A stretch of DNA of 60,860 nt, the filler included, from Dimargaris cristalligena (lineage: Eukaryota), in the NCBI GenBank assembly GCA_003614675.1. It is 11 parts of 11 records of this genome, joined end to end, with 100 filler letters (N's around TTAATTAATTAA, not from the genome) between each part and the next. Parts side by side here need not be neighbours in the genome. Positions count along the whole stretch, not along the records: positions 44,502 to 49,933 come from ML003634.1; 10 more parts are not named here. One strand, written 5' to 3'. Below the pieces are notes generated by a model. That model worked only from the letters and a program-made list of their open reading frames with translations. It did no database searches and had not been told where the DNA came from. This document shows, piece by piece, positions 1 through 60,860 of this stretch (within the stretch, counting starts at the first letter, position 1; each line of letters starts with the position of its first letter). The translations under genes and the position numbers were made by a program.

Positions 1-1
1 G

Positions 2-3000
2 CTCTCCGCTTGGCGGTGCGCTCTCACTGAGGGAGTCAGGTGACCACTCTAGTTCAGGGGGACCGATTCCCTCTGATGGTGGCAGAAAACCCTCGGGCAG
101 TTGCTCGTCACTTATCGAGTTAGCTCTTTGTCGCAGATGGGGAAATGCGGTCAATGTGGGACTACCACAGTCCTTTCTGCGCTTTGGATTTGTATTGTTG
201 CTGTTCGGTGAGCCGGGGGGTGAAGTGGCAGTGCGTTTGGCAGCTTCTCCCCTTTGTGGTGTAGGGAGCTCAGTCATCGGCTCTTCTCCTATGGGGTTGG
301 AGGGTGGAATTTCTCGAGTGTTGGTCTCCCTTTCCTGTTCCTGTTGGTCCTCTGGGGTGTGCGGGTCCATGGGTGTTGGATATGGGCTCGTTGGGGGGTA
401 GACGTCTGATTCCTCCCTACGATTTTCTATTGACTCGGCCATGTTGGACAAAGGTTCCTCAGTGGCCAGGCTAGCTTCAGATTCCCCCCACGTCATCGGT
501 CTGTCCTCTGTTTCGGAGATGTAATAGGGTAGTAGTCTATCACCATGAATGGTACCTGTACGGGGAGTGCCATCCAGTTCTGCCAGTCGATACACTACTC
601 CTGCCCTTTCCACTACTCGGAATGGTCCCGCTCTTCTCTCTATCTGTTGGCTTAGATTCGATGGCTTCGGCACTATTTTCACTGTCACAAGTGCTCCTTC
701 AGTGTGGCGTTTCCGGGTTACATTTTCATTCGCCCTTTCCATTGCCCTACGCCTGATCTTCCTTCTTCTTTCCTCGGCCTGAGCTATGACCCAGTTTGCG
801 ATCCCATTTAGGTTGTCTTCATCGTCAACGTGTACTAACCATCGTGCCTCGTCAGTGATCACTCGAGCCCCCCGAAGCATACCCCATGGGGTGAGTCCCG
901 TGTCTGGGTCTGGCAGTAGCGCATGGGCCGTTGTTATTTGTGGTATGTATTTAACCCACCCTGATTGTGACCCATGTTCACTTATACACTTTCGAAGAGA
1001 CTGTTTGAATAATCCAACGTACCTTTCAGCAAGCTCGGCAATCGGTCGGTATTTGGAGGACCGGATATGTTGAATGGAGTGTGTCTTTAAGTATTCTTCG
1101 AAGGGATCCGAGATGAACTGAGGTCCATTATCACTGGATAGACACACCGGCTTGCCGAAGACCCTAACCCAGTTATTTTGTATTGCCTCCACTATATCCT
1201 TACCTGTTGTTTGCAACATGGGTACCACCTGGTAGAATCGGCTGTTTGCATCCGCGATAACCAAGAACTGTGTCTCTTCGTCCACCCCAATGGTTCCGAT
1301 ATACCCGAGGTCAATGTATATATGTTCTCCAGGATGCCGTCGGTCTGAGGTTGTTGATCGAGGTGTACTGCGTGTGGTAGCTATGGCATTAATCTGACAT
1401 GTGTGGCATGCCCGGGTGTAGTTGTCGATCTCTGTCCTTAGGTTTAGATGGGCTAGCCTAGTGCGAATGAATGCATGTAGCCGGTCCCGGCCAGGGTGAC
1501 AAAGGTCATGGTGCCAAGTTTTGACCATTTCCTTCATCTTTAAGGTAGGGGCTAGGGGCACCCAAATGCCCATTGTTCCGGCCATAGAACGACGTTCGGT
1601 TATCCCCAATAAACCATCTTGGAAACTCATGCGATGTACCTCAGTATATAATTGGTCATCCTTCCCAATCTCTACATCACGACGCTGACATAATTGTACC
1701 CATTGACTAATTTGTTTGTCTGCGTTTTGTTCTGCGGGGGTGAGTGACCACCCATATGCTGATGGTAGGGTGGCCCTCATAGTTGTTTCTCCCGGCACTC
1801 GCGCATGTGGGGGTTGTTCAGTCTCCTCTTCTTCATCTGAGGATAATAAGAGGTCAATCGTTTCCCCATCATCAGTATCTTCTTCCGTTGAGTCGCTATT
1901 GATATCCCGGGTTTCCAACTCGCCACTGGTACTATTGAGCTCGAACTCGTCATCGGTACTATCAAACTCGGACTCGTCATCGGTGCTGTCAGATTCAGAT
2001 CTGCCGCTGGTATTACTACGTGATGGTCCCTCTGGTTGCGCGGTAAGTTGCCTATGGTCCCTATGTTGGCCATGGTGTTGTTCATAGGCAGCGATTATAG
2101 TCCCGGTGGATTTCTTAGGTTTCCTTGGTCGCTGGCGTTCCTTTGCTCTAGATAGCCAGTCTGCCGTCAGATGGGTATCTCCGGGGCGGTGGTGGATCAT
2201 ATGAGCATGGATTCCCATTTTAGCCAATTCAGCCCGGAAGCCACCTAGTTCGTCTGCTTGACAGGTGTCTTTGTGGTTGAATAAACCCAATGCTGTAGTT
2301 GCGTCAACCTCAATCCGTAGGTTTACTGCACCATCAAGATAGGCATAGAAGTGCCGTACTGCCCGAACTAATCCCCAAGCTTCACGAAATCCTGGATGCC
2401 GTCGCCCCTGCTGGTTATCAAATGCTTTGCTGTAATATGCAATTACCCGGTCCTTATTGATGTTTTCTATGTCATGCGCTACTAATACTGCCCCAACCCC
2501 TGCCTCGGCTGCATCAACCCGGAGAGTGATGGGTTCAAAAGGTGTTGGCTCGTAAAGGTCTTTGGTATCCATTAGTGCCTGCTTTAGGTCCTCCCAGTAC
2601 GGTTTGAGTTCAGCTAAATCGGTCTTCGCTAGTCGGGTTTTTCCAGTGAGCGCATAGAATGGCGCCAGTAATGCTGCTGCCCAAGGTAAGTGTGCCGAGA
2701 TTGCATTTATCCCCCCAGTAAGTCGCTGGATTGCTTTTACAGTTTGTGGCATAGGGAAATCCAGGAGGTCTCGGATTCGGTGGTCGGGGATGGCCCATAT
2801 TCCGCCTTTTGTCCAACGATATCCTAGGATGTCGATGTTCTCAGTGCCCATAAACTCACTTTTAGGCATGTTTATGGTGAGACCCCACTGTGCTAGTGTC
2901 TGTACTAACTCGCCGATTTGGATTATGTGTTCATCCTTACATCCAGTTGTACTCTTAAGATATATATTATCTATATAGCACAATAGGAGGCCTCGTAGGC

Positions 3001-4243
3001 TTGTGATAGATCCGAGTACATGTTCCAGCACTGCTTGGGCTATGGCGGGACTTTGGCTGTTGCCTTGGACTAGCCGGGTCGACCTTACTTTCCCATGCCT
3101 TCCTCCATCGAATGTCCAGAAATCGCGGACTTCAGGTTTGATGCGAATCTGCGTAAAGTAGGATGCTAAGTCGATACTGGTGATCATTTGGGCATCTGAA
3201 ACAAAGGCCCGTACCTCAAGTAGCTTAGGTAGGCGCATGCCCAGGGAATACATATTAATGGTACTCCCCAGGCTATCATCCAAGATTACCCGGCGTGCAT
3301 CAGTATTTGGTTTAGGTAGGCTATATACTGGTAAGTTTGCATGGGCCTGGCCCGGCTCGTCGATGCCATATTTTAGACGGTTTTTGATGTAGCCATCCAT
3401 GAACTCTCGATCTGCCTTACTGCGGGGTGCCTGGGGTACAAAGAGGAGACGTGCTTCCTCACGCAGTGGGGGGCTTAGTGGTTTGAGGAGGCAGGGAGGT
3501 GGGCAGCTGGGGGGATATTCCCTGAGTGCCTTTGCTCCCTGTATTAGCTGGTCTAATAGTGTATCCCTATCGCCAACCTCCTTTGTTTGGACCCTTAACC
3601 GTTCATCCACACTAGTGCGGGTTGGTACTGGGTATTGCTCATCGGCCATACGGAATTCCTTATCATCTTGGGGATTGATTCGGATAAACGTTTCGGCTGG
3701 TAGGCCCTGGAGCCAACGGGCTTCTTTCTGGGGTAGCCCTGTGGGGGGTTGCCCTAACTCAGAATTAGCCTCAATTAGCGGTGTGGGTAATGGTGTGGGG
3801 TCTGGAATCAGATGGTGTTGGGCGAGTACTAGACCAAGATTATCAAGGTCCTGCCGTCCAACTAACATTTCGATGTCAGATTCTACAGATACCACGGTAA
3901 GTTTAATCCAGCGGTGCCGGGTGGATTCCTCTGTTCTGAATAACCCCCTGGTGACCCCATAGGTAGTGAGCCGGTTGGTTTCGCCAAATGCACATAAGTG
4001 GGGGTGCTGGGTCTGGTCTATTCTGAGCATGAGTCGCTTGGCCGCCTTGTATGTGATGATACTGGTGGCAGCACCCTGGTCAGCGGCTGCTAGTACTGAT
4101 TGTTTTCCAATTGTCGCTCCTCGCAACAGTCTCCAATGGGGGCTGATAATTTCGGTGGTGTCAAGATGGGGGTTCACTGCTAGTTTATTTGAGTTAACCG
4201 CTGCTAATTCGCACTTTCTCTTCACCACCTCTATTCTTTTCCC
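2..4243 (-). CDS. pol: Pol polyprotein (protease, RT, RNase H, integrase), probably made by -1 frameshift from gag
   Basis: Absent from the ORF track because the frame runs off the left edge; the track lists no terminated ORF in this frame. Motifs: AAADQGAATSII (PR); SIDLASYFTQI...LVQGNSQSP...CYIDNIY (RT); LRVDAAEAGVGAVL...REAWGL...ADWLSR (RNase H); HHDLCH...CHTC, SDNGPQF, LAERYV, GPFRV (integrase). Read through the terminal overlap, it ends at TAA 5353-5355. Confidence 0.9.
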
Positions 4244-5070
4244 GGCTTCGTGAGTTCTTCCAACTTGGCCTTAAGTTCCAGAATCTCTTGACGTTGACGA
4301 TTTCTACGGCGCTTGGCTTTGCTAGGTCCTGTCCCTACAGTGTTTCCGGTGGTCGCTTGGGTAGTTGGGGCCTTTCCCCATGATGAGGTTAGGTGTCTGG
4401 TGGGTTCCTGGCGGTGGTGCCCTCCTGATGCGTTTCGTAGGCTGGCCTCTCGTCCTTGGAATTCTAGCACCTGTACCTCGATCTCGTCAAGTCGGTTGCA
4501 CATTCCCTCATAGGTGAGGTCCTCAAATTTCCAGAAGTAGTTTGGGGCTAGAGAGAGGTAGGCCTTAAACTCAGCTAGTAGGGCTGCAGTTATCTGAGTA
4601 CACCACATATTGACCTTTCCGAGGTGTGTGCCTGCTTCCTTGGCCCGGGCTTTTGCTGCATGAATATCCATTCCCTTGAAGAGGGTTCGATTGTGCAAGG
4701 CTTCTGAGAAGTAGTTTGCCCATAGTTGGTTTGGGTATCGGTCCTTCATGTAGCGATAGAAGTCCGGGCCTTTCTCAATCCGGGATCGGAAGAGGTTCAT
4801 TTTGATTTCAGGATGGAGGAGAGTCATGGTGATCCGGTAGCGGGTGGCATCTTGAGAGTTTGGGAGGAGATCCTCAATAAGGCTGTTCACTGCCGATCTC
4901 CAGTGTTCCCAGGTGGGGCCATCTGGTTGTCCATCGAACACGGGGGTCAGTTGACGGATCTCATCAATGATGTTATTACCCATGGGGGTAGACAGGGGAG
5001 CTGGAACAATGGGAGAGATGGGGGCACTGGGAGTGTCGGGGGTGTCAGGACAATCACGGGTTTTGCTCAT
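4231..5070 (-). CDS. gag: Gag-like capsid protein, 279 aa
   Basis: ORF directly upstream of pol. Contains a PVFDG...WEHW gag-like N-terminal motif and a basic C-terminal patch KAKRRRNRQRQ. No CCHC knuckle seen. Confidence 0.85.
   Translation of the reverse strand: MSKTRDCPDTPDTPSAPISPIVPAPLSTPMGNNIIDEIRQLTPVFDGQPDGPTWEHWRSAVNSLIEDLLPNSQDATRYRITMTLLHPEIKMNLFRSRIEKGPDFYRYMKDRYPNQLWANYFSEALHNRTLFKGMDIHAAKARAKEAGTHLGKVNMWCTQITAALLAEFKAYLSLAPNYFWKFEDLTYEGMCNRLDEIEVQVLEFQGREASLRNASGGHHRQEPTRHLTSSWGKAPTTQATTGNTVGTGPSKAKRRRNRQRQEILELKAKLEELTKPGKE
4237..4243 (-). promoter_or_regulatory. -1 ribosomal frameshift slippery heptamer G GGA AAA
   Basis: X XXY YYZ heptamer in the gag frame just before the gag TAG. 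The -1 frame is the open pol frame. Confidence 0.8.
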
Positions 5071-5077
5071 TATTTAC

Positions 5078-5192
5078 GGTTGGATGGATGGGTGGATTGG
5101 TAGATGGATGGATTGGTGGATTGGCAGGTGGTTGGGTAGATGGATGGGTAGCTGGGATGATTGACAGGTGACTGGGTGGATGGATGGGTGAG
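5078..5192 (-). repeat. Degenerate (CCAT/CCAC/CCAA)n tract in the gag leader
   Basis: GGAT/GGGT/GGTT tetramer runs on the + strand. Confidence 0.8.
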
Positions 5193-5210
5193 TGTAATTT
5201 ATTTAAAAGA

Positions 5211-5317
5211 TGTTCTAATAAAAAGTTTGTTACGTTTGGTCGTGGTGGACTAGTATTTAGGGGAGCCGAGTAGGACGTAGGGTTTTTTAAGATATATATA
5301 GTTATTTTATTAGAACA
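5211..5317 (-). repeat. Putative single 107-bp LTR
   Basis: TG...CA ends with a perfect 13-bp inverted repeat (TGTTCTAATAAAA / TTTTATTAGAACA) and an internal TATATATA. It lies in the only non-coding gap, between the pol stop and the gag start. Confidence 0.7.
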
Positions 5318-5483
5318 TAAAGAACCCACGTTATAGCGAGCTAATCCCTATTTTATACTCTGGGCACATTAGTATTGATGGTAAGTCTTGTAACTGTTCG
5401 CTCTCCGCTTGGCGGTGCGCTCTCACTGAGGGAGTCAGGTGACCACTCTAGTTCAGGGGGACCGATTCCCTCTGATGGTGGCA

Positions 5484-5583
5484 NNNNNNNNNNNNNNNNN
5501 NNNNNNNNNNNNNNNNNNNNNNNNNNNTTAATTAATTAANNNNNNNNNNNNNNNNNNNNNNNNNNNNNNNNNNNNNNNNNNNN
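5484..5583. other. Artificial contig linker (first of 10; others near 11062, 16629, 22195, 27757, 33315, 38864, 44402, 49934, 55460)
   Basis: N runs around TTAATTAATTAA, which has stops in all frames. Contig lengths decrease monotonically. Confidence 0.99.
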
Positions 5584-5665
5584 ACTCGTCAGGGGCATAC
5601 TTCCGATAAGTGCGAAAAATAGATAAAAAATAAAAGTAGGTAAAAAATGTGGTAAGTTCACCACA
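5584..5665 (-). repeat. Dispersed repeat family 1, LTR-like terminus TGTGGTGAAC
   Basis: Identical over 76 bp to 17501-17576. A diverged inverted copy lies at 27576-27657. Confidence 0.85.
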
Positions 5666-7720
5666 ATTCTTACTAGCTAGCCTCATCTAGTTTTACTAAT
5701 TGTTATTGTTAACATCTATTTTCTGCCATATATTTTATGCATGTGCAGGCCAATATTTGTTTAGTGTAGACTTTTGTATTATTTATTGAGCTTAATAAGT
5801 AACACCAATAAGTACTAAAATGGCAGTGGCATCCATTAATGTAACCAGGCATATGTAGTGGATAGTTTGATGTCTTATTCTATTAAGGGTTGAAAATAGT
5901 ACAGTAGCTAGCTAATACTTTAGCCTAATCTGCAGGAACTATTGCTGGTGTGAATATATAAATTAAGTCTATCAACAAAATGGATTCCAAGCTATAACTG
6001 TCCATTTGGTCAATAACATGGCTAGTGTAATGACTTGCATGGTGAAATAATTTACCTACCATTGACTATTATTACAACCAAGAACCTCCACTCCCTCTAA
6101 TTCTGAGATATTATCTCTTTTAGTGTGTCTATACAATATACCAGCTTTATAATATTAACCTATTTATTCCTATTGACACAACAGATCCATAATATATTTT
6201 TACTTTTTTTTTCAGTTTAAAACTGTAGTCATATGGAAATAATTAGGAAAGTGTCTTCACCATTCTGAGGTTCCTTACCATTATATCCATGGCAGAGTAG
6301 CCCAGGGAATGGGGGTGGTAGGCTGTGATTCCCACCAGGAAGAATGAATAATTCAATATTAAATACCAGCTATAATAAATATAACTTTAAAGGGAAATCT
6401 GGGCATATTTAGTCCTAGATGACCATGTCTGTGGTGTTTGGGGATACAGACTACACTAATAAGTGGAATATACCAATAGTGCACTAATGGTGTAGGGGGC
6501 TGGCTAAGAAGTCTTTTAATAGAATACTAGTTTATAATATACTGGCAAAACACAGGTTTAGCCAAGGAGATCCACATTAATGGGCTTCTTATTAGGGCTA
6601 TCTAAGAGTAGCCTGGTTAGTTGGACTTGACCATAATCTGGTAGGCAAAAATAGTATCATTGTACTAGCCAAGTTTCCAATGAAGAGATGGTATTGGGTA
6701 CTGTAAAGATCCAAATAATTAGAAAGGCTAACCAGTATAGAAAAGCAGGAAAGGTACTTCTATATGTGTTAAAATTCACCCATATGGTAGTCAGAGGTAT
6801 TTAATAATCTGGTGGTAGTACCTTATAAATCATTATAATAATTGTAACCCTTACTAACTACACTTAACTAGGCCAGGTTAGCTTGTAACTATATTTAGTC
6901 TTATTGTACTATATTACCTTTTCCATGGCTAAACCTAGTACCATGGGATAATCCAATATTATTATATATTTTTTCCAGCCCTGGACCCTATCCTCCCCAT
7001 TAATTACTCTAGTAAGGATCAAAAGGCTTATTTAATTACTATCAGAGTCTTCCAGATACCAGTGGTCCCTGGTTGGCCTATTTACCTATCCCTTAGCCTT
7101 AGCAGTACTCTCAGGGTGCACCCTCTAGAGATACCCCCATATACATATACAATAGGACCCTATTAGGACCTGTTAGTACTTTAGCTAATTCTTACACCTT
7201 ATGTATCTAATAAATACTATATATATGTATCCCCCTATACTTACTAGGAATTATATATCTCTCTATATTCCCTATATGCTTATACTCTTGACTTCCTTTA
7301 GTCAGTTACCCCCTCCTTATTCCTGATTCAAGTACTCTGTATGGACTAACCTATATCACCACTATTGTTGGAAACCTATTCCCTGGACTCTTAATAGACT
7401 AACAGTGGGAATACTAGTTAACATAGCCTAAGGATTACTCATATTTAGGGCTAATATGGGATAATCCCCCTGGGTCTCATAGAGATAGCATTAGTTAAAA
7501 GCCATTGTTGTTATGGCAGGACCCACTTAAACCTTAAACTCATAGTCTGGCTCAATTACTTTAGTTTTGGAAAAGGTGAAAGTCATATTTACCCTTCCAC
7601 CCAGACTGTAGTACTCTGGTAGCCTTCCTTATTCTTGCCTGTGTTCTTAGTTATATTCATTATTAAAAACTGACCATAGGGTATCCTGGCATGATAGTGG
7701 CACTTGCCCCCACCCATTGA
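5666..7720. mobile_element. Heavily decayed transposon relic, possibly LTR gag-pol
   Basis: About 2 kb, AT-rich, almost devoid of CpG, TpA-rich, with no ORF. Faint protease-like YPMVLG on the minus strand. Confidence 0.45.
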
Positions 7721-9128
7721 CAATATGGGCCTTGAACACCAGTAGGGCACTGTTATGTTTATGTTATATTCTATTAATCAATTTTTCAATTAATGCCCAA
7801 CACGGATTCCCTCAATTAAGGCAAGCAATTTTACAACATCCGATTTTACTATTAATTTTTCTCCAATACCTGGTGCATGCTGTCCACGTCACCATTTATC
7901 CCAGGTCCATTCATTGTGCCCTGTCCGCCATGTCCCAGAAGGATCCAAGGGTGATCCTTAGTTGCCTAAGCCATCCCTGTCAAAAGTCCAGATAAGAATC
8001 GTCCCCACTGAGTGCGAGAGCTTTGTCTCGAGATATTAGGTTACTGCCAGGATGGCAGTGCTCCAACCGGTGCCAATTGAAAGTATTCAGTTTTTATTTT
8101 AGTGTGGCATTTAGTTCTGCCACAGCAATAGTATATATATATATATCATTATCTTAATAGACCAAATGACTATCAAAGGCCAAACTTGGCTCATTGAAGT
8201 GACAGGTAAAGTACGAGAGGATGGCATAAAGGTGGCTATATCCATCATTGTTATGAAAGTCCGATATACAAACCAAGGACTCCCATACACGCAACATGTT
8301 TATACATCATTACCCCCCACCATCGAAATGGGGGAGAAAGGGATACTGAAGGCGTCTATGTTCAAGGGTAGCAGAGTTGCGACCGGGGTGTACGTAAAAA
8401 AGAAAATTAGTTGGCTCAAACATAATAGTAAGCTGACCCTAATTTCAAAAATAAGAAGCAAAAGGAGGAGAACGGGAAAAAATACAACAGCACAATTACT
8501 AAGCAGGTGTACCGGCCTTCCGTCCGAAGGAATGGCTCCACACAGCTGCTGAAATTGGCCCTGATTGCTATACAATTTCCATAGGGTGAAGGGGAAAGAG
8601 GGAAATAATATAACTGAGCAAGATAAAAATCGGACAGTAAGACTGTACTTTCGCAAACAGGGGAGAGGAGATTAGGGCACCACTACGGACCGCGTCAACA
8701 TATATGTTCCAACGAGACCGTTTAGAAGCCAACCTCCTCTACTATTTTTGATATCCGTGGCCAGCAGCAACCCGGCCTCCCTCTCTACTCCGCAATAAGG
8801 AATAAATGCAATAATGCCATACTTAGCAGGGCTAAAGGGAAATAGAAAGAGAAAGGAGGGGTGAGGCTCGCACCGACCACGAATTAATTTGAGACATTTT
8901 CTTAATCCAAACCCAAGAGGTATGGTTGCGAAAGGGAGAGCTGATTGAGTTAAATGGCATAGGATATGTATTGTATGTATAACAAAGTCGTGGAAATCGG
9001 GGTTTCGGGATCGAATAATAAATGGGAAAGAAAAATCCAATAGTAATAGAAATAGAAAAGGGTGGTATATTGGATAAAGGTTATCGGGCCGAAAAGGGAG
9101 GTGAAGGCGATGTACTACAATCTACCCT

Positions 9129-11061
9129 CTACTTAGCCCCTCGGCCACGACGTGGGCGAGCAATTTTCCGGCTCGCTATACCCGAGACACTCGAGCCACC
9201 AGTATCAGCCCCAGCCCCCACGGTAAAGTGGATCCCCGAACCGGGGTTGGAAGCTCCGAATAGCGGGACAGAGGCCGTTGACGAGGCCCCAAACGTGAAG
9301 GAGTTGCCTGCACCAGCACCTATACCCGGCGTTCCAGGCTGGGACGGGGGATTGGGCTGAGCCCCCATGGTTGAGGCGCCAAAATGGAACGAGCCACTAC
9401 CCCCGAAGACGGACGACGGAGTAGAGGAGCCACCATTAACTAGGCTAGGTGGTGCCGCTGCCGTAAAGTTGAACCCGCCACTTGGGGTGGAGGGAGTCCC
9501 TGGACGACTGTTGGCCCCAGCGCCAAAGACCGACGACGCACCAAATCCACCGGCTGGGACCCCATTGGCTGCGGCACTATTCGACATTCCGCTAGCACCA
9601 AACATAGGGATAGTGGAACTACTGGCCCCAGCGCCGAAGACTGGAGTAGTTGGTGCAGCAGCACCATTGTTGGCCGCCGCACCAAACATACTCGGCGAAC
9701 TGTTGGCCCCGAAGCTAGGCTTAGCACCGAAACTAAACATGGGCGGAGGCTGGTTGGTGGTACTCTGGGCGACGGGGAACGTGGGAGCAGCTGCGGGTGA
9801 TGCAGCCATAGCATCGGTACTCATATCGCTGTCCTGCGCACTTGAACTTTGGTCGGCGGCAATGGGGGTAGGGGTACTGCCGAACCCTCCAAAAGAGGAC
9901 GCTGAGCCCAAGTTAGTAGTAGTAGTGGAGGTGGAGGCACCCCCGAAACTTAGCTTCGGTGTTGACGAGGGCGCTGCCCCAAATGAGAATGTAGGGGTAG
10001 TCGCCGGGGGGTTGCCCGTGGATGTCACGGCGGGAATCGCCGGAGGGGCCAGCGAGGTTGAACTACCGAAGCTAAAGATCGCAGGTGCAGCCGATGGTTT
10101 ACTAAAGGCTGAGATGGCCGATAGGCCGCCACTGGTGGTAAGGGACGGGGTAGCAGCAGGTGTCGCCCCGAAGGACGGGACTACCGGCGCTACACTTGAA
10201 GAAACTAGGGTAGATGACGGCGACTGTGATGCAAAACCAAAGCCGCTCGCAACAGCGGGGGATGTGCCGGTGGCTTGCTGAGTGGCTACACCACCAAACG
10301 AGAAGGTCGGCTTAGTGGTGGGCTCTTCGGCCTTGGACGACGGAACAAAACCAAACAGGCTGTTGGGTGTGGCTGCCTTGTCTGCGGTGGAAACTACACT
10401 CGGCTTGGCAAACGCATCCCCAACAGCAAAGGCAGGCGTAGTAGTCGGCTGGGCCACACTACTACCACTGAAGTTAAAGGCAGACGCGGAGGTCGACGTA
10501 GGTAAAGCGGGGGTCGTCTCCGCTGGTTTGGGTATAGCCGTTGTTATTTCCGCGGTAGTTGATGATGGGGCACTACTACCACTGTTATCTTCGGAAGCTT
10601 TGGCGGGTGTAGCGGAGGGAAATCCAAAGAGAGGCGCTGACCCACTGCTAGCGACAGGGGCCGCACCAAAGGATGGGGCCCCAAAGGTACCACTAGGTGT
10701 AGCACCGAAGGACAATTTCTGGGCCCCAAAAGCAGGGATACTGGAAGTAGATGCCGTCGGTGTTTCTTCGGCCGACTTCTCTTTCGCCGCATCTTGGGAA
10801 AGTTTATTCGCCAAAGAACTGAACCCAAAGGTGGGGGTGGGGACAGGGCCACCGAAGGAGAAGGCGGGTTTGCTGGTCTCCGTCTTCGTAGGCGGGGAAG
10901 CAGCTGGTGAAAGCGTGCCCTTGGCGGTACCAGGAAGAGCCGGGACCTTGAATCCCGTGAAACTCGACGCCGCAGCAGTAGAGGCGCCATCGGACGAAGT
11001 GGGCTTGTCCGTCGTTCCGGAGGTGCTTGCACCGAAACCACCGAAGCGGGGGGGGGAAATA
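9129..11061 (-). CDS. FG-repeat nucleoporin, Nup1/Nup153-like, 5'-partial
   Basis: Many FSFG/PxFG repeats and the characteristic basic tail RKIARPRRGRGAK. The reading frame extends upstream towards the contig edge. Confidence 0.85.
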
Positions 11062-11161
11062 NNNNNNNNNNNNNNNNNNNNNNNNNNNNNNNNNNNNNNN
11101 NNNNNTTAATTAATTAANNNNNNNNNNNNNNNNNNNNNNNNNNNNNNNNNNNNNNNNNNNN

Positions 11162-11293
11162 TATTTTTAACTAGTAATATTGGCCGAATCTAATGGATTT
11201 TTCGTTATACAGCTTGGATGAACTTCTCCCATATTATCCCATACACATATTGTGTAAAATCTTATACAGTTGGGTTGAAGTTCACCCATATTG
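11162..11293. repeat. Two partial copies of the ~150-bp MITE-like family
   Basis: 11162-11234 matches 11698-11768. 11236-11293 matches the reverse complement of 11622-11680. Confidence 0.75.
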
Positions 11294-11621
11294 TAACAGC
11301 CAGCACGACAGGAGGTAGAGGATCCTGCTTTTAACAGGTTCGCATTAGTTAAGGGCAGCATGGCTAAGTTTTATAAGCTACGCAAAAAGACCCGGCGAGA
11401 CTACTTGGGACGCTCCTATTTAGGTCCCTATGCCCTTATGTATTTTGATGATCATAGGCAGCGCACTTTGAAATAACAACAGGGGCCAGCCTTTTGAAGA
11501 AAATATCCTCTTACTCATCCAGAACTACTTATTTCTGACGCTTAACACTACTACTGTAGAGCGTATTCCCGGCTTTGAATCGGGTATCGGCCCTCTTTAA
11601 TTCGGTTGTATAATAATTTTC

Positions 11622-11770
11622 ACAATATGGAAGAAATTCAAACCAGCTGTATAAGGTTGTACATAATATATGTATAGGTGAATATATGTGAGAATATCTT
11701 TTAACCAGTAATATTGGCCTCATCCAATGGATTTTTCGTTATACAGCCTGAATGAACTTCTCCCATATGT
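11622..11770. mobile_element. ~150-bp MITE-like element with ~30-bp imperfect TIRs
   Basis: Left end TATGGAAGAAATTCAAACCAGCTGTATAA; right end TTATACAGCCTGAATGAACTTCTCCCATA. Related ends occur at 15046-15075, 22123-22194, 41603-41631, 46920-46948 and 50734-50762. Confidence 0.7.
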
Positions 11771-13269
11771 TGTTTATTTAGGGACTACATACTGTATAAC
11801 TGCTTGATAAACTAGGCAAAAATACGGTTTAATACCATGCATTAAGGGGTATCGTATGTCAAGGGGGGAGACACACGACTGGCATGCCGGATATTCTTCT
11901 GGTCTATAATTGTTAGGCTTGAACCCATTCCACTACTATTCGTACATCTCCCACACGGCCAGCCCCTTATTTTGGTTATTTAGACCCATGGTCCCATGTG
12001 TCTGTCTGAGTATGCCAAGTACGTCCCCTAAAGCCAATGACGATGCATGCTAAATGTGCCTATTGTCTTGGATAAATGGGGACCTAACGGAAGAATCTCC
12101 TTAATGGTAATGGAAAGGAACACCTATTAATATCCCCAGCGGTGTTACACATTAGTATAGAGATAAAACCATGTTATACGGAGGAGCCAGAATAGACTAA
12201 TAGGAATTCGTGATGATAAAGGGGGGATGCGCGGTAGTATACTAGTCGCCGTCGAATGGCATTGCTTTTAAAAAATACCCAGTAACTCTGCCATAGGGGG
12301 TTCACCTGTGAATCATTTGCACTTTGGTGCCTTTGGCAATCCGATATTGGGAAATCGGATACATTTGCTAAATTTGAAAAGGCCGCTTCGTATATTGGAC
12401 ACCTACAATTTGCCGAGTACCAGTAAACCACTTCGATTATCCTCCCCATCCCGTAAACGAGAGGAGGGGGTCTATTGTCACGATTTACTCTAGCATGCTA
12501 ATAAGAACAAGTATAGTCATCCGCTTACTATAAAATTACGCCGCCCCCAATTGCAGAGGGCCAAGGTTGACCAGGCGTACCTCCCAGCCGCTCCATAGAA
12601 ATCGATCTAATCAGCTGATAATAATTGGCAATCTTTTGGCCTAGGTGGGGAGTTCCACTAGTTAAGTTTATTGTTCTTAAACCCTATTGTGCTTGGGATA
12701 GCCAAGAAATATCTATCCATCACGCAACATAGTGACAATGTCAAGGGCAATTTGGCTATATGGAGGACATTGGGACTCATAGCTAGAATGTGTGTTATTG
12801 TTAACTGTTTATCACAACTAGGAACCCATCATATTACAATTACGCCCAATGACCTAACAATATAGTAGCGCGGATGTTTAGTAATACGCCCAACCGACGG
12901 CACCAATTATGGAGCTCTACATTAATTCAGTGTAGTGAGTAAAAAGCCCAAACGCCCTTTTCAGCTATAACCTAACCTAAGAAGGATTCGGTATAATTTA
13001 GCCAGTCTTATAGGAAAAGGGTTCAGCCACACGCCTTGCTAAATAAACAGAGCTTAGCGAGTCTGCCACAGCGGTAAAATATTCACCTCATTTAGGGCGA
13101 TTATGAATGTACCTTTTTATTGACCCTATTTTTTCCCGAACCACACTACACCACTCTACTTTATCATTTTGACGTTTTAATTATACTCTCTTTTGAACTA
13201 TTCGCGCCACTCAGCCCTCTATATTTATACATTTCTATAGAGACAAGCCCATTTCTCACTTTCACCGCC

Positions 13270-14751
13270 ATGCCCGATTTCCGAAAGCCTAACGATGAGA
13301 CCGACCAGTCGGGGCATTCTTCGCCCATTCACCGCTTATTTTCTTTATTTAATCTTTCAGGACTTCTCCCGAGAGACAAGGGGCCCCCGCAAACTTCGGG
13401 CCCTCACTACCCGACGACACCCCGATTGCCCAGCACCAGCGACTCGCCGCCTGCCCATTCCGACTGGGGTACTACCCAGGCGGGGACAGGCGCGGGTATG
13501 AGCGACCTCGACCCGTTCGTGACCGCCTTCCTGCCTCCCGAAGTCCAGCACATATGGTACCAGCTTCAAGAGGGCACGCTCCCTCGACTCATTGAGTCTC
13601 CGTTTGGTCCTTTCGGTGGGTTTGGCGACTGGGAGTCTGAGGCATCCAACCGTTCGGATGGCAGCCACCCCCCCTTGCAAGGACACCCGCCCAGTATCTC
13701 AGTTCCCCATAATCCCATGGCTGGTGGATCTAAGGCCCTGCGGGACATCATTTTGCGGCCCCAGAATAGCCAGACCTCCCCACCGAGTGACCAAGACCCT
13801 AATCAATCCGCCTTGTCCAGCATGACCCGGACAGCCGAAGGGGAACCAGGCCCATCCACTCTCATCTGGGATACGGTCCTTCCCAGTCTGTTCCATCAAA
13901 TTTTGGATCCTGCCTTCTCATCGTCTATAGATGGACCCCAGCCAGGTCAAAGCCATGGCCAATCCCGTGGTGGCGATAATGACCCAGGCTCCCATTTCTC
14001 TTTAATCACTCAACGTACGTCAACTATTCAGAACCCTGATGGTAGCATTGAAACGACAGTGACTACGTCTGACCCCCACAATGGCGGTAATTCAACCACC
14101 ACCACCCGGACTGATGCCTCCGGCAATATTATCGACGAATGGACCTCGCCCTCGGCGGGCTCAACCCCCTCTAGCTATTCTAAGTCTGCGGTACCTAGAT
14201 CGGCCATCTTAAAAAATATATACCGTACCCGTGGGGACGAGCAGCCAACCGATATGTCTACCGGCGGCCATCCCGCGGCATTAGAAAGCCCACCGTCAGG
14301 ATATGACGTTGTCAGGCAGACCCCTATCACTACCCTTATTAGCCAACTTCTCTTTGGCAATGATGCCCCCACTGACCCATTTGGGCGGTTTAAGTCCATC
14401 CCCCCCAATACTCCATCGCATCCACCTCCCGGACCGGCATTGGTAAATGGGCCGTCCAGTTCCGCAAATGATGAATCCGCTAAGGATCCAGGGGCCCCCA
14501 GGCACACGGCTAGCACCCGTACGACGCCTTCCACATCCGAGGGCCCAATTTTCAGCTACATGGCCGTCCAATCCATAACCCACCCGGACGGTTCGGTAGA
14601 ATATAAGCGGACAATTCGAAACCCCGATGGGACGGAAGAAGTCTTCACCAGCCAGTCGGCGGCGGATTCTTCGACTGGACACTCCGAACCATACTCCCTC
14701 ACTCGGAAAGATCATGGTGGCATTTTGGCCCGTTTATTCGGTCGCTGGTAG
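13270..14751 (+). CDS. Low-complexity protein resembling HAX1, 493 aa
   Basis: ATG in good context (ACCGCCATG), single exon. Motifs LRDIILRP, SITHPDGSVEYKRTIRNPDGTEE and terminal LFGRW. The CDS is solid; the family call is tentative. Confidence 0.7.
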   Translation: MPDFRKPNDETDQSGHSSPIHRLFSLFNLSGLLPRDKGPPQTSGPHYPTTPRLPSTSDSPPAHSDWGTTQAGTGAGMSDLDPFVTAFLPPEVQHIWYQLQEGTLPRLIESPFGPFGGFGDWESEASNRSDGSHPPLQGHPPSISVPHNPMAGGSKALRDIILRPQNSQTSPPSDQDPNQSALSSMTRTAEGEPGPSTLIWDTVLPSLFHQILDPAFSSSIDGPQPGQSHGQSRGGDNDPGSHFSLITQRTSTIQNPDGSIETTVTTSDPHNGGNSTTTTRTDASGNIIDEWTSPSAGSTPSSYSKSAVPRSAILKNIYRTRGDEQPTDMSTGGHPAALESPPSGYDVVRQTPITTLISQLLFGNDAPTDPFGRFKSIPPNTPSHPPPGPALVNGPSSSANDESAKDPGAPRHTASTRTTPSTSEGPIFSYMAVQSITHPDGSVEYKRTIRNPDGTEEVFTSQSAADSSTGHSEPYSLTRKDHGGILARLFGRW

Positions 14752-15339
14752 TAATGTTAATTCGCCCTCGTTTGTGTTTATTCCTAAATGTGTTCAATGG
14801 TCAACAGTTGCACCTCATACTTAAACATCCATGTCAAACACAGTATCATTTCTCGAATTATAAGGCCCGATTATGAGGTCAAGCTATCCAACGGATCTCT
14901 ATTAGATATATCCGAATCGGTATTTTGAGTATTACATAAAATGACGAATGTTCACTTCATTTAGCTATATTTCCGCATATGGGAAAGGTGTTATCTCGTG
15001 GAATGACGGAAGCTCTGTTTGGTGGGGCATGGATATTGCTGAATAATTTGGACGAAATTTGGCCCAGCTGTATATAGTTTTTATTAATATGTTTATGGGA
15101 AAATAGGCAGGATACTCATTTCTAACTGGTTATATTAGTTGGAAATTCATTTCCCCCGTCCCACTGATTCCATCTCTCTGATTGGTTCGTCCTAATTATC
15201 ATTACTACTATTTCTAACTCAATAAAACCAACTGCGGGCATCTGGCTTTGACCCTTGCGGTTCTTTCTCTCTTCTTTAAATCATTTTAGTTGTATCTAAA
15301 GGGACTTGTGTTTACCATTAAATTTATCATCCCAATACT

Positions 15340-16558
15340 TATGCTAATATTTTACCACTATGTGATAGGTGGCTTGGTAGTTGTAATGTAACTGAAGAAT
15401 GGCTATTTTAAAAGAGTTACCTAAATAAATTCCTTGAATAATCAGTAGTAAAGTTATTGGCCTATTAATTGAATAATAGGGGCTTGGCATAGATATAGCA
15501 GCTTATAATTACCATGCTAGCTTACAGTCCAGGGGATAGAGAAATGCATGTCACTCTGCTGGCCATGTTATTATATTGTGAATAGTGGTTTGGCTTATAT
15601 AATAGTGAGTGTAGTTTAATGACTAAATAGGAATGTCAGTGCCTATTAGTTGGCATCAAAAACAACTGCATCCACCACATCTCAGTACCAGGTATTCCTA
15701 TTTGGCTACTTAAATATAAATATATTTTTACCTCAAGTGCTTCCTCTTTGATATCCCTCTGACTAGACTAAGTCAATCTCATATCTTTTACACTTTGTAT
15801 TGTATAGTTTAAGTCTAGTCAGGGGATACTTTATTTTGACTTATTTATAGTTACTCTTCATTAATCATATTTTTTAAATACACCAGGGGCTGTTCAACTA
15901 TGACTATAAATATTCCCAACTTACTCAAGTATTATTTCAGGACTTTGGATTTTGGTGAAGGGCATAGACTTATTATGCCAGAATTTATAAATCACTAGCT
16001 ATATTCTATAATATAAGTTTAAAACAATAAACTCCCTTACTATAAGGACTACCATACCCTTCTCTCCACTTTGAGTGTGAAATATATTGACTAGTTTAAT
16101 GATTTTTCAGAGGCACCTGGAGGTAAATGGGAAGTTGGTTCCTGTCGCCCGAGTAAACCACTCTTAGTCCATCAAGAGCCTCAGGGGTAGGCTTCTAACA
16201 GTAAGCAGGGCATTGGACATGGCCAAGCGGGCTACTAGCATTAGGTACGATGGCTGATACTAACTAAATAAAGTAAGTGTACTACATAGGTAGGGGACAT
16301 GCACCAATGCACACTTACTGGTCAGTATCAGGGGGTGAGTGTATATAGAGTTTATTGGGTAAACTATGGGGGGTCAGAATAAGCTGAGCTGCTAACCGGT
16401 CCCAAGAGGGGCCCAGTTATATATACGCCAGGGACTACTTAAGAGGATAACAATAAGGAGGACTGGCTGGTCCTCGGATGAGCGGGACTTCCATGGGAAT
16501 TGGAAGGCACTAGGATCACCTAGGAGTGATTAGTGAGAACCTGGGGAGGTCCAGCCGG
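15340..16558. mobile_element. Decayed CpG-poor repeat relic
   Basis: AT-rich, CpG-depleted, no ORFs, abuts an LTR fragment. Confidence 0.4.
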
Positions 16559-16628
16559 TGTAAAGAACTGAAATCAAATCCTTGAAAACTGAACTTTATT
16601 TGAAAAGATAGATAATAAAAGGGAAAGG
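16559..16628 (-). repeat. Dispersed repeat family 2, LTR-like end (AATAAA...TTCTTTACA)
   Basis: Matches 16729-16789, 38964-39080 and 44285-44401. All copies end at ...TTTACA, with three different flanks. Confidence 0.85.
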
Positions 16629-16728
16629 NNNNNNNNNNNNNNNNNNNNNNNNNNNNNNNNNNNNNNNNNNNNTTAATTAATTAANNNNNNNNNNNNNNNN
16701 NNNNNNNNNNNNNNNNNNNNNNNNNNNN

Positions 16729-16789
16729 TTTATTATCTATCTTTTCAAATAAAGTTCAGTTTTCAAGGATTTGATTTCAGTTCTTTACA
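16729..16789 (+). repeat. Repeat family 2 copy
   Basis: Reverse complement of 16559-16619. Confidence 0.85.
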
Positions 16790-17500
16790 CCCCCCATGCA
16801 GACAATTTTTCCCTCTGGAGTGAAGTTCTGGATTCACACCTGTCCGGCCCTGGTTGGGGTTTGGGCCTATGTGGATGCCTCCAAACATACACAAATGGCT
16901 GATCTGGGTCCACTGTGCTATGCTGGATGGTTGGTCCATTGGGCTGCTACTCGAAAGCATCTGTTGTCACTATTCAGGTAAGTTGCTACCTTATACTGTA
17001 ACATACTGCATATCCTTTGGTTGTATTTTTGGGCTCAATCATGGCAAGATTGTGCCATTTGGCGCCCATTATTTCTCAAGGTTTGAGGAGCCAAGTCTAT
17101 TTGTGTGAGCACATCACTACCCTACCTTCCGCAATATACAGCCAAGTGATACTGGGATTAGTAGATCAGTCGAGCAATCTGTCCACATCCCTGACCTTAT
17201 CAATAGACTGGTTGGTGGCTACAGGGTTGTCCTTTTGACCCTTCTGTGAGTAGTATTAGTGACAGTATTACACTACCATACAGGGTCTGCTGACCCAATG
17301 TTTGGTGTGGTGGTCTCGGGTCACTATGTTTGCTTGCTGAGTGTGGAGAATATTGTCAGAGGTGACATTGCTATGATTTTCTGTTGTATGGCACTGAGTA
17401 GTAACTTATTAGTGCCAGATACTCTACAGGTAGTATATGGGGTGAGCTCTCAGGTTCATGGTTTTCACCACTATCAGTCTACAGACTATCATTGTGGGAG

Positions 17501-17576
17501 CAGGGGCATACTTCCGATAAGTGCGAAAAATAGATAAAAAATAAAAGTAGGTAAAAAATGTGGTAAGTTCACCACA
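17501..17576 (-). repeat. Repeat family 1 copy
   Basis: Identical to 5590-5665. Confidence 0.85.
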
Positions 17577-18899
17577 GGGGGTATTGGTATGGCTATCCTT
17601 CCAGCTTCTAATTGTCCAGTGTGAACCAACATCCTTTGATATGATCTGTAGGGGTTTCCCGGCATTACATCAACTAGCAGTTAAGGAGTGAGTGCATAGA
17701 ATGGAGTGACTATGGTCAGTTTGTTCCCAGGTTCAATGGAAGTGGCCAGCATAAAGACAACCACAAATAGTGAACCTAGTTGGATTATATAAGTAGTCAG
17801 GTCCTGGAGGATAGCAAACAGAAGATCTTCCTGAGCTGGTTAACAGGGGCAAATATACCCTTAATATTGGCCGAATTTAAACCTGACAGGGTAGGTTGTC
17901 CTGAACCCACTAGGAAAAATTGGAGTCAGTTAGTCTGGCTAAAGGGTGGCTACTGGTTACAATGGATGGTGTGGGAATGGACTTACATTCAAGAATGAGC
18001 TCATTAAGAGAATGCCAGCACTGATCAACTAGCCATTGGATAGTATTCATATAGTGTAGTTTGTTGGGGTATATTACACTGAGCACAAGGCCCCCGTCGG
18101 CACCATAGTTGCAGGCCACACTAAGTGCTCGATTGAAGAGCTTACCCTTGTTCCAGGGATGGGCCCACCCCATTTCAACCCAGTGGGGGTACCAAAGCGC
18201 ATACTGGGCCTCTGACTATTCAAACTGTCCAGAGTAGCTGATGGTGACGTGGTTCTGGTCATTCAAAAAATTCACCAATGCTTCCGGAGAAGCCCGGTCA
18301 ATTGAGGGCAACCATGGAGGTGGAGGGCCACTGAGGTAGCACTGAAGATTACAGGGAAAACCATAGGCAGGGATTGAGCACATGCACTGATTAGCAAGGG
18401 CCAGGGCATAAAGGGTGTTGTAATTTGCCAAGTAGGCTGATGTCTGAATTCAGGTCAAACAAGGCTGGACAGGTGGAAGTAATCTGACCTACTGTATGAC
18501 TGCTGTCAATAGCACGGCCCCAGGTGCAACAACCAGGCACTTTTCTTTCGAACGGAAACACAGAAATGAAAGTCACTTGTAGAGAGAGTAAAAGTGGAAC
18601 TATTAGGAATCCTTGAGGTGAGGTCCCCATAACAGGGGCTACCACAATATACTTGAAGTGGCAGGCAGAGTGGGGCAAACTAATTCTTACTGAGTTTGAA
18701 ATGTATGGTAGGTCATGAGGGGATATATACAAGTTGGTCACTCGTTGATGAGAGTGCATAGTTTAAGGGAATGGGATCAGCCAGCGTGGGTGACTCTGGC
18801 CAGAAGGAGTCAAATGGAGCCTGTGCAAAGAAGAGATTGGCCGTGTAAACATATTACTCACTCTCCAGGGTCAACAAACCATATGACACTATAGACTCA

Positions 18900-21480
18900 C
18901 GTTAAATAGATATAGTATGCTGCTATTAGCTATAGGCGAGTTCAAGTTGAATTCCAAGGACGTCCTGGTGGGCCATCAGAGTAAACAGGGCTTGGGTCGG
19001 AGCGGTACGGGTCAAAGTTTGGCAGTACTTGAGGAATATGGACTGGCAGGAATGGTTGATGAAATAATACTCCTACAAGGCAATGCGCTACGCAGTAGTA
19101 AACAGAATTGTTCCAGCAAGAACTAGGTACCGAATAGATGCTTGTATTTTCCTATTCGGTCAAATAGGCATAGTGGCACATGGCCAAAAGCCGGGTATGC
19201 TTGAGAAAACCAGCTTTCAAAGGCTGAAGGCCCAATCGTTTACAACAGTTAGAAAACTGGATGGCTGAAACAGAGTCAGCACCTAGTCGAAGATACAAGG
19301 CAAATAGTGGGTCATTCTGAGCGTCAATCTTGAGGGTGTTGGCCAAAGTCTCTTGCACAAGTAGTAATATTGGATATAAGGAGACAATAGCACTGGTTTT
19401 GTCAATGGCACCCATTAGTTGAGGCCGAAACCTGAAATGCCTTGTGATCGGCCTTACCCATAGCAGTTGTTGGGATACAATTCATTGCAACAGTACAATT
19501 AGGTGCCAAGTAATGGGTGAGTTTAGGGTAGAGCTGCCTTTTAAGTGCCACTGTATCAAATAATTTGGGGTATGTATAGAGAACGAGTTGTTGGAGGGAT
19601 ACATAGGCTACAGTATGATTAGCCCTCTATCACCGATCCGACGATGATTTCAAATTCTCCTAGCTCAACACAATAACAGAACCGTTTCACCTGGAAGTCT
19701 TTTTTTGAAATGATGTAGACCTTGCCATTGGGAAGCCAGCTCACAAGACTACCAGTCCGGTGCAGGTAATCCTGGGTAAATACATTAGGAATAACCATTT
19801 TGGCAGTGAGGCCAGAATGTTTCTGATAGCCAGTGCCGACTCCAATACCGCCGATACAGAACTCACTGGGGACACCCATGGGAATGGACTGAAGCCGATG
19901 GTTGAGAATATAGCCTTGTATATTGGTATTTGGGTGGCCAGTGGACACATGGCCATCCATTCGAGCTTGGTCAAAATGGCACCCAGCCATGGCTTGAGCT
20001 GGTCCTTAGTAACATAATCAGGCAACATGTGTACACTATTGATATGTAACGTGTGTGGTAAGGGCCCCATCAGTGGCAATCATTTTGGTGATATTCGGAT
20101 ACCTGGATGGATCAACACTAGTCATAAGGAAAGGTATGTGAATGCTACTGTTTGCCCTAGTAACGGTATCCTCGGAATTTCCGTCCATCAGTAACCATGT
20201 GCCACCTGAGTGATAGGTACAGAATAGCTCCATGAGACATTCATCAAAGGAAAAATTCGGAAGCCGTAGGAATCGACATTCAGGACCGAGATGGATGGTC
20301 TCACAGCCTGTTGGCGTAAAAATGACTAGTGACGCGTGCCGCACAGAAATACCCTTGGACCGAGCAGCGATGCCCTAGGCCAATACAATATAGGCCAAAT
20401 CCTGAGGAGCGCTGATGGTATCGGATTGGAACACAGCAGTGGCCATTCCATAGGGACTGATGGTTTCAACGAGGCAGGACTGGGGTTTTGGCTCACACAT
20501 ATATACATTAAATAGGCCAAAATGGTTGGTGATGGTGAGCAGCAGGGGCTCTTCTAATAAGCCATACGTATAAAGGAGGCGACCATTAGCGTTGGACACA
20601 CTTATCAGTATGTACACTTCACCAACTATCAAAGGAATAAATGTATGGTAATAAAATTGTCTGATTTAGGGAAGAAAAGGGCGACATGAGCACCTGGTTT
20701 GAATCCATGTTGATTGTAGGGCCAGGTTGATACAGCATGATTGATAGTAAACTCCAGCATAAGTGAGTCGCAGATCCGTAGTCCTGAGGCAATATAATTA
20801 GGTTTGGCAAGGGCGTGCTGAGTGACCAGCTGATAAGTCAGGCATTGCTGTTGGGGAGTCTCATGTATAGGCCCTCGAGTCCAGACGTATATGAGCCAGG
20901 CCTCCAGTGGTAAAAACCATAAATTCGCGTATAGTATAGGTTGGCTCTGCCATCGTCACTGACAGATGGTGGCCCAAGAAGTGCATTAGGCAGTGAGCAT
21001 GGGCGTTATGATAGTGGGTTATTTTAAAGAGATGCTGGTAATTCAAACCTTTACCATTATCAGTACAGCTAACAGTATAGGCATACTCGGTGAAGGTATG
21101 TCTGTCGTGGAGTTCAAGGGCGATTTCAGGAGTATTAATATCAAGCTTGGATACTGGTGTATTTTTGTATACAACAAGGGAGTCGGGGACCTTGTCTTCA
21201 TGGTCCACTTGATCCTACCTGCAGATATCCAGAGGGCTGCACTGCTTAGACGTCATCAGCTCCCTCGCTGACAATGTTGACTTTGGATGCAGCCCACGGC
21301 TGGCGAATCAAATTCAAAGGATGCCGGGGAAACGGCAAAGTGTTGATGCACATACCCACCTTGCTAACCAATACCAGTCTCGGAGATATTGCGATTGGAC
21401 AATAAAACAGCCAAAGTAACCTCAGACTTGCCGAGGTGGTGGAACACAGAAAGGGAGTAAACACCGCACAGCAAGGAGTT
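18900..21480 (-). pseudogene. Decayed NRPS module: condensation, adenylation, thiolation and start of an epimerisation/condensation domain
   Basis: Fragments in several frames: VGMCINTLP (C); DLAYIV...KG, NFSFD, EFCIGGIGVGTGY, HRTG, DFQVK...VELGEFE, GKADHKA (A); LGADSVSAIQF (T); CQSIFLK...LMAHQDVL (E/C start). Many stops and frameshifts. Boundaries approximate. Confidence 0.88.
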
Positions 21481-22122
21481 GAGGGTAATCTACTGCTACT
21501 AAAAATATGAACTTAGAGTCGAGAGGGAAATGTAAAAATAGAATATGTGGGTTCCATATTCGCAGAGAACATGTCAGTTTTGATGTATCAGGAACTGGGC
21601 CATGAGCGTGGGCTTAGCCCCGTTGAGGTGGCAGGGCCAGAACTGCTGAAACTGTGGCTAACTGTTTGATTTCAGGTTTTGCGTGTACCCAGTTAATTGG
21701 GACTCAAGAACAGAGGCTGGACCACGGTATAGGTCGACGAGTTTGGCTATGGTAATGTGGTGAAACCAGACATCAAGCGAGGCATAGTGGAAGCTAAGGT
21801 AGCCCTGGAGTTGGTTAGCAATGGTGGAGGGCAGGTCATGGAGCTTAGTCCACGATAATGGCACATTGGGTGTAAACCCATGCTGTTGATCCACCAAAAA
21901 ATACAACTTCTCGATTTATGACAGGTCATTATGGGATTTCTCAGCACTGGCCGACCATTCGACACTACAGCTACTGCGAACAACCCGCAGAAAGGTATGG
22001 CTAAGTATAATGCGAGGTTGTATAAATTGGTTCCCTGAATATCGGGCTGCTGGGCTACCTGACCACATTTTCTAGACACGGTAAACATCAAGTGGTACCT
22101 AAATAACGAATTGTTCCTGAAT

Positions 22123-22194
22123 CATATGGGAGAAGTTCCTTCAGGCTGTATAATGAAAAATCCATTGGATGAGGCCAATATTACTGGTTAAAAG
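22123..22194 (-). repeat. MITE-like family copy, cut by the contig end
   Basis: Near-identical reverse complement of 11698-11769. Confidence 0.85.
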
Positions 22195-23061
22195 NNNNNN
22201 NNNNNNNNNNNNNNNNNNNNNNNNNNNNNNNNNNNNNNTTAATTAATTAANNNNNNNNNNNNNNNNNNNNNNNNNNNNNNNNNNNNNNNNNNNNCCAGCA
22301 TTCCCTTTATTTTTTTTTCTTAATTCCGCATTATTAATGAACACAAGACCTGTCCCATCTGGAAGTCCTGCCACCCCAAGCCATATATATTTACTTGGAT
22401 CGAACATCACCCATATTCTATTTATACATAACCTCTAAATACTAATAAAAACTAGTTATTTTTTTACTGATGATATTATAAATCTATTTCTATTTCTTTG
22501 CACTTTACAACACATACAATACGTGTGGTCCATCTGCGCTTCTTAGGCGGTAGGTACTATTGAAGGGTTAGCCAACGTTACGTTTGCCAGGATGGCAGCT
22601 GCGCCTGTGAGGTTAAATCCACATTAGCTGTTTCCTTTGGTGGTTCTGGCCCAGCCGAAAGTGTACTGCAGAGAAATCACCAAAGATTCTGCTCGAGTGT
22701 TATTACGTCCATTTATTATTAGGTGGGTGCGAATGTGGTAAATGGACGGCGCCCTTAGTATACAGGTTTTTAGGGTTGAAACAAACGCGACGGACTAAAC
22801 AATGTAGGTGTTTAAATTGGAATGAATGAATGAAAAATTGGAATGGGTTCCGATAGTGGAGAGTACGAATAATCGAGTAAATATATATAAATAGTTTGTA
22901 TAGAATATCTTTTTAAAAAAATAAAAGCGGGAATCGGAATAGACAAGAAGCTTGATAAATGCTAAATGCCATCTAGTCATATTGGGCTAATGATTGGCCC
23001 ATTTGGGAGCCAGTCAGCCGAGAAGAAAACCCGGTTTTTATATACCGTCAACCAGATCGGT

Positions 23062-24123
23062 TTATTTGGGGCCCCGGATCGAATCGAGAAGCTTCTTGGC
23101 CCCCTTGGCCTTCATGATAGCGGCGACTTCCAAACCCAGGTTGGCCGCAGCGGCGGGATCCTGGGTCGTGCCGATGGTGGCAATTATTTCCGCCTCGACG
23201 ACCTGCGAGCCGTCTAACGAGGCCACGAGGGCGTGGAGCCGCAGGGTGCGGGTGGGACCGGAACCCACCAATTCGGTGTAGACTCCGAGAGGCACACTAC
23301 AGCCCCCCTCGAGTTCCCGCATCAGCGTCCGTTCCGCGGTACACCGCAGCAGCGTATCGGAGTGAATGAGCGGCCGCACCAAGTCCAGGGTGCGTTGGTC
23401 GTTGGACCGACACTCAATCGCCAGGGCCCCTTGGCCAACGGCGTGCAACATGGTTTCCTCGGGTAAAATCTGGGATATACGGTGGGGCCAGTCCAGGCGC
23501 CGCAGACCCGCCACCGCTAAAATCAGGGCGGCATAAGGACCGGCGGGGTCGTCGAGTTTCTGCAGGCGCGTGTTGAGGTTACCCCGCACGTCTTGGAAGA
23601 CCAAGTGAGGGAACCGCCGGCTGAGTTGGGCGATACGCCGAACGCTGCTGGTGCCCACCACACTGCCGCGGGGTAACGTTTCCAGCGTGCGGCCGGTATA
23701 GTCCGGGTGGTCCTTGAGCACCACGGCGTCCCGGGGATCCTCGCGTTCCAACATGGCTCCGATTTCCATACCCGGGGGGAGGGTGGTGGGCAAGTCCTTG
23801 AGGGAATGCACCACCAGATCCACCTCGCCGGCCTCCAGAGCCACCTCGAGTTCTTTGGTGAAGAGGGCCTTTTCGCCGATTTTGGATAGGGCCACGTCCA
23901 GGACCTTGTCGCCTTGGGTGCTCATGGTCACCAGGGGGAACGTGGTGTGGGGATTCCGGGTTTGGAGACAATCGCGGACATGGTAGGTTTGGACAAGGGC
24001 AAGAGCGGACTTGCGCGACCCAATGGGGATCTGGAGGGGCGGGGATTTGGGACCCGGTTGGGAGGAGGGGGTGGCGGCGGTTGCCGGGCGATGGGGTTTG
24101 GCGGCCTGCTTGCGGATCGTCAT
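23062..24123 (-). CDS. HEM3: Porphobilinogen deaminase (hydroxymethylbilane synthase)
   Basis: GSRKSALALVQ, LFTKELE, VHSLKDLPT, VGTSSVRR, RGNLNTRL, AVGQGAL and LEGGCSVP (cofactor Cys). Confidence 0.98.
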   Translation of the reverse strand: MTIRKQAAKPHRPATAATPSSQPGPKSPPLQIPIGSRKSALALVQTYHVRDCLQTRNPHTTFPLVTMSTQGDKVLDVALSKIGEKALFTKELEVALEAGEVDLVVHSLKDLPTTLPPGMEIGAMLEREDPRDAVVLKDHPDYTGRTLETLPRGSVVGTSSVRRIAQLSRRFPHLVFQDVRGNLNTRLQKLDDPAGPYAALILAVAGLRRLDWPHRISQILPEETMLHAVGQGALAIECRSNDQRTLDLVRPLIHSDTLLRCTAERTLMRELEGGCSVPLGVYTELVGSGPTRTLRLHALVASLDGSQVVEAEIIATIGTTQDPAAAANLGLEVAAIMKAKGAKKLLDSIRGPK

Positions 24124-24830
24124 GGTCGTTAAATGAATGGGTGTGTTGTGTGTGTGTGTGTGTGTAGGGGGGGCGGGTAGCTAGGGAAGGAGTAGGAGGA
24201 GATTGAGGGTAAAGGGAGGGGGGCACTTTTAGGAATAATACAGAAGCGTTAGGTGTGGGTTTTATTTACTAGACACAACCTGCCTACTGTGTGTGGCACT
24301 CCATGGATACAGAGAGCCTAACGGTGTCAGCGCGGAGCTCTGTGTATTTTGGGGCTTCCGGTTCCCCTCCTTAAAAAATAATAAGGCAGAGAAGGGGGAT
24401 TTAAAATACATAATATAGTCCCCATTTCGACGGTGAAACCCCCCACTGCCCCAACCCCTGACTGCCGAAAAAAGACCGTGAAAAAAACAAGGATTTGCCC
24501 AAAAGGGGAGAGCTGCCACGTTGGGTAGCATCATCTAGGAAAGGCCTCGGCTTATTGAGCAATTGCAGTGTGGACTTGAAGTAGTAAGTGTACCAAACAA
24601 AGGCTTACATATGCTTATGTGTAAGGGAGAGGAAGAGTAGTAAATCTGTACCTCGATAACCATCCCCTTTGCCCTCGTTTTCCCTCGCCCAGCCTCAGCT
24701 GTTTTTCGGGGTGGAATGTACCGGGGACTTGGAGTCAGTGACCGCATTGGCTAAATGAGCTTCCTTTTGTCATGCTTTTCTCTAATCATACCCATTGAGT
24801 CCGCTGGTTAACTTATCCCCTTATTCCCGC

Positions 24831-26860
24831 ATGTCTTCCTCGGAAAACGATCCCTGTGCCATGTAAGACCCACTGTCTGCCCCTTGAAGGGAACACCCTG
24901 CTCATTTTCAACCAGCACACCCCATCTCCTTGCCGTCCAACTACGCTCGAGCTGTAAATGGTCCATTGGCTAACTTTTTGCATCGTCCACCTCCGCATGT
25001 CTCAACCATTACCATTACCACGGCCTTAACCCTACTTAGTTGCGGCGCCCAATTGGCCCCTTACACCTGTCCGAAATGCCATATCCGATACTGTACTTTA
25101 GCCTGTTACAAAAATGAGGTAAGTAGCACATCTATTCAGTTTGGATCGACCGATTCTAGCCTCAGCGTATGTGATGCCCCGATGAGTATCCGTTATTATT
25201 ATTACTCATAATCAACCCTAATGATCCCGGGCACCATGCATTGTCCCGGCTGCGTATTTCACAGAACCATCAACAATGCTCCGAGAACTTTTACCGCGAT
25301 CAAGCAACCGAACAGCTTAAGCAGAATCAGGTAGACGAGGCCGAAAAGCGCAAAATGTTGGAGATTCTCCAGAAGCTTTCGAACTTCGATGATGACATTT
25401 GGAGCCAAATAGGTAAGCCTCGCTGGATTCAGCAACCCTGGTTTGATTTCTAGCCATCTCTCGTTAGGCATGGTTTCAATCATTAACCCTTGTTAATAGC
25501 TGATCCCTCCTGCTATAAGATTAACCATACTGATAACAGGGTTATTTTGGCATTGCCTAGCATTCTAACATTGTCGATAATTATGTGTTAATATATCCAC
25601 CCTCTTCCTTTGCAGATGGTGACAAATCCACCGATGAGCTATCCGACCGCCTTAAGCACCTTGATCTCGATCGGGCCTCCTTTGAAACCATTTGGGAATG
25701 TCTGACGGAGACCGAGCGTGAAGATTTCTATGGCCTGTACCTCGATCCGCAGCGGGCGGACCCGGATGCTATAAGCGAGGTGCTCTGGAAACCCTGGTGG
25801 TCACAGCCATCACAGCCCCGAATTAGTGAAGTAGACGCCACTGACACTCCGGAGACATTGGTACCGGCTATTCAGTCGGATATCCCCGAATTCCGGACTC
25901 TATTTCCTTCTGCCCCACATCCTAGTGTCATTTACCAGCTAGCCTCACTGGTATTTTCCTACGTTTACGTTAAGCGCCGGTTTAACGGCGATTGGGCCCC
26001 CTATCGCGAAGAAGTCTGTCGCCTACTGTGGCGGCTTGAACCGGGCCTGATTTCGAAATCGCATACCATCCCCTCGGATTGTGAAGACGCCCTACTTCTA
26101 GTACTCGAAGCTATTCAGCAGGTAAGCCCAGCCGCCGATTAAGTGTAATCAAATAATATTAGATGGATCAAATTCAAACATTGCTGATACTATCCGGTAT
26201 AACCCCCTATTGCAACACACACACTTCAAATCACTTGGATACTTACTCCCTTTTCGTATATATATATATATATTGGTTTTGGCTATCCTGCATATAATAT
26301 TACCATTATATTAGTTGGAGAGTCGGGTGCTTCCACCAACCTTTTTCCTCTTCACGCTTCAAGACGTCTTGACTATTTTGTCGGACCCAAGCAATCTACT
26401 GGCTGCCCTATCGGACATGCATTCCCTATTCGATATCGAATACACCCGCCACGCCGGGGCCGCGGTGGTTAAACTTTCCAAGAAGGCCTTCCTCAGTATG
26501 AAAAAACTCACGTTTCTCTTGTCTTTTATCCAAATGCTAATCAAAACGGCTACACCGCCGGCTCCATCCCCGTCGTCAGCCGCATCGGCCGAAACCTCCG
26601 TCAAACTACCGGAATTGGACGAGGCCCAGCATAAGGGGGCGTTGGTCAACGTGCTTAAAGATATTCAGCCCACGGGGTGTGTTGTCCTGGATAATCTAGC
26701 AGCTCAAGTAGGGTTGCTGATTGCCAAACGTGAGCACGAATATAAAGTGTTCATTAAAGAAAACGAACAATCCAAGCAGCAGCGTCAATCACAGGCCATC
26801 CAGCTTTCATCAACTAGTGAATTACCGCAAATTAAGGTTCTGCCGAAATCGGCCAATTGA
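24831..26860 (+). CDS. Zinc finger HIT-domain protein (ZNHIT2-like), 5 exons: 24831-24862, 25040-25118, 25265-25412, 25616-26121, 26315-26860
   Basis: GT-AG introns with consistent phases give CAICGAQLAPYTCPKCHIRYCTLACYKNENHQQCSENFY, followed by IWECLTETEREDF and WKPWW. Confidence 0.85.
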
Positions 26861-27575
26861 TTATTGTATATTTTCTGGCCATGGTACACCGTAAATCCCT
26901 AATTCAATTGCAAAGTATCATATAAAAATGATAATAACGAAACGCGTGTCGGTATTCGATGGAATTGTCAAGATGGTTAGATAGAGTGTAAATTTCCCAT
27001 AGTTATCAGCCGCCTGTATTTCGTGGAGATGCTTTGGGGCGGCGATGTCGTTGGTCCAAAACTCTAGAAAATCGGAGGCTACCACTCATTATCCACCGAT
27101 AATTTGCCATGTTTCAATAATAACCAACAGCTGCAATCTAACAAGGTATTAATGGCTGTGATGGGTGCCAGTAGGATGTCCCCATTAATGTAGGGGAAGT
27201 ATAATATAAATATTTTACAAAAAAATCAGTCTGTTCCCTGGTTTGACTAAAAATAATTATTTCATCTACTATCCCACATATAATATGGTTTAGCCCATTG
27301 TAGCCAAAAGGTGACCATTTGCCATGCTGGCTGTAACTGGTATAGATGTGTTCCAACCACCAGTCACCTTGCACTGTAAAAGTTGAATTTGACTAGATAG
27401 AACATTCCATCATCATGGGTGTCAGCCCACCTAATCCTCCCTAAATATGGGAATACTGATCATCCTGTCTGATCTTACCTTATTGCACTATACTCCTCTT
27501 CCCTTACTATATAACCCACTATGACTAGGCCCCAATGCTTCTCATGCAACACTCCACCAGCTGATCTAACATTCC

Positions 27576-27657
27576 TGTGGTAAACTTACCATATTTTTTA
27601 CATACTTTTATTTTTAATCCATGTCTCACACTTATTGGAAGTATACCCCTGACGAGT
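27576..27657 (+). repeat. Repeat family 1, mutated copy inside a CpG-poor relic (~27100-27756)
   Basis: Aligns to the reverse complement of 5584-5665, with several C>T/G>A changes. Confidence 0.8.
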
Positions 27658-28334
27658 AAATAAACCCCTGCCCCTGCCCCTGATGAGTATAGTCATTTTT
27701 TCCTCCATTTTCATTATTATATTGTTTTTTCTATTATTATATTTTATACCCTTGACNNNNNNNNNNNNNNNNNNNNNNNNNNNNNNNNNNNNNNNNNNNN
27801 TTAATTAATTAANNNNNNNNNNNNNNNNNNNNNNNNNNNNNNNNNNNNNNNNNNNNTAGAATGCGCAAGGATCACATGACGAAGGTCGCGACTAATTTGT
27901 CTTGTGAAGAGAATAATCCATCCCGACTCATGTCAGTACATAGTTACCCGATAAGCCTTCCGGATTTTGGCAGTTCCTTTTCTCGCCTCCGGACTATATT
28001 AATCGGAATAGTCTTTGTATCTTTTAAGACCAGCTAGGAGTTCGTCGTAGGCCATCTAGATATGGGTAGATGGCGATGTGAAATTGTAAGGCACTGGTTA
28101 GATTTCGTATAAAAATAATGCCAGTACGATTCGGGAGCTTTGTGTAAAAAATATTGGCGTATATACACTTATATTAGCAACAGTAAACAGAGTATCATTG
28201 CGAATGAACGCATAAAGACTGGGTGCCGGCTCTGTCATCTATTCTAGCATATTAGCACGCGCTGCCCGGATGTAGCTATATAAGCAGCGATATTTCGACA
28301 CCAGTATCCTATAAACAAGGTGGTTCACACTTAC

Positions 28335-28712
28335 CAGGGCTCTCACAATAGGTCGGCTTAGAGTTCGACCCGCTACCTTTCTGGAATTTTGCATTAGTTC
28401 GGGGTATGTTCTGGCATCGAGGGATATGTCCAAAACCGTGTCAAGGAGCTCATGGGGTAGTATAGATAGTCGATCAGTCGGGACAGACCTCTTGGTGTTA
28501 TCGGACCCTTCGCTACTCGGACCGTGACCCAGTGAATGGTTATTTGGGGCAAATCCCTCCTTTTGGCGGGGCCCAGGGAAGGCTTGTCCTTGGATATTAT
28601 TATTCAATCCGGCCCCCGACTGGCTGAATTTTGATAAGCTAACTCCACCGTAGCTATTGAGCGAGAGGCCGAGTGTGACCAAGGCTACAAGGTGTATATA
28701 GCAGGGTTGCAT
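28335..28712 (-). CDS. First exon of a putative secreted protein with an F-box-like motif; downstream exons unclear, possibly a pseudogene
   Basis: Signal-like N-terminus MQPCYIHLVALVTLGLSLNSYG; RLSILPHELLDTVLDISLD; GTAAGT donor at 28334. Confidence 0.6.
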
Positions 28713-30364
28713 AGTGGCGGATAGCAAGAAGATGTTCCCAACGGCCAGGCTGTTGAAAGGATAGAATGGCCTGAGAGTGTCGTGGATTAGGAAAACAATT
28801 AGGGGCGGATGTTCGGCTTAACTCTCCAAGGGACAAAAAAAAAGACAATTGTCAACACGTAATGGTCGGCTACTTGGCGCAGAGGACACTCCCAATGTTT
28901 TATAACGTTTTACCCACCCAAAAGACTCTCCGACGACCCGCCCCCACTGACCAATTACCGATTATCTGGTAGCGTTTATTCGAACGGAGTTTTCTCTTTC
29001 AGCTGCACCCGATATAGCTGAGGTCCGTTGGGCGCTCAAGTCAAACATTTCACAGAATTGGCCATTCTGTTTTGCTGGTGCGTTGCGCAGACAGGCAGTT
29101 TGGGAACGCCAGTATTGCTGATTGGTGTCTTTCAAATTCGTGGTTCCTCTCTTGAACGACAATGTACTAAAACGGAGAAATACTAGACCCCTTCCATAGT
29201 CCCCGTAGACATAGAACACAGCAGTTCGCTTTCTTTTGTAGCATAGTAAGATTCGAAAAATCATAATATAATACAGATGTGTTGTAGCGGCTTCCCCTAT
29301 GGGTATTTTGTCTAATCGGCACTTGCCTGGAGTCGATGTTGAGGATATGCAGGAGGTTAAACCGAAGCCCGCCTATATATGGACCGCCACAGCCACCTAT
29401 TTAATTTGTATTCATTTTTATTGTGAAAGCCCTGTAGCAGATGTAGGCTGGCTAATGGAAATGGTAGAGTGGGACACGAGAGGAGAGGAGACCATTGTGG
29501 CTTGACTTGCGCTACTACTGTCGCCTGCAGCCATTTGTTTCTGGTGATATTCAACCCACCGTATATAAATAATTTGACCTGGAATGAGTAGCCCCACTCA
29601 ACCAATAAAGCAAGCCAGTGTAACAATAAGCTGAACAAGGGAATTACGCGCCTGCTAGCGGTTATCAAAACCATTTTTTCAGGTCAAGGAGGACCCCCTC
29701 TCCTTAGCTTCTCCCGTAATTATTCAGCTAGTCCATAAGAGAATCTCCAATGAACCATAGGCAATTGATAGCACTATAATATCGCATACATTATATTTTC
29801 TCGTAAATAGGATATGCAGGCACCAAATATTTTAAAGGATATGTGGCTATTCTCAATGCCAAACACACATATCCCTGCATACTACCTTACGGATTTCATT
29901 TTTGTGCAGCTTGGCCCCGTCGTGCAACAAAAAATCTGCGGACTAGGTCGGATTAAACCAGTTCAAAGGGCATCCCCCTTCCATCCCTCTGTATAAATCG
30001 CATTCAACAAATCCTGGGCAACCAGGCTACATACTTCCCCAGAGACATATACCATTGTGTATATAAGTATTATTAGAGTTTAATTATATTGAAAATTGAA
30101 GATGCGTGGATATATTAACGACAACCAAGCGGTATTGGTAGGATAATAATGGGCAATACAATAAATTCCCCGATGCGATCTCCTTTACTGCTCCTATAGG
30201 CAATTCCCACAAATCCGTGTCCACACATATATATATAAATTACACCAAACTAGCATGCGTACACGGGGGGATCAAACTGACGTAAGAAGAGCCGTGGAGT
30301 ACAAATGTATATATAAAGATATATAAGTATATATTGAAGGGAGGCAAAGGGTAAAACCTCCACT

Positions 30365-33314
30365 CTACCAAAAGGAGCACCAACCAATATAGAGCTGGCT
30401 CAAATTCTCAGACGATGTCGCCTGTTTAATCAGTTTATCCACTTGCTGGGAATAGTCCAGCTGTTGGTCGGGTCGGAAGTCACGGCCGGCCAGTTTGTTC
30501 TCCACCCGTTCAATGGCCTCGACAGCCCGGGGGTTTTTATCGCCTCCTATTCCACCGGCAACTACGCCGCCACCAGCACCAGCACCAGCCCCAGCCCCAG
30601 CCCCCGCCGCACCGGTCCCAGCCCCAGCCCCCGCGCCACCAGCACCAGCACCGCCGGCCCCGCCGCCGGCGCCATTACCACCCGCCAGGCCCAGCATATT
30701 GGTCTCTTCGCGGGTCACGATTAAGTCTTCGCGCTGTTGGGGTCCCCGGCGGGGTCCTAAATCGCCCTCGGTAAACATGGGACCGTTCTTAGCCGGGGTT
30801 AACCGCCAATTAATCAGTGGATCGTAAACGAAGGCCTCTAACACCGCCATCAGCGAGTCCTTGTTCTGTCGGACCACCCGCATGACATGTTCACACGTCA
30901 TGCGGAAACTACCCTCGATACCGCTGATTTCCATCGCCAGAATAAGCATCCGGGTTAACCGGAACGGGATGGTTTCGGGATATCGGTCCCGGTGCATGGC
31001 CACTTCGAAACAGTCCCCGAAATCGATATGCACCACTTTGCCCGTTTTGCGGTGGAGCATCAGGTTGGAAGGATGCCGGTCCCCCAGACCGAGGATGTAG
31101 CCCACGATGGACATCACCGCCAACGACCGGGTGTAGCAGGTGCGCCGTTCGAGCCAGATTTCGGAATTCTTGCTCTTTAGCCACAGCACCTTGTACAGGT
31201 CCTGGCCGTGCGTCTGGTGCAGGGCCGATTCGAAAATTTCCACTTTGGGTAGCGCCGGGAGGTGCTCGTAATTGGGGGCCATGACCTGCATAATTCGGTG
31301 TTCAATCCCCAATTGGGTATCCCGCATCTCGCGGTATTCTTTGATGAGGGCGTGGAAGGTGTCCGAGTCCTCTACCCATCCGATTAGGCCGGTGTTGGGG
31401 GATAGCGGAATGACCGGGTAGCCTTCGATATCCAAATGCCGCTTAAAGGTCTCCCCGTCCAGGGTCAGCAGGTGGTTGACCAGTTCAAACAGCTGCATGA
31501 CTCGTTCGTCTTGCCGCAGATCCTCATGGCCCTTGAGAAGGAACTGGTAGGTCTTACCATCGCTACCACATATTTGGATACGGCGGGGGCGTTGTTTGGT
31601 AGGGTAGACGTAAAACAGGGGTTCAAACTTAGTGATGCGAATGACCGGCTTACCAGGGCCGAAACAACCGGGCATCATCAGGTCCAGGTCCCGGCAATCA
31701 AGTAACACCGGTGACACCTGTTCCATGGCTAACGTACAGGCCTTGGTGGTCAGCTTTTCGAACCGGCGGAACAGCTGTGCGTAGACGTCCCAGGCTTGAT
31801 TCAACACGTTCATGTCCATACTCTTGCCGTATTGCTGCATCAGGTCCCAGGCCTCCCGGAGATCGCGTCCGTAGGTCTGCATGAACTGGGTCTCCCGGAT
31901 GGTGGTGGGGCCTTTTTGAATAATCTGGTGGTGGTGGCGGAACACTTCGTACATGGCCGGAATGTTGTGGTAGGTGTAATATTGCCGTGAGGCCTCCTCA
32001 ACGGCTGCCTGCCACATTTCGGGCCACGAAATGGCGACGCGGATGAGTTCCTGGCCCACCAACTGGGCCTCGTTGACCAGCCGTTCGTCGTGGAGCTTCA
32101 TTTTGTTCATAATATCCTGGGCGATGGTCTGGCGGGTGACACTCTCGGATTTGGTGGCCACAATGAGGGAGAAGAGTAGGGACTGGGGGTACTCCTTACC
32201 CAGAACCGCCAGGATATGCTCTAGGAGATTCCGGATACTGTTGGTTGGGACATGGATGCGCGCAATCAGTTGGGGAATGACCTGCAGCCAGGTCTCCGTG
32301 GGCACCCCATGGAGGTCGCGACTGAGGGCCTCACAGACCTCGGGCTGGTAACCGTAGGTAAACATAAGGGCCAGGAGACGCAGCGTGTCCTGGAGGGTGC
32401 TGCCGGTGGACAGGGCAATGGACTTGAGGAACCCGGTTACGGCCGGGACAATATAGGTAATGAGCAGCTCCGAAGTGATCGGGTGGCCGTTCTTTTCCAT
32501 TTGGGTAATGACCTCGCTATTGGTCTGGGCCCAGGCATGCCAGGCGCTGTACCAGTTCGGCGTCATGGTGGTGGCGAATTCGTAGCACCCGATCACATGG
32601 GTGTAGTAAGCCTCGTCCCGCTCCTCGTGGAGCTCCCCGTACCACTCCCCCTTTTTAAGGTGGAACCGGGCGAGGATACCCGACACGTCGATTTCCTTGT
32701 TGGGCAACTGGTACTCGAATTCCTCGGGGTGGTGGGGCACGTGAACTTCACTACGCTTCTGCTCCAGGCCGAACTGGTAGCGGATATGTTTGGAGTACTG
32801 GTCAATGAAGGAATAGACCTCCTCCCGGTGCTCGTTTTTGGCCCACAACACCTCGAGATAAGCGTAGACCACTTCGCAGGGGGCCGTGTGTAGCACGTCG
32901 CCCTGGAGCTCCAGGGGTTCCTTCTTGATGATGGACGCCACCGTCTGTTCAGCAAAGTTGAGCTGCCCACTCTGTCGGCACAGTTCGGCGAACTGCAGCC
33001 AGGCCTCCATGTCCTCGTCCGGGGGGAGCACAGTGGCCCGGACCCGGAGTAATTTCTGCCACACGTCGACATCGCGCGAGACCCCGCTGAGGCGTTTGTT
33101 CCAGGTATTCCGGATCACTTCCATGCGTTTGGGTTGATTGCTGAAGGACTTGTAGTCCAGAATCTCCTCAAACTCGGACAGCATCTGGATCCGTACAATA
33201 GCGTTGTACGAGCGGCCGTACCCTTCCGTGAGGGTCGAGGCGTCCTGGTCCAGGAGGTCCCGCGTCTTTTGGATCAGTTCGCGGGCGTTGGGTTCGTTAC
33301 GGCTGACGGCCAGC
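30365..33314 (-). CDS. TOR: TOR kinase, 5'-partial (FAT, FRB, kinase, FATC)
   Basis: LQDTLRLL, WLQVIPQLIARI, FRB EEASR, LLKGHEDLRQDERVMQLF, GLGDRHPSN, HIDFGDCFE and terminal LYIGWCSFW. Confidence 0.98.
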
Positions 33315-33414
33315 NNNNNNNNNNNNNNNNNNNNNNNNNNNNNNNNNNNNNNNNNNNNTTAATTAATTAANNNNNNNNNNNNNNNNNNNNNNNNNNNNNN
33401 NNNNNNNNNNNNNN

Positions 33415-34979
33415 GGTTCCCCCTCCCCCCGCTGGACTCCTCCGCCGCTGGACTGTCCCCCTTGGTAATAGGGCTCCCGGCCGCCCTGCACCAGCCCTCC
33501 CCTTCGATTGTGTCATCATCCCTGGTCCCGCGGAGCTCGGCCCTGGCCCTGTCGCCCGCCCCCACCGACCTTACAGATACCCTGGACGGGATTGCCGTCG
33601 AACCCGTTAGCAGTCCCCGCCTGACGGGCGGCAAACTGACCGGCCACCACCCCCTCTTCGCCTACTTCACTACCACCACCGAGATGCGCCAGGATATCCA
33701 GCGCCACTTGGCCCTCATTTACCACAACTACAAGCGCCTGGCCCTGCCCCTGTACTTTCCCCGCCCTAATCCCTGCAAGCTGCTCTACAGCCGCCACTAC
33801 GAGATCCAGCGCAACTGGAACCACTGCCGCTTCACCAAGCGCCGCTTCATAGCCCGCGACAATAACATCATCACCTGCCTTCAGTTCGACGACCAGAAGA
33901 TCGTATCGGGGTCTGACGGAGAACGTATCTATGTCTACGATACCCGTTCCGGCGAGCTGCTCCGCCAACTGGACGGCCACTCGGGCGGGGTGTGGACCCT
34001 GCAGTACATTGGCAATACCCTGGTCTCGGGCTCCACCGACCGGTCCGTCCGGGTGTGGGACATTGAAAAGGGCCGCTGTACCCATGTGTTCACCGGCCAC
34101 ACCAGTACCGTCCGGTGCCTCCAAATTCTGATGCCCATGGTGGTGGGCTACGACCCCCACACCCAGGCCCCCATCCTGGAGCCCCCGCAGCCGCTTATCG
34201 TGACGGGGTCGCGCGACTCTACCCTGCGCGTGTGGAAGTTGCCCGTCGCCGGCCACGACGCCCCCTACCACGGCACCAACGAGGCCCGGGATATCACCGC
34301 CAACCCCTACTTTATGCACCTACTGGCCGGCCATTCGTCCTCGGTGCGCGCCCTGGTGGGCAAGGGCAAGACCGTGGTCAGTGGTAGCTACGACATGACG
34401 GTGCGGGTGTGGGACGTTATGAGTGGTCATTGCCGATGGCGGCTCACGGGCCATGTCCAGCGGGTATACTCCGTGGCCCTGGCCGACGACCGCAAGCGCT
34501 GCATGAGTGGCAGTTTGGATAGCACCGTGCGGGTCTGGAGCCTCGAGGATGGCACCTGCCTGTACGTGCTGGAGGGGCACCAGAACCTCGTCGGCCTGCT
34601 CCAGCTCACCCCGAACTACCTGGTTTCGGCCGGGGCCGACGCGACGTTGCGCATCTGGGCTAATGGGACCTACAGCCCGCTCCACGTCCTCAGTGCACAC
34701 ATTGGTACCATCACGTGCTTCCACAATGACGAGCGGCGGCTGGTGTCGGGTTCCGAAAGCGGCCTTAAGATGTGGGACATTAAGACGGGCCAGCAAATCT
34801 GCGACCTGCTCACCGACGTGACCGGCATCTGGCAGGTCAAATTCGACGACCGGCGCTGTATCGCGGCCGTCCAGCGGGATGACTCGACCTTCTTCGAAGT
34901 CTTTGACTTTGGCGAGACTCCGCCCACCGGCGGGTTGACCGGTTACTCCGATTACCATCCAACCGAACAGCGGGTCTAG
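33415..34979 (+). CDS. CDC4: Cdc4/Fbxw7-like WD40 protein, 5'-partial
   Basis: ITCLQFD...SGSD, GHSGGVW, SGSTDRSVRVW, GHTSTVRCL, TGSRDSTLRVW and further WD repeats. The F-box lies outside the contig. Confidence 0.88.
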
Positions 34980-36021
34980 AAGCCTAGACCGGTGTAGTAT
35001 ACCCCCTTCGTTACTCTAGTTACTTTTTTAACCTCTTGTCTATGTGTATTCGTTCGTTTCCCCGACATGCTCAGTGTATTTCCCCTTCGCAATTTGCGGG
35101 TGCCTCGCCGCCCCCCTACTGTACTTTATCTCTCTATCCATGGTGTATTTTCTTTTTATCATTTCTCCCTATACCACACCCGACCATGTCAGTAGACTGA
35201 TATCCCAAATACCCCCCCTTTTTCTCTCTCTCTCTTTCTCTCTGTTTATTTATATAACGCATTTATATATTACATTTCCCCCTTGAACCCTTTTCCATAT
35301 CCTAATACTCGTCCCCCCCTTACCCCCTCGTCTTAATAAAGACCCATGATCAGCATATACCCCCCCCCCCAAACGAGATTCCGATTATCGAGATAACTAA
35401 TGCTGGGTCCCTGGTCATGGAAGGCCGTAAGCCTTCGTAAGACACCCCACTAAGATGTCTGGGCAATCCACATAATTTGGGCCAAGTAATGGGACTCTGC
35501 GTGTAGTGTGATGTCTCCATAAAGCTATTTAATACGGTTAAGATATTAAGGTCAGCCATACACTAGAAGAAGGCCGCGTGGAAAGGTCCATTTGCCAAGA
35601 CCTGGCTTTGGGGGGTTGTGTGTAATAATGTCCCTAACGAACCCTCTTCACTCTAGTACCCATCGAAAGTCCCCTCCCTATTGTTCCCTCTAACTTACAC
35701 TCACACACCACAGAAAAACCTCCAAATGCTTCGGGGATGTCTCCCCTTCACCTGTGGCATTCCGCCCCCTCGTTCTTTACGGTTTCTCTACTTGGCTGTC
35801 CTACTGCGATTATCTAGGTTTCTGTATAAAATTATATACAGCCCCCCCTCTCTCTCTCTTTCGCCCCCCTATACATATACACGACGTATTCACATTGGCC
35901 GTGGTTGTTAGTGTCCCGTCTCTCCCCGTTGATTGCGCCTACCTTGGGTCTTCCCTTGTACATTTTCTTTGCCTCTCCTGGGAAGCCGGGCCTATTTATT
36001 TGCCTCACTATCGTTTAGGGC

Positions 36022-38082
36022 ATGCTTGCCGATTCGCAGCCTCCTTCACCTACCTCGGGGTCGGCCCCGGGTCTAGCCCCGGCCCAGCCGTCTGTGCCCC
36101 AAGTTGAGGCGGTCACGGTAGAGTCCGCCCCCGTCAAGGGCCAGCCCATGGCCAATCTGGCCTTTGAACCCGACCTGCACCGCGCCGCCCAGACCGGCGA
36201 CGTGGCCCGGTGTACGGCCCTCCTCGAGAGTGGCCAGGCGTTGGCCACTGAAACGGATCCCCAGGGCATCACCGCCCTCCACTGGTCCTCCATCAATAAC
36301 CAAGTGGCGGTAGTCCAGCTCCTGCTCCGCCATGGGGCCCTCGTGGATGCCCGTAGCCACGATCTGCAGGCCACGCCGTTGCACTGGGCCTGTCGTCAGA
36401 ACTGTCTCCTGGCGGTGCAGGCCCTGTTGGCCCACGGAGCCGACCCGCTGGCCGTCGACTCGGCCCGCTACAACGCCCTCCATTTGGCGGTCCACGCCGG
36501 CAGCCCCATGCTGGTGGCCTATTTGGCCCTAGTGACCCGCATGCCCCTCGACGTGCCCGATGCCACCGGGCATACCGCCCTCATGTGGGCGGCGTTCCAG
36601 GGAGAGGGTTCCATTGTCCGGCTGTTGCTCAATGTCGGGGCGGGTATCGAGGGCCGGGATACCAACGGTTTCTCTGCCCTCCACTGGGCCGTCTCGCGCG
36701 GGTTTCGCGAGCCCATTGAGGAGCTACTGCGGCGTGGCCTGAGCCCCGACTGCCGGGACGACAAGGGCAAAACCCCGCTAGATATCGCCCGGGAGGTCGG
36801 CGTTACGGCCATGTACCAAGCCGCCCTCACCACTGTGGAGCAGGAGCGCGGTCCCCACCCGACGGTGCGAATCGCCGGTTACCCGGTGGCCACCCTGTTG
36901 GCCTATATACTACCCTTTGCCCTAGTTTATACCGCCCTTCGATCCCTGGCCCTCTTTCCCTGGTTCGCCGGCCTCCCCCTGGCCGTAGCCCTCCTGCTGG
37001 GCGGGCACGTCGGTATGTTGCGTTGGGTGATTCGGGCGACCTCCGCCACGGCCATCCACCGCTCCCCGTACTTTACGGCCGTGTTCCAGGCCACCATGTT
37101 CCTGACCATCGGTACCTGGGCCACCACCCTGGCCCCCGACACCCCCGACCACCCCTTCCTTAATAGCCTGTTTCTGCTGGCCGCCTTGTCGACCCTCTAT
37201 ACCTTTTACCGGGCCCTGTGGATCAACCCGGGCTATACCCCCCTGCCCCGGGACGTCCGCGACTCGGCCCAGGCCCTCGAGGGCCTATTGGTCGGGGGCA
37301 AGCTGGATACCAATCACTTTTGCATCACGTGCTTGGTCAAACGGCCCCTGCGCTCCAAGCACTGCCGCATTTGTAACCGCTGCGTCGCCCGGTTTGACCA
37401 CCACTGCCCGTGGATCTATAATTGCATCGGGGTGGCCAACCACCGCCTCTTCCTGGGCTACGTCGTGGCCATGATCGCCTCCATTGCGCTGTTCATTACC
37501 CTGACCGTGCAGTACTTTGTGGCCGTCGATCCGCCCTACGAGCCCATCGAATCCCAACCCTGTTTCTGGGGCCCCGACCTCTGTGGGGCCTTTCAATACA
37601 ACGGCTGGGTACTGTACCTGGCCCTGTGGGACATGGTCCATTTATCGTGGTCCCTGTTTCTACTGGGCTCGCAACTGTGCCAAATCGCGGTGGCCAATAC
37701 CACCAACGAAGGGCTCAATGGCGACCGTTACCACTACCTTTACACGGACGACCCCGATGCCCCGGCCATGTCCCAGCCGTCGTCGACTAACAGTGGTCGG
37801 CGGGGGCCTTCCTTCCTTATGCGACTACTGCCGTTTGCCAAGCCCGGGCATTCACATATACACGGGCACCATCACTCGCGGGCCGAACGCCCGCGGGGGG
37901 TGTTCCGCAACCCCTTCGATATGGGGCTATGGGCGAATTGCCTGGATTTCTGGTCCGGGGGCGACCGCGGTCCGCTTGCTAACGTTGATTGGTATGCGCT
38001 CGACAGCGTCACTGACTTGCCGGCGCGGCGTCCGAAACGGCGAACCCGGGAACAGCCCAGTCACGCCTACGAAATGGTTTAA
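36022..38082 (+). CDS. AKR1: Ankyrin-repeat DHHC palmitoyltransferase (Akr1/ZDHHC17-like)
   Basis: About 6 ankyrin repeats (TALHW, TPLHW, TALMW), TM helices, FCITC...RSKHC...FDHHCPW, TTNE and NPFD. Confidence 0.95.
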
Positions 38083-38549
38083 TACTGTTAGCCCTCTCTC
38101 CCCTTTTGCTTAATCTTGAATAAATACCCGTTTTTGATATGCCTTGGTAGCCGTGCGGGAGTTGATGTTAGTCGCCGTTTGGAATTATTAGGGAGTGTCA
38201 CGAATGTAGCCCTATATTAATTAGGCGGAAGGGCCTTGGCGTGGGTGGGACTCTAGGAGGTGTGAGCGGGGCGGAAGACCCAGGTCCGTTGTTATTCGTT
38301 CCGCCTTACCACAACACCTCCCCCCATTGCCCAATTACCCATTGGTTTCTATCTGTCTCTTTCTATTAAAAATATACATGGACTATAAGTATTTTTCGTT
38401 GCAGGATTTGCATCTCTAACCCACCCTCCTCTTTTTTTTTTGATATTACCACCTGCTTTCCAAACGAGTAGCCACTGCTATTCACAACCGGAGGTTCTAA
38501 ACCCCCTTTTTGTTACCTCACCCCCGTGGGACCAAGTCCGTATATTGCC

Positions 38550-38863
38550 ATGTCGCTCCCCCAAGCGAAGCGCCAGCGCACGAAGGGCCAGTCCGGCGAT
38601 TCCCCACCGACCGTTGATCCCATTGCCACTAGTCCACAGTCGTCCCCATCCCCTGAACCGACGGCGGCCGCCTCTGCGCCCCCACCAGCGAACTACAGCA
38701 CGCTTTACCTCGATTCCGTTAACCGGCGCCTGCTCGACTTTGATTTCGAAAAGGTGTGCTCCGTGTCCCTGCTGCATCAGAATGTGTACGCCTGCCTCGT
38801 GTGTGGCAAGTATTTCCAGGGCCGCAGCAAGGCGTCGCATGCCTACTTCCACAGCATCAACCA
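38550..38863 (+). CDS. SAD1: Sad1/USP39 tri-snRNP protein, 3'-partial (ZnF-UBP)
   Basis: YLDSVNRRLLDFDFEKVCSVSL...NVYACLVCGKYFQGR...HAYFHS. Confidence 0.93.
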
Positions 38864-38963
38864 NNNNNNNNNNNNNNNNNNNNNNNNNNNNNNNNNNNNN
38901 NNNNNNNTTAATTAATTAANNNNNNNNNNNNNNNNNNNNNNNNNNNNNNNNNNNNNNNNNNNN

Positions 38964-39647
38964 ATACTCCCCCTTGCTGCCACCTCTTGGAACAGCAAGT
39001 CTATCATCACCTTTCCCTTTTTATCACCTATCTTTTTGAATAAAGTTCAGTTTTCAAGGATTTGAGTTTAGTTCTTTACAGAGGGTATCCATTTGGAGCA
39101 GATTGGTTATTGAGGTAGTTTGCATCAAGGGAATTTTCTATTTGGAGGAGTTTCATGATGTTTCTGGTACTTATAGCCCACTCAGTCTGGCCAATGAATT
39201 ATCTTAACCTATTAATATCTAATTGACTTATACAGTAGAAGGTCTTGGATAATGATGGGTTCTTGGTGTGGGGTACTGGAATTGTACTACTATCTGTGTT
39301 GTCAAAACTAACATGGGGACCATGGGTAAAAAAGATAGTATCTTTATAGTCAAGTTTGGGATCATTTTCTACAGAGACACAGGCTAGGGAGAGAAAGGCC
39401 AGTGCAAGGCTGGCCATTTGACATATATGCATTTGAAAATAGCCACTTAAGATTAATCAATTAAGGCAAAGGGTGAAGGGGTAATGGCTAAGTCAGAAAT
39501 GATAAAAAAAGACCAGTGAACTAATTGAAGTAAGTAAAGGTAACAATGCTTAACAGTAGATACATTAGGAGAGAGGGTGTGTGCAAAAGCAAAAAAAGAG
39601 GAGTGTCAATGTCTATATATATATATAGTCTGACCCAAAAGTTTTGT
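38964..39647 (+). repeat. Left arm of a 684-bp inverted duplication (contains a family 2 LTR end and most of the mariner left TIR)
   Basis: Reverse complement of 43718-44401. The same 77-aa ORF appears in both arms. Confidence 0.95.
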
Positions 39648-40933
39648 TACTGTGGCTGCAATATTAGTTTCACATGTGCCATCTATTAATGTGAAACAGT
39701 TTTAAATCGGTAAATAAAAACTCTATTATGTGGGAAAATTTGAAAGCTCTAACATTTTTAGTTTTTTTACTACACTATTTTTCCTAAGTCAATTTTTCCT
39801 ACCTCATTATGTATTCAAAATTAGAAATTTGATCAAATATTAGGATCTGTTATAAGCTCAGAAAAAGTGCCAATGAGACCCTAGAGATAATCCAAAATAT
39901 CCATAGGGATGGTGGTGTGACTCTTAAGACTATTTTCCATTGGTTTGTGAATTTTAAAGAAGGCCAGGAAGATATCAAGGATAGCTACCATTCAGGATAC
40001 CCAAAGGAAGGGTGTAGCAAGTAATACATCCAAATAGTCACCAATATCCTGAAAACCAACTGGTAGATAACCACCTGATTGCTTGAGGATATAACTGGAA
40101 TACCTAGGTCTACTATCAATAGGATTCTGATTGAGGATTTACATCTGAAAAAGATCTGCACCTGGTTTGTCCCCCACTAGCTAACTAATAACTAAATGAT
40201 GTCTAGAGTGGATTACAGCTTAGACATAAATAAAATGGGTGAAAATAACCAAAACTTTAGCAGAAGTATTATTACTGGTGATGAGACTTGGTGCTTCCAA
40301 TATGAGCCATCAACAAAATGTAATGGCTCTGAGTGGGTAGGTACTGAAGATCTAAGACTAAAGTAATCACACCTTCTGCTGAGACAAATCAAGACTTTGC
40401 TCATTGTTTTCTTTGGCTCCAAGGGGATTATCTACAAGGAATTTACTCCCCAAGGCCAAACAGTTACTGGTCATTACTACCTGGGAGTCTTAGCATGCCT
40501 ACTGGCAAGGATCAACCATGTAAGGCCAGAGTACAAGAAGTAAGGATCCTGGAGTCTCCTCCAGAATAATATACCTATACATAAGTGTAAAATTATCTGG
40601 GCATATTTAGCTAAAAGAGGTATGGTAGTACTTGACTACCCACTGTATTCACCTGATCTAGCCCCAGCTGACTTCTGGCTATTCCCAAAACTTAAACTGG
40701 CTATGAAAGGGGAGTGTTATAGCTCCATATAGGACATCCAAGATACTGTGACCAACATCCTAAAGGGTATCTCGAAGGATGGGTTTCTAAGCTACTTCCA
40801 CTCATTATTTAGGTGATTCCAGTGGTATATTAATAAAAAAGGACCTTATTTTGAATAAACAGAAAAAAAAGTAAGTACCTTAAACCATTTTCATTTTAGA
40901 GCACTAGTGACAAAACTTTTGGGTCAGACCGTG
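39624..40933 (+). mobile_element. Full-length (1310 bp) inactivated mariner transposon
   Basis: 28-bp TIRs (CACGGTCTGACCCAAAAGTTTTGTCACT; left copy mutated) flanked by TA. Confidence 0.93.
39809..40858 (+). pseudogene. Mariner DD34D transposase pseudogene
   Basis: FVPH*L, IITGDETWCFQYEP, QNNIPIH (decayed HDNAxxH) and YSPDLAPADFWLF. 1050 bp with multiple in-frame stops. Confidence 0.93.
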
Positions 40934-42206
40934 TATATGTATGTGTGTGTATGTGTGGTGTTTACCGGAATATGTATGGGCTTGAGACTAGTGAATAAAA
41001 AAACCCTTAGAAATTCCACAGTCACATTGTGGATCATTAAATGTACCAATACTTTGATGATTAGATCTATGGCAGGTCTATTTTATTCAACAGAGTTGGT
41101 ACAAGCGCATACTAACGGGGAAATGAATTGGGGCAGACTCTATTAGCAAAACAAAAATGTTCTCTCTAAAGTCCAGTTTGACCTTGGCCAGGGAAAGACC
41201 AGTGTCAACATGGGAGGGGGGAGTCCATTCAAGTGACACATGTATCTCGTATGTAACAAAACCAGCCATTGAGTAGTCGAATAAGACATCATGATGGGAG
41301 TTGTCCAATCTAGCTATGTAAGGTTTTCAATAATATATATAGGGGGAAAGTGGGTAAAAAAAAACATTAGCCTGTAATATCTACCTTGCAGTGGCCCACT
41401 CCACCGATAACAGAGCTATTACAATAATTAACCAGCAATATATAATTTGCCCCCGTCGGTTATTATCAAAACCAACTGCCACCGCCTAGTTCCGGGAGAG
41501 CCCTCTTACACCAGCATTCCCTTATCAATAAACCGATTAACAATCCTCCCATTTTGCCCTGCTTGAACGTAACAGTATCATCCAAAGGATATTTTTTTTT
41601 CGTTATACAGCCCAGCTGAACCTCTCCCATTTAGATTATTAGAGAAACTGGAACTCGTGGCCCCATCATTATTGTACTTTAAGGGAAGTGCTTTCCCAAA
41701 AGGTGAGTGCTGTCTGCACCAGTCAATATCCGTAGTTCTTTAGAAGTGGGTGAGGGAGAGGGCGCCCCACCATTTCATTTGTAGCCCAAGTTCAATTAGA
41801 ATATCTTGCGTTTTCAAGCTGATGGGGTCCGCTAGACTTCCCCGGACTAAATTAATGTTGTCGTGAAAAGAGAAATGGACCGACCATGGCAAAAGTTCAA
41901 GGCAATTTCGAGGCATATTTATTCACAGTACAAGTCAAAGAAGTATATGCAACCAGAACAGTATGTGTGCATATGGTAACTTGACTATAATTCATATCTA
42001 AGCTGGTTCTAGGGGTTGGTAATGGTGGTCAATTCCAATATATATATATATATATATAGTAAAGTAAAATAAAATAAAAATAAAAATAAAAAAGAGCATA
42101 GCAACGCAGGTCACCGTTGATTGATAAGAGTAGATGCAGGAAGCTGGCAAATACACAAAACCAAATGAATTTGGCAAAGTCGGGCCAACAAGCTACTTTC
42201 CCCCAT

Positions 42207-43579
42207 TTAGTCATCGATAAACTCATGGGGCAGCGTGAACGTGTCCTTGTGCTGTTCGTACCGGCGATTGGCCTCAATGTACTTCATCAGATCGGCATAG
42301 GTGCGCGGAATCACGCGGGGAGCCGACTGGTCTTCGGCCATTTTAAATGTCAAGTGGAATACATTGGTCGTGACTCGAGTCCGGGAGGAGGGACTGATGA
42401 CATCCGCCGTCACCTGGTCGCGTCGAAAATTGGGGATAAAAAATTAATTTGGTATATCCAGGAAAGTAGTCCACAAAAACAAAGGGTTAGAGAACTTAAA
42501 CGTGAGCTTGGCAATGGCTGTTTTACTTAGCCACTGATTGTACTCCATATGTGGAGTTGGACAGGCGAAAGAGCATAATTGATTGATTCCATAAGGGATA
42601 GTAGTATATTCCCGACACGCATAATGTTCAGCCTAATAACACCATGGCAGTAATCAGCAATCCTTTTAAATAGAAAACTTACCGATACTTCAAAGCTGGC
42701 GCCGGGAAGACCTGACGAATAGGTGACCTGGGCGGCAAGGTTAAGCATAGAGCCGATGGGAACAGGCATCTTAAACGCAATGTCGTCAATGGCTAATAAG
42801 CGCGGGATCTGTCTAGAGAACAGGTGGGCCTCGGCGAAAGAGAGCTCCAAGGCCAGACGCATCAAGTAGCCACCAAAGATTTTTCCGTGGACGTTTTGGT
42901 CCTAGTTATTGAGCCGGATTGCCCAAAAATAGAGCGTCAAAGACACGTTAATAAGCGGGAGGGATACTCCTATTAGTGATCATCGGTATATTTTAGAAGG
43001 TACATCTCTGCATTGGGCTCATTCGAATACGATTTAAGTAAATAGGTAATAATTAATTGTGATATATGTTTTACCTCGGGCATCGTCACGATAAATGACT
43101 CGATTTTGGTGGCATCTGCCCATACAACATTATCGGGTTTCTTTGACGAAACAAATCGGTGTTCTACGGATAGGTAGGGCATGTGGTTAGGGAGTAACCG
43201 GTCGTTTGAGTGGAATGCAAGGGGAGGTGCTAGAATGCATGGATGACCAGGGGTTGACTGTACGGCTTGTTGGTATGATACAGTAGACACGCTGGGACTT
43301 ACCGGTGTACTCGTTGGATTCTAAATATAGTTTATGCATTAGCTCGCGTTCCTCGGCAGACGGGGGTACTTTAAGGAGTGAATGCTCCGCCCGCTGGATT
43401 TTGCGGCGTCGGAGGTCATCGGCGATAGCGGAGATACGTTTCTCCTTTTCCGTGTGGAGGAGCAGCGGGTTGATTTTGGCTTTCTTCTGGGTTTCTTTGT
43501 CCCGCGCCGCCATAGTGAAATGGGCAGCTAGGGCCAACTCCTTGGTCGCAGAGGCACCTTCACCCGATAGCGCCTCCAC
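42207..43579 (-). CDS. Hotdog-fold acyl-CoA thioesterase (ACOT9-like), 5'-partial; exons ~43579-43303, 43163-43075, 42901-42683, 42413-42207
   Basis: AHFTMAARD, PPSAEERELMH, NVHGKIFGGYLMRLALEL and TTNVFHLTF...VIPRTYAD; GT-AG introns. Confidence 0.88.
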
Positions 43580-43717
43580 CTTGAGATAGACTAATTCGGG
43601 GGATAAGGGGCATGCAAGTAGAGGGGGAGATGTTGTTCCCAAAATTTAAATGTAAATATTGTTAATAGGCGTTGGGGTGTAAATAGTTTCATTCCCAAAG
43701 TTATTGAGCCCTATCAT

Positions 43718-44401
43718 ACAAAACTTTTGGGTCAGACTATATATATATATAGACATTGACACTCCTCTTTTTTTGCTTTTGCACACACCCTCTCTCCTAA
43801 TGTATCTACTGTTAAGCATTGTTACCTTTACTTACTTCAATTAGTTCACTGGTCTTTTTTTATCATTTCTGACTTAGCCATTACCCCTTCACCCTTTGCC
43901 TTAATTGATTAATCTTAAGTGGCTATTTTCAAATGCATATATGTCAAATGGCCAGCCTTGCACTGGCCTTTCTCTCCCTAGCCTGTGTCTCTGTAGAAAA
44001 TGATCCCAAACTTGACTATAAAGATACTATCTTTTTTACCCATGGTCCCCATGTTAGTTTTGACAACACAGATAGTAGTACAATTCCAGTACCCCACACC
44101 AAGAACCCATCATTATCCAAGACCTTCTACTGTATAAGTCAATTAGATATTAATAGGTTAAGATAATTCATTGGCCAGACTGAGTGGGCTATAAGTACCA
44201 GAAACATCATGAAACTCCTCCAAATAGAAAATTCCCTTGATGCAAACTACCTCAATAACCAATCTGCTCCAAATGGATACCCTCTGTAAAGAACTAAACT
44301 CAAATCCTTGAAAACTGAACTTTATTCAAAAAGATAGGTGATAAAAAGGGAAAGGTGATGATAGACTTGCTGTTCCAAGAGGTGGCAGCAAGGGGGAGTA
44401 T
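43718..44401 (-). repeat. Right arm of the 684-bp inverted duplication
   Basis: Reverse complement of 38964-39647. Confidence 0.95.
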
Positions 44402-45225
44402 NNNNNNNNNNNNNNNNNNNNNNNNNNNNNNNNNNNNNNNNNNNNTTAATTAATTAANNNNNNNNNNNNNNNNNNNNNNNNNNNNNNNNNNNNNNNNNNN
44501 NATGTAAGGACAAGCTGAGAGCAACCATATGCGCTCCGCTATACCGAAAAAGTCCAGAGTGAGGAACCCATTTGATTAAACTGCACTATCCGATTCGAGT
44601 TGATTGTGAGTACCTGGCCTCTATTGGCCAATGCAGTTCAAGGCGACGAGGGAATCGAATATGGTCGATGGCATACTCAGGGGACCAACCCTAAGTCGGA
44701 CTGTCCCAAGATAGGGGCTTCTCCAAATAGCTCATAAGCTCAAGGGTTCTACATTAGCCCGGGCCAGACAGGCAGGGTCGAGTCCCTGGGGGCGGGGAGA
44801 GGAGCGTACCAGGGACTCCTAAGGGCCAGCTCGTATCAATAATTACTCCATTTTCACAGTACAAAATATGTTGGGCCCGAATATGCCAGATTTTGACTAC
44901 CTTATTGGTGATTTTTATGGGATGCCGCGCTCTAACTAGACCTTCAAAATGGCATTTTACTGTAAAAACCGTGCCCCTTGAAGAGATGGGTACCGGATAT
45001 GACGGCCCCTTCCCCGGTCCTTGGGCAATTAAGCATTCGCCAGCAGTCCAGTCGAACATTTGGCATTTTTTTTTTGGAGCAGTCGATATCGATCACGATG
45101 CACATAAATGTAAAACTATAAATAGTGCCAAGTTCCTGTCCTCTTCTAAAAAATTATCATCACATCCATCTCCTTCTCACCCAGAACTCCCAGCTCTTTC
45201 CTTCCCCTCCCCCCAACCCATCACC

Positions 45226-45450
45226 ATGCAGTCCCACGCCCAAACCACTACCGCCGCTGCCCAGCCCACCGCTCAAGCCACCATGAGCCACGATGCTCCT
45301 CATGGTCTGCCCTTCCCCATCCCCGCCCGCCTCAAGCTCTTCTGGGCCCTGGCTAAGCGTTTCCTTAAGCCTTGCCTGAAGAAGGTCGTTGAGATCCTCC
45401 GCGGGGTTATCAAGCGCGTTGGGAACACCCCCGCCGCCCACCACGCTTAA
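45226..45450 (+). CDS. Small 74-aa protein with a cationic amphipathic helix
   Basis: TATAAATA at ~45117, pyrimidine-rich leader, ATCACCATG context and strongly C/G-ending codons. Confidence 0.72.
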   Translation: MQSHAQTTTAAAQPTAQATMSHDAPHGLPFPIPARLKLFWALAKRFLKPCLKKVVEILRGVIKRVGNTPAAHHA

Positions 45451-46499
45451 ATACCAATCGGCCCCCCTTCCTCGATCTGAACTCCCTGACTGGCTTCATT
45501 AACCTTGTACAATGGTCTATTTTTGGCTTGGTAATTTGGTTCTGGGGCCCATATATGGTAATGATTTATTCGTATAGGGGAGTTGAAGCCCTGTCGAGGT
45601 CAATGGCTGTGTGGAGTAGTACACTTATTGGGGGAAAGCGCCATCCAGTAGGGCCAAGGCATCACCCCGACCCTTGTCGTGGCCATAATCTGGAATATCT
45701 AAATTAGTTTGTTTTAAGTTGCTAGTTTTGCCGGTCAGTATAACATGGCTCTTGGCGAAGGCCATTGCACCAACTGGCACCGTGAGCTGTGACCCAGCCA
45801 TATAATCCCTCAATTGATACGACGGGGTAACCTGACTGTCGGAAAAAAAATATACCAGCTTTACTAGATTACCACAGGTACTTTATGGCTCCCCTAGCTA
45901 TTTAACCAATAAACTCCATACTTGGCCGCTCTACTTTTAACTCTAGCTTAGGAGAAACTACTTGCCAGCTCCGTTGCCAATAACAGCTGAAGGATGCGAT
46001 GGAGGGTGGGAGGTGGCCCCTCTCGGACTACTCCTAGCCTCATAGGTAGCCTAATTGGACCCGGTCTAGTTACACGGGGAAGATGGTGGAACTGGTGAGA
46101 GGGCCAGTGAAATATAATGCTGTACAACATGGAGTGAATGGAAGATTTTTTCAATGGCAACCTTAGGTAGTGGCTTTTCCTGCCCCGCCTCCAGTCTATA
46201 AACCGGTCCTATATAAATCCGGCAATTCTGGATAGTGGGGTTATCGCCAATAACACAAAAAATATATATATACAACATGCGTCATTGTAATAACACTGCA
46301 GTTTAATATTATACGGGGCCGTTTGCGGTAGTTCAACAATGACTCGTGAAACTCTGCTCCCCCTTTTTTATAGCCAGAATTATATAAATAGTCGATGGTG
46401 GAATCTCTGATGACCAATTCTCGAGACTATCCCCATTTTAGTTGTTTTTTTCACTTATTCAGCCTATAACCACTTCCCTTGACGAGAATTAATTTCATC

Positions 46500-48188
46500 A
46501 TGCGATTTATTATCGTTGGGTTTACATCATTATTCATGGCGATGGCCTTGGCCTTGGCGACTACCGTGCGCGCGGGCAGGCTTTACGACCTACTGTTTGG
46601 CTCTTCAGCCAAAAAGACCAATCTCCAAGATCTCCCCACGGAAATTAAACAGCTTATATGGCAAAATCTAGAGGACAAGGATTTGGCGAACACCCGACAA
46701 ATCAATCACCATTTCAAAGCCATATCCGACTTTACTCGGAAAAAGTATCTTGCCGAGGTAAGTTATCCAGGAGGAGTAGATTGTTAATAGTATAATACAT
46801 ATAATGGTTCTACCTAGTTCAACTAGGCTATATAATGAAAAATCCGTTGGATAAGGCAAACGTTACTGTTTGAAAATGAATCTCCTGCTGATTTTCCCCT
46901 ACATATATCAGTTAAGACCTTATACAGCCGGGTCGAAGTTCGCCCATACGCTAGTCTCATTTATGGTGGCTTCGAGAGCTGCCCCATAGTATGCCCCCAC
47001 TAAACATACCCCCAACTGAACTATTTTATCTATCATCTGGAAATACCCCTCAAAATTACTGTGGTATAGGCCCTGCGATTATTCCGCGAATTCACTGGCA
47101 ATACCCAGGGCCCAAAGGCAACATCTACCCAGACTCGAGTCAACCTTTGGTTTAAGATCAGCCAGACCGAGTTGGTGAGCCACGCCATGGAGGTCATTTA
47201 CCGAACCTGGCTATTAAAACAATTCAAACCCACTCTATTACCCAATCACGTGTCGGTGGCCACCTACGAGCAATTTCTGGAACACAGCATTAAAGATACG
47301 GCGCTCCTTCCAAGTTCCTGGCCTTCTGTGGTTCTGGGCGAGCTGGAGGATACCCACCTGGCCCGGTCGTTCCCCATACTCTATATGGCCAGGCATGGTC
47401 ACATTGATCTTCTGGTTGCCGCAATCTGTCACTTTTGGACCGACAAGGAACTGCAGCAACTCATCAGCGACCAAGTACTAGACCAACTCCCAACTAACTT
47501 TCAGCGAATGCTGGGTGATACTTTCCAGGCCGATTCGCAAGTCGAACGACTGGCTTTGGTGAAAGATACCTTTCACGATATGACTATTGCCGTGGTCGAT
47601 GCCCTTGTTAATCAGCCTAAAATGCCCCACGTTCGGGGTTTTATAGAGAAACTACACGCACGTATTTTTCCGTTCCCTGCCCAGCCTGGTGTTCCGGATC
47701 ACCCAAAGCGGGTTTTTAATCGGATTTTTCGGTTTACGCTATTCCGGTTAGCCGAGCATAGCCAAAGAGATATTATAAGCCAACTCAACCAACTGGTACA
47801 GTTGCCAGTCCAGACAGCTAAGCGTATGCTCACATGCACTCTCTCCATGGGCTGGTACCAGGCTTTCGCTACACTCCAGCAGGCCCTAACCAATATTACT
47901 AATGGAGATGCCCCTGTCGAACACGCCGATTCATCAGGTTGCGCCCACTTCCTTTACAACACCAATGTTTTCCAATACCGTCAGGGCCAGTTCGCAGCTC
48001 GAGTAGCGGTCCAACAATTCGGTGAGCTAGTGCCAGTTTCGAAATACGTCCTTTTCACACGTCCTCGTGACGTTATAGAACCTGGCCGAATTCCGTTAGA
48101 CTACATTTTCTTCGATATAGTTGGCCATGCACCCTATCGTGCTGTGCCCATTTTAGTAGCATATGCTCGTCATATTTTCCGATTATAA
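46500..48188 (+). CDS. Putative secreted F-box protein, ~458 aa; exons 46500-46757 and 47070-48188
   Basis: Signal peptide MRFIIVGFTSLFMAMALALATTVRA; F-box NLQDLPTEIKQLIWQNLEDKDLANTRQINHHFKAIS; a phase-0 GTAAGT...TAG intron joins it in frame to the 338-aa ORF; TATATAAATA upstream. Confidence 0.8.
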
Positions 48189-49055
48189 TGGGCGAACTAT
48201 GAATGCGGATTTATATGGGAAGACTCGAATTTTTTTGACTAACCATCCTTTATCAAAAAAATCAAATACTAGAAGAGAGTTTTGGCTGTCCTCGGTACGC
48301 CCGCTTAAATTACATACACCTTAATCACTAATCCCATTGGGGCAAGGTAGTGAAAAAAAATAATAAATAATGGATATGGGTTCCCACAAGTACTGGTCTC
48401 GCCAACCCAGCAAATCAGGTTGGCTTTATAAGACGGGTTAGGGGCCCAAATTGGGTAATCTTCGTATTTATTAAACAGGTTGTTTTGAGTTGTTGCCCTT
48501 GCTCCTTGCCATTGGTCGGTGGTTGGTGCCTCTCACTTCGGTGGGGGGGTTTTCCGGCCACTGTCGCTGGGCGGGTAGTTTTCACTCGGGTGTCTCTATC
48601 CCAACCTCAGAATAACGGGGGCAGGACTCGTATGAGACTGTTTCCAATTCCTTCTATCCTTAGCAGTCGGCTGGTATTTCTGGTGCAGGTTTGGTCTGTC
48701 GAAAGGCGGCCAACTTTTCCGGGGTTAGCTAACCTGTTTAACTAGGAGGAGACACTCTTTCATTATCTATATTTATATAAAAAAGGCTACAGAAAACTCA
48801 TATACGCTGCCATTGTCGTGCTGTAATATCTCCAGAAGCCCTGGTCTATTTAATTTTTGGTTGGCCGAATTGTGAATAACAGGATGGCCTACAAGAACCA
48901 AGTGGCCTATTGACTATAGACATGATATCTAAGCCTGCCATTGTTACTTAGGAAATAGCTGGGCATATCTATAGTACCCCACAACTCCTAAAAGTAGAGC
49001 TGCTTTTTTTATATATAAATTGAAAAGGTTCACATTGCTCATCATCTCATGGCCT

Positions 49056-49135
49056 TTTAACCACCCAACTTCATAGTACCCTTTACCACCCAACTTCATA
49101 GTACCTTTTACCACCCAACTTCATAATACCATTTA
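49056..49135 (+). repeat. Minisatellite, 3 x 25 bp
   Basis: Unit TTTACCACCCAACTTCATAGTACCY. Confidence 0.9.
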
Positions 49136-50033
49136 TCAAGGTTGCAATTAGTTCGCTGCATCCGAAAATAAACCAATGCTTGACTGAGGAATTTCTAAAG
49201 TGCGAGAAAGGCTGTGGGCGGCCCGGTTTGCTTCCCTGAGAAATTCTAGGCAATTGTTCTACGTTAGCGACCCGAGAGTCCGGCAGAACCGGTTAGGCAC
49301 ATTATTTTGGGCAGCCATTCAGCTTCGGTATTGCCCAGGCGAGAGAACCCAAATATTATAGTCTCATTCGTTCTTCTGGACCGGCACAACTCCAGATATG
49401 GGGTACATTCCTTTGTGGGGTATTAGGGTGCCTCTCCTTTCCTTTAATATCTATAGGAAATGGGTTGTCGATGGAGAAAGCGGTGGGTCTCTATAGCTTT
49501 ACTGGATTTCCTTGAATGCCACCCTCTTTTTTTTATTATTTTTTTACACCCCATTACCCTCCCCCCTCGTCCCCTTTCGATTGTAGCAGAGGGGTGGTTA
49601 AACAGGTAAAGGGGGCGGCAACATTGTTTTACAAGTGGATCATTGCTGCCTTTCACGTAAACTTAGATTGCCCAATTAGACTAGCGGTCAAAGGGAATCA
49701 TCGTTGTCTGCGGTACTCCGATTGCCAACCGCTTGATTGTAAAGGCCTACCGGATCACTTAGTGGCGGACGAACGAGGCCATTCCTACATATTGATAGTC
49801 CCGCCCACTTCCCCAAAAATCGGCGATAAGCTATATCTGATCATAAGGATTGCCTGGAGCATGCGGCTCTCCCCATATAGCCTTGCCGGTATCATTTAGT
49901 TGGTATCGACCCACCCACCCACCCCCCCCCCTTNNNNNNNNNNNNNNNNNNNNNNNNNNNNNNNNNNNNNNNNNNNNTTAATTAATTAANNNNNNNNNNN
50001 NNNNNNNNNNNNNNNNNNNNNNNNNNNNNNNNN

Positions 50034-50564
50034 TACCAACTATAGGTACACCCGTCTCGAAGATACAGGGTGTAAATGCAAAAAGTTCTATATGGTTTTA
50101 TTGAGCCAAAGTAAAGCTATAATGTTGCAGACTAGCGACCACGGTTGCTGGTCTATCTGCAATTAAAGTAAGAGGTCGCTAAGGGATTAGGGCTGGGCCG
50201 CGGGGTGGGATATTGGGGTTCAACGTTGCGGCGAACTAGGGGCTGTTCAGGATTAAGTCCCGATTTTGAGGATTAAATGGATACCGAGATTTCGGGGCGA
50301 AATCAAGTCGGTGAAGAGATACGGATAGCAGCAACGGCTACAATGAGGTTATGGAAGAGCAAAGGCAACTGTATCGCAAACACGGTTTTAGAAGGGCAAG
50401 AATGGGTTTAAATGCAAAAGGTGAGGTGGGGGGACTTGATGGAGATGGAAACAGGCTATGTTGGGTAAAACGGGTATCAAAAACCAGAACTGCAGATCCA
50501 CAAAGTGCTGCTATATTTTTAAATATATATTGCAAATAGCAGGACCTTGCTAATGACATTAGGT
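50034..50564 (+). repeat. 531-bp repeat, copy A
   Basis: Apparently identical to 54918-55448 and to the reverse complement of 52257-52787. Confidence 0.95.
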
Positions 50565-51370
50565 CACACTATATTTCCTTGATCGATATTTGCTTTGGTG
50601 AAATATGGCCTATCCCTAGAGGGGCTCAATTGTGATTAGGCGAATAAAGTAAACGAACTCCTTCATTCGGCTCCCCGTTTACCCACAAATAGAGCCGAGG
50701 CCGTGGTCCCCTCCGCTGATTCCATGCAAAACCTTATACAGCTGGGCAGAAATTACATACATGTCCAGTTCGTGGTTAGGCATACTGGCATAAAAAAAAC
50801 TACATACAAAAGGGAAATCGAACTTTACCACGTCGGTGTATTAGGAAGCAGTACGGATTGGTTTGTTCATCAATTTTTAACTATACTACTCCCCAAGAGA
50901 AATGGCCGCATTTTTAAAGTGAATTTACCAAATATATTATACCACATTATCGCTGTAAATTATTCTGGTTTGGTCTTACATATACCTGTAGACTAGGGAA
51001 CGTAGTAGCCCCACCGATGTGTATACAGCTACTACGAAGTAATATATTCATGGGATAACAGTCATAAACAATACAATTATAAACTACGCTCAACAACTGT
51101 TGGAAAACCATAATCCCTAATCTTGAAGGCAATGCCCGCCGCCTCAGTAACATCCCCACTTAAATCCAACCCTAATACTTTACTGGTGATCATAAGGGCC
51201 CTCTAACTTCTCGTTCGAATCCATCTCTATAACCAGTGTAAAATTTTTGAAACATCTGGGTGTGTACCCACCAATTCCACTATTACTCCTCTAGATGGCC
51301 AATCATCCCTCCCCACCTTTCAATTCAACTACAGCTTTTTAGTTCACATTCGCTTCAGTAAAATTAATCT

Positions 51371-51697
51371 ATGTTCATGCGGCAGTTCGGGGGCGACGAC
51401 TCGGCCAACTTCGGTAGCGCAATATCCCTAACCGACATTCGCAACGAAGTCTACATTGGCGAACCGTTTGCCGAACACGAACAAGGCCTGTTATACCACT
51501 GGGACCCACGCGGCAAGAAATTCAACTGCCACCGGTCCACCCTTGAGCAGGGTCACCAGCGCTTCGGTAGTAATATTATGAGCACGGACCTCGACGGGGA
51601 CCAGCGCACCGACCTCGTGGTAACCTCCTCGCACGCAAGCCAGGGCAGCCGGCTCTCCGGGGTTGTCCATATTGCGCTCACTGCCATTGACCATTAA
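51371..51697 (+). CDS. C-terminal FG-GAP fragment of a GPI-specific phospholipase D-like protein
   Basis: NFGSAI...VYIGEP and RFGSNIMSTDLDGDQRTDLVV...GSRLSGVVHI, resembling the GPLD1 C-terminus (ARLSGALHV). No upstream exons recognised. Confidence 0.7.
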   Translation: MFMRQFGGDDSANFGSAISLTDIRNEVYIGEPFAEHEQGLLYHWDPRGKKFNCHRSTLEQGHQRFGSNIMSTDLDGDQRTDLVVTSSHASQGSRLSGVVHIALTAIDH

Positions 51698-52256
51698 CTC
51701 TGCGCGCGGGTAAACCACCGACTACGCCCGATTTATATGAACCCAATGTAGTATTTTTAGACGGGCGATTTAGCCCAGCTGTACGTATATTGTTGGGGCC
51801 ACCCCACCCCCTTGTACATACATGTGTATATATGCCATGATTAAACCTTCATAAACAACACTCCAATAAACAGACCAAGTGAGGGAGAGTATCAGCCAAC
51901 CATGGACCATCCAGGCAGGTGATTGGGGGCAAAATGTTTTTATAAAATAAACTTTTGGGGGTAAGATTGGGGAGGGGGCGGAATTACGGATACTAAAGAG
52001 AGAGGGTGAATTAGTGCGCGATAAGGAGAAATACATAATGGGGCATTTCAAGACGGAACAAGGTGTCTGACCGGCCCCACGTTCTAGGGAGGTGGCCGAT
52101 GGGGTATGCACAGAATGGAGGGGGGATGGACGATGCGGGGCAATAATGGGGGAGGGGAGATGGTGGATGAGGGGACTATTTACACGAACAGAACAATCCA
52201 AAAGAAGAAGAAGTGAAGATAGGAGGGAGGGGGAACAGTCAAGGGAATATAGTGTG

Positions 52257-52787
52257 ACCTAATGTCATTAGCAAGGTCCTGCTATTTGCAATATATATTT
52301 AAAAATATAGCAGCACTTTGTGGATCTGCAGTTCTGGTTTTTGATACCCGTTTTACCCAACATAGCCTGTTTCCATCTCCATCAAGTCCCCCCACCTCAC
52401 CTTTTGCATTTAAACCCATTCTTGCCCTTCTAAAACCGTGTTTGCGATACAGTTGCCTTTGCTCTTCCATAACCTCATTGTAGCCGTTGCTGCTATCCGT
52501 ATCTCTTCACCGACTTGATTTCGCCCCGAAATCTCGGTATCCATTTAATCCTCAAAATCGGGACTTAATCCTGAACAGCCCCTAGTTCGCCGCAACGTTG
52601 AACCCCAATATCCCACCCCGCGGCCCAGCCCTAATCCCTTAGCGACCTCTTACTTTAATTGCAGATAGACCAGCAACCGTGGTCGCTAGTCTGCAACATT
52701 ATAGCTTTACTTTGGCTCAATAAAACCATATAGAACTTTTTGCATTTACACCCTGTATCTTCGAGACGGGTGTACCTATAGTTGGTA
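52257..52787 (-). repeat. 531-bp repeat, copy B (inverted)
   Basis: Reverse complement of copy A. Confidence 0.95.
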
Positions 52788-54917
52788 TTGTCCAAGCAGT
52801 AATGCCATTACAGCATTTATTTTGAGTGACAATGAGCCCTCAATTAAATACATTGCCTGAAGGAACGGGAAATGGAGCAACCCTGGTTTCTGAAACTTCC
52901 TTTGTGGAAATTTGAATAAGTAAGGGAGTAGTGTCATTACTTTTATAAAATATGGCTGATCAAACATTTGGCAAATAATTGGCTGTAAATCATGGAGCTT
53001 AATCCAATTAGCGCGGTCAGTAACCTTGATTCCATATAATTGCCTAGAAATAGCTATGCTGGGGGAGTCGAAATATCCTGGCGTCATTAGATCCTCTTTA
53101 AGTAGAAATAAAACCGTATAATGATAAGTATACAAGGCCTAGCGGGTTATCTATAGGGTACGATTAACGAAGGAAATGATAGGCCGGCCGGATCATGGGG
53201 TCTACATAATCGTAGGGATATTTCTAAATAGTGGACTGTGTGAGCCGAACCTTTTACCAAGCAGCGGGAAATGCAATTGGATGATTGCAAGGAAGTAGCT
53301 ATTGAGGCCGTGTAGGTCAGTTTGGGATTAATTGGTTGGTGCTTATCAAATGAACGGGTGAAGTATATGGTGGTGAGTAGGCCATTCAAAGTATTGAGTA
53401 TACACTATGGCCAAATGTATAAATGGGTAAAATTTAGTACAAATCAGCTCCATTTTGAATAATGGTTAGTTAGAGCCAGTCTTAACTGTAAAGTTTCGGT
53501 GAGTAAAAGGCGAATTCGTTGTATAGCGGGGTTGGGCATCCCCTATTGAATATTCACCAACTCAATTGGCCCCGAGCAAGGAAGACAACCTTAAAATGCA
53601 ATTCCCCACCCCAACTCTAGGCAAATTCTCGCTAATTAGGGCTGAGCTGCTCGCCTCGACCTGGCTTGTGAACTGACAGGCAACTTCTTGAGGGAGGATA
53701 CGTCTTCCAGCCATACAAGGTGCACCACAATGGCCTGGCTAATCAGGCCATGAGGGAAACCTCAATAGCTGATGGTAGACGCTGGGTCTTAATTAGGATA
53801 GATTTTCCCCCTTTGATGGATGATATCATAACATAGAGACAGCTGTAGTACAGTGGCAGACCCTGACTCGGATAGGGCTTGAAGCGGACTTAGGCTCTTA
53901 ATCCATCGATCAATGGACTTAATGATAGCGGTGACTGACTCTGAGTAGTGTTAGCTGGTAGCTAATCCGGCAGCTGGGAGGCATGGGTGTACTGCCGCTC
54001 AAGAAAGCCCATTATTCAAATATACACCCTTTTAGATGGTGAAGAATGAATTTCCACAGGTGGTTCCATTCATCGGGGGCTCAGTTCCGTAATTGCTGGT
54101 CGGTAATATGGCTATACTACTTCTTTGCGGGTGGCTTTGTCTACACCAATATGCGAAATTGAATCAGAAATCGACTATGGCCAATCAATCAATTCACCAC
54201 CAAGCGGGTATCTAGTTTTATTTGGAATGGTCCAGTCGTGGTTCGCACCATCTCCTGCAACCCAAATTCAATACCGGGCGACAACTTGGAAGTCAGGCCA
54301 GCCCCGGCCTTCATCATTACCTCCCTCGGTGAATGTTAACCGCGAACGGGGAATATCCCTCCAAATGACGGTTTTCCAGGAGTTCATTAACCCGTAGACC
54401 TAATCATCCCCTTCCGGGCTGATTAAGAATACCCTGGAGTTGGTGGAAGCGCGCAAACCTAATACACCGTTCATGTCGACCTATTCTGCCACTATACTCA
54501 CTGTCCAACTAAAATGAGTGTCAGCAGTTTTGGCATGTATATATACAGAGAAACCCACCTTGACTAGTTAATACTACATATGCTATTCCTTTCAAGAAAA
54601 ACTCGGAAAGGTATATATATATTTAATCACACTCCACGTAAATTTAAAGCTCTTCTCCAAAATAACCAGGGAAGTCCTCCTACTCGAGTTGACGGACCAA
54701 AAACGGACCTTGAATTTATCCCAAGAAACGTTCCTATAGTTTCCGACCAAGCAGCCTGCTGCTCCACAAACTGGAACCAAACCACCCCCTTGTACATCCA
54801 AATTGGCCAGTAGTGGATGAGCTATAAGGCACGCCGCCGCGTTATACTGTATTCCAGAAACCGTAGATATCATCCGCCAATAGCTGGCGGGGCTATTTTT
54901 TAAAGTCAGTTAGTTCG

Positions 54918-55448
54918 TACCAACTATAGGTACACCCGTCTCGAAGATACAGGGTGTAAATGCAAAAAGTTCTATATGGTTTTATTGAGCCAAAGTAAAG
55001 CTATAATGTTGCAGACTAGCGACCACGGTTGCTGGTCTATCTGCAATTAAAGTAAGAGGTCGCTAAGGGATTAGGGCTGGGCCGCGGGGTGGGATATTGG
55101 GGTTCAACGTTGCGGCGAACTAGGGGCTGTTCAGGATTAAGTCCCGATTTTGAGGATTAAATGGATACCGAGATTTCGGGGCGAAATCAAGTCGGTGAAG
55201 AGATACGGATAGCAGCAACGGCTACAATGAGGTTATGGAAGAGCAAAGGCAACTGTATCGCAAACACGGTTTTAGAAGGGCAAGAATGGGTTTAAATGCA
55301 AAAGGTGAGGTGGGGGGACTTGATGGAGATGGAAACAGGCTATGTTGGGTAAAACGGGTATCAAAAACCAGAACTGCAGATCCACAAAGTGCTGCTATAT
55401 TTTTAAATATATATTGCAAATAGCAGGACCTTGCTAATGACATTAGGT
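54918..55448 (+). repeat. 531-bp repeat, copy C
   Basis: Direct copy of A. Confidence 0.95.
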
Positions 55449-56983
55449 AGACTATATATNNNNNNNNNNNNNNNNNNNNNNNNNNNNNNNNNNNNNNNNN
55501 NNNTTAATTAATTAANNNNNNNNNNNNNNNNNNNNNNNNNNNNNNNNNNNNNNNNNNNNATATATCTGCTCTACCTTCTCCTCCTCATATGTTGTATGCT
55601 TATCCAATCGTTGCCTACTCCGCCCCATACTTTCTTTATCATCTAAGGATATTTCTAAGTAAACCGCGGAGAAGAGCGGGAAGTAGTTTTTTAATGCAAT
55701 CAACTGAGCCTCATTCATGATGTTCTTGATGCATCCTTTATCGCTGTAGTCTAGCTTTTTTATTATTATTACTATTATTATTCAAAAATGTATTTTCACC
55801 CGCACCCTTTTCCAATCGTCAAATTTACCTACTCAACCCGCCCTCTCTCCCTTGCTATTTCAACGCCAATTTATCATACATTTCTTGAACAATAAACCCC
55901 ACAACTTATTTTTGGTGTCGCTATTTCTCGACTGGATCATTCCCGGACACCACCCCACCTAAAAGCAAATTAAAAGGAGTTCAAAATGGAACCAGCTAAT
56001 GCAAAGGCAGAGGAGTTGAGGGGCTGTTGCCAGAGACCCCCACTCTTTAAACTACCGCCTATTGCGAAAGTTCGCCAATGATTACATTTGGAATTAGTAT
56101 GACACCATCAGTCACTCGTAGTTTCTGCATTTATAAAATCCTTTGCTATAATATTCTTAATTCCCACTGACATGCGGTGCAGGGGCTATTTGATGCCAGT
56201 TGGTCTAGTATACTCTGCTTTGGCAATGGGTTTCCGGTCCTATTACTACAATCATCTAAAGATGAAGTCAGCTTATAAATAATACCCCAATTGCCATTCC
56301 GACTATGCCGTGGATTGTTCCTTCTTTCACTTGCTTAACGGGCAAATTGCCTAAAGACTTTAATATTACGATCCCCGGAAGCTATGAACTGCATCTAGGT
56401 AGTCCTAGGCGTTTAAGACCTGGCCCAATTTTCGCAATTTAATGGCCATCCCGCCACTACAATAGCATGTACTGTTTCAATCCATCTTGCAAAAGTAGGT
56501 GAATTCGAATGGATTGGTGGTAAACGTATAATCAATTCACTCTTTAATCAAAATGTTTGAAGATAGAAAATAAAGGGAAACTGGTGTCTAAAAAAAAAAA
56601 AGATAAAAAGGGGGAACCAGAATTATCCAAAAAGATAAATCATTGTACATGGGTGGATAATTGCCAAGAGAGTAGTAAGAATAGGCAAAAGTGGGTGTAA
56701 TAAAAAATGAACATAAATTTGAAAAATGCGGATAGAATATAGTCGAATTGAGATGATCTTCAAAAATTAAAATTAAAGTAAATAAGTAACCAGGACCTTG
56801 CAGAGCCCATGGAAAACGAAAGAAATGGCCAGGTCGATGACAGCCGCGTTGGAGTAAAAAAATGTATGATTAACTCGCCAACGCAACACATTCACCGCCT
56901 CGGAGTAATGTCGAGGGCAAAGTAAATCAGCATTAATAGTGAAATACCTGTCGCTAATGATAAAGAGCTGTGCCCTAGATTCT

Positions 56984-59900
56984 TCAGTGACGAGCCTTGC
57001 CAAGCAACTCTTCAAATCGCTTAGGCCGCTTTTGGGTCGATTTGCCAAATACTCGCTTAATAACCCGCTGTGCGAAGCTAACCAAGACGGTGGATAAGCG
57101 CTGGAGCACGTACCGCTCGGCAATCCAAGAGACCACGCAGTTGGCCACCGCAATACCCCACACCGTCCAGGTAAACGAGTTGGAAAGGGACGGAGTGGTC
57201 ACCAGCTCAAAGAGCGAAGTCCAGAAATACCCTTCGCGAGGCAGCAGAAGGACGACCGAACTAAAAACCAGTAGAAGCACAGTGGTGGCGATAAAAGGGT
57301 AGTTGTGTATACTGGAGCGACGGTAAGGCGGGCCAATGCTGAATACGACGGCCGTGAAGATGTACTGGAAATTGGACACTAGGAACAGTACCGTGTTTTC
57401 GTAGCAGTTCACAAGGATATGGTCGTCATCGATTGAGTCACGATCGGGCTCGACGTAGTAAGGTTGATTTTGCACCAAGGCCATTGGTAGGTATTGGAAA
57501 CCAAACACCAAGATAATGTGGCCAAACAACGACGACAATACAGGCTGCGAAATCAAGGATGCCGCGGGAGCCTGGGTATGCAGCTTGTGATAGGGCGGGG
57601 AATTACCCATAAAGATGGCGATAGGAATGATGATGAAGAGGTCGATGAACAGGAACTGGAAATCGCCCAAACTAGCGCCAAACCTGTAAAGCAAACTGAC
57701 GGTGACGAACTGGATCATACTGTACAGGGCCATATACTTGAAGCAACTGAAACTGGTGGTGAGAGCGCATCGGCCTTCCCGGATAAGGTCCAGCACACAA
57801 GTAATGTCGGTTGACTGGCTAGTGAAGGGGGCTGCGACGGAAGCTTCGGCCTCGGACAGGGACAGGCCCACGTCCGCCGCTTTAAGAGCCCCGCAGTCGT
57901 TGGCGCCGTCCCCGCAGAAGCCCACGCAATAGTCGATCTCCTGTAGTTTCTCCACCATCTCCTGTTTCTCGTCAGGGGACATGCGCGCGAAGACCTGGCA
58001 TTTAATAAGAACTTGCTCCAGCGTTTCTCGGGGACTATTGTCCAAAATCCAGCGCACCGCCTCGCCCGTAAGGGCCAGAGCATGCGGGATCTGATTAACC
58101 GCCGCGGTATTGGGGCCCAGGCCACTATCATCCGCGCTAGCGGAGGGGATAGCGCCGGAGCGAATCGGCGAAACTACACTTTGACTGGGAGGTAAAGTCG
58201 AAGTAACCGATTCAGAGTGGGCTGCGAGAGCGGAGGAGGAGGAGGACAAGGAAGCTGGGGACGAGGATGACGACGAAGAGATCCGAAGGGGTTCCAAGGA
58301 ATAAGGGTCCAGAATATGGTCAGGACGTTCAATGTCCTCCCACACCAGTTTGATGCCCGGCCCATCCGCGAACGAGCCTTCCAAACAACGGGCCGAATAG
58401 ACCGGCTGATGCTCCCCCACGATGCCACATTCACGGGCCACGCTGACTGCAGTTAGAACATTGTCGCCGGTACACATCACCTGGCGGATATTGGCCTCTC
58501 CGAGAGTCTTAATCACGCCGGCCGTAGTGGGCTTGAGCTTGTTTTCAAAGACGATGAACCCCAAAAAGTCCAAATTGGTTTCGAGCTGATCCCGTTTGAC
58601 CTTTTGCACGCGCAGCCAGTTCATTTTACGCTCCAGTGTCTTGCCGGCACAAGCAATGACGCGATAGCCGTGCTGAGTATACTGGTTGAGGGTGGCGTGG
58701 AAGTCGGCGGGAATGGTTTCGGGTCGGCAAATCTGCAACATCACCTCGGGGGCGCCTTTAACAAACACCTGCATGCTGGGGGACTGCATGGCCTTGACAA
58801 TAACACTCATTCGTCGCAAAGAGGGTAAAAATTCGAAACTGCGAATTACACCCAGTTCAAAGTGGGTGCCAGGTCGAGCAAGTAGGTCATCTAGACTGAA
58901 TCTTTGGATATTGGGTGGGCGCACCACAGTAGGTACAATACCATCCTGGAAACCGAATTGGCGGGACGAGGGGGGGCGTGATTCGCACAAGGAGCCTCGG
59001 CGTGGGACATCGGCACTGGACAACTCAGCGGGGACGGGAGCGGCGGAGGCAGGAAGAAGGGCAGATTCGTCACCGCCTTCCTCGATAGTCCAGGAGGTAA
59101 ACTCGAACATCTTAATGTCGATAGGATCGCCAATCACGTCGCCATCCACTACCTTGAGGGAGTGGCAGGTGGCCATGGCATGCAGTAGGCCCATGGCGCT
59201 GTCTGGTGCAGTGGCAGCGGCTTTTTCCGAGCGGGACGTTTGTTGGGTACCGGCGGAGGGTCGGTTCAGGCTGCCTACTGAGCTGCAGAGGTCCACCAGT
59301 TGGCCCTGGTTGCGGTCCACAAACTGAACACCCAGCACGTCAAGGCCATCCTCGGTCAACGTGCCAGTTTTGTCAAAACACAAGATATCCACTTTGCCCG
59401 ACACATTAATCCGGGGTGGACTGGTACAGTAAATACGCTGCTTGCGAAGGCGGTTGAGGGCGAAAGTCATACCAATGGACATGGTAGCAGGTAGAGCGGG
59501 GGGTACCACAATTGTGATGAGGTCGAGCGCCCGCTTGATAATAATGCCCGCGTGTAGGCCCAGGCGGACGAAGTTGGCGATACTCGCAAGGAAGCCCAGG
59601 CAGGCGATAATGGCCATGACTCCGACAAATCGGAAGGCATCCTGGTAGAACTTAAACTTGTTGGGTCGGGGGAACAGGATAGACCGAATTAGGGAGCCCT
59701 TGGAAGTGTTAAAGCCGGTCCGGATTACCAATGCGGTGGCTCGGGGTGCGCTCTCCACCTGGTGGTAGGTCTGCCATTGTCGGCCGCCCATCCCCGGCGT
59801 GGTAGTACGGACACGAATGAGCCGGGTACCGCAGAAGAGGGTATGCCGGGCTACTTCAGGCCCAGGGTTCAGGCAGGTCATATCCAAGTCACGCAGAGTC

Positions 59901-60784
59901 TGGCCCACAGCCGGGGTTTTGGATACGGGAATACTTTCCCCCGTGAGCATACTCTCGTTAACGATACAATCCCCTTCGAGTAAGATAGCGTCGCATGGGA
60001 CTTGATGGAGACTAGGGTCGGAGACTTCGAACACATCGCCCGGTACCAATTGATGGGATGATACCTCGACCCAGGCCTCGCCACGGAATACGGAAAGGGG
60101 GCACTCAAAACGAGCCATTTCACACATGCGCTGTTCGTTCTTTCGGGTTTCTCGGTAAGTAGCGATAATCGACACTACTGAAATGATAAAAATGCAGGTG
60201 GCGTAATAGTAGTAATCGTCCGAGAACCATAGAGCCATACTAGCAATCTGGAACACGTAGAAAGGGTGTAGGATTTCGTCCATGAGTAACTGAACAAGGG
60301 ATTTTTCGAGGATCTCGATGGTATTGGCCCCGAAAAGGTCAAACCGCTCCTGGAAAGAGCGACTGGTTAGCCCTGCCCGGGTTTGTTTAGGGGTTTTGGA
60401 CCACTGGTTGGGCTTCCAGCTATTCACATGTTGGTACCGACGCTCGATCGGGTTAAACAAAAAGCGGTTATGGCGGTGTTCAAAATACGTAAGACGGTCA
60501 AAATGAAACGGCACGCAGCCATTGGGTAGAGAACACCCCGGAAATACGGATTCGAACGTGCCGGCGTACGGTTGACGGATGATAGGCTCAACATGGTAAT
60601 TGCCCCACTCATTGGTCACCACTAGCCAGTCAGCAGAGTCCAACGGGGTCGGGGCAGCCACAAAGGCAATGCGGCGTTTGGGGAACCAGCGACCGAGAAC
60701 ATAGAGGATACCGCCAGTTAGAACACAGAGCAGATAGTACAGATAAAGAAGCGGTGTCCGGTAATGGTGGCCTTGAATGACGAT
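56984..60784 (-). CDS. YPK9: P5B-type ATPase (Ypk9/ATP13A2-like), 5'-partial; large exon starts at a TAG acceptor near 60785
   Basis: HPFYVFQ, LTGES, VVPPALP (P5B signature), CFDKTGTLT, KGAPE, TGDN, FARMSPDEK and GDGANDCGALK. Confidence 0.96.
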   Translation of the reverse strand: MVIQGHHYRTPLLYLYYLLCVLTGGILYVLGRWFPKRRIAFVAAPTPLDSADWLVVTNEWGNYHVEPIIRQPYAGTFESVFPGCSLPNGCVPFHFDRLTYFEHRHNRFLFNPIERRYQHVNSWKPNQWSKTPKQTRAGLTSRSFQERFDLFGANTIEILEKSLVQLLMDEILHPFYVFQIASMALWFSDDYYYYATCIFIISVVSIIATYRETRKNEQRMCEMARFECPLSVFRGEAWVEVSSHQLVPGDVFEVSDPSLHQVPCDAILLEGDCIVNESMLTGESIPVSKTPAVGQTLRDLDMTCLNPGPEVARHTLFCGTRLIRVRTTTPGMGGRQWQTYHQVESAPRATALVIRTGFNTSKGSLIRSILFPRPNKFKFYQDAFRFVGVMAIIACLGFLASIANFVRLGLHAGIIIKRALDLITIVVPPALPATMSIGMTFALNRLRKQRIYCTSPPRINVSGKVDILCFDKTGTLTEDGLDVLGVQFVDRNQGQLVDLCSSVGSLNRPSAGTQQTSRSEKAAATAPDSAMGLLHAMATCHSLKVVDGDVIGDPIDIKMFEFTSWTIEEGGDESALLPASAAPVPAELSSADVPRRGSLCESRPPSSRQFGFQDGIVPTVVRPPNIQRFSLDDLLARPGTHFELGVIRSFEFLPSLRRMSVIVKAMQSPSMQVFVKGAPEVMLQICRPETIPADFHATLNQYTQHGYRVIACAGKTLERKMNWLRVQKVKRDQLETNLDFLGFIVFENKLKPTTAGVIKTLGEANIRQVMCTGDNVLTAVSVARECGIVGEHQPVYSARCLEGSFADGPGIKLVWEDIERPDHILDPYSLEPLRISSSSSSSPASLSSSSSALAAHSESVTSTLPPSQSVVSPIRSGAIPSASADDSGLGPNTAAVNQIPHALALTGEAVRWILDNSPRETLEQVLIKCQVFARMSPDEKQEMVEKLQEIDYCVGFCGDGANDCGALKAADVGLSLSEAEASVAAPFTSQSTDITCVLDLIREGRCALTTSFSCFKYMALYSMIQFVTVSLLYRFGASLGDFQFLFIDLFIIIPIAIFMGNSPPYHKLHTQAPAASLISQPVLSSLFGHIILVFGFQYLPMALVQNQPYYVEPDRDSIDDDHILVNCYENTVLFLVSNFQYIFTAVVFSIGPPYRRSSIHNYPFIATTVLLLVFSSVVLLLPREGYFWTSLFELVTTPSLSNSFTWTVWGIAVANCVVSWIAERYVLQRLSTVLVSFAQRVIKRVFGKSTQKRPKRFEELLGKARH

Positions 60785-60860
60785 CTAAGAGAAGGCGTAA
60801 ATGAAGTGATAGGTGGATAAATAAAATGATGAGAAAGGAGCAAAGTAACAAGTACTATAA

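Follow-up and report, generated by a model that had tools for sequence, protein, structure and literature searches.

At positions 46500-48188 of the Dimargaris cristalligena DNA analysed here, a stretch of 60,860 nucleotides joined from 11 parts of the genome and referred to as the window, a gene of two exons is found on the plus strand. Its spliced translation is a product of 458 residues with a pI of 9.3, three cysteines and a single N-x-S/T sequon (NIT, residue 361). The features of the locus are collected in Table 1.

Table 1. Features of the two-exon gene and its surroundings; positions count along the window.
Feature	Position	Strand	Details
TATA-like box, TATATAAATA	46381..46390	+	Recognised by eye; 110-119 nt upstream of ATG 46500
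Exon 1	46500..46757	+	86 codons, 258 nt, phase 0; hydrophobic N-terminus and probable F-box
Hydrophobic segment and VRA	46506..46574	+	Residues 3-23, then VRA at 23-25; candidate signal peptide or signal anchor
Probable F-box	46623..46730	+	Residues 42-77; Pfam matches below cut-off
Intron	46758..47069	+	312 nt, GTAAGT...TAG
MITE-like high-copy dispersed repeat	46816..46948		About 135 nt, inside the intron
Exon 2	47070..48188	+	372 codons and TAA; orphan domain
Second intron of the NCBI model	47610..48410	+	GTTAAT...CAG, 801 nt; here coding up to 48188

Gene structure, coding potential and genomic setting

An in-frame TAA at 46467 lies ten codons upstream of the start; no other ATG of the open frame comes between this stop and ATG 46500, which has A at -3. 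Two further ATGs, at 46395 and 46410, are located between the TATA-like box and the start; a 19-codon upstream ORF begins at 46410 and is closed by the same TAA. The intron has a consensus donor (GAG/GTAAGT at 46758) and the acceptor TATAG/G at 47069/47070. The TAG of the acceptor (47067-47069) doubles as the stop closing the exon-2 frame upstream, and 47070 is therefore the earliest possible exon start in this frame. By eye, a second in-frame acceptor can be seen at 47108/47109 (CAG/G), the use of which would cost 13 residues. The in-frame splice of an earlier note on this DNA, which was made from the sequence alone, is borne out by the GTAAGT donor at 46758 and the TAG acceptor at 47069, and the NCBI gene model has the same junction. 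A search of positions 45500-49500 against Rfam gave one chance-level match (E 0.99), and a tRNA scan of the window found no genes.

Both exons behave as coding sequence. None of 20000 mononucleotide shuffles of exon 2 stayed open. When the codon usage was scored as a log-likelihood ratio with tables derived from five Pfam-confirmed neighbours (TOR kinase, WD40 protein, Ank-DHHC palmitoyltransferase, porphobilinogen deaminase and P5 ATPase), exon 1 obtained +0.30 per codon in its frame, the two remaining frames giving -0.64 and -0.47, and exon 2 obtained +0.21 per codon in the proposed frame and negative values in the others. The score of exon 2 is unevenly distributed, falling from +0.40 per codon in the first half to +0.02 in the second half. 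The intron has a GC content of 0.39 and scores negative in all three frames. Compared to the conserved neighbours, the codon bias of the gene is low (0.21-0.30 vs. 0.42-0.70 per codon), and so is its GC3 (0.51-0.56 vs. 0.63-0.83). In three DNA runs the ORF is intact with no indels listed. One of the runs shows two differences in 2301 bases, 47687 T>C (synonymous, Pro) and 47712 G>T (Val-to-Phe), which are too few for a test of constraint.

The sole public match to either exon in two very large libraries is an NCBI hypothetical protein of the same species, H4R33_000280 (259 aa, 100% identical). It was the only match among 1585 candidates in a collection of 5.8 billion clustered proteins, and again the only one among 221 candidates in another search. 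As an independent annotation it reads ...RKKYLAE/ALRLFREF... across the intron, i.e., it places the junction where we do. The public model differs at both ends. It begins at Met13 (MAMALAL...), cutting off half of the hydrophobic stretch, and behind ...VVDAL it skips from 47609 directly to 48411 and finishes with QIRLAL. The skipped region, 47610-48188, is open for 192 codons, which was the case for only three of 20000 shuffles, and the other five frames contain 7-13 stops each. This second intron is probably an artefact and the region coding; its weak codon bias may have led the gene finder to skip it. The 3' end of the 259-aa model is very probably wrong, and its start may be so too.

The insert in the intron stands out in read depth: in the bin 46816-46892 the summed contig depth reaches 7876-32594 in the three DNA runs, where the baseline is 18, 8 and 193. 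Diverged copies of the repeat are present elsewhere in the window, at 11626-11758 (minus strand), 22143-22193, 15049-15121 and 11163-11290. A repeat search of the intron for inverted repeats found no pairs. Along the window, the gene sits between a DHHC gene (ending at 38082) and a P5 ATPase gene (starting at 56984), in a stretch of approximately 18 kb with 40-46% GC. A Pfam scan covered 44 ORFs in this stretch, each at least 70 aa long, and a single one had a match, an FG-GAP repeat.

The hydrophobic N-terminus and the probable F-box

The protein begins with a hydrophobic segment from F3 to V23 (FIIVGFTSLFMAMALALATTV). With a window of 19 residues, the Kyte-Doolittle mean peaks at 2.18 (residues 3-21), the usual threshold for a membrane span being approximately 1.6. 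The eight top windows are all N-terminal, and no other segment of the protein comes near this score. The hydrophobic N-terminus ending in VRA, pointed out in the earlier note, is present. It is flanked by MR on the N-terminal side and by RAGRLYDLLFGSSAK, with a net charge of +2, on the C-terminal side. The polar TT is followed by V at -3 and A at -1 of a putative cleavage site between A25 and G26, and small residues at both these sites are what the (-3,-1) rule of signal-peptide cleavage calls for. Typical hydrophobic cores of cleavable signal peptides have approximately 7-15 residues. The core found here, 18-21 residues, is longer than that of a typical cleaved signal and long enough for an uncleaved anchor, and a start at Met13 would leave approximately 10 hydrophobic residues. 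The basic residues R24, R27, K38 and K39 follow the segment. The charges are even across it, MR and the free amino group being set against R24, R27, D30 and K38. An N-out, C-in orientation is allowed by this even balance, from which the actual orientation is not readable. Judged on these features, a cleavable signal peptide would be about as good a description of the N-terminus as a membrane anchor that stays uncleaved. Inspection by eye of the residues following the putative cleavage site revealed no RxLR or PEXEL-like host-targeting motif.

The hydrophobic segment is followed by the LxDLPxEI motif of residues 42-77 (LQDLPTEIKQLIWQNLEDKDLANTRQINHHFKAISD). F-boxes share a consensus of L-P, E-I/L, spaced hydrophobic residues and a conserved aromatic residue in helix 3, and the core residues L45-P46, E48-I49, I53, L57, L62, I68 and F72 are all present. 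A Pfam search with exon 1 gave four matches, all to F-box-type models, with E-values from 3e-4 to 2.6e-3 and each under its gathering score: F-box-like PF12937 (E 3.1e-4, 20.9 bits, cut-off 24.3, profile positions 1-35 of 47), F-box PF00646 (E 2.5e-3, 18.1 bits, cut-off 20.5, positions 1-36 of 43), PRANC (E 2.5e-3, 18.6 bits, cut-off 25.8) and F-box-like_2 PF13013 (E 2.6e-3, 18.2 bits, cut-off 21.6). The F-box models matched none of 56 other ORFs of the window (44 neighbours of at least 70 aa and 12 long ones). A loose regular expression for the F-box, run in six frames, found three sites, and only that at residues 42-77 is without stop codons.

In the ESM Atlas, residues 26-86 had as their first match a cluster named 'F-box domain-containing protein' with a score of 0.92, 135 features in common and PF00646 in 58% of its members, a match that counts as weak by the calibration of the tool. 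A phmmer search of exon 1 against PDB returned no matches. The single-sequence AlphaFold model of the exon is poor (pLDDT 61.3), with helices at 47-60 and 63-84, and Foldseek found no match to it in PDB at E<=0.001, the one match obtained having an E-value of 2.3. The F-box claimed in the earlier note, which had also named the F-box HMMs as a check, is thereby upheld in part: four F-box-type models and the Atlas cluster recognise it, but every Pfam score stays under the curated cut-off. We consider it highly probable, though short of proven, that residues 42-77 are an F-box.

The protein resembles the F-box only (FBXO) proteins, in which an N-terminal region of approximately 40 residues (LxDLPxEI...I...L...DL...R.I....F) precedes a larger putative substrate domain. 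It differs from them in its sub-cut-off Pfam scores, its hydrophobic N-terminus and its C-terminal domain, for which neither a known F-box-associated domain nor any other protein gave a match.

The C-terminal domain

The 372 residues of exon 2 form a genuine orphan. No Pfam family matched them at E<=10, and among 1,835,955,588 representatives the only homologue retrieved was the protein's own entry. A sequence search of PDB gave one chance-level match (ribosomal protein uL13, E 0.061). No internal repeats were seen, the best alternative in an hhalign self-comparison having an E-value of 0.85 and blastp giving the self match only. The ESM Atlas returned a best score of 0.78, too low to be useful, with a low recognition score of 1228, and the single-sequence AlphaFold model, mostly helices with pLDDT of 36.5, is too poor for a fold search. 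By the tests made, the domain is not LRR, WD40, Kelch or ankyrin, and the unrecognised domain of some 370 residues described in the earlier note is indeed such, with no Pfam, PDB or repeat signal.

An ankyrin reading had been considered on account of the look of 'ARHGHIDLLVAAI' (by eye) and the ankyrin clusters scoring 0.76 in the Atlas; it was dropped, since Pfam finds no Ank.

The gene is a singleton within the window and the protein libraries. The best other tblastn match in the 60.9-kb window had an E-value of 0.48, giving no paralogue there, and none was found in the libraries.

Possible roles of the protein

F-boxes work through Skp1, which is cytosolic or nuclear. The best explanation, to which we give a probability of roughly one in three, is that this species-restricted F-box protein works for the SCF ligase of the fungus itself, as a receptor subunit tethered to a membrane. 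The hydrophobic segment would stay uncleaved as an anchor on one of the cell's own membranes, the ER or the mitochondrial outer membrane. The F-box (42-77) would then face the cytosol and dock on Skp1 of the SCF ubiquitin ligase, while the orphan C-terminal domain would pick the substrate. In this way the protein, which we infer to be expressed, could steer ubiquitylation of substrates at that membrane.

Several observations agree with such a receptor. All four Pfam matches of exon 1 are F-box-type, and the F-box cluster comes first in the Atlas. The hydrophobic core has the length and strength given above and is the only such segment of the protein, the even charge balance permits N-out, C-in, and an F-box depends on Skp1 of the cytosol or nucleus. 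The coding scores of both exons are positive, and an ORF of this length is far beyond chance. In addition, the gene is single copy in the window and the libraries searched, without the family expansion seen in known secreted F-box effectors. On the other hand, the F-box matches are under the gathering scores, phmmer against PDB was empty and the poor exon-1 model showed no F-box fold. The MR start, the polar TTVRA and the small residues at -3 and -1 resemble a cleavable signal, which would put the F-box into the lumen. Moreover, a housekeeping membrane SCF receptor should have fungal relatives, and none were found. The codon bias and GC3 of the gene are also lower than those of the conserved neighbours.

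Organelle-tethered SCF receptors do exist, as far as the available parts of two papers describe them: SCF-FBXL4 operates on the mitochondrial outer membrane, its targeting sequence and F-box both being required (PMC10308361), and yeast Mdm30 is partly mitochondrial (PMC3578726). In those parts of the texts, FBXL4 and Mdm30 combine a targeting element N-terminal to the F-box with SCF action at a membrane surface, a candidate likeness for the Dimargaris protein. FBXL4 is unlike the latter in carrying LRRs and a discoidin-like domain, and neither receptor has a sequence relation to the Dimargaris protein. Since SCF-FBXL4, as described there, needs both elements, a targeting signal ahead of an F-box does not in itself imply export. 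The earlier note had held that a secretion signal makes little sense for the producer's own SCF; Skp1 is indeed located in the cytosol or nucleus, and an F-box kept at the surface of an organelle is an established arrangement in cells.

The alternative favoured in the earlier note is a secreted effector, and we regard it as possible but doubtful. The signal would be cleaved after VRA (residue 25) and a mature protein of approximately 50 kDa would be exported at the haustorial interface into the host fungus, where the F-box would bind host Skp1 and the orphan domain would bring host proteins for degradation. If the signal is cleaved and the C-terminal part translocated, the F-box is indeed sensible only in the cytosol of another cell. 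Spelled out in full, with a haustorial mycoparasite whose secreted F-box protein joins the Skp1-cullin ligase of the host and whose new-fold domain marks host proteins for destruction, the proposal appears unlikely to us, and we treat the effector mechanism as a possibility rather than a finding.

The biology of the organism agrees with secretion into a host: the note's fungal origin is correct, D. cristalligena being a mycoparasite, and the Dimargaritales are described as mycoparasites in the available part of PMC9866270. The N-terminus has the n-h-c layout of a signal (MR, hydrophobic core and TTVRA, the residues at -3 and -1 being V and A). The gene also carries hallmarks of effector candidates, namely no homologue found, atypical codon usage and a location in the approximately 18-kb stretch of 40-46% GC. 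However, the core is longer than is usual for cleaved signals, inspection of the residues behind the putative cleavage site shows no evident translocation motif, and the NCBI model begins at Met13. The gene is, in the window and the libraries searched, a singleton and not part of an expanded effector family. Furthermore, by an estimate that is not a count, several dozen F-box genes would yield about one signal-like gene per genome as a false positive.

Among eukaryotes, two precedents for such an effector are given in the accessible portions of the literature. The SSGP-71 effectors of the Hessian fly contain an F-box, and an interaction with host Skp proteins is reported for them (PMC4617103). 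In Rhizophagus clarus, NLS_30765 is predicted to be secreted and, apart from an F-box-like domain (PF12937), has no significant hits (PMC4746824). SSGP-71, as far as these portions go, is the F-box protein of a eukaryotic parasite and thus a model for the effector reading, and NLS_30765 is fungal, predicted secreted and F-box-like with nothing else recognisable. The latter is, however, an uncharacterised bioinformatic candidate and showed no similarity to the Dimargaris gene in any search. SSGP-71 form a large expanded family with LRRs, whereas the Dimargaris gene, as far as the window and the libraries show, is a singleton with a predicted helical orphan domain.

In bacteria, Legionella AnkB and Ralstonia RipG/GALA are, according to the same partial source, F-box proteins delivered into host cells, where they make use of the SCF (PMC4617103). 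They carry Ank or LRR domains and reach the host by injection through type III or type IV systems; the only possible route for the Dimargaris protein is a Sec-type signal. Behind its F-box, no LRR or Ank repeat domain of the kind present in SSGP-71, AnkB and GALA was found (no Pfam families at E<=10).

Open-access text searches found nothing on Dimargaris cristalligena together with F-box. Among the matches listed for F-box effectors, which mostly concern bacterial effectors, no title named a fungal one. For F-box combined with secretome, signal peptide and mycoparasite, none of the matches listed was on topic as judged by titles and the beginnings of abstracts. The statement of the earlier note that no characterised fungal family has this architecture agrees with these searches, with the qualification that an uncharacterised candidate, that of R. 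clarus, has been published (the available part of PMC4746824).

Two further explanations do without a targeting role or without a settled function. The first, which we find improbable, is that of an ordinary soluble F-box protein starting at Met13 or Met15, the first 12 codons being 5' leader and AMALALATTV having no targeting role. H4R33_000280 does start with MAMALAL, ATG 46542 (Met15) is flanked by G at both -3 and +4, and F-box proteins in which no second domain is recognised are common among fungi. Yet ATG 46500 carries A at -3 and comes first in the open frame after TAA 46467, and given the TATA-like box seen by eye 110-119 nt upstream it is likely to be the first AUG. The 3' end of this NCBI model, which omits the 192 open codons, is demonstrably poor, and from Met13 there would still be 10 hydrophobic residues.

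The other is a young or decaying orphan locus, in which an F-box exon was joined by chance to a recent or fast-drifting ORF with little or no expression. This, too, we hold to be rather improbable. Such an origin would be in line with the lack of homologues among 1.84 billion representatives and 5.8 billion clustered proteins, the score of +0.02 per codon in the second half of exon 2, the AlphaFold pLDDT of 36.5 and Atlas recognition of 1228, the transposon-like insert in the intron, and the one synonymous and one Val-to-Phe difference, which carry no signal of constraint. It is opposed by the 372-codon open frame (0 of 20000 shuffles), the clean GTAAGT...TAG intron, the ORF being intact in three DNA runs, a coding score that is positive in the proposed frame and negative elsewhere, and the well preserved F-box motif. 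To anything else we leave only a small share.

In kind, the Dimargaris product is probably an F-box protein. What is new in it is the combination of a strong N-terminal hydrophobic signal, a probable F-box and a putative substrate domain without relatives. For any secretome count in D. cristalligena the very probable fault in the public gene model matters. If the protein is anchored and serves the SCF of the fungus itself, it would be one more lineage-specific F-box protein, and the interest would lie mainly in its orphan substrate domain. To our knowledge, SCF hijacking has so far been shown for bacteria, viruses and one insect. Were the protein exported, SCF hijacking would enter the fungal parasitism of fungi, where the Skp1 of parasite and host are both fungal and would be similar. 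Should the effector reading prove true, this would be the first fungus-on-fungus hijacking of a ubiquitin ligase and the first functional secreted fungal F-box effector.

Public model and upstream region of the F-box gene

The only public protein match to the F-box gene (46500..48188, +) is its own 259-aa NCBI model, H4R33_000280, which starts at Met13 instead of Met1 and treats 801 nt (47610-48410) as an intron. The donor of this intron, GTTAAT, is weak, and through it the model loses 192 codons of open frame together with the gene's own stop codon. Upstream, two ATGs (within 46395-46469) are found between the TATA-like box (46381..46390, +) and the start codon at 46500. The one at 46410 opens an upstream ORF of 19 codons, in frame with the F-box gene and closed by TAA at 46467; the presence of this ORF in the mRNA depends on the transcription start site.

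A dispersed repeat in the intron

A dispersed repeat of approximately 135 nt lies at 46816-46948, within the intron of the F-box gene (46758..47069), and accounts for 133 of the 312 intron bases. In three DNA runs its summed contig depth was 7876-32594, far in excess of a unique baseline of 18, 8 and 193. The repeat is MITE-like, because its copies have subterminal inverted motifs in common (GGCTGTATAA ... TTATACAGC) and other copies have a 5' end that reads TATGGGAGA. Further copies in the window are listed in the table.

Surroundings of the gene and other long ORFs

Approximately 18 kb (38100-56900), flanked by the genes for an Ank-DHHC palmitoyltransferase and a P5-type ATPase, have a GC content of 40-46%. 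Among the 44 ORFs in this region with a length of 70 aa or more, only one has any Pfam match. The window also contains 20 runs of 44 N (5484-55559), arranged as ten pairs spaced approximately 5560 bases apart, with 12 bases separating the two runs of each pair; the pairs nearest to the F-box gene are at 44402-44501 and 49934-50033. These paired runs look like masking and not like assembly gaps.

At 2-4270 (-) there is a 1423-codon open frame, which continues past the window edge. It has reverse transcriptase, RNase H and integrase domains and is the pol of a Ty3/Gypsy-type retrotransposon, apparently intact across this length. Pfam gave no match for two other long ORFs (658 and 551 codons), which are adjoined by copies of the ~135-nt repeat (at 11163-11758) and could be additional orphan genes or remnants of transposons.

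ORFs and repeat copies in the window
Feature	Position	Strand	Remark
FG-GAP repeat	51368-51694	+	Pfam, E 5.7e-6; the single matching ORF in 38100-56900
ORF, 230 aa	44758-45450		Among longest others in 38100-56900; codon usage not coding-like
ORF, 162 aa	51770-52258		Among longest others in 38100-56900; codon usage not coding-like
Long ORF, 658 codons	9129-11105	-	Codon-usage score ~0 relative to conserved genes
Long ORF, 551 codons	13096-14751	+	Codon-usage score ~0 relative to conserved genes
Repeat copy	11163-11290		
Repeat copy	11626-11758	-	
Repeat copy	15049-15121	-	
Repeat copy	22143-22193
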